A stretch of 64,000 nt of DNA. Source: Verrucomicrobiales bacterium. Its GTDB lineage: Bacteria > Verrucomicrobiota > Verrucomicrobiia > Limisphaerales > UBA9464. The translations under genes were made by a program, and so were the position numbers. The notes under the pieces were generated by a model that was not told where the DNA came from, made no database searches, and saw nothing but the letters and a program-made list of their open reading frames with translations. Below are positions 1 through 64,000 of this stretch, piece by piece. The stretch is taken from contig JAEUHD010000212.1 in assembly GCA_016793645.1 (NCBI GenBank), positions 37-64,036 on the forward strand, in the 5' to 3' direction. Position 1 is the stretch's first letter, and every line of letters starts with the position of its first letter.

Positions 1-3000
1 TCAGCTCCAGGAGGCTCCCTTCATCCACCCCGGGCCGGCCCACCTCCGCAAACACGGGCGCCTGGTTCCCTCCCGAATCGATCTCCACCCGGACATAATC
101 AAAGGCAACCCAATAGGAAACCCCCGGGTTGGAGGGGCCGGTTCGGACAAACTCGATGGAGTTTCCGCCGGGCAGGGCTCCGACATCCGCCACCGAAAAC
201 TCGGCCGTCATCACGGTCGGCGAGGAAAACACCATGGACTTCACGGGAGTGACCTCGCCGGCCCCGTTCCGGAAGCGGAAGGCCACTTCGTGCTCGGCGA
301 ATCCAGGAACCGGTTGGCCCCCGATCAAGGATCCCGCATTCGAAAACTCCGCCACCACCCGGATCCAGGTTCCCAGGCTGCCCTGGGCCTCGGTGAGGCG
401 GAAATTCAGGCGATTGGTCAGGTCGCCGAGGGTCAGGGCGCGCTCCCACGACGCGGGAGGCTCATCATTCGGGACGACCAACCGATCCGACAGGCCGTTG
501 AACCCACGCGCGAATATTCCCCGGACATAAAAGTCATCATCCACCCCCGGATTGTTCGCCCCGTCGTACAGAGGATCGCCCGGCAATCGTGTCACGAATC
601 CGGGGGGGGGATCATTCCGGTTGTTCTGAATCTGAAATTCCCGCAGAGGATTGTACGGCTGCGTCGCCGGATCATCGTCCACCCCCACCTGGATGACGGA
701 ACGCTCCTCAACCGGCCAGGCCACCACCGTGAACTGATTCGTGACGCTCAAGGGGGGCACTCCGTCGTCCGATACCCGAACCAGCACGAGGTTCGTGGAC
801 GGGACCTGGTCCGCGGCGGGCTTCCACGTGACACCACCCGAGGCACTCACCGTCAGGCCGTCGGGTCCGGACACCAGGTCATAGGTGAGCGTATTCGCGG
901 GCCGATCCAGATCGGATCCCGACAGGAAAAGCCCCAGGGGCACCAGGGCGTCCACCACCTGTTCCGCCACAGGCCCCAGCAAGGGCGCACTGTTCACCTC
1001 GTTGACCGTCACCGAAATCTGGTTGGTGGCGCTGAGGGGAGGATTCCCGTCGTCCGTCACCCGGACAACGACGTTGGTCACCATGGGTCCCTGTTCCTCC
1101 GTCGGCGTCCATTCCAGGACACCAGCCTCCGTCACCCGCATGCCCGGCGGCCCCGAAAGAATCGCGTAAATCAGCCCGTTGGCAGGCACGTCCCCGTCGA
1201 CAACCTGAAGCGGGATTCTCAGGAGCGCCAACTCATCCGCGGTCACCGGATCCACCGGACGGAACGCCGGGGCCGAATTGCCCTCGCGGACGACCACGGT
1301 GAATTCGTTGGTCACCGACAGGGACGGGTCGCCGTCATCAGACAGTCGGACGACCACCGCATTGGTGGACGGCCCCTGTTCCTCCGTGGGCGTCCAGGCC
1401 ACCGACCCCGCGGGGGAAATCGTCAACCCCGCCGGCCCGCGAACCAAACCAAACGTGAGACGGTTGGTGGGCGAGTCGGCGTCGGAGCCGGTGAGGACCA
1501 GCGCCAGCGCCTCCAGTTCATTGACCGTCTGGACCGGCACCGGATCCAGGACGGGTGGGGCATTCACTTCGCGGACCACCACCCTGAACTCGTTTGTGGC
1601 ACTCAGGGGAGGCACCCCCCCGTCCGAGACCCGCACCTGAACCGTGTTCGTGGACGGCCCCTGCGTCTCATCCGGCGTCCAGACCACCAATCCGGAGGCA
1701 CTCACGGTCATTCCCTCCGGAACACTGACCGCGGCATACGTCATCACGTTCGGAGGAATGTCGCCATCCTCCACGGACAACTGGACCGAAAACGTCGCCA
1801 ATTCGTTGATGGTGACGGGCGCCTGGGCCACGAACACCGGTGCGGTGTTCACCTCGGTCACGACGACCGTGAATCCGTTGGTGGCACTCAGGTTCGGAAT
1901 CCCGTTGTCCCTCACCTGGACCAGGACCGCATTGGTCGAGGGCCCCTGCTCTTCGGACGGTTTCCAGGCGAGGACTCCCTCCGGACTTACCGTCATCCCC
2001 GGGGGCCCGCTGACGAGGGAGTATTCGAGGGAATTGGGAGGGAAATCCGCGTCGTCACCGCCCAGGTTGAGGGCGAAGGACACCTTCTCCGGCAGGGTCT
2101 GATTTGCGACCGGCACCAGGGAGGGCGCAACATTGACCTCCCCAACCGACACGGTGAACACGTTGGTAACGCTCAGGGGCGGAACCCCGTCATCCGTGAC
2201 CCGTACGGACACCACGGAGGAGGATGGCCCCTGGATTTCCCCCGGGGTCCAAGCGAGCAGGCCGTCCTCCGACACGCCCAGACCCTCCGGACCGCTGATC
2301 AGCGAATAGGTCAACCGATTCCCCGGAAGGTCCGGATCGCTGGCGGAGAACTGGAGACTCCACGGGACCCGTTCCAAAATCGACGGGGTTCCAACACCTG
2401 GAAATTGGGGCGGTCGATTGACCTCACGGACTACCAGGAGGAATTGATTGGTGGTGCTCAGACGCGGAAGGCCGTTGTCACTCACCGAAATCGTCACGGT
2501 GTTGGTTCCGGGACCGTCCGCTTCCCCTGGAGTCCACGTCAACACGGCGGTCCCCAACCCCGTCCCCGTCAGGTTCATTCCCGCGGGACCACCCACCAGG
2601 GCGAAGGTCAGGGTGTTGGCCGGAACATCGACATCCGTCGCACTGACGATCAACTGCCATCCCACCCCTTCATCCGTCTGCTGCAGGCCGATGGGCGCCA
2701 AGATGGGTGGCGTATTGGCGGGTGCGGCCTGGGAAAGGATGGCGACTCCCCCGGCTCCATCCGCCACATAGGCCAGTCCCGAGACCACCTGAAATCCCAA
2801 GGCGTTGCCCCGTGTGTTCACCAGCGACGTCCTCCCCACATTGGACGCGTCCTGCACGTTGAATGAACCCATTCCAGCCGTGTCTTCGGCGACCAGCGCC
2901 GTCGACGACTGGACCTCAATCGCCCGGGCGGTTCCCGCCGTCGCCACCGTGGCCACCCGGGTGATCGAGGTGGGACTGGTGACATCGAGGATCTGAATGC

Positions 3001-4600
3001 CTCCATCGAGTGTCGCGAGGTAGGCCAGGCTTCCCACGATGGAAATCCCGCTGACGTCCGATCCGGTCCGGAACCCTCCCAGATACGCCGGCGCGGCAAC
3101 ATTCGCGAGATTCAGGATCTGGAACGCGGGTCGGGCCACCGAATCCCGGATTCCGACATACGCCTGGGAACCCACCACCTTGACCCGGAACGCATCCCCA
3201 TCGGTGGCATAGCCCCCGAGTCGAACGGGCGACGCGGGCGCGGAGACATCCAGGATCTCCACTCCCGTCCCGTGGGCAACATGAAGGCGGGTTCCCACCA
3301 ATTCGAGGTCGATGACCTGGCTGATGGCAGCGTATCCCCCCACTCGAACGGGTGCCGCCGCATTCGATACGTCCAGGACCACGATCCCGTCCCGATAATC
3401 CCCCACAAAGGCGACCGCCCCACTGACGACGACGTCCGAAACCGAGGTGCCACTCCCGTACCCGCCCATCGGAGTGGGCGCGCCCGGATTCGAGACATCC
3501 AGAATCACCAGGCCCCCGTTCCAGTCCGCCAGATAGCCCCGGTTGCCGACGATCTGGACCCCCTGGGTTTCGCCGCTGACCGCAAAGCTCGAGAGGCGGC
3601 CCGGAGTCGCCGGGGCCGCGGTGTCAACGATCACAAGACCGGAATGGATATCGGCAACAAAGGCGGTCGATTCGCGGAAGAAAACTCCAAACGCGGCACC
3701 CCGGGTGGCCAAGGTCCCCGCCAGCGCGGGAACCGCCCGGTTCGCCACATTCACCAGGACCAGTCCGGACTCTCCAGCCGCCACGGCCGCAAGGTTCCCC
3801 GAAACCTGGATGTCCTGGGCGACTCCCGGGGTGGCCAGCACCCCCTGGGTCACCGGCGCGGACGGAACCGTGCAGTCCACAATGCGGATCCCCGAGGCGC
3901 CGTCGGCAACGAAGGCCGTCGTCCCCACAATCCGGACGGAATTGGCAAATCCCGGGGTATCCAATCCCCCCAGGCGGACGGGAAGCGCCGGATTGGAAAA
4001 GTCGTAGATCTGAAGGCCTGCGGTTCCCTCGGAGACGTAGGCCCGCGTACCGGCCACCGAAACCTTCCCGGCCCTCCCCAGGGACGGCTGGACACTCCGG
4101 CGTACAGGACTCGCCGGGTTTGATACATCCACAAAATCCAATCCCGAGATCCCGTCGGCCACGCAGGCAATACTCCCGGAAATCGCAACTCCTTCCGCCA
4201 TGCCGTCCGTGTCGAGGCGCCCCACCGCCACGGGATTCGACGGATCCGAGACGTCCGCAATGACGAGGCCATTTTCGGAGTCCGCAACATAGGCCACTGT
4301 TCCCACCACGGCGACGTCCCTGGCAAATCCGGCCGTGTTCAACTGGCCGATCAATTGCGGCCGCGCCGGGTCCGACACGTTGACGATGAAGAGACCCTCG
4401 GTACCACCGGCAACGAAGGCGCGATCTTCAACCACAAAAACCGCCTGGGCCTCCGCACCCCGCAGCACCGCGGGCCACTGACCTAGCAGCGCAGCCTGTG
4501 AAAACGCCAATGGGACGCACCCAATCCACAAACCAATTGCAAGCAAGGCCAGAAGCACCGTGGACCAACGGCGCTGGCCATTTCCAAATGGAAACTCCAT
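1..4600 (-). CDS. Giant secreted LVIVD-repeat beta-propeller / cadherin-like (He_PIG-type Ig) repeat protein; 3' end cut by window edge (>=1533 aa)
   Basis: Absent from the ORF track because it has no stop in the window. The reverse-strand ATG at 4600 gives MEFPFGNGQRRWSTVLLALLAIGLWIGCVPLAFSQA, a signal peptide. Repeated ..G.A.GV.V.G..AYVAD...GL.I.DVS.P..P units (LVIVD-type) follow at about 4450-2760. Then come seven units of about 95 aa (..TWTPTEEQGPSTN..V.V.DDG.P.LS.TN.F.V.V.EVN..). Then comes the DDDFYV..GFNGL..NDEP..WERALTLGD module (705-85) and the start of another cadherin-like unit (NQAPVFAEVGRPGVDEGSLLEL). I hand-translated 4600-3650 and 780-1 without meeting a stop. No minus-strand ORF ending at 4600 is listed, which implies the frame stays open throughout. 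Confidence 0.85.
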   Translation of the reverse strand, partial: MEFPFGNGQRRWSTVLLALLAIGLWIGCVPLAFSQAALLGQWPAVLRGAEAQAVFVVEDRAFVAGGTEGLFIVNVSDPARPQLIGQLNTAGFARDVAVVGTVAYVADSENGLVIADVSDPSNPVAVGRLDTDGMAEGVAISGSIACVADGISGLDFVDVSNPASPVRRSVQPSLGRAGKVSVAGTRAYVSEGTAGLQIYDFSNPALPVRLGGLDTPGFANSVRIVGTTAFVADGASGIRIVDCTVPSAPVTQGVLATPGVAQDIQVSGNLAAVAAGESGLVLVNVANRAVPALAGTLATRGAAFGVFFRESTAFVADIHSGLVIVDTAAPATPGRLSSFAVSGETQGVQIVGNRGYLADWNGGLVILDVSNPGAPTPMGGYGSGTSVSDVVVSGAVAFVGDYRDGIVVLDVSNAAAPVRVGGYAAISQVIDLELVGTRLHVAHGTGVEILDVSAPASPVRLGGYATDGDAFRVKVVGSQAYVGIRDSVARPAFQILNLANVAAPAYLGGFRTGSDVSGISIVGSLAYLATLDGGIQILDVTSPTSITRVATVATAGTARAIEVQSSTALVAEDTAGMGSFNVQDASNVGRTSLVNTRGNALGFQVVSGLAYVADGAGGVAILSQAAPANTPPILAPIGLQQTDEGVGWQLIVSATDVDVPANTLTFALVGGPAGMNLTGTGLGTAVLTWTPGEADGPGTNTVTISVSDNGLPRLSTTNQFLLVVREVNRPPQFPGVGTPSILERVPWSLQFSASDPDLPGNRLTYSLISGPEGLGVSEDGLLAWTPGEIQGPSSSVVSVRVTDDGVPPLSVTNVFTVSVGEVNVAPSLVPVANQTLPEKVSFALNLGGDDADFPPNSLEYSLVSGPPGMTVSPEGVLAWKPSEEQGPSTNAVLVQVRDNGIPNLSATNGFTVVVTEVNTAPVFVAQAPVTINELATFSVQLSVEDGDIPPNVMTYAAVSVPEGMTVSASGLVVWTPDETQGPSTNTVQVRVSDGGVPPLSATNEFRVVVREVNAPPVLDPVPVQTVNELEALALVLTGSDADSPTNRLTFGLVRGPAGLTISPAGSVAWTPTEEQGPSTNAVVVRLSDDGDPSLSVTNEFTVVVREGNSAPAFRPVDPVTADELALLRIPLQVVDGDVPANGLIYAILSGPPGMRVTEAGVLEWTPTEEQGPMVTNVVVRVTDDGNPPLSATNQISVTVNEVNSAPLLGPVAEQVVDALVPLGLFLSGSDLDRPANTLTYDLVSGPDGLTVSASGGVTWKPAADQVPSTNLVLVRVSDDGVPPLSVTNQFTVVAWPVEERSVIQVGVDDDPATQPYNPLREFQIQNNRNDPPPGFVTRLPGDPLYDGANNPGVDDDFYVRGIFARGFNGLSDRLVVPNDEPPASWERALTLGDLTNRLNFRLTEAQGSLGTWIRVVAEFSNAGSLIGGQPVPGFAEHEVAFRFRNGAGEVTPVKSMVFSSPTVMTAEFSVADVGALPGGNSIEFVRTGPSNPGVSYWVAFDYVRVEIDSGGNQAPVFAEVGRPGVDEGSLLEL
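710..2700 (-). repeat. Tandem array of 7 cadherin-like Ig domains (coding), period about 283-288 nt
   Basis: The antisense landmark of the QGPST motif (ggacggcccctg-like) recurs on the plus strand near 800, 1083, 1366, 1650, 1935, 2222 and 2510. Confidence 0.8.
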
Positions 4601-4749
4601 CCTGATCTCAGCGGTTTCATCGCACGAAATCATGAGAATTGCAAGTACTTGGGATGATTCGGTGCCGGGGTCTCCGGCGTGACCACCCTCCATCCATTCC
4701 CTTGACGACCCTCGACGACCTTCCGTCCTGTCGATAAAACTCGCCCGCC

Positions 4750-5817
4750 GTGCGAGCTGCCCTCCAAAACATCCGCCGCCTTGTCATCAAATTGGGAACC
4801 GGAGTCCTGACGGATGCCCAAAAGCGTCTGGATCCGCTTCAAGTCACCCAGTTGGTCGCGCAAATTGCCGCCCTTCGGGCAAGGGGTTGCGAGGTGGTGC
4901 TCGTGACGTCAGGAGCCGTCGGAGCCGGGATGGGAGTCCTCGGCTTCGACCGAAGACCGGGAGCCCTTCACGAGCTGCAGGCCTGCGCCGCCGTGGGGCA
5001 AAGCAGGCTGATGGCATTCTATGAGTCCCTCTTCCGACACTACGAACTCTCGATCGCCCAGGTTCTCCTCACGCACGACGACCTCGCCGACCACGCCCGC
5101 CACCTCAATGCCCGGAACACCCTGCTGACCCTGCTGTCCCGCGGCGTGGTTCCCGTCATCAATGAGAACGATGCCGTCTCGGTCACTGAATTGAAGTTTG
5201 GGGACAATGACCGCCTTTCCGCCCTGGTCGCCAGCCTGCTTCCCGCCGACCTGCTGGTGATTCTCACCACGGCCGACGGACTGATCCACAATTTTGGGCG
5301 CCCGAACGCACGGGTCCTGCCGGTCGTGGAACGCATCGACGAATCCATTTCGGGAATGGCCAGTGGCACCACCAGCGCGACCGCAGTGGGGGGGATGACG
5401 ACCAAGATCCAGGCGGCCCGGATTGCCACGCGCTCCGGAATTCCCCTGGTCATCGCGTCCGGCCGCAGGTTCGACGTGCTGGCCCGGATCCTGGGGGGGG
5501 ACGACGAGGGAACATTGTTTCTTCCCTGCGAAAAGCGGTTGCCGGCCCGAAAGCGCTGGATCGCCTTCTTTGACCGGCCCCGCGGGGCACTGGTGGTCGA
5601 CGACGGGGCCCGCCGAGCCCTGGCGACCGACGGAAGGAGTCTCCTCAGCCCGGGCGTCCGCTCCGTAACCGGAACCTTCGGATCTGGGGATGTCGTCAGT
5701 GTCCTCGGTGCGGATCGGGTCGAATTTGCACGAGGCCTCGTCCGGGTTTCCTCCTCGCAACTCCCGTCCACGGTCAGGACCGAGGTCATCCACCGCAACG
5801 ATCTCGTCGTCCTGTAA
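4750..5817 (+). CDS. proB: Glutamate 5-kinase (with C-terminal PUA domain)
   Basis: GTG start. Motifs: LVIKLGTGVLTD, VLVTSGAVGAGMG, NENDAVSVTELKFGDNDRLSALVA, and a PUA-like C-terminus. Confidence 0.95.
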   Translation: MRAALQNIRRLVIKLGTGVLTDAQKRLDPLQVTQLVAQIAALRARGCEVVLVTSGAVGAGMGVLGFDRRPGALHELQACAAVGQSRLMAFYESLFRHYELSIAQVLLTHDDLADHARHLNARNTLLTLLSRGVVPVINENDAVSVTELKFGDNDRLSALVASLLPADLLVILTTADGLIHNFGRPNARVLPVVERIDESISGMASGTTSATAVGGMTTKIQAARIATRSGIPLVIASGRRFDVLARILGGDDEGTLFLPCEKRLPARKRWIAFFDRPRGALVVDDGARRALATDGRSLLSPGVRSVTGTFGSGDVVSVLGADRVEFARGLVRVSSSQLPSTVRTEVIHRNDLVVL

Positions 5818-5890
5818 CCCCCGTCTCCGCTCACCTGTGAAACCCGCCCCCTCACGGCGCCTTCCTCCCATTCGACAACTGCTCGAGATC

Positions 5891-6523
5891 ATGGCGGCCC
5901 TCCGATCTCCGGACGGATGCCCATGGGATCGCGAACAGGACCACCGATCCCTCCGCTGGCATGCGGTGGAGGAGGTGTATGAATTGCTGGACGCCATTGA
6001 GTCGGGAGACGACCACGAACTCTCCGAGGAACTGGGCGACCTCCTCCTTCAGGTCGTCTTCCACGCCCAACTCGCGAACGAACGGGGTGCCTTCAATTTT
6101 GACAACGTCTGCCGGCAGCTCGTAGGGAAGCTCATCCGTCGACACCCCCATGTTTTCGGGAATGTCCGGGTGACGAGCACCGACCAGGTCTGGGCCAACT
6201 GGGAGCGGATCAAGCGCGCTGAGAAAGCCGGCTCCCGACAGGAGCGAAAGTCCGCATTGGACGGCATCCCCTCCCGGTTGCCCTCGCTGATGAAGGCGCA
6301 GAAGCTCGTCAAGAAGGCGACCCAGGCTGGATTGATCCCCGGAAAGTCCCGGCGGACGAAGGGACTCACCCGGACCTCCGCAGCGCGGACCCTGTTTGAA
6401 CTGGCGCGCGAGTGCCAGGAGCGTGGCTGGTCCGCGGAGACTCTGCTCCGGAGTGAAGTTCGACGCCGCGAAACCGCACTCCGCAGGGCCGAACCACCGG
6501 GCCGGACCCACCCCCGAGGCTGA
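5891..6523 (+). CDS. mazG: Nucleoside triphosphate pyrophosphohydrolase MazG
   Basis: MAALRSPDGCPWDREQDHRSL..EEVYELLDAIE..ELGDLLLQVVFHAQLA..RHPHVF. The listed ORF start at 5690 overlaps proB. The true start is the ATG at 5891 or the CTG at 5879. Confidence 0.85.
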   Translation: MAALRSPDGCPWDREQDHRSLRWHAVEEVYELLDAIESGDDHELSEELGDLLLQVVFHAQLANERGAFNFDNVCRQLVGKLIRRHPHVFGNVRVTSTDQVWANWERIKRAEKAGSRQERKSALDGIPSRLPSLMKAQKLVKKATQAGLIPGKSRRTKGLTRTSAARTLFELARECQERGWSAETLLRSEVRRRETALRRAEPPGRTHPRG

Positions 6524-6580
6524 GCCGGACAAATTCCGTTTCTTCGCGACCCGCCCCCGAATAGACTGCCCCCAACAGTC

Positions 6581-7690
6581 ATGGCCGACCCCCGCTACTC
6601 CCGACTCGCCGACCTCCTCATCAACTACTCCTGCGAACTGAGGAAGGGGGAGAAAATCCTGCTGGACCTGGTGGATGCGCCGGACGAGATGGGAGTGGCC
6701 CTGGTGCGGGCGACCCGGGCTGCCGGAGCGGTTCCCATCGTCGAAGTCCGCCACTCCCGATTGATCCGGGAAGCGATGCGGGACACCAACGCAACCCATG
6801 CATCGCTCGTCCGGGATCTGGAACTGGCGCGGATGCGCCGGATGAACGCCTACATCGCCGTTCGTGGAGCCCACAATGCCTCGGAGTCCAGCGACGTTCC
6901 CGGTGACCGGCTCCAGTTGTACTCCCGGATCCTGAGGCCGGTGCTCAACTACCGGGTGAATCGGACCAAATGGTGCGTGCTCCGCTGGCCCACGCCGTCC
7001 ATGGCCCAGGCTGCCAACATGAGCACCGAGGCCTTCGAGGATTTCTATTTTGACGTCTGCACCATGGATTATCGCCGGATGGCGCGCGCGATGGTCCCCC
7101 TCACCCGCCGCATGAGCCGTGCAGACCAGGTGCACCTCAAGGGTCCCGGCACCGACCTGCGGTTCAGCATCAAGGGAATCGGCGCCAAGCCCTGCGAGGG
7201 AACGCGCAACATTCCGGACGGCGAGGTCTTCTCGTGTCCCGTCCGCAACTCCGTGCAGGGAACCATCCAGTTCAACACGCCCACCCTGTACGCCGGCACC
7301 AAGTTCGAAAACATCCGCCTCGAGTTCCGCGACGGCCGGATCGTGAAGGCCACCGGGTCCAACGAGAAAAAGCTGAACGAGATTCTCGATACGGACGCGG
7401 GTGCCCGCTACATCGGTGAATTCAGTCTCGGATTCAATCCGCACATCCTCCATCCGATGTGCGACATTCTTTTCGACGAGAAGATCGCCGGGTCCCTCCA
7501 CTTCACCCCGGGTCAGGCGTATGAGGATTGCGACAACGGGAATCGTTCCGCCGTCCATTGGGACATGGTTCTGATTCAGCGTCCCGAATGCGGGGGCGGC
7601 GAGGTCTGGTTCGACGACGAATGCATCCGCCGCGACGGGCGCTTCCTGCCAAAGGATTTGCGCGGCTTGAACCCCGAGAACCTGAAGTAG
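6581..7690 (+). CDS. Aminopeptidase, peptidase family M29 (AmpS/PepS-like)
   Basis: N-terminal [20 protein letters not shown] and C-terminal FSLGFNP...[17 protein letters not shown]...SAVHWDMV are typical of M29 thermophilic metalloaminopeptidases. Confidence 0.85.
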
Positions 7691-7705
7691 CGCACCGGCG
7701 CGACG

Positions 7706-8914
7706 TCAGAGGGAGGCCGGACGGCCAATCCGCCACAGGCGACCGTCGCTCCGGACAAAGAGCGAGTCCGACGCGATGGACGGTGTCCCGATCACCGCCT
7801 GTCCCAGGTCCAGTTCGCTGACCACCGCCCCGTCCGGCTTGGATGGATCGACCACCTGGACCAATCCCTTCTCGTTCACGCAATAGAGCAACCCTCCTGC
7901 GGAAACCGGCGTCGCGCTGAAGGGACCCTTCAGCCGCAACTGCCAAAGACGGGCTCCCTCCTTGGCGTCCCCACACGTCAGGATTCCCCCATCGTTCAGG
8001 GTAAACACGCGGTCGCCGACCACGAGCGGACTTGAAGTCCCCGGACGCAATTGCGCGGATCGCCACACCTGCCGGGGCGCCTGGCCCTCCTTCCCGGGCT
8101 CGAGCACGGTCAACCCCTGCGATGGAACATAAAGACGGCCGCCGCTGACGGTGGTTGAGGGCACGGTGGACGCCCCGTCGTCATAGCTCCAAATCGTCTT
8201 CCCGGTCGACGGCTCCACCGCCGTCACCCCCTTCGAGGACTGAAGGAGCACCTGCGTCCGGCCATCCGATCCCCTCAGGATTCCCGGCGACGTCCAATTG
8301 GAGCGCTTCGGGCGGTCGAGCTTCCACCGGTTGATTCCGGTTCCCGAATCGAGACCGGCGGTGAACGACTCGGCGTCGTTTTCGACCTGCGCAATGACGG
8401 TCCCGTCCGCCACGAGCAGCGAGGAGGACATGCCGAGGGAATTGCTCGCGTTCGGATAATCCCGCCCGAGGCCGCGGAACCAGACCAGGTTCCCGTCGAA
8501 ATCCAGGGCAACGCAATCGTTGGAGGAAAACAGGGCGTAGAGGCGCCTTCCGTCGCTCGCGGGCGAAGGCGTGGCCCCGCTGATCTTCTCATGGGTCATG
8601 GTCCTCCCCGTCGCCCAGAACTGTCGTTCCCACCGTAGGGACCCATCGGAAAGGTTGAAGCAAAGGACATGGAGGCGGTCCTGCTTCGCACCACTGGTGG
8701 CGGTGACGAATATCCGGTCCCCCACAATGACGGGGGAGGAAAGCCCGCGCCCGGGCAGCTCGACCGACCAGGCCACGGACCGTGGGTCCAGGTTCGCCGG
8801 CAGTTTGGCGTCCGCAGCGATCCCATCCCCGAGGGGCCCGCGAAATTGAGGCCAGTCCGCGGCCGCCATGGACAAGACCCCCAACAGCGGGAGGACGAGG
8901 AAACGAAGTTTCAT
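7706..8914 (-). CDS. PQQ-binding-like beta-propeller repeat protein (BamB-like fold), secreted
   Basis: Start reset to MKLRFLVLPLLGVLSMAAADWPQFRGP (cat at 8912-8914), giving a signal peptide. The protein has DWPQFRG plus repeated G.lyv....G.l.al....G...W propeller blades. Confidence 0.8.
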   Translation of the reverse strand: MKLRFLVLPLLGVLSMAAADWPQFRGPLGDGIAADAKLPANLDPRSVAWSVELPGRGLSSPVIVGDRIFVTATSGAKQDRLHVLCFNLSDGSLRWERQFWATGRTMTHEKISGATPSPASDGRRLYALFSSNDCVALDFDGNLVWFRGLGRDYPNASNSLGMSSSLLVADGTVIAQVENDAESFTAGLDSGTGINRWKLDRPKRSNWTSPGILRGSDGRTQVLLQSSKGVTAVEPSTGKTIWSYDDGASTVPSTTVSGGRLYVPSQGLTVLEPGKEGQAPRQVWRSAQLRPGTSSPLVVGDRVFTLNDGGILTCGDAKEGARLWQLRLKGPFSATPVSAGGLLYCVNEKGLVQVVDPSKPDGAVVSELDLGQAVIGTPSIASDSLFVRSDGRLWRIGRPASL

Positions 8915-8933
8915 GGAAGTGGTTGAAGGTTTG

Positions 8934-10064
8934 TCAGCGACTGGAGCGAACCGGCGTCCCCTCCGGATCCGTGATCCGGAGCTGGAACTCCCACTCCTTC
9001 GTCCAGTCTTCCGTCTGTTCATTCTGGCAGCATTTCACCAGGAGCGTGTTCCGGCCGGCCTTGAGTTCCACCGGCAGGCGATATTGGTCCATCTCCATGT
9101 TCCGATGATACTCATCGCGTCCGAAGATAAACCGGCCATTGAGCCAGACCTTCCAGCCGTTCTTGCATCCGAGCCGGATCTGCACGGGACGCGCCCGGTC
9201 CGACCAAACCTCGGTCCACGCATAGGCGGTGACCTCCTTCAGCGGCGAGAGGGGACCATTGAAATCCACCAGGCCGTGGTCGTCCTTGGTTTCAAAATCC
9301 TGCCATTGAACCCTGCCCTTCTTGCCCTCGAATTCCCCGGAGGCTTCGATTCCGGTCTCCGGCGGGAATCCCTGTCCGAATCCCGCGCCCCCGGTGTTGT
9401 CGAAGGGGCCGATGACCTTCCACCGGGTCACCCATCCGAACGCCTCGCGCAAATCGACGGTCTCGCCGAGATCCGTGATCGACTTCGCCAGTCCATCAAT
9501 CTGGTCGGCCTCGCGCGCGAATCCCAGGGCGCGACGATAAGCCTCCACGGCTCCCGCACGATCCCCGCCGGACGCCTTCAGCGCCGCCGCCCGCGCCAGT
9601 TCCGAGACTGCATCGCGGCGGAGCTCCGCTCCGGGATCGTTCTGAAACTCGGGCAGCAGACGCGCCGCGCGGGCCGGGTCTTCCCGCCGAATCAGTTCAT
9701 AGGCCATCCGCCGCGCCCTGGGTTCGTGGGAACGATCCCGGAGAAGGGTCTCCAGGGCATCGAGGGGCAGCGGATGTCCCGCGGCGCCCTCCCGCTGCAC
9801 GATGGCCTCGACCGCGCTCCGAAGCCAGTTGAGCGCATAATCATTGGCCCCGTCCATGGACTCCAACAGCGCGGGAATGGCGTCCGCGTTGGCGGCGGAA
9901 AGCACAAGGACCGCGGCGCCCGCCGCCTCGTTTCCACGCCCCTCGGGCCCCACGGCCCGGACGGCATCCAGGGGTTCCTTCAACGACGCCGGCAGGACGG
10001 CCGCGCCCCAGGACGGAAGGAGAATCAGTCCACTCAACAGCACCATGCTTCGTCCCCAATCCAT
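8934..10064 (-). CDS. Secreted HEAT/ARM-like repeat protein with C-terminal jelly-roll (galactose-binding-like) domain; hypothetical
   Basis: Signal peptide MVLLSGLILLPSWGAA, then a helical repeat region, then a C-terminal beta-rich domain (WKVIGPFDN...GWKVWLNGRFIF). Its stop lies 20 nt upstream of the 8914 start, so it is probably an operon with the propeller gene. Confidence 0.6.
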   Translation of the reverse strand: MDWGRSMVLLSGLILLPSWGAAVLPASLKEPLDAVRAVGPEGRGNEAAGAAVLVLSAANADAIPALLESMDGANDYALNWLRSAVEAIVQREGAAGHPLPLDALETLLRDRSHEPRARRMAYELIRREDPARAARLLPEFQNDPGAELRRDAVSELARAAALKASGGDRAGAVEAYRRALGFAREADQIDGLAKSITDLGETVDLREAFGWVTRWKVIGPFDNTGGAGFGQGFPPETGIEASGEFEGKKGRVQWQDFETKDDHGLVDFNGPLSPLKEVTAYAWTEVWSDRARPVQIRLGCKNGWKVWLNGRFIFGRDEYHRNMEMDQYRLPVELKAGRNTLLVKCCQNEQTEDWTKEWEFQLRITDPEGTPVRSSR

Positions 10065-10193
10065 GATGTCCCCACCCTATCGGGGCCCCGTCCGCGCTCA
10101 AGCCTTCGATCCAAAAGGACGCAACTCCCTGAACGAAGGCTTGTCGAATCACACCAAATGCGAATCGTCCCCCGGTCCCCGCCTTCGTCGTCC

Positions 10194-13100
10194 ATGCGCC
10201 CTTTCCGCCTTCTCCTGGCCCTCTGTCTCGCATCGTTCGGGTCCCTGGCCTCCCCGTCCGCCGTCGTGGACCTCATCCGGTTGATTTCCGCGGACGTCGG
10301 TTCCCCGGGATCGCCCGGAAGCACCCGGATCTCGGGCCCGGTGATCGAGATGAACACGGGGTCAGGCGGGATCGGACCGCGCCTCGACCAGTTTCACTTC
10401 GCCTCCACCCCGGATACCAACGACTTCGACGTGTCCTTCTGCGTGACGCGACTGGACCCCACGGACGTTCTGGCGCGGGCCGGGTTGATGGTGAGGGACT
10501 CCCTGGATTCCAACGCGCCGTTTGTGGGGGTCTTCACCTCACCCACCGCCGTCGGAACCCACCTGCTCCATCGGACCAGTCCGGGATCCATTCCCATCCA
10601 GACCGGCCTCTACCCGCCGAACCTCCCCCAGGCGTGGCTGCGCCTGCGGCGGCAGGGCGATTTGTATACGGCATTTGCAGGAACCGATGGGATTCACTGG
10701 ACCCTTCTGGGATCCGTAACGCAAGTCATGGCCGCTCCACTGGTCGGCTTTGCGGGGTCATCCGGGACCAGCGACCGGAGTTCGATGACGGTGTTCCAAC
10801 AAATCACCGAAACGTCCTCCAACGCCCAAACCGTTCCCTTCGCCCCGGAAATCGAACCCCCCGGCCCGAGCAGCCGCCGATCCGCGATCGTCGTCAGTGA
10901 GATCATGTACCACCCGCCACCACGACCCGATGGCCGGAATGGGGAATTCGTGGAGCTCTACAACTCGCAACCGTTTCCAGAGGACATCTCGGGATGGAAG
11001 GTCGGCGGAGACTACGATTTCACATTTCCGCCGGGCACGGTGATCGCCGGAGGAGGATTCCTGATTGTCGCTCCCAGTCCCGGGGATGTTTCCGCCATCC
11101 ACGGAATCTCCAACGCCTACGGAGGATTTACGAACTCCCTTTCCCGGGGAAGCGGCACCATCCGGATCCTCAGCGACCGGGGAGCGGTGTTCTTTGAGAC
11201 CTCCTACCGGGACAAACCACCCTGGCCGCTCGCTGCGGATGGTTCCGGACACTCCCTCGCGCTGGTCCGACCGAGTCTGGGGGAGGCGGATCCCAACGCG
11301 TGGGCGGCCAGCAGCCGCCCTGGAGGTTCGCCCGGAGCCTGGGAGGGAGTCGATGGAGCGCCGCATCGACGGATCCGCATCAACGAGATCCTGGCGCGGT
11401 CGGTACCCGGAGGCCCGTCCCCATTTCTGGAGCTCTACAATCCATCCCCTTCCACCATCGAACTGTCCGGGTTCCGCCTCGGCTACTCCGCGCCGGCTCC
11501 CGGATACGTATTCCCGCCCGACAGCCGCATCGAGGGTGGTGGATTTCTGTCGATCCCGGCCGAAGCCCTCGGATTCCTGATTCGACTGGATGCCGAAACC
11601 CTGCTCCTCCGGGAACCGGAGGACTTCCCCGACGGCGGTGCGGTCGTGGACGCGGTCCGCTTTGAACCCGCTTCCCCGGGAGTGTCCCGGGGCCGGGTTC
11701 CCGACGGATCCGCGGAACTCCATGCCCTCAGCCTTCCCACACCGGACAAGTCCAATGGACCGGCCCGCGCGGCAGAGGTCGTGATCAACGAAATCTTTTA
11801 CCGTCCCTTGTCCGGGGACGAGGACCTCCAGTTCATCGAACTGCACAACCCCGGATCGTTCGGCGTTTCCCTCGGGAACTGGAGACTCAACGACGGGATC
11901 CGATACACGTTTCCCTCGGGAACCTTTATCGCCCCCGGCGGATTCCTGGTCGTCGCCCGCGACGCCACCCGATTGCGCGCCGCCCATCCCGGCCTTACGA
12001 CCGCCAATTGTATCGGGAACTTCGATGGACGCCTTTCCGGACGGGGGGAGCGCATTGTCCTGGAACGGCCCGAGACAGTCCCTGCCTCCGGCGGTCTCCC
12101 GGAGCGGACCTTGTTCGCGCCGGTGGATGAAGTCAGCTATCGGACCGGGGGCCAGTGGGGATCCTGGTCCGACGGAGGAGGGAGCAGCCTCGAGCTTACG
12201 GATCCCCATGCTGATCGCAGATGGGGGGCCAACTGGGCGGACAGCGACGAGTCCGCCCGAGGACGCTGGGTCACCCTGGAGTCCACCGGGATTCTGGATC
12301 TGGGCGGCGATGCTGCGGACTCCCTCCACGTGGGATTGATGGGGGAGGGAGAATGTCTTCTGGACAACCTGGAGGTGATCGGACCGGGCGGGACCAACCT
12401 GATTGCCAACTGGGACTTCGAGGAGTCCGTCACGAACTACGTCGCCCTCGGAAACCACATTCGGTCCGGATTCGAAGCCAACGAGGGTGACGCGAGTTCG
12501 CGATCCCTGCACCTCCGCGCGAGCGGCAACATGGATACGGGCGCCAACCGCATCCGCTTTCGACTGGCGCGTGCCATTCCTCCCGGAGAGACCGCCACGC
12601 TTCGTGCGCGCCTTCGGTGGCTGAAGGGCTGGCCCGAGCCGCTGCTTCGACTCCACGGCAACTGGCTGGAAGCCATCGGTCGCCTGGATTTCCCCGAGGT
12701 CGGCGGAACGCCGGGGGCTCCGAACTCCCGGCGTGTCGCCAACGCAGGACCGGCCCTGGCCGATCTCCGACAGGCACCCGTACTCCCGGCGGAGAATGAA
12801 CCCGTCCGCGTCAGCATCCGTGCGACCGACCCCGATGGAATCGATTCCGTGACCCTCCAATGGAGGGTGGACCCCGGCGGGGATCTCCAGTCGCTGCCCA
12901 TGAAGGACGACGGGGCGGGTGGGGACGAATTCCCCGGCGACGGCGTCTTCAGCGCCATGATTCCCGGTCAGGCCGGCAACACACTGGTGGCCTTCTCCGT
13001 CAGCGCGCAGGACCAAAATTCGACGTTCGCGCAGGCCTCCTTCCCTCCGGCGGGTGGAGAGTGCCTCGTCCGCTTCGGGGAAGCCCCGGTCGCCAACGCA

Positions 13101-16100
13101 TTCGGCACCTATCGACTCTGGCTGACCCGCACCAACGTGACCCGCTGGTCGGGACGACCCAATCTCAGCAATGAACCCATTCCCGGAACCCTGGTGTATG
13201 GAAACTTCCGGGCGATCCACGGCGCGGGCTATCGCTTTGCCGGAAGTCCGTACCATCAGCAGTTTTCATCCCCGACCAGCGACTGCCACTACGTGTGGCG
13301 CCTTCCCGGCGATGACCGGTTGCTGGGATCCGACAACTTCAACAAGGTTCATGCACCGGGGAACGGTCCGTTTGACGACGACACCATCCAGCGCGAACAA
13401 ACGATCTACTGGATGGGGCGTCAGATCGGTCTCCCCTGGCTGTATCGCCGGTACGTCAACGTGGTGGTGAACGGATCCAAACGCCGGCGTCTCATGGAGG
13501 ATACCCAGGTCCCCGGCGGGGATCTCATGGAGTCCTATTTCCCCGCGGACAGCGACGGGGATCTCTTCAAGATCAATCCCTGGTTTGAGTTCGCCGCAGG
13601 AACAGGAACGTCCCTCGGATTCTCAAACCAGAGCTGGGCGGACCTGAACGACTACCGCACCACCGGAAACATCCGGAAGGTGACCCGGTACCGCTGGAAC
13701 TGGCAGCCCCGCGCCGCCCATGGAACCGTCAACAACTACACCAATCTTTTTGCGCTGATCGACGCCGCCAACTCCCCGGGCGATGAAGACTTCGTCCGAG
13801 GAATGGAGGCGCAGGCGGACATGGATGAATGGCTGAAAACCTTCGCCCTCAATCATGCGGCCGGAAACTGGGACAGCTTTGGGAATCGGAACGCCCAGAA
13901 CATGTACGCCTACCGTCCGAAGTCGGGTCGTTGGCAACTGTTCATGTGGGACGCGAACATCGTTTTCGGCAATTCCGGCTCCGACGGCCCCCGGGGTGAC
14001 GACCTGTTCCAATACAACTTCTCCGACGGTCCGATGGGCCGGATCTACAACACCCCGAAATTCCGCCGGGCATACCTGCGCCACCTCAAGGCGATCGCCG
14101 AAGGCCCCATGCAACCCGGGCCCGTGGGAGCGCTCATCGATTCCAAGTTCGCCGCATTCCAGTCCGCCGGACTGAGTGCCTCCCCCGGGACCACCATCAA
14201 GTCCTGGCTGCGGAACCGCGTGACCTACCTCCAGTCCGAGGTGGCGAAGGTCTCCGCGCCCTTCACGGCACGGGTGGACGGAGTGGACGGAGGTTCGACG
14301 TCCCAGAACCTGATCCAACTGGTTGGAACCGCTCCCCTCGGCGTGGAGGCGATCTCCGTGAACGGAGTCGTCCAACCCGTGGTGTGGACGAGCGACACGG
14401 AATGGCGAGTGACCGTCCTGCTGAGCCCGGGCAGCAACCGACTGACCGTCACGGGACGCGATGCCATGGGAAACCTGGTCGCGGGATCCGTGAAACTGGT
14501 CACCATTCGGTTCACCGGTTCCGGGGAATTGCCGTCCGAGAAGCTTGCCTTTGGCGAGATCCTCTACCAACCCAAGGTCCCGGGAGCCGAATTCGTCGAA
14601 CTCGTGAACGGGTCCGTTCAAAACGCGTTCGATGTATCCGGATGGCGGGTGGACGGACTGGGCTATGTGTTCCCGAACGGAACCCTTCTCGCACCGGGCG
14701 CCCGGTGGGTGATCACCCGGGATCCCGAGGCGTTCCGGAAAGCGTTCGATTCGGTGCGGGCGACATTCCACGGCATCTTCCCGGGATCCCTCTCCCCGGA
14801 CGGAGAGGCGCTTCGACTCGTCCGGCCCGGGATTCCGCCGGCACAGGACGACGTCATCACCGGAGTCCACTACTCGCCTCATTCCCCGTGGCCCACGATC
14901 GCCCCCTCCTCTGGATCCTCCCTTCAGCTGATGGATGGAACCCGTTCCGAGGACGAACGCGTCGGAAACTGGGCCGTCATCCCGCCTCTTGATCCGGATC
15001 GGAGGGAATGGAGACAGGCGTCGGTCACCGGCATCACCGGCACGGACGGGACTCTTCAGCTCTATCTCTCGAGCGTGCCGCCGGTGGTCGATCCCCTGGA
15101 TCCTTCCGGATTGTTTTTTGGGGGTATTCGGTTTGGGGCGAGCCTTTTCCCCGGCGGGGTGCGGCTCGAGCGAATCGGGGGAGTTCTGACGATGGCGTTT
15201 GTCTTTGACGCGACGAATCCCGACGTTGCGAACCCGCTGACGGACGTGACCTGGGAGGCTCCCAATCTTCGCTTCGGCTTCGATGGCCAGAACCGCTTCG
15301 TCGGACAGCTTTCCGAAGACGGCAACCGCATCACGGGACGTTATCTCACGGCGGGAGGGGGCAGTTCCCCTTTTTCGTTCGATCGAATCAATCCGGGAGG
15401 TGATGTCCTGGTGGACGACGTGACGTTGGTTCAGGGTACGGTTGCCGAGGCCGGCCCCAATCTCCTGTCCAATGGAGGGTTCGAGGACTCCCTGCAGGAG
15501 AATTGGAAACCCACCGGATCGCATGGTGCCAGCGACCGCACCGAATCCGATGCGCACTCGGGCCGATTCGCCCTCCGTCTGAAGTCCGAGACAGGCGGCG
15601 ATGGAACGTCCGGGAACTCGGTCATCCAACTCGTGACCGGATGGGGCCCCGGAACGGAAGCCACCCTGAGCCTGTGGTATCGGACCACCACCAACGGCCT
15701 CGCGATCGTGGCCCGAACAGGAGACGGCGCCATCCAGTTGACCGCCCGCCCGACACCCACCCGGGATCCCCATCTGGAATCAACGCCGGGCTTCCCCAAC
15801 TCAAGCGAATCTCCGCAGGAGCCCTTTCCCGACCTGTGGCTGAATGAAGTCCTGCCCGATCCCGTGTCGGGAACCCCCTTCGCGGAGCTGTACAACCACG
15901 GTACGAACGCCATCAACCTGGGGGGGCTGTTCCTGGGAACCCAGCCCGAGGACGCCGCCGTGGACAGCTTTCCGCCGGACCAAATTCTTGCCCCCGGAGG
16001 CTTCCTGCGAATCGCCCTCGATGGAGCGGGTGCCCTCTCGGATACGCCCGAACCACGAACCTCGTTCCGACCCCGGGTTTCCGATGGGATGCTGCTTCTC

Positions 16101-16946
16101 AGTCGCATCTCCGGCCGGCAGACCAACATCCTCGACTTCCTGCACTGGGGTGCGCCCGGACGGGGAAATTCCTTCGGCCACTATCCCGATGGTTCACCCT
16201 TCGACGACCGAATCTTCGCAACCCCCACTCCAGGTTCATCGAACTCACTGATCGTTCCCGTCCGCCCGCTCGTGATCAACGAATGGATGGCCCTGAATTC
16301 AATCCTTGCAGACCCCGCGGGCGGTGCGGCCAACCAGGAATTCGACGACTGGTTCGAGTTGTACAATCCGGGCTCCGCATCCGTCAGCCTCGACGGCTTC
16401 ATCCTGAGCAATTCGGTCTCCGACAACACCAAGTTTCGAATCCCCCCGGGCTATTCCGTTCCCGCGCGGGGTTTCCTCCTCGTCTGGGCGGACAATCAAT
16501 CCCGACAGAATTCCCCCGCGTCCCCGGACCTCCATGTAAACTTCAAACTCTCCGGATCCGGGGAGGCGATCGCCCTGTTCGCACCGGATGGAACCCTGGT
16601 TGATTCCGTGGAATTCGGGCCGCAGGAAAGGAATGTCAGCGAGGGACGCGCCACCCACGGCGGACCGGAGGAGTTTGTCCGATTCCCCAATCCGACCCCG
16701 GGCCGATCCAACGTGCCGGTTCCTCCCCCGATCTTGTCCGAACCGGAGGTCACGGCGGATGGGAGGGTGACGCTGCGGTGGAGTGCAACCCCCGGGGCCA
16801 CGTACCAGGTGCGCTCCACCGAGGCCCTGGAAGGACCCTGGGCTCTCCACGGGGACCCCGTCAAAGCCGTGACGGGGATCATTGAGTGGCAGGACCCGGT
16901 GCCATCCACCGAATCCCGCTACTACCTGATTGAGGCTGTGAACTAG
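10194..16946 (+). CDS. Giant secreted lamin-tail-domain (LTD) x6 / CotH kinase-like protein
   Basis: The true start is MRPFRLLLALCLASFGSLASP (ATG 10194; alternative ATG 10158). The listed ORF start at 8868 is antisense to the two preceding genes. LTD motifs of the type (I/V)NE(I/V)...FVELYN....L.GW.L......F.FP.G..I..GG(F/Y)L(L/I)V occur near 10885, 11370, 11780, 14545, 15835 and 16270. The CotH core lies at about 13050-14250 (WRLPGDDRLLG..KVHAPGNGPFDDD..YRRYVNVVVNG..NHAAGNWDSFG..NMYAYRP..W.LFMWD). Confidence 0.85.
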   Translation: MRPFRLLLALCLASFGSLASPSAVVDLIRLISADVGSPGSPGSTRISGPVIEMNTGSGGIGPRLDQFHFASTPDTNDFDVSFCVTRLDPTDVLARAGLMVRDSLDSNAPFVGVFTSPTAVGTHLLHRTSPGSIPIQTGLYPPNLPQAWLRLRRQGDLYTAFAGTDGIHWTLLGSVTQVMAAPLVGFAGSSGTSDRSSMTVFQQITETSSNAQTVPFAPEIEPPGPSSRRSAIVVSEIMYHPPPRPDGRNGEFVELYNSQPFPEDISGWKVGGDYDFTFPPGTVIAGGGFLIVAPSPGDVSAIHGISNAYGGFTNSLSRGSGTIRILSDRGAVFFETSYRDKPPWPLAADGSGHSLALVRPSLGEADPNAWAASSRPGGSPGAWEGVDGAPHRRIRINEILARSVPGGPSPFLELYNPSPSTIELSGFRLGYSAPAPGYVFPPDSRIEGGGFLSIPAEALGFLIRLDAETLLLREPEDFPDGGAVVDAVRFEPASPGVSRGRVPDGSAELHALSLPTPDKSNGPARAAEVVINEIFYRPLSGDEDLQFIELHNPGSFGVSLGNWRLNDGIRYTFPSGTFIAPGGFLVVARDATRLRAAHPGLTTANCIGNFDGRLSGRGERIVLERPETVPASGGLPERTLFAPVDEVSYRTGGQWGSWSDGGGSSLELTDPHADRRWGANWADSDESARGRWVTLESTGILDLGGDAADSLHVGLMGEGECLLDNLEVIGPGGTNLIANWDFEESVTNYVALGNHIRSGFEANEGDASSRSLHLRASGNMDTGANRIRFRLARAIPPGETATLRARLRWLKGWPEPLLRLHGNWLEAIGRLDFPEVGGTPGAPNSRRVANAGPALADLRQAPVLPAENEPVRVSIRATDPDGIDSVTLQWRVDPGGDLQSLPMKDDGAGGDEFPGDGVFSAMIPGQAGNTLVAFSVSAQDQNSTFAQASFPPAGGECLVRFGEAPVANAFGTYRLWLTRTNVTRWSGRPNLSNEPIPGTLVYGNFRAIHGAGYRFAGSPYHQQFSSPTSDCHYVWRLPGDDRLLGSDNFNKVHAPGNGPFDDDTIQREQTIYWMGRQIGLPWLYRRYVNVVVNGSKRRRLMEDTQVPGGDLMESYFPADSDGDLFKINPWFEFAAGTGTSLGFSNQSWADLNDYRTTGNIRKVTRYRWNWQPRAAHGTVNNYTNLFALIDAANSPGDEDFVRGMEAQADMDEWLKTFALNHAAGNWDSFGNRNAQNMYAYRPKSGRWQLFMWDANIVFGNSGSDGPRGDDLFQYNFSDGPMGRIYNTPKFRRAYLRHLKAIAEGPMQPGPVGALIDSKFAAFQSAGLSASPGTTIKSWLRNRVTYLQSEVAKVSAPFTARVDGVDGGSTSQNLIQLVGTAPLGVEAISVNGVVQPVVWTSDTEWRVTVLLSPGSNRLTVTGRDAMGNLVAGSVKLVTIRFTGSGELPSEKLAFGEILYQPKVPGAEFVELVNGSVQNAFDVSGWRVDGLGYVFPNGTLLAPGARWVITRDPEAFRKAFDSVRATFHGIFPGSLSPDGEALRLVRPGIPPAQDDVITGVHYSPHSPWPTIAPSSGSSLQLMDGTRSEDERVGNWAVIPPLDPDRREWRQASVTGITGTDGTLQLYLSSVPPVVDPLDPSGLFFGGIRFGASLFPGGVRLERIGGVLTMAFVFDATNPDVANPLTDVTWEAPNLRFGFDGQNRFVGQLSEDGNRITGRYLTAGGGSSPFSFDRINPGGDVLVDDVTLVQGTVAEAGPNLLSNGGFEDSLQENWKPTGSHGASDRTESDAHSGRFALRLKSETGGDGTSGNSVIQLVTGWGPGTEATLSLWYRTTTNGLAIVARTGDGAIQLTARPTPTRDPHLESTPGFPNSSESPQEPFPDLWLNEVLPDPVSGTPFAELYNHGTNAINLGGLFLGTQPEDAAVDSFPPDQILAPGGFLRIALDGAGALSDTPEPRTSFRPRVSDGMLLLSRISGRQTNILDFLHWGAPGRGNSFGHYPDGSPFDDRIFATPTPGSSNSLIVPVRPLVINEWMALNSILADPAGGAANQEFDDWFELYNPGSASVSLDGFILSNSVSDNTKFRIPPGYSVPARGFLLVWADNQSRQNSPASPDLHVNFKLSGSGEAIALFAPDGTLVDSVEFGPQERNVSEGRATHGGPEEFVRFPNPTPGRSNVPVPPPILSEPEVTADGRVTLRWSATPGATYQVRSTEALEGPWALHGDPVKAVTGIIEWQDPVPSTESRYYLIEAVN

Positions 16947-16957
16947 GAGCCCCCACG

Positions 16958-19561
<2,604 letters not shown>

Positions 19562-19601
19562 GTGGGGAACTCCATCGCAGGGCAGGTGCCGATCCTCCAG
19601 A

Positions 19602-19625
19602 CTTGAAAATGGGGGCATTTTCCAA
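19602..19625 (-). promoter_or_regulatory. AT-rich inverted repeat 41-64 nt upstream of the clpB ATG; candidate heat-shock operator or sigma-32-type element
   Basis: Plus strand reads CTTGAAAATG-GGGG-CATTTTCCAA, with 7-bp arms GAAAATG/CATTTTC. On the clpB strand it reads CCCCCATTTT, which resembles the sigma-32 -10 element CCCCATNT. CTTGAAA matches the sigma-32 -35 element or a HAIR half-site. Confidence 0.3.
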
Positions 19626-19778
19626 ACCCGCTTCGCCCTCGCTGCGACGCAGTGCGCCACCACCGTCTCCCCACGTCCGCAAGGACGGGACAGGTTGACA
19701 TCGGCGGCCAACTCCCGGCCGGTTCGGTCCACGAAGTCCGACACCCAATGGTCCGACCTCCGTTCGCCGGACGGACTA

Positions 19779-20005
19779 GCCCGGATAATTCATGCGCTTT
19801 CGTCGCGAGGCGCAGCGAAAGCCCGTCTGGCAAGGCGGCCGAAGCGATTCCGAGCCGGGCTGTATGGGGACATACTGTCCGGGGAGGAACGCGAGGCCAA
19901 CGCCGCCAGACGGGCTTGCAGACAGCCGGAGTAGAAAGAGTGTGAACTATCCGGGCCAGGGGGAGACCTGGCGAAAGCCCCACGCCGGGGAGGCGTGTAT
20001 TTTCT
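19779..20005 (+). ncRNA. Candidate structured small RNA with 6S-like architecture, ending in an intrinsic terminator; identity unproven
   Basis: A 13/14-bp closing helix joins 19779-19792 (GCCCGGATAATTCA) to 19943-19956 (TGAACTATCCGGGC). Inside are a hairpin at 19796-19822 and a rod of about 95 nt at 19821-19915. That rod is capped by a GGGA tetraloop and contains a GAG/GGA internal loop. A purine-rich single strand spans 19916-19942. Both flanking genes are on the minus strand. Confidence 0.4.
19981..20005 (+). terminator. Intrinsic terminator, plus-strand orientation
   Basis: CACGCC-GGGGA-GGCGTG is followed by TATTTTCT. The T-tract is on the plus strand only. On the minus strand the hairpin is preceded by an A-tract, so it could also act weakly for the TM2 gene. 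Confidence 0.5.
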
Positions 20006-20023
20006 GAACGACCGGTTGCCGGA

Positions 20024-20431
20024 TCAGGCGCGCGCCTTGGACTGGTTCAATGCGCTCACCTGTGAATTCAAGGTCCAGAAATCATAGATGACCCCGATCC
20101 CGAGCAGTCCCGCCGTCAACAGGTACACGATTCCCGTGCCCCATTTCCCGAGGTAGAAACGGTGAATCCCCAGCGGGCCCAGGAATGTGAGGAAGATCCA
20201 CGCCAGGGAGTAATCCAGGGAGCCGGCAACAAACCGACGGTCGGCGTTCCGCGCCATGCCCGGAATCAGGAAGACATCGATGATCCAGCCGATGAGAAAC
20301 AAGCCTCCCGTGAACAGCCAGATTGTCCCGGAAATGGGTTTCCCAAAGTAGAAGCGGTGGGACCCGGTAAACCCGAAGATCCAGAGAATGTAGCCAATGA
20401 ACTTGCTGTGGGTCTCGGGGGTATCGCTCAT
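20024..20431 (-). CDS. TM2 domain-containing membrane protein
   Basis: Two TM2-like units (GYILWIFGFTGSHRFYFGK; FLGPLGIHRFYLGKWGTG). Confidence 0.85.
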   Translation of the reverse strand: MSDTPETHSKFIGYILWIFGFTGSHRFYFGKPISGTIWLFTGGLFLIGWIIDVFLIPGMARNADRRFVAGSLDYSLAWIFLTFLGPLGIHRFYLGKWGTGIVYLLTAGLLGIGVIYDFWTLNSQVSALNQSKARA

Positions 20432-20576
20432 CCGCGGCGACGCTACGGGGGCACCTCGGGGACGGCAACCCCGGTCTCGACCCGGAAGTTTGCGGAACGG
20501 AATTCAACAACCCACGGACCGGACAGTTGAGCTTTCGCTGCGTCGCGGACAGGATCCCGTGTCCACCACCCCGCTG

Positions 20577-23414
20577 ATGCGTTCCCGATCCGGAATCCGA
20601 CCGATCTTCCTGGCGGCACTCGCCGCTGCGGCCACAGGGGTCGTGCGAGGGTCCGATCCTGCGCAGGGACACGAGGTCCCACCCCGGCGCAGTCCCCCGG
20701 CATCTCCCGCCGCCGCAGCCGGTGCCATGGCTCCGGCCGCTTCCCCGGACCCTCCGCGGAAATCCGACGGGTGGTCCTTTCAACCCCTTCACCCGTCGAT
20801 TCCTCCAACCGTCCGCACTCGCCACTGGGCAAGGAATCCCATCGACGCCTACATCCTTTCCGGCCTGGAGTCAGCCGGGCTCGAGCCGTCGCCCGAGGCA
20901 AATCGCCGCACCCTGGTTCGGCGCGCCTCCCTGGATCTCCTCGGGCTCCCGCCGGATCCCGAGAGCGCCGAGGAGTTCGTCCAGAACCCTTCCCCGGACG
21001 CCTGGCCGCGTCTCGTCACGCGACTGCTCGACAACCCCCGGTTCGGGGAACGCTGGGCGCGACACTGGCTGGACATCGCCCGGTTCGCGGAGAGCTCCGG
21101 ATTCGAGCACGACACCGATCGCCCTTCGGCCTATCACTATCGGGACTTTGTCATCCGGGCGTTCAACGAGGACCTGCCCTTTGACCAGTTCGTCCGCTGG
21201 CAGCTCGCCGGAGACGAATTCGAACCGGAGACACCGCTGGCCCTGATGGCCACCGGGTTCCTCGGGGCGGGAGTGTTCCCCACCCAGATCACCGCCAACG
21301 AAGTGGAGCGGACCCGCTACGATGCGCTGGACGACATGCTGTCCACGGCGGGTAGCGCGTTCCTCGGGTTGACGATCGGGTGCGCCCGATGTCACGACCA
21401 CAAATACGATCCGATCCCCACCCGGGACTACTATCGGATGCTCTCCATCTTCACGAGCACGGTCCGCAGCGAGGTCGAGCTGGATCTGAATCCCGAGGAG
21501 ACCCGACGGACCCAGGCCGAACACGAACGAGGACGCCGGGGTCTCCTGGATGCGCAGTTGGGCTACGAACAGCAGGTGCTTCCCGGCCGCTTTGAGCACT
21601 GGCTCGCCACGGGAGCCCAGGAACCGGCCCCCGCGTGGGCGTTGCCCGGGACCTTCGAAATCCAATCCAAGGCAGGCGCGAAGTTCCGCTCCCTTGAAGA
21701 CGGCTCACACCTGGCGGAGGGACGCAATGCGGACAGCGACGTTTACACCCTTCACGCGGAGGTCCCTACCCCCGGCATCCGGGCCCTGCGACTGGAGGCG
21801 CTTTCGGACGTCTCCCTGCCCCGCGGAGGGCCGGGACGGGCCGACAACGGCAACTTTGGATTGAGCCGGATTCGGATCTTCTCGTCCCCAATCTCCGGGG
21901 GGCCGACTAATGAACTCCGAATTGCTTCCGCCCGGGCGACATTCGAGCAGAACACCGGCCCGCTCTCCATCGCATCGGCACTGGATGACGATCCAAAAAC
22001 CGGCTGGGCTGTGGATCCCCGGTTCGGAACCAACCACGCCGCCGTTTTTGAATTCTCCGCCCCCCCCGAAGGACCCGGGGGCGTCCGCCTCACGATACAC
22101 CTCGAATTCGAGGTCAATACCCGCCATCACATCGGCCGGCCGCGCATGGCCGTCAGTACGAGCCCCCACCCGCCCTTGGACGGGGAACCGGTGCCCCCGC
22201 AGATTCCCACCCTGCTGGCCATCGCACAGGCGCAATCCGAATCCCCGCAGTGGCCGGCCGGGGGAAAGGACCAACTCCGCGAGTGGTGGAAGCGGAGGGA
22301 TCCGGGTTGGTCGGCACTTCAGTCCCGGTTGAACGAATACGACCGCAACGCACCCCAGCCGAAACGGACGCGTGTCCTGGTGTGCGCCGAGGGATATCCC
22401 GCCCTTCGCATGAACACCCAGGGTGCGGACTTCTTCCCGGAAACCTATTTTCTCCAACGGGGCAGCACGGACCTCAAGTCCGGTGTCGCCGCACCGGGAT
22501 ACCTCCACGCACTTCCCGGGGGTTCCGTCGATGAATCCCGATGGAACTGGCAGCCTCCCCGGGGCGCGCGTTTTTCGGGCAGACGCCGGGCCCTTGCAAC
22601 CTGGATGACGGATGTGGACCGGGGAGCGGGGGCTTTGCTCGCGCGCGTGATCGTCAACCGCCTGTGGCAACATCATTTTGGCCGCGGGTTGGTGGCCACC
22701 CCAAACGATTTCGGAGCCCAGGGTGCCCGGCCCTCCCATCCGGAGCTTCTGGACTGGCTCGCGGGCGAACTCATCCGGTCCGGATGGCGGCTGAAGCACA
22801 TCCATGCGCTGATTCTCACCAGCGCCACCTATCGGCAGTCCGTTCGACCGCCCCAGGAAGGGATTGATCCGGACCCCGGCAATGCCTATTGGGGTCGTTG
22901 GGTTCCGCGTCGACTCGAGGGGGAGGTCATCCGCGACTCCTTGCTTCACATCTCCGGCTGCCTCGACTCCTCGATGCAGGGTCCGGGAACCCGCGATCTC
23001 TCCAGTCGACGCAGAAGCATCTATTTCACGGTCAAGCGGAGTGAACTGATCCCCGTGCTTCAGGCGTTTGACGCACCCGAACCGCTCGTCAGCCAGGGAA
23101 CCCGTCCGGTCACCACCGTCGCCCCCCAGGCTCTCTTCCTGATGAACAGTCCCCAGATCCGCGATTGGGCCGCGCATCTTGCCCGCCGGATCGACCCGGA
23201 CCCGACCGCCCCCCTCGTCACTCCGATCACGCGCGCCTACGGCTTCGCCCTGAATCGAGCCCCGGTTGAATCCGAGCAGGACGACGCGATCGCCTACGTC
23301 GGCAGCCAGGAGGATCGCCATCGGGCGGCCGGACATTCCGATCCACGGGGCGCCGCCCTGACGGACTTCGCCCAGGTGGTCCTGTGTCTCAACGAATGCA
23401 TCTATGTGGAATAA
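20577..23414 (+). CDS. DUF1549/DUF1553 (PSD1) domain protein
   Basis: Start reset to MRSRSGIRPIFLAALAAAATG. Motifs: NPIDAYI...GLEPSPEA.RRTL.RR.SLDL.GLPP and CARCHDHKYDPIPTRDYY, with a DUF1553-like C-terminus. Confidence 0.9.
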   Translation: MRSRSGIRPIFLAALAAAATGVVRGSDPAQGHEVPPRRSPPASPAAAAGAMAPAASPDPPRKSDGWSFQPLHPSIPPTVRTRHWARNPIDAYILSGLESAGLEPSPEANRRTLVRRASLDLLGLPPDPESAEEFVQNPSPDAWPRLVTRLLDNPRFGERWARHWLDIARFAESSGFEHDTDRPSAYHYRDFVIRAFNEDLPFDQFVRWQLAGDEFEPETPLALMATGFLGAGVFPTQITANEVERTRYDALDDMLSTAGSAFLGLTIGCARCHDHKYDPIPTRDYYRMLSIFTSTVRSEVELDLNPEETRRTQAEHERGRRGLLDAQLGYEQQVLPGRFEHWLATGAQEPAPAWALPGTFEIQSKAGAKFRSLEDGSHLAEGRNADSDVYTLHAEVPTPGIRALRLEALSDVSLPRGGPGRADNGNFGLSRIRIFSSPISGGPTNELRIASARATFEQNTGPLSIASALDDDPKTGWAVDPRFGTNHAAVFEFSAPPEGPGGVRLTIHLEFEVNTRHHIGRPRMAVSTSPHPPLDGEPVPPQIPTLLAIAQAQSESPQWPAGGKDQLREWWKRRDPGWSALQSRLNEYDRNAPQPKRTRVLVCAEGYPALRMNTQGADFFPETYFLQRGSTDLKSGVAAPGYLHALPGGSVDESRWNWQPPRGARFSGRRRALATWMTDVDRGAGALLARVIVNRLWQHHFGRGLVATPNDFGAQGARPSHPELLDWLAGELIRSGWRLKHIHALILTSATYRQSVRPPQEGIDPDPGNAYWGRWVPRRLEGEVIRDSLLHISGCLDSSMQGPGTRDLSSRRRSIYFTVKRSELIPVLQAFDAPEPLVSQGTRPVTTVAPQALFLMNSPQIRDWAAHLARRIDPDPTAPLVTPITRAYGFALNRAPVESEQDDAIAYVGSQEDRHRAAGHSDPRGAALTDFAQVVLCLNECIYVE

Positions 23415-24843
23415 TCCAAACCCGGTTTCACGCCGCGACCTTCTGCGCCGGGCCGGATGCGGAGCGGGCCTGCTGGGACTGGCCGGACTTCTTCGCGATG
23501 AGCACCTGCTCGGCGGGGAGACCTCCGCGGATCCGCTTCTGGCGCGTCCGGCACCCCACCGTGCCCGCGCCCGCTCCGTTATCTGGCTGTTCATGAACGG
23601 AGGTCCCAGCCAGGTGGACACCTGGGACTACAAGCCCGGATTGATCCGCAGCGACGGAAAGGAACTGGAGGGGTTTGACAAGAAAACCGGGTTCTTTGCG
23701 GAGTCGGTCGGTCCGATCATGAAGTCGCCCTTCTCCTGGGCGCAGTACGGCGACAGCGGCACCTGGGTCAGCGATCTGTTTCCCCACCTTTCTGCGCACG
23801 TGGACAAAATGGCGTTCCTTCATTCGTGCCATACCCAGTCCAACAATCACAGTCCGGCGCTCTTCATGATCAACACGGGATCCACCCGCATGGGCTTTCC
23901 CTGCGTGGGATCCTGGGTGACCTACGGCCTCGGGAGCGAAAGCCGAAACCTTCCGGCATTCGTCGTCATGAGCGATCCGCTGGACCGCGGCCTGCCCAAG
24001 GGCAACGCCAGCAACTGGGGGGCGGGATTTCTCCCCTCCGTGTATCAGGGCACCTGGCTGCGTCCCAAGGGCGAACCCATGGACAATCTCCTACCGCCCG
24101 GCGGAGCTGGGCCCCTGGATCAGCGGGCACAACTGGATCTGCTGGCCCGACTGAACCAACGCCAGTCGGCCGGATCCCCGATTGAAGGGGAACTGGGAGC
24201 CCGCATCGGGAGCTTTGAACTCGCCTACCGGATGCAGACGGCGGCTCCGGAGACCTTTGACATCACCCGTGAGCCTGCCCGGGTCCAACGGCTCTATGGC
24301 CTGGATCAGCCCCACTGCCGCCACGTGGCCGCACAATGCCTCATGGCGCGTCGCATGGTGGAACGCGGGGTCCGATTTGTTCAGATCTACTCGGGGGGAA
24401 TGGAGAACCAGAGGAGCTGGGACGGGCATGAGGACATCGCCGGGAATCATCGTGGGTTCGCCCGCGAAACGGACCAGCCGATTGCCGGACTCCTGTCCGA
24501 TCTGGACCAACGCGGCCTGCTTGACGAGACGCTCGTCATCTGGGGAGGCGAGTTTGGTCGGCTCCCGGTGTCCCAAAAGGGAGGCAAGCCCGGACGGGAT
24601 CACAATCCCCATGCCTTCACCTACTGGATGGCCGGAGGCGGGGTTCGGGGAGGAATGCACCACGGCTCCACGGATGAACTGGGCCATCGGGCCGCCATTG
24701 ATCGCGTCAGCATCAACGACCTCCACGCCACGATCCTCCACCTGATGGGCTTCGACCACGAACGCCTCACCTATTTCCACAATGGACGCCATTTCCGGCT
24801 CACCGACGTGTCCGGGGAAGTGGTCCGCTCCATTGTGTCATGA
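23404..24843 (+). CDS. DUF1501 domain protein (sulfatase-like fold) with Tat signal
   Basis: SRRDLLRRAGCGAGLLGLAG twin-arginine leader, plus NGGPSQVDTWDYKP and GRDHNPHAFT. It overlaps the upstream stop by 11 nt, the classic pairing with DUF1553. Confidence 0.9.
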   Translation: MWNNPNPVSRRDLLRRAGCGAGLLGLAGLLRDEHLLGGETSADPLLARPAPHRARARSVIWLFMNGGPSQVDTWDYKPGLIRSDGKELEGFDKKTGFFAESVGPIMKSPFSWAQYGDSGTWVSDLFPHLSAHVDKMAFLHSCHTQSNNHSPALFMINTGSTRMGFPCVGSWVTYGLGSESRNLPAFVVMSDPLDRGLPKGNASNWGAGFLPSVYQGTWLRPKGEPMDNLLPPGGAGPLDQRAQLDLLARLNQRQSAGSPIEGELGARIGSFELAYRMQTAAPETFDITREPARVQRLYGLDQPHCRHVAAQCLMARRMVERGVRFVQIYSGGMENQRSWDGHEDIAGNHRGFARETDQPIAGLLSDLDQRGLLDETLVIWGGEFGRLPVSQKGGKPGRDHNPHAFTYWMAGGGVRGGMHHGSTDELGHRAAIDRVSINDLHATILHLMGFDHERLTYFHNGRHFRLTDVSGEVVRSIVS

Positions 24844-24885
24844 ACAGGAACCATCGCAGCGACCTCCTGCCGCGCGCCACGGGCG

Positions 24886-25356
24886 TCAACGCACGGAATG
24901 GACTCGCAGTTCGGACGCCCCCTCCGCAACCCGCATCCAGTCGCTCAACCAGTAGCCGAACCCTTCCCACTGGTGGCATCCCATCGTATCCCACGCGTCC
25001 ACCAACAACCATTGGACCCGCTGCGCCCGGGAAAAGAGTCGTGGAACTCGAAGCGGCAGGCGACCGCCGGGCTCCGACTCCGCGGCCGAGAGGGCAATCG
25101 CGAGTCCACGGGCAAAATCCAGCCGCAAGGAGAACAAACACCGGACGACAGGTTCCAACGGGGGAAGTTCACCCGTCGCCGCGAACTCACGGGCAATCGA
25201 ATCCACCACCGATCGGCGCTCCGGCTCCACAAATGCAAGCTCCTCCAGCCACCCATCCTCGACACAGGCATGTTCCGCCAGGATTGGATCGATCCGGCAC
25301 AGTTCAGGCCAGTCCCCGTCCACCAGCCATGCTTTTACTTGCGACCAGGGTGTCAT
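24886..25356 (-). CDS. Hypothetical cytoplasmic protein (156 aa), no family recognised
   Basis: Protein-like composition (W/E/L-rich). The overlapping plus-strand ORF 24898..25362 is R/P/G/Q-rich junk. Confidence 0.5.
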   Translation of the reverse strand: MTPWSQVKAWLVDGDWPELCRIDPILAEHACVEDGWLEELAFVEPERRSVVDSIAREFAATGELPPLEPVVRCLFSLRLDFARGLAIALSAAESEPGGRLPLRVPRLFSRAQRVQWLLVDAWDTMGCHQWEGFGYWLSDWMRVAEGASELRVHSVR

Positions 25357-25524
25357 GTTTGATCAGGCGTGGAATTCTTACCTATTTTTTACAGTGGAGG
25401 CAAGCCAAGACCCGGAATTGTGGGCGATTCGATCTCGCCACTGTGGACAACGCGGCGCGGGTTTGATTCCTTACATAAAACCGCTCCGTCTGAACGGCCG
25501 GCGAATCCCGCGGAAGAACAGCCC

Positions 25525-26349
25525 ATGAAGACGGTTGCACTCCCGGCGCCGGGCCGTCCCCAGGGAAGGCCGGCTCTGCGGCGCGCATTCACCTTGATTG
25601 AACTGCTGGTGGTGACCGCCATCATCGCCATCCTGGCCGGCCTGCTCCTCCCGGCCCTCGCGCGGGCCCGGACCCGGGCACAGGAGCTCCGATGCAGCAG
25701 CAATCTCCGGCAGATCGGGCTCGCTCATTTCATGTATGTGAACGACCTCGGGGCAACCCTTCCCTACAACATCGGGGGCAATCTGTGGATGCAGGGACTC
25801 ATCCAACAATACGCCCAGGTGGACCGAATCCGCATCTGTCCGACGGCCCCCTATCGAAGGCAGATCCCGAGGGGCACGGCGACAACCGCCTGGGTGTGGG
25901 GCGGTGAGATCCAGCCGGGAACCGGGGATCCGCGTTGGACGGGCAGCTACGGGCTGAATGGATGGATGTACCAGGGCGACTGGTCGGTCCAGGATAACCG
26001 CCCACCGGTCGCCAACGCATTCCGACGGGAATCCGACATTCAATTCCCCACCCAGACACCGGTCTTTTTTGACGCCATGTGGGTTGACGCATGGCCCAAG
26101 GAGACGGATCGCCCCGCTCGCAATCTCCTGGAGGGGGCCACAACACTGGGGAGTATTTCGTGCCTGACCATCGCACGACACGGCTCTGGATCCCGGGGTG
26201 TTCCAAAATCAATTCCCCTGGGAACCCGGCTTCCCGGCGCGATCAACCTCGCCTTTGCCGACGGACATGTCACGCCCATGCCCTTGGAGGGACTTTGGAA
26301 TCCCGCCTGGCACAAGAACTGGCAACCACCCCACCCACGCCCCCCATGA
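25525..26349 (+). CDS. Prepilin-type N-terminal cleavage/methylation domain protein (H-X9-DG / DUF1559-like)
   Basis: Start reset to [10 protein letters not shown] (ATG 25525). It has [29 protein letters not shown] and a C-terminal AFADGHV. Confidence 0.85.
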
Positions 26350-26370
26350 AGAGGCTCCCAAACCCACCGA

Positions 26371-26664
26371 TCACTTCCCGGGAGGAGCGTTCTCAAGGAG
26401 CTTCTGGTCCCCCCATTGCACCAACTGCCCATTTCGAAAATAAGCGAACACCTCGTCGGTTCCCTTCTCTCCAAAGCGAAGGATTTCAATCGCGCTGCCG
26501 TCTGCTTCCTTCCGTGCGCCCGCAACGGTGTAGTCGCTCCCCAGGAGTTTCACCACCTGCTCCCGATTCATTCCGAGTTGAAGCTTTCGCGTCCGCGAGT
26601 CCAGGGAGGAACAGGCCGTCAGCATCGTCAGAACCAAGGTCAGAAACAGCAACGTGGGCTTCAT
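26371..26664 (-). CDS. Small lipoprotein, BamE/SmpA-OmlA-like
   Basis: Start reset to MKPTLLFLTLVLTMLTAC (LTAC lipobox; cat at 26662-26664). It has an LGMNREQVVKLLG motif. Confidence 0.65.
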   Translation of the reverse strand: MKPTLLFLTLVLTMLTACSSLDSRTRKLQLGMNREQVVKLLGSDYTVAGARKEADGSAIEILRFGEKGTDEVFAYFRNGQLVQWGDQKLLENAPPGK

Positions 26665-26821
26665 GGCGGCAACGCTATCCCGAACCCGGAAGGACACGCA
26701 AGCGACGTGCTCGAGCCACGTACGGGAGCCCTCCATCCCAACCCCCGGAATCCCCTGTCCACGGCCTCTTGACTCCCGAGCGGTCACGGACACCGCTTCC
26801 GAACCGGCACGATCCCCATCC

Positions 26822-27268
26822 ATGAATCGGCAATTCCAATGTCCTTCCTGCGGCGCTCCCCTCGGAGCGCATTCCTCCCTGTCGACGGAGTCGCCTCCGG
26901 CGTGTCCGCACTGCGGCTGGCGCAGCGCCCCGGCCCCAACGCCGTCCCGGCTTCCCCGGGAACTCCTCAAGTCCGTGTTCGCCGGCCTGGCCGGAATCCT
27001 CCTGGGAGCCCTCATCGGCCATTCCCAACTGATGGCCCTGTTCCTTTTCCTCGCCCTCGGACCACTCGCCACGATCCAAATCGCCCGGAAGACCACGGGA
27101 ATCTGGTGGCTCCAGGTCCTGGTCTACTCCGCCGCCCTCGCCATCGGCATGATCCTCTGGAATGACGGACAGACCGTCTCGGCCGGCGATTGGAGGGCGC
27201 CGGCCTCCGGGGCCATCCTTTCCGCGGTTTCAGGAATCCTGGCCGGACTTCTGGGGCGCCCGGCCTGA
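26822..27268 (+). CDS. Zinc-ribbon membrane protein, hypothetical
   Basis: MNRQFQCPSCGAPL...CPHCGW (CxxC x2), followed by about 4 hydrophobic helices. Confidence 0.55.
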   Translation: MNRQFQCPSCGAPLGAHSSLSTESPPACPHCGWRSAPAPTPSRLPRELLKSVFAGLAGILLGALIGHSQLMALFLFLALGPLATIQIARKTTGIWWLQVLVYSAALAIGMILWNDGQTVSAGDWRAPASGAILSAVSGILAGLLGRPA

Positions 27269-27376
27269 GCCGAGGCGGAACACTTGGATGAATTCCGGGT
27301 ACCCCTTCCCATCCATTGAATTCCCGCGCCCGTCCCGCGTCCGAGGCCCGGCATCCTCACACTCCATCCCCACGTC

Positions 27377-28654
27377 ATGAACACCCGATCCCGAATTCAC
27401 CGCCGCCGCTTTCTCAAGACTTCGATCGCCTCCCTGGCCACGGTCTCCATTGTCCCCCGCCATGTCCTCGGCGGCGCGGGGTTCACCGCCCCCAACGACA
27501 TTCCGACCCGAGCCGTCATTGGCACCGGGGGCATGGGCATGGGACACGTGAAATCGGTCAACACAGCCTGCAAACTGGTGGCCGTGTGTGATGTGGACAC
27601 CAATCACCTCGCCGAAGCGGTGAAGGCGGGCGGTCCCGACTGCAAGGGCTACCGGGACTTCCGTGAGGTGCTCGCCCGGAAGGACGTGGACATCGTCCAC
27701 ATTCCCACCCCGCCGCACTGGCACGCGATCATCTCCATTGCCGCGGCAAGGGCGGGCAAGGACATCTGGTGCGAAAAGCCCATGACCCGAACCATCGGCG
27801 AGGGCGAGGCTGTGATGGCCGCGATCCGCGAGAACAACCGAATCTTCCGGCTCAACACCTGGTTCCGGTTTCAGGACGGATTCTACGGCATGGGGGTTCC
27901 GGTGAAACCGATCCGAAAGGCCGTCATGAACGGAATGCTGGGCTGGCCAATCAAGGCAACCCTCAGCGCCACGACCGGATTCGACTGGAAATTCGGCTGG
28001 GTGGGACGCACGGACCTCACCCCGCAGCCGGTGCCGCCGGAACTCGACTACGACTTTTGGCTCGGGCCCGCTCCGTTCAAACCCTATCACCCCCATCGGG
28101 TCCATGGCACATTCCGCGGCTACTGGGACTACGACGGCGGCGGCCTCGGCGACATGGGCCAGCACTATCTGGACCCGGTCCAATACATCCTCGGCAAGGA
28201 CGACGAAAGCCCGGTCGAGATTGAGGCCGACGCCCCGAAACAGGACGCGGACGCGGTGGGAACCTTCCGCGTCATCCGGATGAAATACCGCGATGGCTGT
28301 GAGATCATCCTGGACGGGGAAAACCGGGACAAATCCGCCGCCTTCCTCCAGGGACCCAACGGCAAAATCTTCAAGGGCATGAAATCCGATATCGTCGACT
28401 TCGAATCCAAGCTGGCGGGAATGAAGGATCCGGAGCCCCAGATCACGGACTTCCTGGAATCCGTGCGCACCCGGAAAAAGTTCGCGCTCAACGAACTGAA
28501 CGGCCACCGCTCCTGCACGCTCGTCAACCTCGCCAAGACCGCGATGCAGACCGGACGTGTCCTCCGTTTCGATTCCAAGACGCAGCGCTTCGTGGACGAC
28601 GCCAACGCCAACCAATACATCCTCCAGCCCATGCGTGGCCCGTGGACCTTGTAG
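27377..28654 (+). CDS. Gfo/Idh/MocA family oxidoreductase with Tat signal
   Basis: RRRFLKTSIASLATVSIV leader, IGTGGMGMGH Rossmann motif, EKP motif (WCEKPM). Confidence 0.9.
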   Translation: MNTRSRIHRRRFLKTSIASLATVSIVPRHVLGGAGFTAPNDIPTRAVIGTGGMGMGHVKSVNTACKLVAVCDVDTNHLAEAVKAGGPDCKGYRDFREVLARKDVDIVHIPTPPHWHAIISIAAARAGKDIWCEKPMTRTIGEGEAVMAAIRENNRIFRLNTWFRFQDGFYGMGVPVKPIRKAVMNGMLGWPIKATLSATTGFDWKFGWVGRTDLTPQPVPPELDYDFWLGPAPFKPYHPHRVHGTFRGYWDYDGGGLGDMGQHYLDPVQYILGKDDESPVEIEADAPKQDADAVGTFRVIRMKYRDGCEIILDGENRDKSAAFLQGPNGKIFKGMKSDIVDFESKLAGMKDPEPQITDFLESVRTRKKFALNELNGHRSCTLVNLAKTAMQTGRVLRFDSKTQRFVDDANANQYILQPMRGPWTL

Positions 28655-28734
28655 CCCATCCCGCCCCCGGTCTCATGCCACCGGGATTCTCCACCTTGTC
28701 TCGCCTTCAATTCCCACACTACCCTGATTCCACC

Positions 28735-29460
28735 ATGAAGCCCATCTCCGCCCTCGGAGCCTCCCTTGTCGCCGCCCTTTCCCTTTGGGCCGCGGATTCC
28801 GCCGCCCCCAACCAACTGACCGCACAGGAGAAGGCGGACGGTTGGACCCTGCTGTTCGACGGGCAGTCCTTCAGCGGCTGGACAAACTTCAAGAGCCCCA
28901 AGGTCCGCCCGGGCTGGAAGATTCAGGAGGGCGCCCTGGTCTGTGTGGATCCCCATGATGCGGGTGATCTGGTCAGTCCCGGATCCTACGACTGGTTCGA
29001 ACTGCAGCTCGACTACAACATTTCCGAAGGCGGCAACAGCGGCATTATGTACCACGTGTCCGACGCCGGGAACGCCGCCTGGGCGAGCGGCCCCGAGTTT
29101 CAACTGGAGGACAATGCGAAGGCGGCGGACTCGCAGCGGTGTGGGTGGCTCTACGCCCTGTATCAGCCCCCGGTGGATCCCAAGACCGGCAAGCCGCTGG
29201 ATGCCACCAAGCCGGCGGGCCAGTGGAATCATGTCCGGCTCGTCATCGCGCCGGACGGATGCATCCACGAAATCAACGGCGTGAAATACTTCACCTACGT
29301 GCTCGGCAGTGACGATTTCAATGCGCGCGTGGCGAAGAGCAAGTTTGCCTCGATGCCCTTGTTTGCGAAGTCCTCCAAGGGCCACATCGCCCTCCAGGGG
29401 GATCACGGACAGGTTTCCTTCCGGAACATCAAACTCCGTCCGATCCCGGCCAAGCCTTGA
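28735..29460 (+). CDS. DUF1080 (3-keto-disaccharide hydrolase-like) domain protein, secreted
   Basis: Start reset to MKPISALGASLVAALSLWA. Motifs: GWTLLFDG.S..GW, NSGIMYH, FQLEDN, IALQGDHGQVSFRNIKLRPI. Confidence 0.85.
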   Translation: MKPISALGASLVAALSLWAADSAAPNQLTAQEKADGWTLLFDGQSFSGWTNFKSPKVRPGWKIQEGALVCVDPHDAGDLVSPGSYDWFELQLDYNISEGGNSGIMYHVSDAGNAAWASGPEFQLEDNAKAADSQRCGWLYALYQPPVDPKTGKPLDATKPAGQWNHVRLVIAPDGCIHEINGVKYFTYVLGSDDFNARVAKSKFASMPLFAKSSKGHIALQGDHGQVSFRNIKLRPIPAKP

Positions 29461-29496
29461 GCCGCAGGAGCGGTCACCGATCGTCCTTGGAATCCC

Positions 29497-31425
29497 ATGC
29501 CGCGCCACCTCGGGCCTCTTCTGGCGTTGGCGGGTCTCGTTGCCGCTGGGATTCCAATGGCGCGGGGCGCCGGGAACCTTGTTCTGGAGGAACCGCGGGA
29601 ACTTCAGGTTGTCCAGCGATCCGAACCGGACCTCGGGAACATCCCCATCTCCGGAGTCTGCCCTTCGGCGGTCGATGGCGCCGAACTTGAGGCCCGCCTC
29701 GGGACAACATCCGGAAGCAATTCCTGGCGGGTCCTCACATCGTTCACCAACGGGCAGACCCGATTCCGGACCGGGCTGCAGGCTCCCGCAGGAGGATGGC
29801 AGTCGGTGCAGGTCCGGATCCGCAGAGGCGCGGAAGTGCTGTTCGAAACCGAGGTGGCACACGTCGGGGTCGGAGAAGTCTTCGTCGTCGCCGGCCAATC
29901 CAATTCCGCCAATCACGGTGAGGAACGTCAACGGACCGCGTCCGGGCTCGTGTCCGTACTGGCCGGAGATCGGTGGCAGGCCGCCCACGACCCGCAGCCC
30001 GGGGCCAGTGGCGACGGAGGCAGTTTCATTCCTCCGTTCGCGGACGCCATGGCCTCACGATTTGGAGTTCCCGTGGGCATCGTGGCCGTGGGTGCCGGAG
30101 GAACCAGCGTTCGGGAGTGGCTTCCCCGGGGTTCGAGATTTCCCAATCCCCCCACGGTCATGGGGAACGTCCAGCAGGCATCCGACGGCACCTGGGAAAG
30201 CAGGGGACTTCTTTTCGACACACTCAGCGCCCGCCTTCGGGCCCTGGGACCGCGCGGAGCACGGGCCGTGCTTTGGCACCAGGGCGAATCGGACGCCCAT
30301 CAGCAGGACCCCACCCGGACCCTCTCCGGGACATTATATGCGAAATTCCTCGAACAGCTGATCGATGCCTCTCAACAGGCGGCCGGATGGAAGATCCCCT
30401 GGTTCGTCGCCCAGGTGAGTTATCATACTCCCGACGACCCCGGGTCTCCGGACATCCGCTCCGCCCAGGCGTCCCTCTGGAACTCAGGGATCGCTTTCGA
30501 GGGCCCCGACACCGACACCCTCACCGCAGCGTATCGGGACGGAAACGGCAAAGGCGTCCACTTCAATGGGCATGGTCTTCGAACCCATGCCCGGCTTTGG
30601 ACGGAAAAGGTTTCCCCTTGGCTCGAATCATTGGGCAATTCCCTCCGCACCGCACCCGCGCTGGAACCCCGGCCCGCCGGAGGTTCCGGCGCCTTCGAGC
30701 CTCCCGGTTTGGAACCCTTCAGCATCGGCGGCCACCGGGCCTTCGTTTTCCTTCCACCGCCATCCCTGCGCCGGCATCCCCAGCCGTGGATCCTCTACGC
30801 GCCCACACTTCCCGGACTGCCGGACGGTGCGGAGCGTTGGATGCACGAACGATTCCTATCGGCGGGCATTGCCGTTGCCGGAGTGGATGTCGGAGAGGGG
30901 TACGGAAGTCCGAAATCCCATGCCGCGTTCGATCTACTCCATCGGGAACTCGTCGAGTTTAGAGGGTTCGCAGCCCGCCCCTGCCTGCTCGGACGCAGTC
31001 GCGGCGGACTCTGGGTCACCAGTTGGGCCATCGCCCATCCGGACCGGGTGGCGGGGATCGCCGGCATCTACCCGGTGTTCGATCTTCGCTCGTATCCCGG
31101 ACTAGCCCGGGCCGCCTCGGCCTACGGACTGACGCCGGATGAACTCGGAGCGCGATCGGCAGAACTGAATCCCGTGGAACGAGTCTCCGTCCTCGCCGCC
31201 GCCCGGGTGCCGGTGATGCTGATCCACGGCGACGCGGACACGGTGGTCCCCCTGCCCGTCAATTCGGGCGAGGTGGTCCGTCGTTACCAGGGCGCCGGTG
31301 CCGAGTCCCTGATCCGGCTCATCACACTCCCCGGCGAAGGACACAACTTTTCCGAAGCCTTCTTCCGAAACGAGGAACTCGTCGAGTTCGCCATCGCCCG
31401 GGCCCGCGCTGGCGCCGGGCCCTGA
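29497..31425 (+). CDS. Sialate O-acetylesterase-like (SASA/SGNH) domain fused to an alpha/beta hydrolase
   Basis: Signal peptide, VVAGQSNSANHG (GQSN motif) and VLWHQGESD. The C-terminal half has GRSRGGLW...IHGDADTVVP, typical of an alpha/beta-fold esterase. Confidence 0.75.
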   Translation: MPRHLGPLLALAGLVAAGIPMARGAGNLVLEEPRELQVVQRSEPDLGNIPISGVCPSAVDGAELEARLGTTSGSNSWRVLTSFTNGQTRFRTGLQAPAGGWQSVQVRIRRGAEVLFETEVAHVGVGEVFVVAGQSNSANHGEERQRTASGLVSVLAGDRWQAAHDPQPGASGDGGSFIPPFADAMASRFGVPVGIVAVGAGGTSVREWLPRGSRFPNPPTVMGNVQQASDGTWESRGLLFDTLSARLRALGPRGARAVLWHQGESDAHQQDPTRTLSGTLYAKFLEQLIDASQQAAGWKIPWFVAQVSYHTPDDPGSPDIRSAQASLWNSGIAFEGPDTDTLTAAYRDGNGKGVHFNGHGLRTHARLWTEKVSPWLESLGNSLRTAPALEPRPAGGSGAFEPPGLEPFSIGGHRAFVFLPPPSLRRHPQPWILYAPTLPGLPDGAERWMHERFLSAGIAVAGVDVGEGYGSPKSHAAFDLLHRELVEFRGFAARPCLLGRSRGGLWVTSWAIAHPDRVAGIAGIYPVFDLRSYPGLARAASAYGLTPDELGARSAELNPVERVSVLAAARVPVMLIHGDADTVVPLPVNSGEVVRRYQGAGAESLIRLITLPGEGHNFSEAFFRNEELVEFAIARARAGAGP

Positions 31426-31430
31426 TTCCA

Positions 31431-33653
31431 ATGGCGAACCACCGCCCCTCCTCCGTCGCGCAACACCCCCGCTTCACCGCTCCCGTGAGTCTGAAACCCC
31501 TGCTCTTTCGAGCCCTTTCGCGCGTTCCTGCCCGGGTCGCCCTCGTCCTCGCTCTCCTCCGGTGGATTTCTCCCGTTCCCGCAGAACCGATGCCGGAGTT
31601 CTTCGTGGCAACCTCGGGATCCGATTCAAATCCCGGCACCCGGGATCGTCCCGTGGCGACCTTGGAACGAGCGCGTGATCTCCTGCGTTCATCGGGGGCG
31701 ACCCGTGGCTCACCACCGGGTCCCGCAGTCATTCATCTCGGTCCGGGCGACCACGCGAGAACGTCACCCTTGGAACTCACCGCAGACGATTCGGGACTTC
31801 CTGGATCCCCCGTGGTGTGGCGGGCGGAACCCGGCACCCAGGCGCGACTCCTCGGTGGACGCCGACTGGGCGGATTCAAGCCGGTGACGGACCCGGAAGT
31901 CCTGCGCCGCCTCCCCGTGGCGGCACGGGCGCACGTCCAGGAGTGCGACCTCCGCGCCCTGGACATCCGCGAATTCGGGGAAATGAAGTCCCGCGGATTC
32001 GGCCGGCCGACGGCGGTGGCCCACTGCGAACTCTTCCATGGCGGCCAACCCATGACCCTCGCCCGCTGGCCCAACGCCGGCGCATTCACCTCCATCGCCG
32101 GATTCCCCGACACGTCGGGCCACAACGATGACCATGGCGGCAACATCGGACGACTGGAGGATGGATTCCTGTTTGAGGGGGATCGGCCCCGGAACTGGAA
32201 ACCATCGACGAACCTTTGGGTGCACGGCTACTGGGCCTGGGACTGGGCCAATTCCTACGAACGGGTCGTATCGCTTGATCCGGAAACGCGCCGGATCCGG
32301 ACCGCCCCGCCCTACGGGCTCTACGGGTTTCGCAAGGGTCAGCGCTTCTTCTTCCTGAACATCCTCGAGGAACTCGACGAACCCGGGGAGTGGTTCCTGG
32401 ACCCCGGCCTGGCCAAACTCTTCTTCTGGCCACCGGAGGTCTTGGGAACGGAACCCGAGTCCCTCCTGTCCCTGCTGGACGGCCCGCTGATCCGCATGAC
32501 CGGCGCCTCGAATGTGATTATCGCCGGCGTGATTTTGGAGGCGACCCGCGGGAATGGCGTCGAGATTCGCCAGGGTTCGTCAAACCTCATCGCCGGATGC
32601 GTCCTTCGGAACATCGGCAACACTGGGGTCCTCATCGAATCGGGTATCGGACATGGTGTCTCCGGATGCGACCTGCAGGACGAGGGGGATTCCGGCGTGT
32701 CCCTCTCGGGCGGTGATCGACAGACGCTGACACCGGGCGGGCACTTCGTGGAAAACTGCCACTTCAGGCGCCAGGGCCGATGGTCCCGCTGCTATTCCCC
32801 GGCCATTCATCTCGTGGGTGTCGGTCTGCGCGCCTCCCACAACCTCATTGAGGATCATCCACACTGCGCGATTTTGTTCTGGGGCAATGATCACCGGATC
32901 GACTTCAACGAAATCCACCATGTCGCACTCGAGACGGGCGATGTGGGGGCCATCTACACCGGACGCAACTTCACCTTCCGGGGCAACCGCATCCGCAACA
33001 ATTTCATCCACGACACCGGCGGCGTGGGCATGGGTTCGATGGGGGTCTACATGGACGACTGCGTCAGCGGCACGGAGATCTCAGGAAACGTGTTCCACCG
33101 GGTCCAGCGCGCCGTCTTCCTCGGCGGCGGACGGGATCATCGGGTCTACGAAAACGTCTTTGTGGACTGCAATCCGGCCGTCCAACTGGACGGACGCGGT
33201 CTCGACCGCTCCCCGGTTTGGCGCGACATGGTGGACAAAACCATGCGGGCCGGTCTCGCCGAAGTCCCGGCGGAGTTGTATCGCCGCCGGTATCCGGAAT
33301 TGAAATCCCTGGATGCCGACTACGGCCCACCGGGTGGTCCCGCCCTCACCGGCGAATCCTTTCGGGGCGTACCGCCCACCGGAAACCGGGTGAAGGGCAA
33401 CCTGGCCGTTGGCAAATGGTTGGAGATCGGTTGGAACGCCACACCAAGCGATCTCGTCGCCCAGGACAACATCCTCATCGAAAACCCGGGATTCGTGCGC
33501 GCCCCCGGGACGCCAGCGCGGGCCACGGATTTCGCCCTTCGCGACGACGCCCCCGCACTCCAGGCGGGATTCCCACGACTCCCTCTGGGCCAAATCGGGC
33601 TTCAGGAGGATGCCTGGCGGCGGCAGCTTCCCGGCCGCTCCAACGCCCCCTGA
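31431..33653 (+). CDS. Right-handed parallel beta-helix repeat protein (pectate-lyase-fold), secreted
   Basis: FFVATSGSDSNPGTRDRPVATLERARDLL, followed by repeated NVIIAG..L......GV.I / H.V.GC.L beta-helix rungs. Confidence 0.75.
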   Translation: MANHRPSSVAQHPRFTAPVSLKPLLFRALSRVPARVALVLALLRWISPVPAEPMPEFFVATSGSDSNPGTRDRPVATLERARDLLRSSGATRGSPPGPAVIHLGPGDHARTSPLELTADDSGLPGSPVVWRAEPGTQARLLGGRRLGGFKPVTDPEVLRRLPVAARAHVQECDLRALDIREFGEMKSRGFGRPTAVAHCELFHGGQPMTLARWPNAGAFTSIAGFPDTSGHNDDHGGNIGRLEDGFLFEGDRPRNWKPSTNLWVHGYWAWDWANSYERVVSLDPETRRIRTAPPYGLYGFRKGQRFFFLNILEELDEPGEWFLDPGLAKLFFWPPEVLGTEPESLLSLLDGPLIRMTGASNVIIAGVILEATRGNGVEIRQGSSNLIAGCVLRNIGNTGVLIESGIGHGVSGCDLQDEGDSGVSLSGGDRQTLTPGGHFVENCHFRRQGRWSRCYSPAIHLVGVGLRASHNLIEDHPHCAILFWGNDHRIDFNEIHHVALETGDVGAIYTGRNFTFRGNRIRNNFIHDTGGVGMGSMGVYMDDCVSGTEISGNVFHRVQRAVFLGGGRDHRVYENVFVDCNPAVQLDGRGLDRSPVWRDMVDKTMRAGLAEVPAELYRRRYPELKSLDADYGPPGGPALTGESFRGVPPTGNRVKGNLAVGKWLEIGWNATPSDLVAQDNILIENPGFVRAPGTPARATDFALRDDAPALQAGFPRLPLGQIGLQEDAWRRQLPGRSNAP

Positions 33654-33669
33654 CCCCGGGAGTGCTGAT

Positions 33670-35229
33670 TCAGGACGGACGCCCCGGGTTCGAGGGCTTT
33701 CCGGGAATCAGCGACACAACCCCCGCCAGAACCGCGAACGTCGCCAACAACGCCAGTGTTTCCACGGCGGCGCGGACCAACTGAGGTCCCGCGATGACCG
33801 CCCCGCGGGTTCCGCTCATCCCCATCTCCGCGAGACGCCAGGACAGATACGCCGATCCGGAGGCGACCCCCAGGCTGGTGCCCGAGACCCGGAGCAGGTT
33901 CAACAGGGCACCGGCCTGCCCGGAATGATCCGCAGGTGCCGCCTCCATCGTGCCGTGGTTGTTGGGGGCGATGAAGAGTCCCAAGCCCGCCCCAAACAGG
34001 GCCAGCGCGGAAAGATCCACGATCCGTCCCCACGCCGGGTTGGACAGGCAGACCGCGAGCCCACCGATGGAAACTCCGCACAGGGTCATGCCCAGGACAC
34101 AAAGTCTTCGGATCCCGAATCGCTTGCTCCACCCGCCGGTCAGGGAGGCGACGATCCCCAGCGCCGCGGGCAGCACCGCCAGGCGCATTCCCGCGACTTC
34201 GGGTCGATCACCCAATCCGCGCACCAGGGCGAAGGACATCACAAAGAACATTCCGTAAAGCAGGGCATAGCCGAGAATCGTGCCGAGGCCACCGAAGGAA
34301 AACGCAGGGCTGCGAAACAACCGGAGATCCACCAGGGGATAGGGACACGCATTCTCATGACGCACAAACAGTCCGATCATCACCACCGCCACAGCGGCAC
34401 AACCCAGAATCCGCGGGGACAGGATTCCCCAGGCACTGGATTGATTGAGCACCAGCATGAACGCGGTCAATCCAGGCATCAGCAGGACTGCGCCCCAACC
34501 ATCAAATCGCCGGTCTCCCTTCGTGCCCGACGTTTGCGGCAGCACCAGCCACCCCAACACCGCCGCCGCCAGCCCGAAGGGAACCGTCACCCAGAAGATC
34601 CAGCGCCATCCCAGCGTCCCCAGCAGGAGACCGCCCACCACGGGCCCCACGCTGACACCGATCGCCTGCGCCGCGGCAAAAATCCCCATGGCCCGCGCCC
34701 TGCGACCGGGGTCCACCGCGCGCACCAGCATGGAAATACTGTTCGCTCCCAGCATCGCACCTCCGATGCCCTGCAACGCCCGGTACGCCACCAGTTCGCC
34801 CAGGCCGCCCGCGGATCCGCACAAGGCCGAGGCGGCGGAGAAAGCCACGAATCCGACAAGATACAGGAGCTTTCGCCCAAAGAGTTCACACAGCCGTCCG
34901 AAGATCGGCAGCGTGGAGGCGAACGCGAGCAGATAGGCGAGCGAGACCCAGCTGACTCCATCGAATCCCGTGTGGAAAACCTCGCGAAGATGCGGCAGCG
35001 CCAACTGCACGATGCTGGCGTCCAACTGTCCGATAAACGCCCCGATGCAGGTCACCGCCACCACAAACCAGGGGTATCCGGGCCGCTCCGTGAAAACCCG
35101 GGCGGGCGGCGGCTCCACACCGCGTAGGAAGACATCGCGAACCCGAACGCGTCCTGTCCCGCCGTTCGACAAACCCGGTCCCGTCACACCCATTTCCCGA
35201 CCATGGGATGCCGTCCACATTTCCGCCAC
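33670..35229 (-). CDS. MFS transporter, DHA2 (EmrB/QacA, 14-TMS) type
   Basis: GAFIGQLDASIVQLALP, LFGRLCELFGRK, and many hydrophobic helices. The start may lie further downstream. Confidence 0.85.
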   Translation of the reverse strand: MAEMWTASHGREMGVTGPGLSNGGTGRVRVRDVFLRGVEPPPARVFTERPGYPWFVVAVTCIGAFIGQLDASIVQLALPHLREVFHTGFDGVSWVSLAYLLAFASTLPIFGRLCELFGRKLLYLVGFVAFSAASALCGSAGGLGELVAYRALQGIGGAMLGANSISMLVRAVDPGRRARAMGIFAAAQAIGVSVGPVVGGLLLGTLGWRWIFWVTVPFGLAAAVLGWLVLPQTSGTKGDRRFDGWGAVLLMPGLTAFMLVLNQSSAWGILSPRILGCAAVAVVMIGLFVRHENACPYPLVDLRLFRSPAFSFGGLGTILGYALLYGMFFVMSFALVRGLGDRPEVAGMRLAVLPAALGIVASLTGGWSKRFGIRRLCVLGMTLCGVSIGGLAVCLSNPAWGRIVDLSALALFGAGLGLFIAPNNHGTMEAAPADHSGQAGALLNLLRVSGTSLGVASGSAYLSWRLAEMGMSGTRGAVIAGPQLVRAAVETLALLATFAVLAGVVSLIPGKPSNPGRPS

Positions 35230-35331
35230 GGGATTCCGCCAGGGAAGAATCCCTGGGAGGAGTCCTTCCCCGGGGAACCCGCGAAAGACACTCCCTCCCT
35301 TCGGCTGCGGAAGGAGCGTGAGACGTCCCGG

Positions 35332-36756
35332 TCAAGGGGACGTTCCTCGAACAACGGCCTCGGGTGCACGCGGAACCGCCGTCCGCTCCGATTCCCAAGC
35401 CTCAAAATTCCCGTCGTCCTGGCTGTGAATCTCGGCGTGACCATCCAGAAACCCATAGGTTCGTGAGAACCCCGGGCGCCCAAAGTTTTGAAATGGTTCC
35501 TTCTCCCGAAGGACGATCACCCGCGATGGGTTGGAAACCTCCGCCAGGGATCCATGGTACACGAGTTCGTATCGATCACCATTGTCCCCGGAGGCAACGG
35601 ACGCGGCGTCCAGGAACTCCGAAGCCTCGCCCAGCGAATCCGGATACCGGTCTCCATGGGCATCGGCGTACTGCATACAGGCGAGGACCCAGTTCTTCGA
35701 CTCGTTCAGCTTTCGGATTCCATCGGCCTTGAAGGCCTCGTAGTCGGCGGGACCCGTTCCCAAGATCGGCTCGCCGCCCCCCGCGGAAACCGGGTTCGGC
35801 CTGAATGCGAGCGCCTTGAGCGCGTCCCGTTCCCGGATGAGCCGGGCCACCTCTCCGCGCAATCGAAGCAGTTCGGCGTGTTCCCCGGCGTTCGCGGGCG
35901 ACACCGGAGTCGGGATCGCGGACGCCACCTCCACGGATGCCGGTACTCGGGCGAGTTCGGCGCGGAGAATTCGCTGCTCCCGGGCCTGCCACGCCACCGT
36001 AACCGCAAGCCCCGCCGCCACCCATCCACTGCCCACCGCCACCACCTTGGGGGAGAGCCAGCCGAGCACGCCGCCCGCACCCGCCACCGAAATCCCGGAC
36101 GTGAGCGCCTGAATCGTGGACGCGAGTCCGGCAGGTGCCGACTGCACGGCCTGGGCCGCCAGGGAACCGCTCAATGCGGCGGCGGAAACCGCAACCCCGC
36201 GGGCCTCAAGTCCGCCGCGAAGCCGTTCCATCGCCCGGGTCACCCGCTTCTGCGCGGCCTCCTCACCAATGCCGAGACAATTCCCGATCTCCCGCGACGT
36301 CCGACGCTCGAAGAATCGGAGCAACAGGGCATCCCGGTCCGGATCGGGAAGGTCCGCAATGGCGGCATCCAAATGGGGGGCAAGTGCGTCCCAGGATGCT
36401 CCCTCACCTCCACTCGCCTCAGGGGAATCAGGGTTCATGACAAACTGGTGTTCGCGCGCACGCCGCCGCTCCTCGGCTCGAACCGTCTTGGCGGCGACGT
36501 TCCGGGTCGTGCGATGCAGCCACGCCGAAAGCGGCATTCCCCCACGCATCCGACGCACCACCGCTCCCGACTCACGGGCGAGGGCCACAAATACGGATTG
36601 CGCGACATCCTCCGCCAAATGGGGATCCACCACGATTCGTCGCGCGGCGGAATAGACCCAGTCGAGCTGGCTGCGGACGAGGACGGCAAACGCGGATTCC
36701 TCCCCGTCCCGCGAATATCGGGTCAGCAATTCCAATTCAGATCCAGCCTTCATCAC
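35332..36756 (-). CDS. ECF sigma-70 factor fused to a transmembrane segment and a C-terminal DGH-tail domain
   Basis: The N-terminal 190 aa or so form sigma-2/sigma-4 regions (DVAQSVFVALAR; REIGNCLGIGEEAAQKRVTRAMERLR). Then come hydrophobic helices (VVAVGSGWVAAGLAVTVAW), a coiled coil, and a domain ending in YGFLDGHAEIH. Confidence 0.8.
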   Translation of the reverse strand: MMKAGSELELLTRYSRDGEESAFAVLVRSQLDWVYSAARRIVVDPHLAEDVAQSVFVALARESGAVVRRMRGGMPLSAWLHRTTRNVAAKTVRAEERRRAREHQFVMNPDSPEASGGEGASWDALAPHLDAAIADLPDPDRDALLLRFFERRTSREIGNCLGIGEEAAQKRVTRAMERLRGGLEARGVAVSAAALSGSLAAQAVQSAPAGLASTIQALTSGISVAGAGGVLGWLSPKVVAVGSGWVAAGLAVTVAWQAREQRILRAELARVPASVEVASAIPTPVSPANAGEHAELLRLRGEVARLIRERDALKALAFRPNPVSAGGGEPILGTGPADYEAFKADGIRKLNESKNWVLACMQYADAHGDRYPDSLGEASEFLDAASVASGDNGDRYELVYHGSLAEVSNPSRVIVLREKEPFQNFGRPGFSRTYGFLDGHAEIHSQDDGNFEAWESERTAVPRAPEAVVRGTSP

Positions 36757-36872
36757 CCCTAGTTACCCGCCGCCACTCATTCCGGACAAGCCCTGCCCGA
36801 GGAATCGACAACCTCCCCGCCGGATCTGCTTTTCCATTGAGCCCACGGAAGCGACCGGCACAGGTTCGGGCG

Positions 36873-38123
36873 ATGCATCCCCCAGTCCCCCTCCGGCTCG
36901 CAGCCCTCGTCACGCTTCTGATCGGAGCCCACCCGAACCCGGTGTCCGCGGAAACTGAAAAGCACCCCTTTGTCCAGGACCGGCTCGCCATCGGAATGTG
37001 GGTGCCACCCCAGACCGACGTGGATCTGGAGTCGCGCTACCGCGAGATTGCCGACGCGAATTTCACCGTCGTCATCGGCACGGCCGGCACCAACGCCGCC
37101 GGGCAACTGGCCCTGTGCGAACGCCACGGACTCCGCGCCATCGTCTCCTCGTCGGGTCCGGTGGAGTCATTCCCCGACGGTCCCGCCTGCTGGGGTTACC
37201 TGCTGACCGACGAACCGAACCTCTCCGCCTTCCCGGAGTTGGCGAAAACGATCTCCACCCTCCGGGAAAAGCGTCCCGGGCGTCTCGGTTACGTGAACCT
37301 GTTTCCCAATTACGCCAGCCCGGAACAACTGGGTTCTCCATCCTATCCGGCGTACGTCGCCCGCTTCGTGGACACGGTCAAACCGGAGGTGCTGTCGATG
37401 GACCATTATCCGCTGATGCGTCCCGACGCCGACCGGCGCGACGCGTACTGCGAGAACCTTGAGGTGTTTCGCCTCGAGTCCCTCAAGGCCGGCATTCCGT
37501 TCTGGAACTATTTTCAATCGATGCCGTTTGCAGACCATCTGGATCCGACCGAAGCCCAAGTGCGATGGCAGATCTTCACGTCCCTCGCTTACGGGGCGAA
37601 GGGGGTCCTGTATTTCTGCTACTGGACCCCGGGCAGGGGCAACGGCGGCACGGGCGAATTCCCCAAAGGGGGCGCGCTCCTGACTGCGGAAGGAAGGAGA
37701 ACGCGCCACTACGACGAGGCCCGGCGAATCAATGGCGAACTGATCCGGCTGGGGCCGACCCTGATGTCCCTCACCAACACCGGCGTGCGCCGGCTGAAGA
37801 CCTCCACGAATGCCGCAAACCCAATTCCGGGGTTTCCCGTGCGCTCCGTGACCCGGGTCGGCAGCGATCCGGACAGCACGCTCATCGCCGGCGCCTTCAA
37901 CCAGCGCGACGGACGCAGGGCCGTGCTCCTCGTCAACCACGACATCGCCCATACCGCCTGGCCCACGGTGACCTTCGATGTCCCGTCCACGACCGTGTTC
38001 GAAGTGGACAAGGCGGCCGGACGCCTCGAACCCGTGGTCGATGACAGCCCCGAACTTCCCGGACTCCAACTCTCCTTCGGTCCCGGTGACGGCAGGCTGT
38101 TCCTGATGCCGCCAAAGCCCTGA
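36873..38123 (+). CDS. Putative secreted glycoside hydrolase-like TIM-barrel protein (GH42/GHL-like); function uncertain
   Basis: Start reset to MHPPVPLRLAALVTLLIGAHP. Contains WGYLLTDEPN, VNLFPNYA and VLSMDHYP. Confidence 0.55.
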   Translation: MHPPVPLRLAALVTLLIGAHPNPVSAETEKHPFVQDRLAIGMWVPPQTDVDLESRYREIADANFTVVIGTAGTNAAGQLALCERHGLRAIVSSSGPVESFPDGPACWGYLLTDEPNLSAFPELAKTISTLREKRPGRLGYVNLFPNYASPEQLGSPSYPAYVARFVDTVKPEVLSMDHYPLMRPDADRRDAYCENLEVFRLESLKAGIPFWNYFQSMPFADHLDPTEAQVRWQIFTSLAYGAKGVLYFCYWTPGRGNGGTGEFPKGGALLTAEGRRTRHYDEARRINGELIRLGPTLMSLTNTGVRRLKTSTNAANPIPGFPVRSVTRVGSDPDSTLIAGAFNQRDGRRAVLLVNHDIAHTAWPTVTFDVPSTTVFEVDKAAGRLEPVVDDSPELPGLQLSFGPGDGRLFLMPPKP

Positions 38124-38183
38124 TCGCGGGCGGCTCGGGTTTTCCAACCCAAGGCCCAATTCCTTGCCGGAGAATCCACCGCT

Positions 38184-38876
38184 TCAGCGAAGGTCCATGA
38201 TCACCGGCATATGATCACTATGCCCCAACCACTCCTCGGGAGAACCAATTTCAATCCCATCGAGTTTTCGCAACCACGCGGAAGAGAGAAAACCAAAATC
38301 GATGTGGTAGGGCTTCGTTTGACGGCGGTGGAGGAAGAAGGTTGGGATAGTTTCGTTTCCTTGCAGCTCTCCGGTCATCTGGTGATACGCACTACGGAAG
38401 CCCTCCTGAGCGAGTCGTTCCACCAACCTGGAGTGACTCCGGAGGCCATGTTTGGAATCCCAACGAGAATTGCTATTGAAGTCCCCAATCACGGCCGACT
38501 CCTGGGGCAATGACGCCAGCATTCCTTGATCGAGACCACAATGAACCTGTCGAACATAGCGGCTACCTCGATCCGGAGCGCAGGCCCAAATACAAACGAC
38601 ACCAATCCGACGCCTACCTTGAGAAACGCCCCGGATCGCCCACTCCACATCCTCAACCGCCTTTGCGACAATCCTGAACCTTGGGCGTGAAAGCAAAGCC
38701 AACCCCTTGTGGCGATTTCGTCCGATCCAGCAATTCAAGGTCAGTCCAATGGAATTCAAATCCTCGGCATCGGCCCTCGAACACTCCTGCAAAACGAGGA
38801 TATCCGCCTCCAGACTTGCGACTTTCTCCACCTTCCGGCGAAGCGACATGGAGCAGTTCCAGGATGCAACCCTCAT
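38184..38876 (-). CDS. Endonuclease/exonuclease/phosphatase (EEP) family protein
   Basis: Start reset to MRVASWNC (cat at 38874-38876). Contains ADILVLQEC, VIGDFNS and SDHMPVIMDL. GC content and A/T-ending codon use are visibly different from the neighbouring genes. Confidence 0.8.
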   Translation of the reverse strand: MRVASWNCSMSLRRKVEKVASLEADILVLQECSRADAEDLNSIGLTLNCWIGRNRHKGLALLSRPRFRIVAKAVEDVEWAIRGVSQGRRRIGVVCIWACAPDRGSRYVRQVHCGLDQGMLASLPQESAVIGDFNSNSRWDSKHGLRSHSRLVERLAQEGFRSAYHQMTGELQGNETIPTFFLHRRQTKPYHIDFGFLSSAWLRKLDGIEIGSPEEWLGHSDHMPVIMDLR

Positions 38877-38925
38877 AGCCAAGCATTCGATTCCGCGTCC
38901 CACTCGTGAGGCTGCATGCTCCCCG

Positions 38926-40287
38926 TCAACGCGCCGACAGGTCGTAACAGGCAATCTCCCGGTCATTCCGCAGGTAGATGCGGCGGTTCGCGAACGCGGG
39001 ATGGCTCCACACTACAGGACGGCCCGGATCCCGGTTGATGGGATCAATCACGTGCGCCCGACTGATCTCCGTGTAACCCGCTGGCGACAGGCGGGCGATG
39101 ATCAGATCGCCGGTCTCGCTCATCAGGAACCACCGCTCCCCGTTTTTCACCACGAAGCAATTGCCCCATCGCTCCGACTTGCCCGCGGTCGGCGCAAAGG
39201 TTTCCCAAAGACGCTCACCGTTCCCCAGCTTCATGCACCGGAATTGTCCGTAGCTGCACGGCCCGTACACGTAGTCCCCTTCGACCCACGGCGTGGCCAT
39301 CGTGCAATTCAGATTCACCGTGTCCCGCTCACTCTGCTTCGCCGTCTTCCAGGCCACCACGGGCGTTTCCCGACCCGGCTCAAATCGCAGCCGCATGGAA
39401 CCATTGTAAAAGCAGGTGAGGAACAGCCCGTCCGGAAGCACCCGGGGTGTCGCGATCGCCATGCCGTAGTTCAACTTCCAGGGTTCGGTCCAGAGCACCC
39501 GCCCCGTCTCCGGATCGAGTCCGTTCACGGCTTCCGCATGCCAGAGGATGAGCTGTCGGCGCCCGCCAACCTCCGCGATGACCGGGGGACAGTATCCCGG
39601 CTCCTTGGCCGACAACGACCGCCAGAGTTCCTTCCCGGTGTCCTTGTCGAAGGCGACCGCGACACTTCCCTCCCCGCCGACGACACAGATCAGACGGTTG
39701 CCATCAAGGAGCGGGTGCGCGGACACGCCCCAGGTCGGCACCTTCAGGCCGAAGTCGGCGACAAAATCACGGGACCATATCAACCGCCCGTTCGAGGCCT
39801 CCTGGCACGCGAGGTGACCCATGGTTCCCAGGGTGTACACCCGGCCACCGGACACCAGCGGGGTCGTCCTCGGCCCCGCCGCATAACTGACCGTATATGG
39901 ACTCACGTAATCCCGCGTCCAAACCGTGCCGCCATTGGACGCATCCAAACAGAGAACCCGTTCCTTTCCCGGAATCGTGGACGCGTCGAACGGGCTCTTC
40001 GGTTTCGGCGACCCCTCGTCCACCGAACGATCCATCACATACAGCCGATTCCCGACGACCGCCGGACCGGAGTAGCCGGCTCCGATCGGAACCTGCCAGA
40101 CGCGTGGGGGTCCACCCGCGGGGAAGGTTTCCACAATCCCGGTTTCCCGCCAGTGGCCGTCCCGCTTCGGTCCAAGCCACTGGGGCCAATCCTCGGATCG
40201 GGCAACCTCAAGGGATCCCCACACCATCACCATCAGGGCGATGAAACCCGCGCGCCGTTCGCGTCCACTGCACCAGCCAAAACTCAT
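38926..40287 (-). CDS. PQQ-binding-like beta-propeller repeat protein, secreted
   Basis: Start reset to MSFGWCSGRERRAGFIALMVMVWGSLEVARS (cat at 40285-40287). It has DWPQWLGP and propeller repeats. It is a paralog of 7706..8914. Confidence 0.8.
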   Translation of the reverse strand: MSFGWCSGRERRAGFIALMVMVWGSLEVARSEDWPQWLGPKRDGHWRETGIVETFPAGGPPRVWQVPIGAGYSGPAVVGNRLYVMDRSVDEGSPKPKSPFDASTIPGKERVLCLDASNGGTVWTRDYVSPYTVSYAAGPRTTPLVSGGRVYTLGTMGHLACQEASNGRLIWSRDFVADFGLKVPTWGVSAHPLLDGNRLICVVGGEGSVAVAFDKDTGKELWRSLSAKEPGYCPPVIAEVGGRRQLILWHAEAVNGLDPETGRVLWTEPWKLNYGMAIATPRVLPDGLFLTCFYNGSMRLRFEPGRETPVVAWKTAKQSERDTVNLNCTMATPWVEGDYVYGPCSYGQFRCMKLGNGERLWETFAPTAGKSERWGNCFVVKNGERWFLMSETGDLIIARLSPAGYTEISRAHVIDPINRDPGRPVVWSHPAFANRRIYLRNDREIACYDLSAR

Positions 40288-40529
40288 GAACTCCACAACA
40301 ACCGATGCAGGGACAAATTCAAGCCCCGCGGAGCCGGAATCGTCCCCGATCCCGTTTCCCCGGACAGCCCTCGCCTCCCCGCATCTTGGGAGTGAACCCC
40401 GCCCTTCCGGAAGCCCTTGTCCCGTTCCCACTCCAACCGACGGTCGATCCCGGTGAGTTTCTCATTGACCGCGCCAATCCCCGGAGAAGGGTGGGCGGCA
40501 AACTTCCTCGATCCCTCACCCCCTGATCG

Positions 40530-41276
40530 ATGCATATCCGTGCGCTTCGAGACATGCCCCGCAACTCCCGGCGGGGCTTCACCCTGATCGAACTGCTCGT
40601 GGTGATTGCCATCATCGCCATCCTGGCCGGCATGCTCCTTCCGGCGCTGGCCAAGGCCAAGGCGAAGGCCAACCAGGCCTACTGCCTCAACAGCACACGC
40701 CAGATCGGCATCGCCGTGTCGCTTTATGGGGGTGACTACCGGCAGCGGATCCCATTGTGCCGAAATTGGGGAAAAAACTGGGGGGCGGACCATGCGCTTC
40801 GTAATGACCCGGTCTGGATGCCGGAGATCCTCGCCCCCTACATCGGTACCAACACCTCAAAACCGACCACCAACGAGACCACCGCCGCAAAGTACAAGCC
40901 GCGCCAGGGAATCTACTCCTGCCCGGTCGCCCTCCGCGTAAAACTCAAGGCGGGCACCCCGGGGTCCGGGTTCACCGATGACAAGTTCTTCGGCAATGAC
41001 GGGGTCACCTACGTGTGGAACCACATCTATCTGCTGCGGAACCGGTCCGGATACGACGTCGCCCATCCCGTCAGCGGACGGAGCGACAGCGCCATCGTCA
41101 ACCCCTCCAAGGCCACCCTCACCTGGGAAATTCCCTACTGGGACGCGAAGACGATGCCCCACAACATCGGCATGAACCTCGTCCTGGCCGACGGCCATTC
41201 CGAGCGGGTCCGTGGCAATCCGAAGGAGGAGGACTGGTGGGCCTACCACAGTCGCGACGGCTGGGAGGCGGATTGA
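40530..41276 (+). CDS. Prepilin-type N-terminal cleavage/methylation domain protein (H-X9-DG / DUF1559-like)
   Basis: [32 protein letters not shown] and a C-terminal LADGHSERV. Confidence 0.85.
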
Positions 41277-41357
41277 AGTCCGCGCCCGGGCCCCAACGAT
41301 CCGTCATTCCCGCCACCGTTTCCGGCAATCGAAAGCCCACCCCCCGCGCAGATCCCC

Positions 41358-44090
41358 CTACCTCTCAGAAACCACGCGCAGAAAGGGGTGGACCGGCTCC
41401 CATTGCCCGGGCGTCGGAATCTCAACAAACCCGTTCGCAGGGATGACGAGGTCCACCGGGCTCCACGTCACGAAATCCGAGGACCCCTCCAGTCGATGCT
41501 TTCCCAAAGGATCGGCCGACAGACCGAACAGGACAAAGTTGGCCTCCCGCCGACGACGTGGAACGAGTGAAAGGACGGGGGCTTCGGAATTCGGATCATC
41601 CACATGCAATTCGCAAGGGTGACTGATCGCCAAACCGTGGCGGTTCCCAACGTGGAGCTCATACGCTCCGGCGTCCGCATCAGAAAACCTGGATACCACC
41701 AACGTTGCGTTGGTCTCTCCGGCAACCGGGTTCCCCAAGCGATACCATTGGAAGGCGAGCGGCGGTTCGCCCGCCGTGACCGCACCCACCACCACCCGCT
41801 GCCCCAATGGGACCGCCCCGGCGGACGAGACTCCCAGAACCCGGGGTTCGAATGCCCCACGGCCCCCTTCCAGTCGTGCGAGTCCCCATCGCTCCTCTCC
41901 GTCAAAACGCCTGAAGTCCCCATAGACGATCATGCTGTCGTCCGGTTGCACGAACAGGGCGCGAACCGGTCTGTCGGCTCCCACGCCCCGCACAAAGGAC
42001 TCGTCCACTGTGCCGTCCGGGTTGAGGCGGATCACCGATGCGGAGGAGACACCGCCGATGCTGCGGAAGGCCCCACCCAGGAGGATCCGCCCCTGGTGAT
42101 CCACCGAGACGGCATTCACAGCCCCATCCACTCTTCCCGGGGAACGAAAACTTGGGTCGGGCGTCCCGTCTTCGGACAGTCGCAGAATGTCGGCATAATG
42201 GGACGGCGTGCCGTCGGCCAGGGAATCCACGGCCAATACCACGCGACCATCCCGCTGAGCGTAGGCAGCCTGAACCCGGGTTCCCGGCGGCAGGGAACTT
42301 CGAAAATTTCGATCCGGATTCAATGTGGGAAGCAACCGGGCCACACCCGGGCTGATCCAGCCGGCAACCCCTGTGAAGGTTCCCCACAGGAGGATTCGGT
42401 CGTCTGCCAGCACCTGCCCGACCGCGCCACCTTGGGGGGTATCCGTTTGAACCGTCCTGGGATGACTGGGATCTTGGGGAGAGACCCGGAACACCTCGTC
42501 CTTCACGACAATTTGCGACAGGTCACTTTGCAATTGATACCCTCGGAGGCTTCGAACCCGCGGACTCGCGATCGCGACGGGTCTCCTGCTTCCGTCGCTT
42601 TCAATCCAGGCCAACCAGCCGGACATGGAATCATGCGCCAGAACGCGACCATCCGGAGTCGCGGAATAGGTCACCGTGTCGTCCTCACGAAGCCAGAGCG
42701 TCAGAGGTCGGTCCAACTCTCCTCCCAAACCCAGAACCGCGGTGCCGGTAACGAACTGGCCATCCACCGACTCAAATTCCGAAGACGCTTTCGGGAATAG
42801 AAGTTTCCCGTCCGGAAATGGAGTCGGACGCGGTGGAGTCACCGACCTCGTCACTTCCGGCGAACGGAACTGCAGAACCTCGTTGGCCGGGGAGAAAAGC
42901 CATGTCGTGTAGCGAAAGCGCCCCTGAGGATCGGAATTCTCGCCGAATCCAGTGGGAGCAACGGAGGTGGCCAGAACCATTAGGTTTTCCCCGGGCGTCC
43001 GGATGACCTCAGGAAAGGGAAAATCCTGAACCAACTCAGGCAATGGGCGGCGGGAGACCGCGATACCCGTTCCATCCAGTTCGACAAGCGCCGCGCGGTG
43101 GGGAGGGCTGGGAGATTCCTGGACGAGGACACGCCAATGCCCCTCGGCAGTAGCCTCGACGCTCGAATAGATCTCCAGACTCGGTTGAAAATTCGGATTT
43201 GCCCGACCACTGGGAAGCAACTGCACCGCCCGGGAGATTCCAACATCCTCTTCCGGGGTAATGTCGAACCCAACCATGAACACGGTACCGTCCGGTCCGA
43301 CCGCCACCCTTCCTGGGAACGTCACGTTCAACTCTGCCGGCGGCTGATAGCCCTGATCCAAGCCGCCCCCGGGCTGGAGTCGCTCCCAACGGGTGCCAAT
43401 GTGCCCCTGCAGTACGCGCTCCTTCGGGATGTATTGCACGGCAATGCGCCCATCCTCCAGAACCCACGCGCCTTCGAACCTGCGGCCGTCGTTGACGGCA
43501 CAGGAAAACGTCGGATCCTCAGTGCCAGTCGGCAGCAACCGCACCAGTTGGTGTTGGCGGCCGTAGAAGGGCTCCGGCAAATCTCGAACCACCAGCAATC
43601 TGCCATCGGGCTGAACCGCCAATAAATGCCAGGCTTCTGCCTCCGATGCCATGGGAAGCCTGAACGCCTCGTCGCGCCGTCCGTCCTCGGTCAAGTGAAG
43701 GATTCCCTTTCGATCTGAGGATCCGGTCCCGTCGTAGGGTGGCGAAAGATACACGTACACTCCGCCATCGGGTTGGGGAAAGACTGCGTTCAGGACGGCG
43801 TTCGTCAGGAATGGCGACGCCACAAAACCGGTATCAATCGTCCCGTCCGAAAAGACCCGCGCCAGACGGCGAACTTCAGTTCCGGAAATGTCGATCACGT
43901 CGGGCGCAACCTCCAACAGCAGCCGGCCATCGGGATACGGGTGAATTCCGTACGGCTGATTTCGTTGCTCGAATCGGGGATGATACGCCGGATCCAACTT
44001 TCCCCCGCCGGCCAGCAATGGCGAACGGGAGAGAATCATCCATCCGGTGAGGGCACCCACCGCCGCAAGCGTGATTCGAAGCCGGAGCAT
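41358..44090 (-). CDS. Secreted delta-60-repeat beta-propeller protein with Ig-like domain
   Basis: Start reset to MLRLRITLAAVGALTGWMIL (cat at 44088-44090). The listed ORF up to 45143 is antisense to the methyltransferase. Repeats have the form DG..D.(S/T)F.......V.A...Q.DG(R/K)I(L/V)..G.F. The Ig unit reads PLAFQWYRLG...ATLVVSRFSDADAGAYELHV. Confidence 0.75.
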   Translation of the reverse strand: MLRLRITLAAVGALTGWMILSRSPLLAGGGKLDPAYHPRFEQRNQPYGIHPYPDGRLLLEVAPDVIDISGTEVRRLARVFSDGTIDTGFVASPFLTNAVLNAVFPQPDGGVYVYLSPPYDGTGSSDRKGILHLTEDGRRDEAFRLPMASEAEAWHLLAVQPDGRLLVVRDLPEPFYGRQHQLVRLLPTGTEDPTFSCAVNDGRRFEGAWVLEDGRIAVQYIPKERVLQGHIGTRWERLQPGGGLDQGYQPPAELNVTFPGRVAVGPDGTVFMVGFDITPEEDVGISRAVQLLPSGRANPNFQPSLEIYSSVEATAEGHWRVLVQESPSPPHRAALVELDGTGIAVSRRPLPELVQDFPFPEVIRTPGENLMVLATSVAPTGFGENSDPQGRFRYTTWLFSPANEVLQFRSPEVTRSVTPPRPTPFPDGKLLFPKASSEFESVDGQFVTGTAVLGLGGELDRPLTLWLREDDTVTYSATPDGRVLAHDSMSGWLAWIESDGSRRPVAIASPRVRSLRGYQLQSDLSQIVVKDEVFRVSPQDPSHPRTVQTDTPQGGAVGQVLADDRILLWGTFTGVAGWISPGVARLLPTLNPDRNFRSSLPPGTRVQAAYAQRDGRVVLAVDSLADGTPSHYADILRLSEDGTPDPSFRSPGRVDGAVNAVSVDHQGRILLGGAFRSIGGVSSASVIRLNPDGTVDESFVRGVGADRPVRALFVQPDDSMIVYGDFRRFDGEERWGLARLEGGRGAFEPRVLGVSSAGAVPLGQRVVVGAVTAGEPPLAFQWYRLGNPVAGETNATLVVSRFSDADAGAYELHVGNRHGLAISHPCELHVDDPNSEAPVLSLVPRRRREANFVLFGLSADPLGKHRLEGSSDFVTWSPVDLVIPANGFVEIPTPGQWEPVHPFLRVVSER

Positions 44091-44285
44091 GGCTGTCTCG
44101 TTGGATCGTCTGTATTCCCAACGGTGACCGATCGGGAACCGGGCCGTGGCCCTCGCCCAAGAACGCAACTGCAATGCCAACAGCCCAACGGAAGATGGGC
44201 CCACTTCAGGAATATCCCTCACCCACAACTTCCCGGGCCATCCCGCTTGGAATTCCCGACGGGAGTTCGTACAAGCGCCGCGACG

Positions 44286-44978
44286 ATGAACACCGGGGAT
44301 CTTCGGATATTTACCGACACCTGGTCCCTGTACGACCGGGTCCTGCTCGGGAACTACATGTTCCACGAGGAGATTTTTCGGGTCGTTGGCGACCTCCTGT
44401 CCACCCGGTGCCGCCCGGGCGAGTTCCGGATTCTCGACCTCGGATGCGGAAATGCACGCCACCTCGCGTCCATCCTCATCGGACGCCCTCCCGCACTCTA
44501 TGCCGGCTACGATCTGTCCGCCTCGGCACTGTGCCAGGCCCGATCCCAACTCGACGCCCTCCCCTGCCCCTCGGATCTCCGCCAGGCCGACTTTCGGGAT
44601 GCGTTTCACACCCTTGCCAATCCATTTGGGGTAATCTTCTCCAGTTTCGCGGTGCATCACCTCTCCTTCGATCAGAAGCAGCAATTCTTCCTCGACGCGC
44701 GGAACCTTCTCGCGCCGGGTGGATTTCTTCTGCTGGTGGACACCAGCCGGGAAGCCGATGAGGACCGGGAGGCCTATCTGCGGAACTATTGCCAATGGGT
44801 GCACGCCGATTGGTCCGCGCTTTCGGCCGGGGACCTCGCCGCCATTGAGGACCACATCCGGAAACGGGATTTCCCCGAAACCAGCGCCGCCATTCAAACC
44901 ATGGCGGCGTCCGCGGGTTTCCGCCGCTCGGCGGTGGTGGCCCGGTACCGATGGCATCGCACCTGGCTGTTGGAGTGA
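44286..44978 (+). CDS. Class I SAM-dependent methyltransferase
   Basis: Start reset to MNTGDLRIFTD. Contains ILDLGCGNARH (motif I) and LAPGGFLLLVD. Confidence 0.8.
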   Translation: MNTGDLRIFTDTWSLYDRVLLGNYMFHEEIFRVVGDLLSTRCRPGEFRILDLGCGNARHLASILIGRPPALYAGYDLSASALCQARSQLDALPCPSDLRQADFRDAFHTLANPFGVIFSSFAVHHLSFDQKQQFFLDARNLLAPGGFLLLVDTSREADEDREAYLRNYCQWVHADWSALSAGDLAAIEDHIRKRDFPETSAAIQTMAASAGFRRSAVVARYRWHRTWLLE

Positions 44979-45157
44979 TCGAATGAAACCAACGACGGGT
45001 CCGACGGGTCGTGGAGAGTGACGATCCGGTCGGACGCTGTCGGGCTCCCTGAGGTACCCAAATCGACCGGCGCGAAGCCTTGACGGATGAAACACATCCC
45101 CGGATAGTCCGCCGCTCGTTTCTGGACTCCGGGACAGTGCCACCGGTGGCCTTTGCT

Positions 45158-47170
<2,013 letters not shown>

Positions 47171-47213
47171 AGGCAGAAGGCTGAGCGGGACGGGACCGCT
47201 TTCGTTTTCCACA

Positions 47214-47248
47214 CCGCCGGACGCTTCCCGTCCGGCGGTTTCCGATTT
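47214..47248. terminator. Bidirectional intrinsic terminator between convergent rpoD and the CBM48 gene
   Basis: CCGCCGGACG-cttcc-CGTCCGGCGG is followed by TTTCCGATTT. Confidence 0.55.
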
Positions 47249-47262
47249 GGACCTCAGCCCCT

Positions 47263-47538
47263 TCAGCTCACCGGCATGAGGGAGACGCGCTGATTCTGGT
47301 CGTTGCGGGTGATGCCCTGGGCCCGGGGATCCAGCGTCAGGGCGCCATCCACCAGGAACGCATACCGGTGGTGCCCCGGCTTGAAGTCCACGGTGATGGT
47401 CCACGCCTTGTCGGGACCCTGGCGCATCGGATGCGCCTGCGGATTCCATCCGTTGAAATCCCCCACCAGGCTCACCGCCTGGGCCTGGGGCGCCATGCAC
47501 AAAAAGTTGATCGGCTTGATCGTCGTCCGTGGGGTCAT
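47263..47538 (-). CDS. Stand-alone CBM48 / isoamylase early-set (glycogen-binding-like) domain protein
   Basis: FLCMAPQAQAVSLVGDFNGWN...W.ITVDFKPGHHRYAFLVDG. Confidence 0.75.
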   Translation of the reverse strand: MTPRTTIKPINFLCMAPQAQAVSLVGDFNGWNPQAHPMRQGPDKAWTITVDFKPGHHRYAFLVDGALTLDPRAQGITRNDQNQRVSLMPVS

Positions 47539-47589
47539 GAAAAGTCGTATCCTGGAATCTTGAGTCGGCGGGGTCGCGTTCGGTTTCGT

Positions 47590-48543
47590 TCAGGTTAGAA
47601 GATTCTGCAGCAGCGTCTGCGCGGTGCGCCGGACGATCTCCGACTGGCGCTCCAGATCCCGGTAGCGCGCGATCCAGCCCGGATCCGACTCGTGCCGGGC
47701 CCGCCAGAGGGTCTTGAGCACCCGCTCAGTGCGCTCCACCTGCTGGAGGGCGGAAGCGAGGGTCTCGCCCCCGTCGTGGAGGTCCGTGATCTGCCCGACA
47801 CAGAACCGGCTGATGCGCTTCTGCTGAAAGACCGCATGCAGCAAGGTGACCATGGTTTGCTCATACGCAAACCACCGCTGGCGCAAAATGTGACCCAGGA
47901 ACTCATGCCGGATGGCAAAGAACTCCGACCGGGGACGCTCCGTGTACTCACGAATTTCCTGCGCCTCCCGGGGAAACCACGTGTACAGGAGCGCGAAGGT
48001 TCCGTAGGTGTCGATGAGCTGCTTCGGGTTGTTGTGGTCCGTGGTGATCTCCCCCACGCAAAAGTCCTGGTCGAGATCGAGCAGGATCTCCGGAAGATCA
48101 TGCAGACGGCTCAGCACCTCCTGACCCACCTGGGAGCCGTAGTTGAAGTCCCCGGGAATCAGCCAGTAGACATCGTCGGAATCCCCGCGGTCATAGGCCT
48201 GTCCCAGGCCCGAATACCACATCTGGCAGGTGTCCACACACCACGCATCCAGGATCTCCGAATGCACCCCCACGGTTTCCGCGCGAAATCCGGCGTACGC
48301 CGCATTGCCCGCCATGGAATGGTGGGTCTTGCGATCCACCACGGTGACGGGACGCGCATACGTCGCCGGCTCCGCCGCCAGTTCCGCGATCCACCGGTAC
48401 AGGCGATCCAGGTGGGAAAGATCGGCGGGATGACGGAAGGGGTAGATGACCACCGGATGAATTCGCCCTCGCGGCCGGGATGCGGACCGGGCCTGGGACG
48501 CGGCGGCACGAGCCGGGACGCGACGGACGGAGGACTTCTTCAT
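47590..48543 (-). CDS. Conserved-looking hypothetical protein (317 aa), family not recognised
   Basis: Start reset to the ATG MKKSSVRR (cat at 48541-48543). It has normal protein composition and sits 51 nt upstream of the CBM48 gene on the same strand. Confidence 0.6.
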   Translation of the reverse strand: MKKSSVRRVPARAAASQARSASRPRGRIHPVVIYPFRHPADLSHLDRLYRWIAELAAEPATYARPVTVVDRKTHHSMAGNAAYAGFRAETVGVHSEILDAWCVDTCQMWYSGLGQAYDRGDSDDVYWLIPGDFNYGSQVGQEVLSRLHDLPEILLDLDQDFCVGEITTDHNNPKQLIDTYGTFALLYTWFPREAQEIREYTERPRSEFFAIRHEFLGHILRQRWFAYEQTMVTLLHAVFQQKRISRFCVGQITDLHDGGETLASALQQVERTERVLKTLWRARHESDPGWIARYRDLERQSEIVRRTAQTLLQNLLT

Positions 48544-48801
48544 GGCGGACAGGGAGGCTTGCAATCGTACACGGTGGCCGATTCGCGGCCGGAACGGGGA
48601 GATTCTGGTCCCACGTTCGGCACCTCACAATCCCGAAAGTGGATTTTGGTCCACCGTGGATCGCGGATGCGGGAACGTGCGCCGGTTCCGATCGGGTAGC
48701 CGCCGAGGGAACGACGCGCTGATTTCCCAATCCGTCGGAACACCCCAAGCCGCCGTCCCGCAACAGCGCACCGAAGCCCCAGAATGCGCCTCCTCCCGTC
48801 G

Positions 48802-48825
48802 GCGGCTACGAGCCCACGTAGCCGC
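48802..48825 (-). terminator. Perfect 9-bp GC hairpin 23 nt downstream of the rfbB stop (no U-tract)
   Basis: GCGGCTACG-agccca-CGTAGCCGC. Confidence 0.35.
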
Positions 48826-48847
48826 GTTCGTCTCAACATCCCGCCCG

Positions 48848-49882
48848 CTACGGATGGGACCGGGACGCCATCTCCGCGCGCACCTCGTCCATCCACGAGC
48901 TGTGGTCGAGATACCACTGCAAGGTTTCGCGAATCCCCCGCTCAAAGGTGTAGGCGGGCTTCCAGCCAAGCTCCCGTTCAATCTTCCCGGCATCGATGGC
49001 ATACCGCCGGTCGTGCCCGGGACGGTCCGCTACGAACGTGATCAGCCGGCGGGAATTCCGTCCCAGGTCCGGACGCAATTCATCGATGCGGTCACACAGT
49101 TCCTCCACCAACCGGAGGTTCGCCCGCTCGTTGTGTCCGCCGATGTTGTACACCTCGCCGTCCCGTCCGCGGGTCAGCACCTGCCAGAGCGCCTCGCAAT
49201 GATCCCGCACGAACAGCCAGTCCCGCACGTGGAGTCCGTCCCCGTACACCGGAATGGGCTGGCGGGAGAGCAGGCTCTGGATCACGACCGGAATCAGCTT
49301 CTCCGGCAACTGCCGCGGACCGTAATTGTTGGAGCAATTGGTCGTGACCACCGGAAACCCGTAGGTGTGGAAATAGGCCCGGGCGATGAGGTTCGCGGAC
49401 GCCTTGGTGGCGGAATACGGGGAGTTCGGCGCATACGGGGTCTCCTCGCTGAAGTATCCGGTCGGGCCCAGGGATCCATAGACCTCATCGGTGCTCACCA
49501 GGTGAAACCGGCGGGGACCGGACGCCCCCGTCCAGGCGGCGCGGCAGGACTCCAGCAGGTTGAAGGTGCCGACAATATTGGTGGTGACGAAATTCCCGGG
49601 GCCGCGAATGGAGCGGTCCACATGCGACTCCGACGCCAGATGCAGCACGTGGGTGATTCCGTGTTGAGCCAGCACGCGATCCACCGCAGCACGATCCCGA
49701 AGATCGACGGCTTCGAACACATAGCGCGGGTGTCCCGCGATCGCCCGCAGATTCGCCACATGCCCCGCGTAGGTCAGGCAGTCGAGGTTCACCAATCGCC
49801 CGATGCCCGGGCGGTCAATGATGTGCTCGATGAGGTTCGAACCGATGAATCCGGCGCCGCCGGTGACAAGAAGGTTCATCAT
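48848..49882 (-). CDS. rfbB: dTDP-glucose 4,6-dehydratase
   Basis: Start reset to MMNLLVTGGAGFIGSN. Contains STDEVYG, YSATKA and PGHDRRYAID. Confidence 0.93.
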   Translation of the reverse strand: MMNLLVTGGAGFIGSNLIEHIIDRPGIGRLVNLDCLTYAGHVANLRAIAGHPRYVFEAVDLRDRAAVDRVLAQHGITHVLHLASESHVDRSIRGPGNFVTTNIVGTFNLLESCRAAWTGASGPRRFHLVSTDEVYGSLGPTGYFSEETPYAPNSPYSATKASANLIARAYFHTYGFPVVTTNCSNNYGPRQLPEKLIPVVIQSLLSRQPIPVYGDGLHVRDWLFVRDHCEALWQVLTRGRDGEVYNIGGHNERANLRLVEELCDRIDELRPDLGRNSRRLITFVADRPGHDRRYAIDAGKIERELGWKPAYTFERGIRETLQWYLDHSSWMDEVRAEMASRSHP

Positions 49883-49962
49883 GCAATGGCCGGGGGCATT
49901 CTTCACCGCAATTGGGCGGCGGTCCATCGCCATGTCCGGCCTGCCGGAGGCCCCGAATCCCC

Positions 49963-50820
49963 TCAACCAAGGCTCTTCTCCAGGTGCGTCCGGTATTCAC
50001 ACCGGGGCATGCCGGCCGCGACCGCTGCCATCGTCTCGCGGGTGATCCAGCCGGATCGGAATGCCGCGAGCTCCGGACACCCAATCCGAATTCCCCGGGC
50101 TTCCTCGGCCTTTTGAACCGCCACCGACGCCTCGTGCAGACTGGAGCTCGTCCCGGCATCGAGGCAAAGCGTACCCGGCGGCAGGCGCCGCACCGTCAAT
50201 TGCCCGCGCCGGAGATACTCCCGGTTCACGTCGGTGATCTCCAACTCACCGCGCGGACCCGGACGCATCCCGCGCGCGATCTCCACAACCGAGGCGTCGT
50301 ACAGGTAAATTCCCGGGACCGCCCATTCGCTCCGCGGGTTCAAGGGCTTCTCCTCGAGAGCCACCGGGTTCCCGGCGGAATCCAATTCCACCACCCCGTA
50401 ACGCTCGGGGTCCGGCACGGACAGTCCAAAGACCGTCGCCCCTCCGGCGAAACGACGAACCGACTCCCGCAGCGGCTCGGAATCCAACAGCAGGTTGTCC
50501 CCAAGGATCAGCACCACCGGATCGTCTCCGACGAAATCCGCAGCAATCCGGAACGCCTGCGCGATGCCGTCCGGACGCGCCTGCTCGCGATACTCCAGTC
50601 GCACTCCGAAGCGGGAGCCGTCCCCGAGCAGCTCCCGGAATCGGGGAAGGTCGGCGGGGGTTGAAATGAGACAAATCTCCCGGATGCCCGACTCGATCAG
50701 GTTGGTGAGCGGGTAGTAAACCATCGGCTTGTCGTACACCGGCTGAAGCTGTTTGGAGGCCACGAGGGTCAGCGGATACAGTCGCGACCCCGCGCCCCCG
50801 GCCAGGAGAATGCCTCTCAT
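49963..50820 (-). CDS. rfbA: Glucose-1-phosphate thymidylyltransferase
   Basis: MRGILLAGGAGSRLYPLT..SKQL.PVYDKPM.YYPL. An alternative ATG lies at 50832. Confidence 0.93.
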   Translation of the reverse strand: MRGILLAGGAGSRLYPLTLVASKQLQPVYDKPMVYYPLTNLIESGIREICLISTPADLPRFRELLGDGSRFGVRLEYREQARPDGIAQAFRIAADFVGDDPVVLILGDNLLLDSEPLRESVRRFAGGATVFGLSVPDPERYGVVELDSAGNPVALEEKPLNPRSEWAVPGIYLYDASVVEIARGMRPGPRGELEITDVNREYLRRGQLTVRRLPPGTLCLDAGTSSSLHEASVAVQKAEEARGIRIGCPELAAFRSGWITRETMAAVAAGMPRCEYRTHLEKSLG

Positions 50821-50913
50821 CGTCGAGCCCATCCTACGAATGGCGGCACAAATGGAAAGGATCGTGCGTCCCCCTCCCGTCCAAAGAGGTTGCCCCCAGG
50901 CTGGTCCCGGAGA

Positions 50914-51984
50914 ATGGTGGGCGGGATGTTTCTCGCCGGCCTCGGTTGTTCCGTGCCTTCAACGCGGTACCTGCAGACGGACTGTTGGGAAACCCTGCAG
51001 TCCGCGGCGGCCTACCACGAGCTCAACTCCAGGTCCCAGGCGCTCCTGCGAAAGGTCCTGCTCGGGAAGAACGGAATTGAAGCGCGTCACCTGTCGCTCG
51101 ACCGACTGGAGGATGCCTTTGTCCAGGAGCACGACGTGCTGCACCAGCGCTTCATCCGGAATGCACCCGTCCTGGCGACGACCGCGGCGGAACAGGCTCT
51201 GGAGGCTGCCGGCATTGGCGTCGGGGAAATCGACGCCGTGCTGGTCGCCACGTGCACCGGATATCTGTGTCCAGGCCTCACCAGCCATGTGGGCGAACGA
51301 CTCGGACTGAAACCCGGGGTCTTCGCGCTGGACCTGGTGGGACTCGGCTGCGGCGCCGCGGTGCCCACGCTCCGAACCGCCCAAAGCATCCTCGCCGCGG
51401 GTAACGCCCGGACGGTCCTCTGCATCTGCGTCGAAGTGTCCAGTGCGGCCTTCTACCTCGATGACGATCCCGGAGTGCTGATCAGCGCCTGTCTGTTCGG
51501 CGATGGCGCCGCCGCCGCCGTCTGCACCGCCTCATCCCCCAAACGAAGCCGGGCCGTCCGCTGGATCTCCGCCGCCTCCGACCTGTCCCCTTCCGACCGC
51601 GATGCGCTGCGCTTTGAGACGCGCGGGGGACGACTGCGCAACATCCTCACTCCCCAGGTGCCCGCGCTCGCCGGTGCACGCGTAGCAGCCCTCTGCCAGT
51701 CCATGCTGGCGGACGCAGGACTTCACCGGGATGCAATCCGGGAGTGGATCCTGCATCCGGGCGGACGCGACGTCCTGACCGCCCTCCAATCCGGACTCGG
51801 CCTTTCCGGGAACGACCTTCGCCACAGCGCCTCGGTCCTGAGGAACCACGGCAACATGAGCAGCCCCTGCGTGCTGTTCGCCCTTCGTTCCGCGCTCGAG
51901 GAAAACGCCCCGGGCGGTAGGTGGTGGCTCTCCAGCTTTGGCGCCGGATTCAGCTGTCATGGAGCCCTGCTCGCGGTGGATTAG
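50914..51984 (+). CDS. Type III polyketide synthase (chalcone/stilbene synthase superfamily; SrsA/ArsB-like)
   Basis: Cys-His-Asn triad contexts are VATCTGYLCPGL, HPGGRDVL and GNMSSPCVLFAL, plus C-terminal GFGAGFSCHGALL. The start is ATG 50914 or 50926. Confidence 0.88.
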   Translation: MVGGMFLAGLGCSVPSTRYLQTDCWETLQSAAAYHELNSRSQALLRKVLLGKNGIEARHLSLDRLEDAFVQEHDVLHQRFIRNAPVLATTAAEQALEAAGIGVGEIDAVLVATCTGYLCPGLTSHVGERLGLKPGVFALDLVGLGCGAAVPTLRTAQSILAAGNARTVLCICVEVSSAAFYLDDDPGVLISACLFGDGAAAAVCTASSPKRSRAVRWISAASDLSPSDRDALRFETRGGRLRNILTPQVPALAGARVAALCQSMLADAGLHRDAIREWILHPGGRDVLTALQSGLGLSGNDLRHSASVLRNHGNMSSPCVLFALRSALEENAPGGRWWLSSFGAGFSCHGALLAVD

Positions 51985-51999
51985 TCCCCGGTCCGAAAC

Positions 52000-52707
52000 A
52001 TGACCCGCCGCGTCCAACCGGAACTGCTCGACCAACTCCCCCCGGACGATGCCGCGGCCCGGGGATCCCGGCGCGATCTTCGTCGGATCAATCGTCTGAT
52101 GGGAAATGCCGGGGCGTTGATCTCGGGAATTCGCCGACTGCCACCCCCCGTTCCCCATCGACCGTGGACCGTCGTGGAAGCGGGAGCGGGCGACGGAACC
52201 CTTGCCGCCCGGGTTTGGGACCGGCTGCCGCCACCGCCGGGCGGGAGTCGAATCCTGCTGCTCGACCAGGTCAACGTCACGGAGCCCCAAGCCCTGAACC
52301 GACTGCGCGCGCGGAACTGGGATCCGGAAGTGCGGGTGATGCGCTTTGAGGACTGGTTGACTCCTCCTGTGTCCTCCCGGGTGGACCTGGTTTACGCCAA
52401 CTTGTTTCTCCACCATTTCGACTCCGGGGCCCTGGTGAGCCTTCTGTCCCAACTCGCCCAACGAACGGCGTCCGTCGTGTTGGTGGAACCCCGCCGTTCG
52501 GCCGTGGCCCTGCTGGGCGCCCGGATGCTGCGGTGGGTCGGATGCAATGCGGTGACCCGTCATGACGCCGTCCGGAGCGTTCATGCCGGATTTCGAGGCT
52601 CGGAGCTCTCCGAGGCATGGCCCCGTGACGGAACGTGGATACTTCAGGAGCGCGCCGCGGGACCCTTCGCACACACCTTCGTCGCCCGCAGAAGGGAGCC
52701 GCGATGA
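52000..52707 (+). CDS. SAM-dependent methyltransferase (SrsB-like position)
   Basis: VVEAGAGDGTLA motif I. Its stop overlaps the next start (ATGA at 52704). Confidence 0.8.
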   Translation: MTRRVQPELLDQLPPDDAAARGSRRDLRRINRLMGNAGALISGIRRLPPPVPHRPWTVVEAGAGDGTLAARVWDRLPPPPGGSRILLLDQVNVTEPQALNRLRARNWDPEVRVMRFEDWLTPPVSSRVDLVYANLFLHHFDSGALVSLLSQLAQRTASVVLVEPRRSAVALLGARMLRWVGCNAVTRHDAVRSVHAGFRGSELSEAWPRDGTWILQERAAGPFAHTFVARRREPR

Positions 52708-53753
52708 CGGAAGGCGGACCCATTCAAATCGCCGGGGGCGGCCTCGCGGGTCTTTCACTGGCATTGTCCCTGCGTTCCGCCGGAATTCCCGTCCAGGTCA
52801 CGGAGGCGGGACAATACCCGCGGCATCGGGTCTGCGGTGAATTCCTGAGCGGACGCGGACTGGAGATCCTCGGGAATCTGGGAATCCTCGCGCAGTGCCA
52901 GGCCGCCGGCGCGCGGATGGCGTCGACCGTCTGCTTCGCGACACCGCGTCAACTGGGCGTGGTTCGCCCCCTGCCCGAGCCCGCCCTCTGTCTGTCACGA
53001 CACCGCCTCGACGCCCTGCTTGCGTCGGAAGTGGCGTCCCGCGGCGGTGTGCTCAGGACCGGGATCCGGGTCGCAACCGGGACCCTGGGCGCGGGTTGGG
53101 TCCGCGCGACCGGTCGGAGAATTGCGACGCCGGGCGCGGCCTGTCGCTGGTTCGGAATCAAGGCCCATGCCACGGGAGTACCCCTGTCCGCCGATCTTGA
53201 AATGCATTTCTCCCCCGGCGCCTATGTCGGTCTCTGCCGTCTGGACGCCGACCGGGTGAATGTCTGTGGACTCTTCCGGAGGCGCCCCGGGGAACCCGAG
53301 TCCATGGCGGGCTCCATCCTCGACCGGTTGCGGGGTCCCGCGCACACACTTCTTCGGACACGCCTTCAGGACGCTCACTTTGATCCCGCGTCCGTCTGCT
53401 CGGTGGGCGGTTTGGATCTGCGCCTTCCCGGAGTTCATTCCCAGGGGGAACTCGTCCTCGGGGACGCCATCGCCATGATCCCGCCGCTGACCGGAAACGG
53501 AATGTCGCTGGCGCTGGAATCTTCGGATCTCGCGACCGGGCCGCTTGCGGACTTCGCACGGGGCCGCCGGCACTGGATCGACGCATGCCGCGAGGTTCAG
53601 CGCCGTCATCATGAGGCATTCTCCCGGCGTCTCCGGATCGCCGGACTGCTGCAGCGCCTTTTGTTTCTTCCGGTGGTGCCGTCCCTCCTGTTCCGCGCGA
53701 TCCCCAACGACGGGTTCCTGTGGCGCGCCCTGTTTGCCGCGACCCGCGCCTGA
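52704..53753 (+). CDS. FAD-dependent oxidoreductase/monooxygenase (SrsC-like position; geranylgeranyl-reductase-like)
   Basis: Start reset to MTEGGPIQIAGGGLAGLSLALSL (GxGxxG), followed by RHRVCGEFLSG. Confidence 0.8.
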   Translation: MTEGGPIQIAGGGLAGLSLALSLRSAGIPVQVTEAGQYPRHRVCGEFLSGRGLEILGNLGILAQCQAAGARMASTVCFATPRQLGVVRPLPEPALCLSRHRLDALLASEVASRGGVLRTGIRVATGTLGAGWVRATGRRIATPGAACRWFGIKAHATGVPLSADLEMHFSPGAYVGLCRLDADRVNVCGLFRRRPGEPESMAGSILDRLRGPAHTLLRTRLQDAHFDPASVCSVGGLDLRLPGVHSQGELVLGDAIAMIPPLTGNGMSLALESSDLATGPLADFARGRRHWIDACREVQRRHHEAFSRRLRIAGLLQRLLFLPVVPSLLFRAIPNDGFLWRALFAATRA

Positions 53754-53829
53754 GCGGGAATCCCGGATCGGTCTACTCCAACTTCCGCTTTCCTTCCCGA
53801 CCCGGGATGGAAATCATCCCCCCAGATCC

Positions 53830-54957
53830 ATGAAGTTCCCGAATCCCTCCCTGACCGCCCTCGCCACCGGTATCGTCCTGTTGAGCCTGCAGCCCCCGGC
53901 CGCAGCCCACCCGTCGACCAACGACTCCGCCGCCGGACCGGCCCCGCTGGCGCTTCCCGTCCTGCTGGAGACCCGGGGGCCGGTCCCCGCTCCCGCGCCC
54001 ACGGCGCCGGGTTCGGGGCTCAAGACGAGTGGCCAGGGTTTCTGGACCTTCGCGGCGGTGCCTGACGTGCTTCCGTTGCCGATCGAGACCCAGCCCTTCA
54101 TCAAGGGTGCCCACGGAACCGTGCTCGTCGACTATCCCACCGACACCCTGTACTGGGGACTCGAGAACATCGGCTTCGTCGGCTTCAGCAACCGTCTTTC
54201 CAGTTCGTGGGTGGTTCACGCCGGGCCGGAGCTCCGCCGCGGCAACCTGCACGGTGCCGACATCCTTGCCCGCTCCGGCAAACCGCCCCTCATTGCCGCA
54301 GCCGACAACGTCGAAGGAGAGGTCTATCTCACCGACACGACGTTCCAGAAGGTCGAGAAGCTCGGCATCCCCTCCCTGCCGCCCTATTCGGACAAGAAGG
54401 GATTCGCCCCCACGGACGTCGCCTTCACGGGAAGGAATGAGCTCTACGTCACCGACGGATACGGCAAGGCCTACTTCATGCCGACGACGCTGGAACCGTT
54501 TTCCTACACCGGGAAATATTTTGGAGGAAAGGCCATGTCCCAGACGCCGCACGGCATCACCTGGTCCCCCGCGGATCGGACCCTGCTGATCTCGGCCCGC
54601 CCGGAGGCACAGATCAAGCAGTGGAGTCCGGTGAAGGAACAATTCCTCCAGGTCCTGGGGCTGCCGGCCGGAAGCATCGTGTGCGATGTGGATCTCTGGG
54701 GCGACTACGCCCTCGCCGCCTGCCTCGACAGCGCCGCCGGAAAGCCGGGCGCTCTTTACATCGTCAACATGCGCAAGCGGGCCATCGTCAGCGTCGTGAA
54801 GCCCAAGGAGGAGCTGGGCTACGATTTTGCCCAGCACATGCATGACGCCTGCTGGTACGTTCCCAGAAAGGGGCGCACCCAGGACGTGTACATTGTGTTC
54901 ACCGCCTGGAATCCCGGTGGCATCGGCGCCCTGAAGCTGGTCCACGCGAATCCCTGA
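53830..54957 (+). CDS. Secreted hypothetical protein, probably a beta-propeller (NHL/TolB-like)
   Basis: Start reset to MKFPNPSLTALATGIVLLSLQPPAAA. Contains repeated ..LYVTDGYG.. / ..LYIVN.. strands. Confidence 0.55.
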   Translation: MKFPNPSLTALATGIVLLSLQPPAAAHPSTNDSAAGPAPLALPVLLETRGPVPAPAPTAPGSGLKTSGQGFWTFAAVPDVLPLPIETQPFIKGAHGTVLVDYPTDTLYWGLENIGFVGFSNRLSSSWVVHAGPELRRGNLHGADILARSGKPPLIAAADNVEGEVYLTDTTFQKVEKLGIPSLPPYSDKKGFAPTDVAFTGRNELYVTDGYGKAYFMPTTLEPFSYTGKYFGGKAMSQTPHGITWSPADRTLLISARPEAQIKQWSPVKEQFLQVLGLPAGSIVCDVDLWGDYALAACLDSAAGKPGALYIVNMRKRAIVSVVKPKEELGYDFAQHMHDACWYVPRKGRTQDVYIVFTAWNPGGIGALKLVHANP

Positions 54958-55077
54958 AGGTCAGTCCGGAAAGGCCCTGAGGCGCGGACGCCTCCCGGAA
55001 ACGGGGCGTGTCGGATCCACGGAGTCCTTTCCCCGGCATCCCGTCCGGCGCGGCGGGATTCCCGCAACCCCGCTAAC

Positions 55078-55147
55078 TGGGTAAGGTGCGAAACAATTTC
55101 GTTTCCCCGGGAGCCCGTGCGGACGCGAAATCCGGGCAAACCCTTAC
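55078..55147 (+). promoter_or_regulatory. Structured, paralog-conserved leader element upstream of 55214 (counterpart at about 60700-60752)
   Basis: GTAAGG (55081-86) pairs with CCTTAC (55142-47). This encloses CGAAA-caa-TTTCG and CCCGG..CCG-tg-CGG..CCGGG. The 9-mer CCCCGGGAG sits 109 nt before the ATG of the first paralog (55105) and 108 nt before the ATG of the second (60713). Confidence 0.35.
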
Positions 55148-55213
55148 TTACTTCAACCAACTGATTTTCGTAATCGGGCTTGTTTTCCCAACAAAACCTA
55201 GTTTTATGGGATC

Positions 55214-58200
55214 ATGAATGTTGAGCGCTTTGGACGCGCCCCCCATTTCTTTCACCTCCTGCTCCTGTGTTTTCTTCCGAGTGCGGCTGACGCACAATGG
55301 TTGACCGGAGGGCCCTCACCCCTCCCCGTCCGCGCTCCGCAGGCGGCGTACACCGTGGTGGACGCATTCCCGGGAATGCCGTTTCCGCTGGCGACCGACG
55401 CGCCCGTCACGCTCGCAACGCCCCCCGGAGGAACAAACGAACTCTTCGTCGGCGGCCTGTTTGGGCAGGTGTATGTGATCACCAATCTCACGGCGCCCAC
55501 CAAGACGCTGTTCCTCGACATTTCCGCGAAGACGTTCGCTCCCGGGGCCACCCTTTCGGAATCGGGCCTGGTCGGCCTGGCCTTCCATCCCCGGTACGCG
55601 CAGAACCGCTACTTCTATGTCTTCTACACGCGGACGAACCTCGTGGAGGGAAAAACGTATGATACGCTCTCGCGATTCGAGACGGATCCGGAGAATCCGT
55701 GGCGGGCGCTTCCGGATTCCGAGCACATCCTGATCTCCCAATGGGACCGACATGATGTTCATCAGGCGGGCGATCTCCACTTCGGAGCCGATGGCTACCT
55801 GTACGTGTCCCTGGGTGACGAGGGGACGCCGAATGACTTCTTCAAGAACAGCCAGCGGATCGATCAGAACTTCTTTTCTGGAATCCTCCGGATCGATGTC
55901 GACAGTCTTCCCGGAAACCTGCCGCCGAACCCCCATCCGTCCGTCGTCGGCGAATACAGGGTTCCCGCCGACAACCCGTTCGTCGGGGCCACGAGCTTCA
56001 ACGGGATTCCGGTCCCCCCCGAATCGGTCCGCACCGAGTTCTACGCGGTGGGACTGAGAAACCCCCACCGCTTCTCGATCGATTCCGCCACGGGGGAAAT
56101 CTACAGCGGGGACGTGGGGGCCTCCCGACTGGAGGAGGTCAACCGGATCGTCAAGGGCGGCAACTATGGCTGGGCGTATCTGGAGGGAAACCTCCGTTTC
56201 CCGGATGCGGCGATCGGCGCTCCGCCGCCAGGATTCACATCCATCCCGCCCATCTACAGCTACGCCCACACCGGTGACGATCCGAACTTCACAGGGCATG
56301 CGATCATCGGCGGCTTTGTCTATCGGGGGAAGGCCCATCCCGAACTGATCGGAAAGTACATCTTCGGGGACGTCTTCTCCTGCCACGTCTGGGCCATGAC
56401 GCTGAATCCGTCCGGCCCGCCCACGGTCACCCGCATCGCCACCGGCAACCGCGGAATGAGTTCCTTCGCCATCCACCCGGGCACCGGGGAGATTCTCCTG
56501 TGCGAACTCTTCGGAGGCAGGATTTCCAAACTTCAAAGAACCTCCGTCGAGGGGGACTCCACGCTTCCGCCGACCCTGGGAGAATCCCGGGTGTTCTCCG
56601 ATCTCGAAACGCTCACCCCGGCGGCGGGTGCGGTCCCCTACGATGTGATGTCCACCTTCTGGTCCGACAACGCCATCAAGCGCCGCTGGTTCTTCATGCA
56701 GAACGCCACCGACCGCATCCACCGGGAATCCGACGGCCAATGGAGCTACCCGACGGGCACCGTGTTCGTGAAGCACTTCGACTTTGAATTTGAAGTGGGG
56801 AATCCCGCCTCCCGCCGCCGACTGGAAACGCGGATCCTGATGAAGACCGAGGACGCCACCTATGGCATCACCTACAAGTGGCGGCCGGATGGACTCGAGG
56901 CGGACCTGGTTCCGGACTCCGGACTCGACGAATCCCTTCAGATCAACGACGGCGGCATTGTCCGAACCCAGGTCTGGCACTATCCGGGACGATCCGAGTG
57001 TCTGACCTGCCACAACAGCGGCGCGCGCCACGTCCTCGGATTCAATGCGCTCCAACTCAACCGGGACGTCCCTTCCGGGGATGGGACGCCGGTCAACCAA
57101 CTGGCCCTGCTTTCCCGCCTCGGTGTTTTCGACAATCCCGTCACCTCCCCGGAAAGTCTGCCGCACCTCTCCGCCATCACCGACACCGCGGCGTCGGTGG
57201 AGTCGAGGTTCAAGACCTACCTCGAAGTGAACTGCGCCTATTGCCATCTGCCCGGAGGCCTGGGACGTGGCGTCTGGGATGCCCGGTTCACGACCCCCTT
57301 GGATGAGTCCGGCATCATCAATGGAAGCGTCATTGACGACCTCGGCGTCCCCGGAGCCCGCGTCATCCGCCCCGGAGATCCCACCGCCTCCGTGATGTGG
57401 AAGCGTGTCGCCGAAATGGGCGCGGACCACATGCCGCCCCTCGGCACCTCGGTCCTGAACACGACGGGCATCGCGTTGTTGGAGCAGTTCATCCAGGGCT
57501 ATGTCACGGCCAGCGCGGACCGAACCGTCTGGCAGGTCGGCCAGGACTCCCCGCCGGGAACCCGGGCGACGCTGACCTTTGCGGAGTTCTCCCTGCCCAA
57601 CAACCGGAACGACGCCCCGCCCGGCGCGGTCACCCGGGAATTGGGGGACGCGGACTATGATCCCGATTCAAACCCCAAGGCGGATGACGACTATTACTTC
57701 AAGGGAACCTACCCGGCCGGCTTCAACGGCCTCACGGGGGAACGTGTCGTCTCCGCAGACGAACCGAGCTGGGCCTGGGAGCGCGCCCACACCCTCGGTG
57801 ATCCCGTCAACCGGATCCATTTTGTTCTCACCCCGGACCAGGTCGCCGAAGGGGCACGATTCCGACTCCGGTTTGAAATGTCCGCCGGCGGATACGCCGT
57901 GGACAACGTCCCGCGGTCGGGATTCAGCGCCCATGATTTCGTGGTTCGCTTCCGCAATGGAGACGGTGTGGAGACCACCCTCTACTCGCAAACCCTGACC
58001 CGGCCCACGGACACCACCGTGGATTTTCTCGGCACCACGGTCCATGCGACCGCCGGAGCCAACACCATCGAGTTCACGCGGACCGGCCCCGCGGCTCCGT
58101 CAACCTCCTACTGGATCGAATACGATGTGGTTCGACTGGAACAACTGGTCCACGCGAACTCCGCGCCGGAATTTTCCGAGGCCGATCCGCAGACAATTCC

Positions 58201-60385
58201 GGAACTGCTTCCCTGGACCTGGAACGTGACCGCCACCGACGTGGATGCCGAGGACGAGCTCACCTACTCGCTGGTGAGCGGACCCGCAGGCATGACCCTG
58301 ACGCCCGCCGGGGAGCTGTCCTGGACACCCACCGAAGCACAGGGACCATCCACCAACCTCGTGACGGTGCGGGTCATGGACAATGGATTCCCACGGCTCA
58401 GCGCCGTGCAACAGGTGGTCGTAATCGTGCTGGAGGTACCCGATCCCGTATCCGGGCCGCGCACGACCTGGCAGATTGGGGACGATGCTCCCCCCGGATC
58501 GAAGCCCCCCACCACCGTCGCGGAATTCTCAATGCAGAACGCCCGGAGGGACGCGCCTCCAGGGGAGGTCACCCGACTCCCGGACGATCCCGAGTTCCTC
58601 GGCGAGGCCAACCCGGGACCGGATGACGACTTCTATTTCGCGGGCTTCTACCCGGCAGGCTTCAATGGCCTGGAGGTGGATCGAATCGTTCCGGTGGACG
58701 AACCCGCATCGGCATGGGAGAGAGCCCACACGCTGGGGGATCCGGTCAACCGATTCCACTTCGTCCTCAGCCCGGTGCAGGTGGCGGAAGGTTCGCGATT
58801 CCGCCTTCGCTTCGAGCTTCCCACCGGGGGAAGTTCGGAACCCGGATCCGGGTTTGGAGCCCACGACTTCGAGGTCCGGTTCCTGAATGGCGCGGGGGCG
58901 GCCACGACCCTGTTCTCCCAGCACCTGACGCAGCCCACGGATGCGACCGTCGAGTTTCTTGCGACGGACGTCGCCGCAACGCCCGGACCGAACACCATTG
59001 AACTGGTCCGGACCGGACCGTCCGCCGACGAGACCTCCTATTGGCTCGAGTACGATGTCGTTCGACTCGAAGCCCTCGGCGGCGCCGCGAACACCGCCCC
59101 CTCCTTCGTCGCACCCGGAACACAAACCATTCCGGAACTGACCCCCTGGTCGATGCCGGTGCCGGCCCACGATGCCGATGTTCCCGCCAACATTCTCACT
59201 TATAAACTCCTGGGCGGTCCCGAGGGAATGGGCATCGGAAAGTACGATGGGCTCCTTTCCTGGACACCCGGCGAAACCCAGGGACCGTCCACCAACCTGA
59301 TCACTGTCCAGGTCACCGACAATGGAACCCCACCCCTCAGCGAGACCGTCCAGTTCACCGTGGTGGTCGAGGAGCTGGAGGATGTTGCCGGGGCTCCGCG
59401 CAACGTTTGGAAGATTGGGGAGGACGCCCCGGTGGGCGCCACCCTCCGTTCCAATTATTCGGAGTTCTCGCCCCCGAACTACAGGAACGATCCCCGTCCC
59501 GGTCACGTGACCCGTCTGCCGGATGATCCGCTTTACGTGGCCGAGTCCAATCCGAAGGCCGACGATGATTTCTACTTCAAGGGGGACTATCCCGCCGGAT
59601 TCAATGGTTTGTCCGAAGCCCTTCCGGTCCCGAACGACGAGCCAGCGTCCGCATGGGAGTATGATCACACGCGAGGGGATGCCACGAACCGATTCCACTT
59701 CATCCTCTCCCCGGAACAGGTGGCGCCCGGCGCGCGGTTCCGCATCAGCATGGAGTTCCCGACCGGCGGCCGGAGAATTGGCAACAAGATCGCCCCCGGC
59801 TTCGGGACTCACGACATGGTCGTGCGATTCCGCAATGAGGCGGGACGGGAGACCGTTCTCCAATCCGTACGCCTGACCCAGGGTTCCCGGTTGTGGACGG
59901 ATTTCACGGCCGCGGACGTCGGTGCGAATGTCGGGCCGAACACGATTGATATCGTCCGGGTCGGCCCCCGGGTGGAGGGCGAGCAGCCCTGGATCACCTA
60001 CGATTTCGTCCGGTTGGAGTCGCTCGTGACGCCAAGCCCGGGTGAGGTCGCGAGCGTCGAACCGACGACGGAAGCTCCGCGGGTCGCCGCCTTCTCCCCT
60101 GCCCCGCGGGCCGTCCGGGCACCCGCACTGAAGCCGGGCTCGATCACCGCGGCAGGCGGCGAGTATCTCACCCTCACCTACGCGCGTCCCTCCGGGGTGA
60201 AGCACCAGGTGGAGGTCAGCGAGGATCTCCTGACCTGGACTCCGGCAACGGTGGTCAAAATCGCGGAGACCCAGGTGGACGGAAAATGGATGGTCACGGT
60301 CCGCGACACGGTTCCCGTCGGGGAGGGACGTCATCGGTTCCTCCGCCTCCGGGTGTCGGCAACGGGCTCGCAGGTCGCGGAGTGA
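55214..60385 (+). CDS. Giant secreted fusion protein: PQQ-type soluble sugar dehydrogenase propeller, then a di-CxxCH (HNE_0200-like) domain, then 3 copies of a novel module interleaved with 2 cadherin-like domains, then a C-terminal beta-sandwich tail
   Basis: Signal peptide LLLLCFLPSAADA. SGDH motifs: GLVGLAFHPRYAQNRYFYVFYT, HQAGDLHFGADGYLYVSLGDEG, GLRNPHRFSID..GDVG...EEVN..KGGNYGW. CLTCH lies at 56999-57013 and CAYCH at 57233-57247, within ..YDVMSTFWSDNAIKRRWF...PTGTVFVKHF...LETRILM... Repeats begin at 57521, 58460 and 59399. Confidence 0.9.
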   Translation: MNVERFGRAPHFFHLLLLCFLPSAADAQWLTGGPSPLPVRAPQAAYTVVDAFPGMPFPLATDAPVTLATPPGGTNELFVGGLFGQVYVITNLTAPTKTLFLDISAKTFAPGATLSESGLVGLAFHPRYAQNRYFYVFYTRTNLVEGKTYDTLSRFETDPENPWRALPDSEHILISQWDRHDVHQAGDLHFGADGYLYVSLGDEGTPNDFFKNSQRIDQNFFSGILRIDVDSLPGNLPPNPHPSVVGEYRVPADNPFVGATSFNGIPVPPESVRTEFYAVGLRNPHRFSIDSATGEIYSGDVGASRLEEVNRIVKGGNYGWAYLEGNLRFPDAAIGAPPPGFTSIPPIYSYAHTGDDPNFTGHAIIGGFVYRGKAHPELIGKYIFGDVFSCHVWAMTLNPSGPPTVTRIATGNRGMSSFAIHPGTGEILLCELFGGRISKLQRTSVEGDSTLPPTLGESRVFSDLETLTPAAGAVPYDVMSTFWSDNAIKRRWFFMQNATDRIHRESDGQWSYPTGTVFVKHFDFEFEVGNPASRRRLETRILMKTEDATYGITYKWRPDGLEADLVPDSGLDESLQINDGGIVRTQVWHYPGRSECLTCHNSGARHVLGFNALQLNRDVPSGDGTPVNQLALLSRLGVFDNPVTSPESLPHLSAITDTAASVESRFKTYLEVNCAYCHLPGGLGRGVWDARFTTPLDESGIINGSVIDDLGVPGARVIRPGDPTASVMWKRVAEMGADHMPPLGTSVLNTTGIALLEQFIQGYVTASADRTVWQVGQDSPPGTRATLTFAEFSLPNNRNDAPPGAVTRELGDADYDPDSNPKADDDYYFKGTYPAGFNGLTGERVVSADEPSWAWERAHTLGDPVNRIHFVLTPDQVAEGARFRLRFEMSAGGYAVDNVPRSGFSAHDFVVRFRNGDGVETTLYSQTLTRPTDTTVDFLGTTVHATAGANTIEFTRTGPAAPSTSYWIEYDVVRLEQLVHANSAPEFSEADPQTIPELLPWTWNVTATDVDAEDELTYSLVSGPAGMTLTPAGELSWTPTEAQGPSTNLVTVRVMDNGFPRLSAVQQVVVIVLEVPDPVSGPRTTWQIGDDAPPGSKPPTTVAEFSMQNARRDAPPGEVTRLPDDPEFLGEANPGPDDDFYFAGFYPAGFNGLEVDRIVPVDEPASAWERAHTLGDPVNRFHFVLSPVQVAEGSRFRLRFELPTGGSSEPGSGFGAHDFEVRFLNGAGAATTLFSQHLTQPTDATVEFLATDVAATPGPNTIELVRTGPSADETSYWLEYDVVRLEALGGAANTAPSFVAPGTQTIPELTPWSMPVPAHDADVPANILTYKLLGGPEGMGIGKYDGLLSWTPGETQGPSTNLITVQVTDNGTPPLSETVQFTVVVEELEDVAGAPRNVWKIGEDAPVGATLRSNYSEFSPPNYRNDPRPGHVTRLPDDPLYVAESNPKADDDFYFKGDYPAGFNGLSEALPVPNDEPASAWEYDHTRGDATNRFHFILSPEQVAPGARFRISMEFPTGGRRIGNKIAPGFGTHDMVVRFRNEAGRETVLQSVRLTQGSRLWTDFTAADVGANVGPNTIDIVRVGPRVEGEQPWITYDFVRLESLVTPSPGEVASVEPTTEAPRVAAFSPAPRAVRAPALKPGSITAAGGEYLTLTYARPSGVKHQVEVSEDLLTWTPATVVKIAETQVDGKWMVTVRDTVPVGEGRHRFLRLRVSATGSQVAE
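57521..60025 (+). repeat. In-frame tandem repeat with an exact 939-nt (313-aa) period, 2.67 units (coding)
   Basis: The landmark codons R-T-(V/T)-W (R-N-V-W in unit 3) start at 57521, 58460 and 59399. Each unit is an approximately 215-aa module plus a cadherin-like domain of about 95 aa. Unit 3 lacks the cadherin part. Confidence 0.9.
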
Positions 60386-60597
60386 TCCCGCACAATCCGG
60401 CAACAATCCCGAGTTGCCAGCGAGCCTTCCGCTGAAGCGGGGCTCTCGGAACTCGACGCCGCTCGGCACCCACCGCGCTCGTCAAGGCGCCCCCCCCACG
60501 CGGGTGGTCGCGGCTGAGCCGACGCGGACCGCCGGCGACAGCGCCGCCGCCTGCCGGGAATTCGCGGGAAGCCCCGAATTGCTGGCGGTGAGTCATA

Positions 60598-60649
60598 CCC
60601 AGGGCCGACCGTCTTCCCGATCACCATCGGGAAATGGTCGGCCCTCGGG
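60598..60649 (+). other. Long nested hairpin in the inter-paralog spacer (possible terminator or processing site, no U-tract)
   Basis: AGGGCCGACC (60601-10) pairs with GGTCGGCCCT (60636-45). Inside it, TTCCCGAT (60614-21) pairs with ATCGGGAA (60626-33), leaving loop cacc. Confidence 0.4.
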
Positions 60650-60820
60650 ATGACGAGCGCGGGGACTCCGATTCGAGAAATGCCGGGACGGAATCCCGCT
60701 TCCGCGTCACGTCCCCGGGAGTCCGAGGACGAACTTCCGAACCCCGCCTTACGCACCCAAGAAGCTCTTCTTGTTGCAATGCGACTTGTATTTGGGGGCA
60801 TTCGTTGCTCTCTATGGTTC

Positions 60821-63800
60821 ATGAGTTTAGTGCGTAACGGGTGCACGCCGCGGTGGATTTGGACACTTCTCCTGGCCTTGTTGCCGGGATACTCCTACGC
60901 ACAGTGGTTGACCGGTGGCCCCTCCCCTCTTCCCCTCACGGCGCCGCAGGCCGCCTACACCGTGGTCGATGCCTTCCCCGGACTCTCGCTCCCGCTCGCC
61001 ACGGACGCCCCCGTGGCCCTGGCCACCCCCCCGGGTCGGACGAATGAATTGTTCATCGGGGGACTGTTCGGAAAGGTCTACGTCATCACCAACCTGCTGG
61101 CACCGACCAAGACGGTGTTCCTCGATCTTTCGGCGAACACATATGCCCCTGGAGCTACCCTCTCAGAGTCGGGATTGGTCGGATTGGTGTTTCATCCCCA
61201 GTACGCGCAGAACCGCTACTTCTACGTCTTCTACACCCGAACCAACCGACTGGAGGGAAAAACCTACGACACCCTTTCCCGGTTCCAAACCGATCCCGCC
61301 AATCCTTGGAGGGCGCTCCCGGACTCCGAGCGGATCCTGTTCTCGCAATGGGACGAGCATGACATCCATCAGGCCGGCGACCTCCATTTTGGTCCGGACG
61401 GCTACCTCTACGCCTCACTCGGGGACGAAGGGGCGCAGAACGACCTCTTCAGGAACAGCCAGCGGATCGACAAGGACTTCTACTCCGGAATCATCCGCAT
61501 TGATGTGGACGAAAAGGCGGGAAGCCTGGCGCCGAATCCGCACTCCGCAATCGGCGGCGGATACCGGATTCCCCCCGACAATCCGTACATCGGCGCGACC
61601 AGCTTCAATGGACTCCCCGTCTCCCCCACCTCGGTCCGAACGGAATTGTGGGCGGTGGGTCTCCGAAACCCGCATCGCTTCTGCATCGATTCCCTCACCG
61701 GGGAATTGTACGGCGGCGATGTCGGCGGTTCGCGAGAGGAGGAGGTGAATCGCCTCGTGAAGGGCGGCAACTATGGCTGGGGATACTACGAGGGCACCCT
61801 GTTCAATCCCGATGCCCTCATCGGAGCGCCGCCGGCGGGCTTCACCTCGACTCCCCCCATCTACACCTACCCCCACACCGGGGGCGACCCAAACTTCACC
61901 GGTCATGCGGTCATCGGAGGCCTGGTGTACCGGGACACCACCTATCCTGATCTCTACGGCAAATACATCTTCGGTGACGTCTTTTCCTGCCATGTCTGGG
62001 CCATGACGCTGAATCCATCCGGAACGCCGACCGTCGCCCGGATCGCGACCGCCCCTCGCGGAATGAGTTCCTTTGCGATTCATCCTGGCACGGGGGAGAT
62101 CCTGTTGTGCGAACTGTTTGGGGGCCGGATTTCCAAGCTTCAGCGCTCTTCCGTCTCGGGTGATCCCGCGCTCCCCGCGACGCTGAGCGCCTCCCGCGTC
62201 TTCGCGAACACGGCCTCCCTGACACCCGCGGCCGGAGCCGTCCCCTACGACGTCATGTCGACCTTCTGGTCGGACAACGCGATCAAGCGTCGCTGGTTCT
62301 TCATGCAGAATGCGACGGACCGGATTCGGCGCAATACCGGGGACCAGTGGACCTATCCCACGGGAACCGTGTTCGTGAAACATTTCGATTTTGAATTCGA
62401 GGTCGGGAATCCCGCCTCGCGCCGCCGCCTGGAAACCCGCGTGCTGATGAAGACTGCGGATGCCATCTACGGACTCACGTACAAGTGGCGTCCCGACGGA
62501 CTGGACGCGGACCTGGTCCCGGACGCCGGACTCAACGAATCCCTCGTGATCAACGACGGCGGCATCATCCGAACCCAGGTGTGGCGCTATCCGGGACGTT
62601 CCGAATGCCTCACCTGCCACAACGGCAATGCGCGGCACGTTCTCGGCTTCAACGCGCTTCAACTCAACCGGAGTGTCACCAATGGGGCGGGCGCGACCGT
62701 CAACCAACTCGCCCTGTTCTCCGGACTGGGGGTGTTCGACACCCCGATCCCAAACCCCGAGTCACTGCCCCGCCTGTCGGCGATCAATGACACCACCGCT
62801 TCGTTGGAATCGCGGTTCAAGACGTACCTTGAGGTCAACTGCGCCTACTGCCATCAACCCGGAGGACTGGGTCGCGGGGTTTGGGATGGCCGGTTCTCCA
62901 CGCCCCTGGACCAGGCGGGCATCATCAATGGAACCGTGGCCGACGATCTCGGGGTTCCCGGCGCCCGGGTCATTCTTCCCGGCGTGCCCGCCTCGTCCGT
63001 CCTTTGGAAACGGGTCGCCGAAATGGATTCGAATCACATGCCCCCCCTCGGGACCTCGGTGCCGAACACCGCGGGCATTTCCCTCCTCGAACAATTCATC
63101 ATCAGCTACGTGCCGCCCACGGTGGAGCGGACCGTCTGGCAGATCGGACAGGATTCCCCGCCGGGCACCCTGCCCCCGACCACGTTTGCGGAGTTTTCCC
63201 TTCCGAACAACCGGGCGGATCCATCCCCGGGAGTGGTGACCCGCCAACTGGGAGATCCCGAGTTTGTGGCCGACGCCAATCCCGGCGCCGACGATGACTT
63301 CTACTTCGCCGGCACCTATCCCGCCGGATTCAACGGATTGACCACCCCCCGATCCGTACCGTCGGATGAACCCGCGTGGGCGTGGGAGCGGGCCCATACC
63401 CTGGGGGACACTGCCAACCGATTCCATTTCGTCCTGAGCCCGGCACAGGTCGCCGCGGGCGTGAAGTTCAAGCTTCGGTTCGAACTGTCCAGCGGCGGAT
63501 GGGCCGTGGGCGGAGTTCCCCGAACGGGCTTCGGCACCCACGATTTCAGCGTCCGGTTCCGGAACGGATCCGGCGTGACGACCACCCTCTACTCGCAACG
63601 GCTCACCCAGGCCACCGATGCCTCGATGGAATTCCTCGCAACGGCCGTCGCGGCAACGGCGGGCCCGAACACGATCGAACTCATTCGGACCGGTCCCGCG
63701 GCGGCGAACACCTCGTACTGGGCGGAGTATGACGTGGTACGCCTGGAGCAGGTTCTTCCGCCCAATACGGCGCCGGTCTTTACGGCCGTGGGCACCCCAT

Positions 63801-64000
63801 CCATCCCCGAACTGACCCCGTGGACCATGAACCTTGTGGCGACGGATGCGGACATCCCCGCCAATACCCTGACCTATTCCCTGGTCAGCGGACCGGACGG
63901 TCTGTCCGTGACCGGAGCCGGGGTCATGACGTGGACGCCGACCGAGGCACAGGGCCCCTCCACCAATGTGGTCACGGTGAAGGTAGCCGACAATGGAACC
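60821..64000 (+). CDS. Tandem paralog of 55214..60385 (PQQ-type sugar dehydrogenase, di-CxxCH domain, novel module, cadherin-like domain); 3' end cut by window edge (>=1060 aa)
   Basis: Absent from the ORF track because it has no stop in the window. ATG 60821 gives MSLVRNGCTPRWIWTLLLALLPGYSYAQWLTGGPSPLP... It is colinear with the upstream gene. CLTCH lies at 62606-62620 and CAYCH at 62840-62854. The module starts (RTVW) at 63128, which is 2307 nt from the ATG, the same offset as in the first copy. Confidence 0.88.
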   Translation, partial: MSLVRNGCTPRWIWTLLLALLPGYSYAQWLTGGPSPLPLTAPQAAYTVVDAFPGLSLPLATDAPVALATPPGRTNELFIGGLFGKVYVITNLLAPTKTVFLDLSANTYAPGATLSESGLVGLVFHPQYAQNRYFYVFYTRTNRLEGKTYDTLSRFQTDPANPWRALPDSERILFSQWDEHDIHQAGDLHFGPDGYLYASLGDEGAQNDLFRNSQRIDKDFYSGIIRIDVDEKAGSLAPNPHSAIGGGYRIPPDNPYIGATSFNGLPVSPTSVRTELWAVGLRNPHRFCIDSLTGELYGGDVGGSREEEVNRLVKGGNYGWGYYEGTLFNPDALIGAPPAGFTSTPPIYTYPHTGGDPNFTGHAVIGGLVYRDTTYPDLYGKYIFGDVFSCHVWAMTLNPSGTPTVARIATAPRGMSSFAIHPGTGEILLCELFGGRISKLQRSSVSGDPALPATLSASRVFANTASLTPAAGAVPYDVMSTFWSDNAIKRRWFFMQNATDRIRRNTGDQWTYPTGTVFVKHFDFEFEVGNPASRRRLETRVLMKTADAIYGLTYKWRPDGLDADLVPDAGLNESLVINDGGIIRTQVWRYPGRSECLTCHNGNARHVLGFNALQLNRSVTNGAGATVNQLALFSGLGVFDTPIPNPESLPRLSAINDTTASLESRFKTYLEVNCAYCHQPGGLGRGVWDGRFSTPLDQAGIINGTVADDLGVPGARVILPGVPASSVLWKRVAEMDSNHMPPLGTSVPNTAGISLLEQFIISYVPPTVERTVWQIGQDSPPGTLPPTTFAEFSLPNNRADPSPGVVTRQLGDPEFVADANPGADDDFYFAGTYPAGFNGLTTPRSVPSDEPAWAWERAHTLGDTANRFHFVLSPAQVAAGVKFKLRFELSSGGWAVGGVPRTGFGTHDFSVRFRNGSGVTTTLYSQRLTQATDASMEFLATAVAATAGPNTIELIRTGPAAANTSYWAEYDVVRLEQVLPPNTAPVFTAVGTPSIPELTPWTMNLVATDADIPANTLTYSLVSGPDGLSVTGAGVMTWTPTEAQGPSTNVVTVKVADNGT

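Follow-up and report, generated by a model that had tools for sequence, protein, structure and literature searches.

Tandem verrucomicrobial genes encode proteins joining a sugar dehydrogenase-like propeller to a dihaem c domain and a putative targeting tail

Two adjacent genes, A and B, at the end of a 64-kb window (the whole stretch of DNA analysed, 64,000 nucleotides of a Verrucomicrobiales contig) encode multidomain proteins in which a dehydrogenase-like propeller is wired to its own cytochrome domain and to putative targeting modules, and in this the overall logic of the original prediction was borne out. We put at roughly 45% the probability that the products are Sec-exported modular oxidoreductases in which the propeller oxidises a substrate, electrons exit via the haems, and the tail targets the protein. 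The functional core would be the N-terminal ~760 residues, made up of an sGDH/HHIP-type propeller and an SO2930-type domain with two covalent c-haems. The C-terminal half (three copies of a domain termed module X, two He_PIG domains, and a beta domain) would act as a non-catalytic, interchangeable scaffold for docking the core to a polymer or to the cell envelope. The gene pair and its spacer are located as follows.

55214..60385, + strand: gene A, exported multidomain protein (1723 aa, intact ORF)
60592..60654, no strand assigned: imperfect inverted repeat with 26-nt arms, in the A-B spacer
60821..64000, + strand: gene B, 5′ part (ATG at 60821; 1060 codons visible; cut by the window end)

The gene A product is a 100% match to the GenBank protein P0001, named [quoted passage not shown] and the visible gene B product is the partial protein P0007. 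Gene B has the domain order of gene A (signal peptide, propeller, dihaem domain, module X, Ig domain), and its orthologues are the single-copy genes P0002 and P0003 (83-84% identity). The two proteins had been described as a head-to-tail, colinear pair about three-quarters identical, and BLASTP confirmed this, with 793/1059 identities (75%) and one gap. A landmark placed 2307 nt from the ATG in both genes proved to be RTVWQ at codon 770, where the first C-terminal module begins; its offset is identical because the first 1011 residues of A and B align without gaps. Since identity by codon position was 82/88/51%, the sequences indicate that A and B are two old, selected paralogues and represent neither a recent duplication nor an assembly artefact. 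Both are under purifying selection. The inverted repeat in the 435-nt spacer is possibly a terminator-like hairpin. A consensus scan of positions 54900-60900 found no sigma-70-type promoter, and terminator-like sites were no commoner than in shuffled sequence, with one weak site in the spacer at 60773-60785.

The Sec-type signal peptide expected in each protein could be read from both sequences, with cleavage before QW (after ...AADA in A and after ...SYA in B). Such a peptide is compatible with periplasmic maturation of c-type cytochromes.

55214..55294, + strand: gene A signal peptide, aa 1-27 (MNVERFGRAPHFFHLLLLCFLPSAADA, followed by QW), read from sequence

The further description of the proteins as extracellular and surface displayed was not upheld: its basis was only the signal peptide and the Ig-type domains, and a search of these proteins revealed neither an anchor nor a sorting signal of a known kind. 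Their final location may be the cell envelope or a polymer.

The N-terminal region was predicted to be a GSDH-type six-bladed propeller, and both a profile score and a whole-fold match agree.

55346..56548, + strand: sGDH/HHIP-type six-bladed propeller, aa ~45-445 (Pfam GSDH, E 9e-28; hhalign)

Pfam GSDH (PF07995) matched residues 115-399 of A (E 9e-28, 97.9 bits) and of B (E 8e-27, 94.9 bits) against a cut-off of 25 bits. When 116 family propellers were compared by hhalign with five solved PQQ enzymes (A. calcoaceticus sGDH 1C9U, E. coli YliI 2G8S, 7CDY, T. thermophilus 2ISM, and P. aerophilum 3A9G), 342 columns aligned with a probability of 100% and an E value of 1.5e-48. NCBIfam TIGR03606 scored below its cut-off of 434.55 bits (52.5 for A and 53.4 for B).

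The claim that the propeller is a PQQ dehydrogenase was divided by comparison with the solved structures: the catalytic His and the Arg-Asn pair are present, but all three carboxylate ligands are missing. In sGDH, His144 is the catalytic base, Arg228-Asn229 hold and polarise PQQ O5/O4, Lys377, Arg406, and Arg408 are ligands of the three PQQ carboxylates, and the active-site Ca2+ is bound via the backbone carbonyls of Gly247-Pro248. His183 of A and B is equivalent to His144 and Arg282-Asn283 to Arg228-Asn229, and these residues are conserved among 116 family members (His183, 98%; Arg282, 100%; Asn283, 96%). The stretch equivalent to the Ca2+ loop aligns (phmmer), and Gly302 of Asp300-Val301-Gly302 is invariant (100%), but Pro is replaced by Ala/Gln and Gln246 by Val; on sequence the loop is a putative Ca2+ site, whose ligands would be backbone carbonyls. 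Glu307-Glu308 are likewise 100% conserved. In contrast, Lys377/Arg406/Arg408 are replaced by Phe388/Gly414/Ser416 in both A and B; the invariant Pro422 fixes the alignment of the last two. The corresponding family columns are V/G/I, G/N/S, and A/S/V, non-basic throughout, and no conserved basic residue occurs at positions 404-417 across the 116-member alignment. The RxR(D/E)V motif is found in 5/5 of the solved bacterial and archaeal PQQ enzymes. The pocket is also more acidic, with Asp187 in place of sGDH Arg148 plus Asp386; these two residues and Arg286 are specific to the family relative to sGDH and Asd.

PQQ use by the propeller-dihaem family thus appears doubtful, because the three carboxylate-binding basic residues are missing and the nearest solved relative is HHIP. 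A somewhat unlikely alternative goes further and holds that the propeller is not a quinoprotein but an HHIP-like binding domain or a cofactor-free catalyst (e.g., a lactonase), with the dihaem domain as the sole redox centre. The dihaem domain would then be either the enzyme itself, haem 1 on its beta-rich half acting in the manner of a peroxidase or oxidase, or an electron shuttle serving a ligand that the propeller and module X bind. HHIP is a eukaryotic ligand-binding protein, not an enzyme, and has no haem domains; it was the top PDB sequence match (E 6e-16) and shares with the family the FGD motif and Arg286, two residues past a conserved Pro. However, HHIP has LHDP where the A/B family has a strictly conserved LRNP, and retention of RNP (96-100%) and of the catalytic His would be odd if the domain served binding alone. 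Stand-alone members of TIGR03806 would have a beta-helix protein as partner and are not known to pair with a dehydrogenase, which was counted for this alternative. The beta-rich half of the dihaem domain, which has no solved relative, is rich in invariant residues, aromatic or polar (FWSD, KHF, ETR, YxW, QxW), making a catalytic role possible. On the other hand, a His/Met class-I-like haem and a candidate bis-His haem would resemble a relay and not an open catalytic haem. Against a quinoprotein were counted the ligand loss, the acidic pocket, HHIP as nearest relative, the lack of pqq genes in the 64-kb window, and the GSDH-annotated TERTU_3803 propeller, which bound no PQQ and had no activity (PMC10916295); all of these except the pqq result were also taken to favour the alternative. 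In favour of a quinoprotein was counted CcPDH, which is PQQ-dependent despite missing several of the sGDH PQQ ligands (PMC4133262).

The propeller is followed, after a linker of ~10 residues, by the predicted haem domain.

56567..57496, + strand: SO2930/TIGR03806-type dihaem c domain, aa 452-761 (NCBIfam E 8e-56)
56999..57013, + strand: haem-1 attachment motif C596-L-T-C599-H600 (sequence; homologue alignment)
57233..57247, + strand: haem-2 attachment motif C674-A-Y-C677-H678 (sequence; homologue alignment)

The proposed resemblance to HNE_0200/TIGR03806 held end to end, although the scores fell below the curated cut-off of 313.3 bits: the profile matched A over positions 2-312 of 314 (E 8e-56, 189.5 bits) and B over residues 452-761 (E 3e-59, 200.7 bits). 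Because of these scores, the domain is assigned from sequence to a divergent, fused TIGR03806 subfamily. It has a beta-rich N-terminal half followed by a class-I-like helical half, to which Pfam gave a weak Cytochrome_CBB3 match (667-753). Each protein contains exactly two CxxCH motifs, at 596 and 674, and two were found in 117/117 homologue domains. The haem-1 motif is invariant across 27 aligned homologues, as are His521 and Met740-Pro-Pro across the aligned homologues; Met740 is likely the distal ligand of haem 2, and His521 is a candidate sixth ligand of haem 1. The AF2 model of the domain had a pLDDT of 87.5, and no solved structural relative was found among PDB fold matches or PDB sequence hits. 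Since the start of the domain was modelled with high confidence, the model suggests that propeller and dihaem domain form a rigid pair.

If the oxidoreductase reading is correct, the propeller would be the substrate-oxidising site, with His183 as general base. Retention of His183 and Arg282-Asn283 leads us to expect that a bound o-quinone-type cofactor serves to oxidise a hydroxyl or hemiacetal group, the substrate probably being a carbohydrate. The pocket for this cofactor would have been rebuilt relative to sGDH and Asd; PQQ, if used, would sit there in another way, perhaps aided by the dihaem domain, and otherwise another cofactor would be bound. An external acceptor would receive the electrons one at a time, by way of haem 1 (His600, with His521 as candidate sixth ligand) and then haem 2 (His678/Met740, class-I-like). 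A bolder and quite unlikely extension is that the Verrucomicrobiota family forms a distinct class of exported, quinohaemoprotein-like enzymes with a non-sGDH cofactor pocket (for another cofactor, or for PQQ partly held by the dihaem domain), a haem-c outlet without a solved relative, and long variants delivered to the surface via a C-terminal sorting domain and a CBM-like module.

The repeated binding-type modules expected behind the core are three ~215-aa copies of module X, with an Ig-like domain after each of the first two.

57518..58165, + strand: module X copy 1, aa 769-984 (no Pfam match; AF2 and Foldseek)
58166..58447, + strand: Ig-like domain 1 (He_PIG/Big_9 type), aa ~985-1078 (Pfam; repeat alignment)
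58457..59095, + strand: module X copy 2, aa 1082-1294 (64% identical to copy 1)
59099..59377, + strand: Ig-like domain 2 (He_PIG), aa 1296-1388 (He_PIG stretch 1296-1385, E 8e-11)
59396..60037, + strand: module X copy 3, aa 1395-1608 (52% identical to copy 1)
60134..60382, + strand: C-terminal ~80-aa beta domain, aa 1641-1723 (...YLTLTY...VEVSEDLLTW...RFLRLRV)
63125-63772, + strand: module X of gene B

Of the cadherin/Ig scaffold originally proposed, the Ig part stood and the cadherin part did not: He_PIG in A scored 42.6 bits in two stretches (threshold 24), whereas cadherin remained below the Pfam threshold (21.4 versus 28.8 bits). A Big_9 match was found in B at 982-1058. Module X had no Pfam match and no family assignment. 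Its DDDxYFxGxYPxGFN loop is invariant, copy 1 was modelled by AF2 as a jelly-roll (pLDDT 92.9), and its top Foldseek match was the CBM-like domain of a rhamnogalacturonan lyase (E 3.5e-5); on this model, module X is a rare new CBM-like jelly-roll domain. The C-terminal beta domain occurred in 35/265 fetched proteins, including proteins without a propeller, always ~0-30 and mostly within 15 residues from the C terminus. It gave a weak DUF3999 match (E 7e-5), and its position makes it a candidate sorting or anchoring tag.

The core would be catalytic and the tail swappable because the domains behind the core differ from member to member (MBG, Ig, cadherin, LamG, Calx-beta, FG-GAP, and fn3) and module X with He_PIG recurs behind an unrelated LVIVD propeller within the same window. 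An improbable alternative is that A and B are mainly surface adhesins or matrix proteins, in which the Ig/module-X array has the main function and the redox core is accessory (e.g., in sensing or local detoxification). Ig-like and jelly-roll repeats make up more than half of each protein, module X is found in other giant proteins together with He_PIG, cadherin-like, TSP3, cohesin, and LVIVD domains, and the shared extreme C-terminal domain suggests common sorting. However, it is the core that is constant and the array that varies; module X follows the core in only 4/80 species loci and 27/120 closest homologues, and many members (~960-1100 aa) have little beyond the core.

The propeller-dihaem core is present in at least 578 copies in species-representative genomes, almost all of them Verrucomicrobiota; it occurs in hundreds of species, often in several copies per genome, and in 76/80 species-level loci the dihaem domain comes immediately after the propeller. 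No conserved gene neighbour hinting at a substrate or acceptor was found in the homologue loci examined, which was counted against the oxidoreductase reading. NCBI names the core proteins "PQQ-dependent sugar dehydrogenase," no member of the family has been characterised, and the architecture is catalogued without a defined function, so that the original prediction is not refuted on this ground. The proposal of a new extracellular redox system is nevertheless too strong, given this distribution and automatic annotation and the earlier reports of haem-fused propellers and of the AA12 analogy. A 2026 preprint describes haem domains on bacterial six-bladed PQQ-type propellers and compares them with quinohaemoprotein alcohol dehydrogenases. 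The newer points are the dihaem domain without a solved relative, module X, and the conserved extreme C-terminal domain.

The core copies carry their label on homology alone. The missing carboxylate ligands and the negative TERTU_3803 result point towards a wrong label, in which case a large annotation block would be misleading, as would the inference that Verrucomicrobiota of soil and fresh water use PQQ and lanthanides and oxidise sugars in the periplasm. Should the label be correct, PQQ would be bound in a third manner in this family, which would also provide a compact two-electron/one-electron converter built on a new haem domain; such a converter would interest designers of direct-electron-transfer biosensors. 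A and B are well-defined examples of three uncharacterised building blocks: the SO2930-type domain, module X, and the C-terminal tail.

Among known systems, sGDH and Asd (1C9U, 2G8S, 7CDY, 2ISM, and 3A9G) share with A and B the six-bladed fold, the catalytic His, the Arg-Asn pair, the Ca-loop Gly, and the DEIN/EEVN motif; A and B differ in lacking Lys377, Arg406, Arg408, and Arg148 and in having a fused dihaem domain. SO2930/HNE_0200 (TIGR03806) share both CxxCH motifs and the end-to-end profile match, but members of that family stand alone, whereas the A/B domain is fused behind a propeller; that family has no known function or solved structure and just one incidental mention in the searched literature. 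CcPDH (CAZy AA12-AA8-CBM1) likewise has a six-bladed propeller, a built-in cytochrome, and a binding module, but its cytochrome b (AA8) is N-terminal and its module is CBM1, whereas A and B have two C-terminal c-haems and module X plus Ig domains, with no AA8 domain or classified CBM found by Pfam. That A and B are the bacterial counterpart of such fungal pyranose dehydrogenases, feeding LPMOs on a polysaccharide surface as the original prediction suggested, is highly improbable despite the similar three-part plan and the CBM-like fold of module X, as searches of the window and of five homologue loci revealed no LPMO (AA10) gene, the c-type haems lie on an unrelated domain, 6JWF (CcPDH) is absent from PDB sequence matches at E<=0.01, and the cytochrome domains of the one bacterial system tested, that of TERTU_3803, failed to activate an LPMO (PMC10916295).

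An analogy with AA12 was proposed earlier for Teredinibacter turnerae TERTU_3803/TERTU_2913 and Cellvibrio japonicus Cbp2D/E (PMC10916295, PMC12055684). These are also bacterial, signal-peptide-bearing, multimodular proteins with a GSDH-annotated propeller, c-type cytochromes, a beta-jelly-roll, and binding modules, but their cytochromes are of the X183 and X132 types and they carry CBM2 and CBM10. The solved X183/X122 structures were not matched by A or B in PDB sequence and profile searches and were absent among the 50 best Foldseek matches listed; the TERTU_3803/Cbp2D-type propeller (pf08450-X173, of ACR14707.1) would be comparable to that of A and B by its GSDH annotation. Quinohaemoprotein alcohol dehydrogenases have an unrelated eight-bladed fold, one class-I haem, and no targeting modules, but they share with A and B the combination of a propeller dehydrogenase and a fused c-type cytochrome as electron outlet.

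Two head-to-tail genes on the + strand, separated by a 435-nt spacer, encode giant propeller-dihaem proteins:

55214..60385, + strand: gene A, intact ORF, 1723 aa
60821 (ATG) to beyond the window end, + strand: gene B, 1060 codons visible
60592-60654, A-B spacer: imperfect inverted repeat, arms of 26 nt (81% complementary), loop of 11 nt, no T-run after it

BLASTP aligned A and B with one gap and 793/1059 identical residues (75%), which confirmed the tandem, colinear pair of about three-quarters identity described in the original prediction. The landmark placed 2307 nt from both ATGs was also recovered (RTVWQ starts at codon 770 in A and B alike) and is shared because the first 1011 residues are gaplessly colinear. 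Identity by codon position was 82/88/51%. Therefore, A and B are old paralogues under purifying selection, and a recent duplication or an assembly artefact is ruled out as their origin. The product of gene A is 100% identical to a GenBank entry from a Verrucomicrobiales MAG, "PQQ-dependent sugar dehydrogenase," and that of gene B to a partial entry on the same 64,192-nt contig. Two related MAGs each have a single, syntenic copy. B shares 83-84% identity with these single-copy genes, and A shares 75-77% with each of them and with B; thus, B is the orthologue and A an extra, more diverged copy. Scans of the locus for promoters, terminators, and Rfam families gave nothing above background, and no Rfam family matched the inverted-repeat region.

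The domain order of gene A, shared by B as far as B is visible, was as follows:

aa 1-27: Sec-type signal peptide, by reading the sequence
aa ~45-445: six-bladed propeller, by Pfam GSDH (98 bits, cut-off 25; E 9e-28)
aa 452-761: dihaem domain, full-length match to NCBIfam TIGR03806 ("SO2930 family dihaem c-type cytochrome"), E 8e-56, 189 bits, under the curated cut-off of 313
aa 596 and 674: exactly two CxxCH motifs
aa 769-984, 1082-1294, and 1395-1608: module X copies 1 to 3, ~215 aa each, mutual identity 52-64%
after each of module X copies 1 and 2: one Ig-like domain of ~90 aa, He_PIG above threshold
aa 1641-1723: C-terminal beta domain of ~80 aa, preceded by a Pro/Ala-rich linker

The predicted signal peptide, GSDH propeller, TIGR03806-like dihaem domain, and repeated modules were all present. 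The proposed cadherin/Ig scaffold held for its Ig part, since He_PIG passed the Pfam threshold, but Cadherin fell below it. We refer to the propeller plus dihaem domain as the core and to proteins sharing it as the family. We propose, at a probability of roughly 45%, that the family consists of Sec-exported modular oxidoreductases. The propeller of the constant core would oxidize a substrate, electrons would leave it through the two c-haems, and the variable C-terminal modules would place the core on a polymer or on the envelope. The cofactor of the propeller may be PQQ or a different one.

To compare the propeller with PQQ enzymes, the sequence of sGDH was checked against 1C9U (454/454 residues). 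Its ligand residues were taken in part from PMC6881789; the others are those reported by Oubrie et al. 1999. A 116-member family propeller alignment was compared with five solved PQQ enzymes, namely, sGDH, E. coli K-12 YliI, and, via a YliI search, 7CDY, 2ISM, and 3A9G (hhalign; probability 100%, E 1.5e-48, 342 columns). Plain MAFFT misaligned the last blade, and hhalign was used instead, with the register of this blade fixed by the invariant Pro422 (sGDH Pro414) as anchor and by Phe418. Among the 116 propellers, His183, corresponding to the catalytic base His144 of sGDH, was 98% conserved, Arg282-Asn283 (sGDH Arg228-Asn229) 100% and 96%, and both Gly302 of the Ca loop and Glu307-Glu308 (sGDH Asp252-Glu253) 100%. 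The equivalent of sGDH Lys377 is Phe388. The last-blade RxR(D/E)V motif, which holds sGDH Arg406 and Arg408 and reads RIRDV, RIREV, RLREV, and RLRDV in the other four solved enzymes, is replaced by Gly414-Met-Ser416. No family member in the alignment has a basic residue in the Lys377, Arg406, or Arg408 column. The pocket also differs in having Asp187 for sGDH Arg148 and in the gain of Asp386 and the family-invariant Arg286. The PQQ site of the original prediction therefore stood as to the catalytic His and the Arg-Asn pair but not as to the three basic carboxylate ligands. Judged by alignment, the catalytic core is retained and the canonical cofactor cradle is lost. The nearest solved relative by sequence in a PDB search was HHIP (E 6e-16 versus 8e-9 for sGDH). 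HHIP has the FGD motif and Arg286 in common with the family; the Arg-Asn pair kept by the family is lost in HHIP (LHDP).

The main rival explanation is that the propeller is no quinoprotein and that the dihaem domain is the sole redox centre. Loss of the cradle would fit this explanation, and retention of the catalytic residues would be hard to reconcile with a pure binding domain; we consider the explanation unlikely. Precedents exist on both sides. CcPDH is PQQ dependent though it lacks several sGDH ligands (PMC4133262), and the GSDH-annotated propeller of TERTU_3803 from Teredinibacter showed no PQQ binding and no activity (PMC10916295). These results point opposite ways, and PQQ dependence of the family propeller is therefore doubtful. 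Neither pqq genes nor cytochrome c maturation genes were found among the scanned ORFs of the 64-kb window.

Exactly two CxxCH motifs were present in 117/117 retrieved domains homologous to the dihaem domain. In a 27-sequence alignment, the sole invariant His outside the motifs was His521 (KHF) and the sole invariant Met was Met740 (HMPP), which suggests one His/His haem and one His/Met haem as candidate ligation. In the AF2 model (pLDDT 87.5), the N-terminal half is rich in beta structure, and the other half is helical and resembles a class-I cytochrome. Foldseek against the PDB returned no relative at E<=1e-3. The dihaem CcoP subunit was rejected as a relative, as its PDB-sequence profile match (E 0.13) was motif-level only. 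The literature searched contained one incidental mention of TIGR03806/SO2930 and nothing specific on it or on GSDH-haem fusions in PVC bacteria. The domain is thus already catalogued, yet without an assigned function or solved structure.

More than 3100 proteins match at E<=1e-10, and a scan of one genome per species found at least 578 dihaem-domain relatives. The best 80 of these were almost all from Verrucomicrobiota, with two to three loci in several MAGs; the propeller lay directly upstream of the dihaem domain in 76 of the 80, and module X lay downstream in only 4. C-terminal parts varied widely across the family. A reading of these proteins as adhesins first, which would put the repeated modules at the centre, does not fit well, since across the family it is the core that stays constant, and we regard this reading as improbable.

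As for the modules that would localize the proposed oxidoreductases, neither Pfam nor NCBIfam has a family for module X. Its model (pLDDT 92.9) is a jelly-roll beta-sandwich with a loop-rich N-terminal extension carrying an invariant DDDxYFxGxYPxGFN. Foldseek matched it best to a CBM-like domain in rhamnogalacturonan lyase (E 3.5e-5); the furin P-domain, Cry toxin domain III, BcsB, and CBM22 were also among the best matches. A profile search found only 274 carriers in 1.84 billion representative proteins, where module X neighbours He_PIG, Big_9, cadherin-like, TSP3, LVIVD, DUF1800, GDSL, and cohesin domains. The window holds a further carrier:

4600 (ATG) to beyond the window start (window 1-4600), - strand: second giant exported gene, at least 1533 aa
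706..59, - strand: module X of this gene, 45% identical to a gene A copy, E 9e-55

This gene encodes a signal peptide and then LVIVD-repeat propeller(s), after which come several Ig-like (He_PIG/Big_9-type) repeats in a row and, behind these, module X. A + strand ORF overlapping it (290..2866) is probably spurious. Occurrence in the LVIVD gene and in varied carriers indicates that the module X/Ig scaffold is a general-purpose cassette rather than one peculiar to the redox core. Separately, GCA_019634635.1 carries at least two long module-X paralogues at unlinked loci, one of 1613 aa and one of 2429 aa with five module X copies, which shows lineage-specific expansion of the long form.

The C-terminal end of gene A is a recurrent tail, weakly resembled by the end of another gene:

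60134-60382, + strand: ~80-aa C-terminal domain of A (YLTLTY...SEDLxxW...RFLRLRV)
41358..45143, - strand: 1260-aa delta-60/DUF5122-repeat protein, its C-end (41373-41516) matching the tail at tblastn E 8.6e-4

The tail domain was found 0-30 residues or so from the C-terminus (mostly <=15) in 35/265 fetched proteins of varied architecture, some without a propeller. As for known sorting families, NCBIfam gave no match and Pfam only a subthreshold DUF3999. When its profile was run against 5.8 billion proteins, only 4 matches came back, all weak, because the domain is too short for a database of that size. The tail may represent a Verrucomicrobiota domain for sorting or anchoring that has so far gone undescribed.

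The other window genes of note were as follows:

8868-16946, + strand: 2692-aa protein with five Lamin-tail (LTD) domains and a CotH kinase-like domain
20397-24843, + strand: PSCyt2/PSD1 (DUF1549/DUF1553) protein with one CxxCH, then a DUF1501 protein, a pair typical of Planctomycetes and Verrucomicrobia
27377-33653, + strand: run of sugar-processing genes, likely periplasmic (GFO_IDH_MocA oxidoreductase, 3-keto-disaccharide hydrolase, SASA-type esterase/peptidase S9 fusion, beta-helix/NosD-like protein)
50890-53753, + strand: type III polyketide synthase, methyltransferase, and FAD-binding monooxygenase, directly upstream, an arrangement kept in two related MAGs
~53830-54957, + strand: 375-aa secreted protein adjoining gene A upstream, with no Pfam/NCBIfam family

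Close relatives share the Srs-like type III PKS operon upstream and SIR2 plus a sugar ABC transporter downstream; neighbours of more distant paralogues are unrelated. The neighbourhood was dropped as a clue to function, since its conservation is limited to close relatives. The PKS set may resemble the SrsABC alkylresorcinol/alkylquinone operon of Streptomyces, and to connect it with the redox proteins would be purely speculative. A counterpart of the 375-aa protein, highly similar by eye, lies directly upstream of the orthologue at locus L002 of another genome. At homologous loci L005 and L006, an unassigned 383-aa protein occupies the matching position, but a CBAH gene and a small ORF lie between it and the orthologue.

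A role as an LPMO-feeding partner, also part of the original prediction, is very improbable, as no LPMO gene occurs among the scanned ORFs of the window. The accompanying analogy to AA12-AA8-CBM enzymes holds for the plan of the proteins but is not new, as it is already in print for bacterial secreted proteins: a CcPDH-type comparison was drawn for Cbp2D/E and TERTU_3803/2913 (PMC10916295, PMC12055684), and tests of PQQ binding and of LPMO activation came out negative (PMC10916295). According to a preprint of July 2026 that covers ~22,000 bacterial proteins of the six-bladed PQQ type, some bear a haem-binding domain. In overall plan, the present proteins are like CcPDH (AA12-AA8-CBM1) and the eight-bladed quinohaemoprotein alcohol dehydrogenases. 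Specific to them are the SO2930-type dihaem partner, the loss, throughout the family, of the PQQ carboxylate cradle while the catalytic triad is kept, the rare new CBM-like module X, and the candidate C-terminal sorting domain.

Follow-up and report, generated by a model that had tools for sequence, protein, structure and literature searches.

Three giant genes carry five copies of one module

The stretch of DNA that we analysed, 64,000 nt in its full length (hereafter the window), contains three giant genes with a module of 215 residues in common. Gene A (55214-60385, plus strand) encodes a protein of 1723 aa, as defined from the list of open reading frames, its translation, and Pfam and NCBIfam scans. 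The parts of this protein are, in order, a signal peptide, a glucose/sorbosone-dehydrogenase (GSDH)-type β-propeller, a diheme cytochrome c, three modules and a C-terminal Ig-like tail, with an Ig domain after modules 1 and 2. The six-bladed propeller (55556-56410, plus strand; aa 115-399) matches Pfam PF07995 with E = 9e-28, and its sequence relatives in the PDB are HHIP, soluble quinoprotein glucose dehydrogenase and aldose sugar dehydrogenases. The cytochrome region (56567-57496, plus strand; aa 452-761) is of the SO2930 type; it matches TIGR03806 with E = 7.8e-56 across profile positions 2-312 of 314, at a score of 189.5 bits that lies below the curated cutoff of 313. This region contains two CxxCH motifs, CLTCH at aa 596 and CAYCH at aa 674. 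Two cadherin-like/Ig spacers separate the modules, at 58166-58459 and 59096-59398 (both plus strand; bounds of the first from alignment A1), and Pfam He_PIG matches two stretches of gene A, the better of which lies in the second spacer (aa 1296-1385).

The Ig-like tail of gene A (60119-60382, plus strand; ~88 aa) has the pattern YLTLTY...E.S.DL..W...TVRD...RFLRLRV, and jackhmmer placed the same domain at the extreme C-terminus of ~40 module-bearing proteins. It gave weak matches to Pfam DUF3999. An AlphaFold2 model of the tail (pLDDT 89.7) has six strands and found no significant match among PDB folds, and a word-index search with the tail returned zero candidates. Pfam and NCBIfam scans detected no PEP-CTERM match (PF07589/TIGR02595) at the end of gene A, which has the Ig-like tail instead.

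Gene B (60779-64000, plus strand; start codon at 60779 or 60821) is a tandem paralog of gene A with 75% identity, and one module is seen in it before the window ends. Gene C (2-4600, minus strand; start codon at 4600, 4633 or 4693) encodes at least 1533 aa, comprising 11 LVIVD repeats, Big_9/cadherin-like Ig domains (five Big_9 stretches pass individually), one module and the beginning of another Ig domain. Gene B reaches the window edge and gene C runs off the window start; both are cut, with their C-termini outside the window. An ortholog of gene C in L008 is 2465 aa long and has a second module 499 aa further on.

A family HMM, applied to the six-frame translation of the whole window, detected five module copies and no more: three in gene A, one in gene B and one in gene C, with domain E-values of 1e-54 to 1e-68. 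Translation of 57521-60385 gave three homologous units in gene A, beginning at 57521, 58460 and 59399. By alignment A1 and the family HMM, copy A1 spans 57521-58165 (aa 770-984; E = 6e-68), copy A2 58460-59095 (aa 1083-1294) and copy A3 59399-60043 (aa 1396-1610), all on the plus strand and the last with no Ig domain after it. Copy B1 (63128-63772, plus strand) is followed by a Big_9 Ig domain, detected by Pfam, that ends at the window edge (63773-64000). Copy C1 lies at 59-703 on the minus strand (aa 1300-1514 of gene C, counted from 4600) and is 86% identical to its positional equivalent in L008.

Translation, alignment and the family HMM confirm the original prediction of a 215-residue module common to three giant genes, including a fourth copy that starts at 63128 in the downstream paralog; the motifs listed for it agree with the alignment consensus. 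The copy predicted at 705-85 on the minus strand, in the LVIVD protein, is present with bounds of 703-59. A cadherin-like domain had also been proposed to follow every copy except the last of gene A. This is true of the window, where Pfam He_PIG, Big_9 and Cadherin account for these domains, but not of the family as a whole.

Family distribution, repeat spacing and age of the triplication

A phmmer search of 1.84e9 representative proteins with unit 2 as query retrieved 163 relatives at E <= 1e-3 and 65 at E <= 1e-30; their named sources are Verrucomicrobiota, Verrucomicrobiae and Akkermansiaceae only. We also scanned 185,579 species genomes with two exact peptide patterns from alignment A1, an approach that reaches close relatives only, and found such relatives in just three MAGs. 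Elsewhere in the family, modules directly abut each other or accompany Laminin_G_3, TSP3 or GDSL-lipase domains (the last below the Pfam cutoff). The C-termini of family proteins alternate between PEP-CTERM and the Ig-like tail, a PEP-CTERM-like signal being present in 42 of 197 proteins. In small, distant relatives, a signal peptide, a single module and a PEP-CTERM signal are all there is; hence, the module works alone. As judged from these sequences, it appears to be a single autonomous domain, of which one copy plus PEP-CTERM forms a whole cell-surface protein in such relatives. In the five places shown, FG-GAP/UnbV_ASPIC genes adjoin small relatives every time, and sulfatase genes lie near them twice.

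The module starts in gene A are exactly 313 codons (939 nt) apart, and the original prediction read this as a period free of indels and as a sign of strong structural constraint. The period is indeed exact. However, formal alignment shows that the A2 unit has three residues fewer inside the module than A1, A3 and B1, offset by three single-residue gains in the linker and Ig part relative to the first spacer. Thus, the spacing is equal because the deletion and insertions of A2 compensate. In the ortholog P0006/L001, the unit spacings are 314 and 316, and module-plus-Ig spacings across homologs range from 309 to 317; other spacings among homologs are ~212-223, where modules are directly adjacent, and 499. 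Since the alignment contains indels and orthologs deviate in period, the period is not conserved, and a strong structural constraint on it is not supported. We consider it a coincidence without biological significance: 939 nt corresponds to a module and an Ig domain taken together, in which indels happen to cancel out.

Identity between the units is 45-69% at the protein level and 53-69% at the DNA level. Because of this DNA divergence, Tandem Repeats Finder reported nothing for 55000-64000. The protein sequence of each unit is constrained and under purifying selection; dN/dS between units is 0.09-0.37, with dS saturated. Units of gene A pair by position with those of the ortholog, at 69-75% identity as compared with 51-63% between units inside gene A. 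The triplication is old, and occurred before the split from the nearest sequenced relative.

Remote homology and predicted fold of the module

In direct searches, the window copies passed the threshold of no model in Pfam-A or NCBIfam and matched nothing among PDB sequences. What these databases returned for the window units was sub-threshold noise (choice_anch_R, DUF6456 and Pizza designs); the choice-of-anchor R model NF041539, for example, scored 18.9 bits against unit 1 (E = 0.001, aa 117-203 only; cutoff 30) and did not match units 2 and 3. PF14683, the CBM-like domain III of polysaccharide lyase family 4 (PL4), did not match genes A, B or C or the window units at E <= 1, and a profile built from 52 modules had zero matches among PDB sequences at E <= 10.

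Relatives of the window copies gave a different result. Of 52 diverse modules taken singly, 15 matched PF14683, the lowest E-value being 2.6e-7. CBM_35 was matched by four of the 52 (best E = 0.0019) and CBM_6 by one (E = 2.3e-5), all sub-threshold, and neither was matched by any window copy. Two relatives scored above the PF14683 gathering threshold of 27 bits, P0065 with 42.7 bits and P0017 with 36.9 bits over profile positions 2-160 of 160; these above-cutoff scores are sums over copies, and no single stretch reached the per-stretch E limits of 0.01 and 1e-4. P0017 is 50% identical to a window unit. A phmmer search of the PDB with two PF14683-positive relatives did not retrieve 1NKG. On this sequence evidence, the window modules appear to be tied to PF14683 by transitive homology and not by direct membership.

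AlphaFold2 modelled copy A1 with a pLDDT of 86.4 and a pTM of 0.85, as an almost wholly β structure of 13 strands and one short helix, which we describe as a divergent CBM-like β-sandwich. The best PDB matches found by Foldseek were 3njx, 2xhn and 1nkg, all PL4 rhamnogalacturonan lyase (E = 5e-4 to 1.7e-3, probability 1.0), followed by CBM4, CBM36, CBM22, the BT0996-C CBM and a porphyran-binding CBM. Superposition on the PL4 lyase gave a query-normalised TM-score of 0.38 and an rmsd of 6.4 Å over 163 columns, a weak match by absolute standards, the aligned part of the 508-residue chain not being specified.

We considered whether these signals are generic β-sandwich noise around a fold or family that is truly new and has no relation to CBMs. 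The absence of direct matches for the window copies, the blank result of the 52-module profile among PDB sequences and the TM-score of just 0.38 would all fit such a reading. Against this, sequence profiles and structure search, two independent methods, converge on PF14683 and on PL4 lyase chains, respectively. In addition, 20 of the 24 other listed families are matched by one member each, as opposed to the 15 that match PF14683, and several of the PF14683 alignments shown span all 160 profile positions. We therefore regard a new fold as very improbable. We conclude that the module family is a remote offshoot of PL4 domain III, in the structural neighbourhood of CBM6, CBM35, CBM36, CBM4 and CBM22. 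The module had been described as unassignable; by direct search it is, but it is not an orphan, since relatives match PF14683 and the best fold match of its model is PL4 lyase. Through these two routes, a match to a known CBM-type family was found in part. The earlier guess of Ca2+ or glycan binding fits both the predicted fold and the remote homology. Literature searches on PF14683, and on PL4 domain III with calcium, yielded genome surveys, with nothing on the module family.

PL7 alginate lyase was tried as a separate candidate identity, since DDDYYFKGxYP in the module resembles YFKAGxYxQ, which we take to be a PL7 motif. It was rejected: on inspection, the order of motifs along the chain differs from what is presumably the PL7 order, and no PL7 structure is among the best 50 Foldseek matches.

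Proposed function and comparison with known systems

The overall reading that we favour, with a probability of roughly 0.6, is that the module is a lineage-specific glycan-binding β-sandwich, probably stabilised by Ca2+, that serves as a multivalent tether on large secreted proteins. Fold class, remote homology and domain architecture make non-catalytic glycan binding its most likely job. Conserved acidic motifs would probably hold a structural and/or ligand-bridging Ca2+, the candidates being EF..QE close to the N-terminal end, DDDYYF, DEP, GD..NR.HF and, within the final strand, FDYVRLE. The modules of genes A and B are strung on cadherin-like Ig spacers and lie behind a secreted GSDH-type propeller fused to diheme cytochrome c. 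Through avidity, multivalent binding could then keep a quinohaemoprotein-like sugar dehydrogenase in place on a surface or polymeric substrate. The gene C protein, made of an LVIVD propeller and an Ig stalk, carries the module as well.

The conservation pattern of the module might instead point to enzymatic activity. Charged and aromatic invariants include D55, D57, Y59, R88, H100, H138 and D202, and conservation reaches at least 90% at D55, D57, Y59, Y64, R88, F101, N181 and D202 across the 52 diverse modules, which is unusually strong for relatives that are just 25-35% identical. So many invariant residues of this kind are unusual for a CBM and could form a catalytic or metal centre instead. 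The module could thus be an enzyme, namely a small jelly-roll from a new family of polysaccharide lyases or glycoside hydrolases. Its active site would comprise the invariant Asp, Glu, His, Arg and Tyr, which would make the giant proteins multi-catalytic. Jelly-roll lyases and hydrolases are typically ~215 aa, the size of the module; one weak GH16 match (E = 6e-4) falls within a module of the ortholog, and the stand-alone PEP-CTERM forms hold no other domain. However, the best 50 Foldseek matches include no lyase or hydrolase jelly-roll catalytic domain, and where a role is evident, it is mostly one of binding or accessory function (CBMs, the enterotoxin C-terminal receptor-binding domain, lambda gpJ, the Kex2 P-domain and BcsB). 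Profile matches likewise point to PF14683, CBM_35 and CBM_6, and tandem copies with Ig spacers behind a separate catalytic domain are the classic layout of CBMs. An enzymatic role is, in our judgement, quite unlikely.

The partners of the module raise another alternative, namely that it serves surface fibrils as a Ca2+-dependent domain, structural or adhesive, and makes cell-cell, cell-matrix (the cell's own exopolysaccharide) or protein-protein contacts without targeting an enzyme. Cadherin-like, He_PIG, Big_9, TSP3 and LVIVD partners are typical of adhesins, and the PEP-CTERM signal that ends about a fifth of the family proteins is linked to exopolysaccharide-producing cells. The FG-GAP/UnbV_ASPIC neighbours of the small relatives favour the same role, as do Foldseek matches to receptor-binding domains with protein targets (lambda gpJ and Clostridium perfringens enterotoxin). 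Yet the profile homology is specific to carbohydrate-related sandwich domains, and fusion to a sugar-dehydrogenase-type propeller and cytochrome is more easily explained by substrate targeting. We consider purely adhesive function unlikely, and it would overlap with the glycan-binding tether if the ligand were the cell's own glycan.

A more specific version of the glycan-binding tether, which we put forward tentatively as possible but doubtful, is that the module represents a new CBM family, so far seen in Verrucomicrobiota alone, whose target is an environmental glycan, acidic or sulfated, that it recognises via Ca2+, and that it tethers the propeller-diheme-cytochrome quinohaemoprotein of genes A and B to this polymer. 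Verrucomicrobiota are major degraders of complex and sulfated polysaccharides. If this version is correct, the gene A and B proteins would be bacterial counterparts of the fungal AA12-AA8-CBM1 pyranose dehydrogenases, feeding electrons to oxidative polysaccharide breakdown. The layout of the host protein, with a sugar-dehydrogenase propeller, a c-type cytochrome and three putative binding modules, hints at bacterial extracellular redox chemistry on polymers. Binding of a defined glycan would add a lineage-specific CBM family and provide a handle on what giant unannotated surface proteins of Verrucomicrobiota recognise. A family profile, for example from alignment A2, could annotate ~160 protein clusters that are now called 'hypothetical' or just 'PEP-CTERM domain-containing'.

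Several known systems share features with the module or its hosts. Distant family members, with signal peptide, module and PEP-CTERM, resemble PEP-CTERM/exosortase surface proteins; gene A differs from these in having no PEP-CTERM signal, and genes B and C end outside the window. The name of the NCBIfam 'choice-of-anchor' domains describes the way in which this family swaps its C-termini (PEP-CTERM or Ig-like tail), and the weak match to choice-of-anchor R covers the C-terminal half of the module only. By the account in PMC4332668, the fungal enzyme CcPDH combines a cytochrome (AA8), a PQQ dehydrogenase propeller (AA12) and a CBM (CBM1) in one protein, and genes A and B follow a similar three-function logic, as an analogy of architecture only. 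The cytochrome is of type b in CcPDH and diheme c in genes A and B, the domains follow another order, CBM1 is unrelated to the module, and both PQQ binding and activity of the gene A and B proteins are putative.

CBM6, CBM35 and CBM36 have a common fold class with the module and are used in tandem with spacers on enzymes. The structural Ca2+ site of these families presumably has a pattern similar to that of the module's N-terminal acidic strand motif and last-strand Asp (FDYVRLE). Unlike the module, with ~215 aa and a putative ligand, they are ~120-140 aa long, and their profile matches are sub-threshold. Domain III of PL4, as in rhamnogalacturonan lyase of Aspergillus aculeatus (1NKG, 2XHN, 3NJX), is a β-sandwich (jelly-roll) of ~160-200 residues, as is the module in its predicted fold; domain III is regarded as CBM-like and binds Ca2+. 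The module has ~50 extra N-terminal residues, mostly loop (WQIG...PPG.VTRLP.DP), and its own motif set. PL4 lyases combine domain III with a catalytic β-supersandwich domain I and an FnIII-like domain II, whereas neither of these two was detected when genes A, B and C and nine large homologs were scanned with Pfam; the domains found there were GSDH, cytochrome, LVIVD, Ig-type, GDSL (below cutoff), LamG and TSP3. PL4 is mainly fungal and plant, while all named sources of the module are Verrucomicrobiota.

Module copies and their spacing

In-frame translation of 57521-60385 (forward strand) gives three homologous units of ~215 residues each, starting at 57521, 58460 and 59399 and enclosed in a single 1723-aa open reading frame (gene A, 55214-60385, forward strand). 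Two further copies lie in genes that run off the ends of the window: gene B, on the forward strand (frame open over 60518-64000; start codon probably at 60779 or 60821), and gene C, which encodes LVIVD repeats on the reverse strand (open from 4783 to 2). When all six reading frames were searched at full sensitivity with a family HMM, these five copies were detected with domain E-values of 1e-54 to 1e-68, and no sixth copy was found in the window. Aligned with MAFFT, the five copies share 66 invariant columns, are 45-67% identical to unit 1 and show the motifs of the original prediction. We conclude that the module is real and far above chance.

The three unit starts are exactly 313 codons apart, as had been proposed. 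However, the period is not free of indels: in unit 2 the loop behind a '..TGG' motif is three residues shorter, and the linker/Ig part has three additional single residues. Nor is it conserved, since the units of P0006, the ortholog of gene A at locus L001 of a related MAG, start at 756, 1070 and 1386 (spacings of 314 and 316). Among homologs, 19 adjacent pairs with a 'module plus one Ig' spacing are 309-317 residues apart, and in other homologs modules abut directly (212-223) or are separated by 499 residues. These varying spacings show that the period is nothing more than the combined length of a module and an Ig domain; exact equality in gene A is a coincidence.

DNA identity between units is 53-69% and synonymous sites are saturated (pS of 0.58-0.74), which explains why Tandem Repeats Finder reported no repeat. 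dN/dS between units is 0.09-0.37, and every unit has been maintained under purifying selection. The units of gene A pair by position with those of the ortholog (A1, 69%; A2, 75%; A3, 71% identity, versus 51-63% among the gene A units), indicating that the triplication predates the species split. The module of gene C shares 86% identity with the corresponding unit at locus L008.

Assignment to a CBM-like sandwich

Direct searches left the window copies unannotated. Pfam-A gave no match in the three gene A units at E <= 1 and, on whole proteins, detected only flanking domains (GSDH, He_PIG, Cadherin, Big_9, LVIVD). NCBIfam yielded just one sub-threshold match, to choice-of-anchor R (18.9 bits), in the C-terminal half of unit 1, and neither one unit nor a 52-sequence profile found anything meaningful among PDB sequences. 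To this extent the original prediction, which could assign the module to no family, stands; but the module is not an orphan. When 52 diverse modules were each scanned singly against Pfam, 15 matched PF14683 (best E = 2.6e-7), the 'CBM-like' domain III of polysaccharide lyase family 4 (PL4). CBM_35 was matched by four, DUF7383 by two and CBM_6 by one (E = 2.3e-5); each remaining listed family was matched by a single member. Several matches span the whole 160-position PF14683 profile (homologs P0141, residues 32-195 against 2-160; P0085, 25-198 against 1-160). Two multi-copy proteins exceed its 27-bit gathering score (P0065, 42.7 bits; P0017, 36.9 bits), these bits being sums over copies, with no single stretch inside the stricter per-stretch E-value limits of those scans (0.01, 1e-4). 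P0017, whose best stretch is 604-801 against profile positions 2-160, is a close relative, 50% identical to window unit 2. Hence, the chain of homology from unit to relatives to PF14683 stands, even though by Pfam's own criterion the window copies themselves do not count as members.

AlphaFold2, given unit 1 with a 49-row alignment, predicted 13 beta strands and one short helix, with residues 8-54 mostly non-regular (pLDDT 86.4, pTM 0.85). In a Foldseek search of the PDB with this model, the top match was the PL4 rhamnogalacturonan lyase of Aspergillus aculeatus (3njx, E = 5.2e-4), with 2xhn and 1nkg close behind, all three at probability 1.0 over 163 columns. Next came Cry11Aa, lambda gpJ, CBM4, the C-terminal domain of Clostridium perfringens enterotoxin, CBM36 and CBM22, and further down the BT0996-C CBM, a porphyran-binding CBM, BcsB and the Kex2 P-domain. 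TM-scores are low (0.38 for the best match, query-normalised), so the structural match is a distant one. Nevertheless, the structure search, which is independent of sequence profiles, appears to reach the same family. A truly new fold is very improbable, because two independent methods converge on one family. We conclude that the module, though unannotated, is not an orphan but a CBM-like sandwich, divergent yet related to PL4 domain III.

Could such a sandwich be a jelly-roll enzyme? Its charged residues are conserved unusually strongly, and a weak Glyco_hydro_16 match falls inside a module of the L001 ortholog of gene A (aa 960-1001, E = 6e-4, profile positions 36-78 of 175). This match, which alone points to kinship with enzymes, probably reflects general similarity among sandwich domains. 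The 50 best Foldseek matches include no jelly-roll catalytic domain, and those with an obvious role are mostly binding or accessory sandwich domains. We consider catalysis unlikely. A likeness of the module motif to PL7 was also considered and rejected, as the motif order does not agree.

Family distribution and host proteins

A word-indexed search of 5.8 billion clusters found four relatives only, all from Verrucomicrobiota MAGs. Exhaustive phmmer against 1.84 billion representatives found 163 proteins at E <= 1e-3, 65 of them at E <= 1e-30. The family splits into two tiers. Close members (43-67% identity) are multidomain giants that carry between one and five copies. Distant members (~30-40%) include proteins with two to four copies, as well as 215-260-residue proteins in which a single module lies between a signal peptide and a PEP-CTERM sorting signal. 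Compared with the window type, distant members have a shortened version of the ~50-residue N-terminal stretch (W.LG.DD...EF.QE...PG..), and the core motifs are kept (DDDYYF.G.Y, (F/W)ERA.T.GD..NR.HF, HD, G.N..E..R.G, W.QFDY..LE). Distant members that have a database name are listed as 'PEP-CTERM sorting domain-containing protein [Akkermansiaceae]' or 'hypothetical' and nothing more specific. A scan of 185,579 species, one genome each, with two peptide patterns from the window copies, which detects close relatives only, yielded only three Verrucomicrobiota MAGs with four loci each (12 in all); these loci repeat the host architectures GSDH plus modules and LVIVD plus Ig plus modules. A look-up of the gene A protein returned no identical entry. 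Named sources are Verrucomicrobiota in every case.

Gene A begins with a signal peptide, judged by eye, and a GSDH-type propeller (PF07995, E = 9e-28) whose sequence relatives in the PDB are HHIP, soluble quinoprotein glucose dehydrogenase and aldose sugar dehydrogenases. There follows an SO2930-type diheme cytochrome c region with CLTCH and CAYCH motifs, matching TIGR03806 over its full length (E = 7.8e-56) at 189 bits versus a curated cutoff of 313, which makes it a divergent subfamily. The three modules come next, with an Ig spacer behind the first and second, and then an 88-residue C-terminal domain. Gene B, 75% identical to gene A, is its tandem paralog. In the N-terminal half of each (55214-57520 and 60779-63127, forward strand) a GSDH/sGDH-type beta-propeller is joined to an SO2930-type diheme cytochrome c. 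In gene C, eleven LVIVD repeats and several Big_9-type Ig domains precede the module, and its ortholog has a second module 499 residues further along. Partners in other proteins are Laminin_G_3, bacterial TSP3 repeats, many Ig types and, below the Pfam cutoff, a GDSL lipase domain. The module is thus an accessory domain that joins catalytic or structural partners of unrelated kinds, recurs along Ig spacers and can also stand by itself on the cell surface, and in this it behaves like a binding module.

The tail of gene A (60119-60382, forward strand; YLTLTY..VE.S.DL..W...TVRD..P...RFLRLRV) closes ~40 module-bearing proteins at their very C-terminus; in 42 of the 197 family proteins a PEP-CTERM-like signal stands there instead. 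It is matched weakly by DUF3999 in 19 of 31 members and by nothing else in Pfam. The AlphaFold2 model is a six-strand Ig-like sandwich of high confidence (pLDDT 89.7), to which no PDB fold matches significantly (best E = 0.018). This domain may serve in anchoring or sorting.

Another giant secreted-type protein of this neighbourhood (8868-16946, forward strand; 2692 aa) has a CotH kinase-like domain, six lamin-tail domains (LTD) and a weak CBM_4_9 match. The window also encodes ClpB (16958-19744, reverse), a PSCyt2/PSD1 (DUF1549/DUF1553) protein (20397-23414, forward), of a type typical of the PVC superphylum, and a 1261-aa DUF5122 beta-propeller protein (41358-45143, reverse). GC content is ~64% throughout, with uniformly negative skew. 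Long antisense or overlapping frames of up to ~700 aa shadow the real genes (55316-57430 and 58529-60469, both reverse, and many more); they are expected at 64% GC and are not to be read as genes.

Proposed function and known counterparts

We propose that the module is a Ca2+-stabilised glycan-binding sandwich. A structural Ca2+ site would be made up of the acidic motif of the N-terminal strand (E-F-x-Q-E across the family, of which E22-F23 is the same in all window copies) together with the last-strand Asp (D202 in FDYVRLE), and residues of DDDYYF, DEP, GD..NR.HF and HD would form a ligand or second metal site; both assignments presumably carry over from CBM6/35-type modules. Three copies would provide avidity for a polymer, and in genes A and B the modules would keep the propeller-cytochrome unit on its substrate. 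The small PEP-CTERM relatives (loci L013-L017, around 8001-8771 of Akkermansiaceae contigs) adjoin divergently oriented FG-GAP_3 and UnbV_ASPIC genes in all five places shown; sulfatase genes (two of the five), GFO_IDH_MocA and PSCyt/PSD genes lie nearby. This context is compatible with glycan biology, although not decisive. That the module is instead an adhesin or structural domain, for protein or for the cell's own matrix, seems unlikely, and would overlap with glycan binding if the ligand were the cell's own glycan.

The module is of value mainly as a handle for annotation and as a candidate for a new CBM family, carried by an unusual bacterial enzyme of quinohaemoprotein-like type. The fungal quinohaemoprotein CcPDH is described as combining a cytochrome, a PQQ dehydrogenase and a CBM1 (PMC4332668). 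Genes A and B are like it in architecture, an analogy that does not extend to homology of the binding module. Their propeller, diheme cytochrome c and binding-type modules parallel the fungal AA8-AA12-CBM1 pyranose dehydrogenase.
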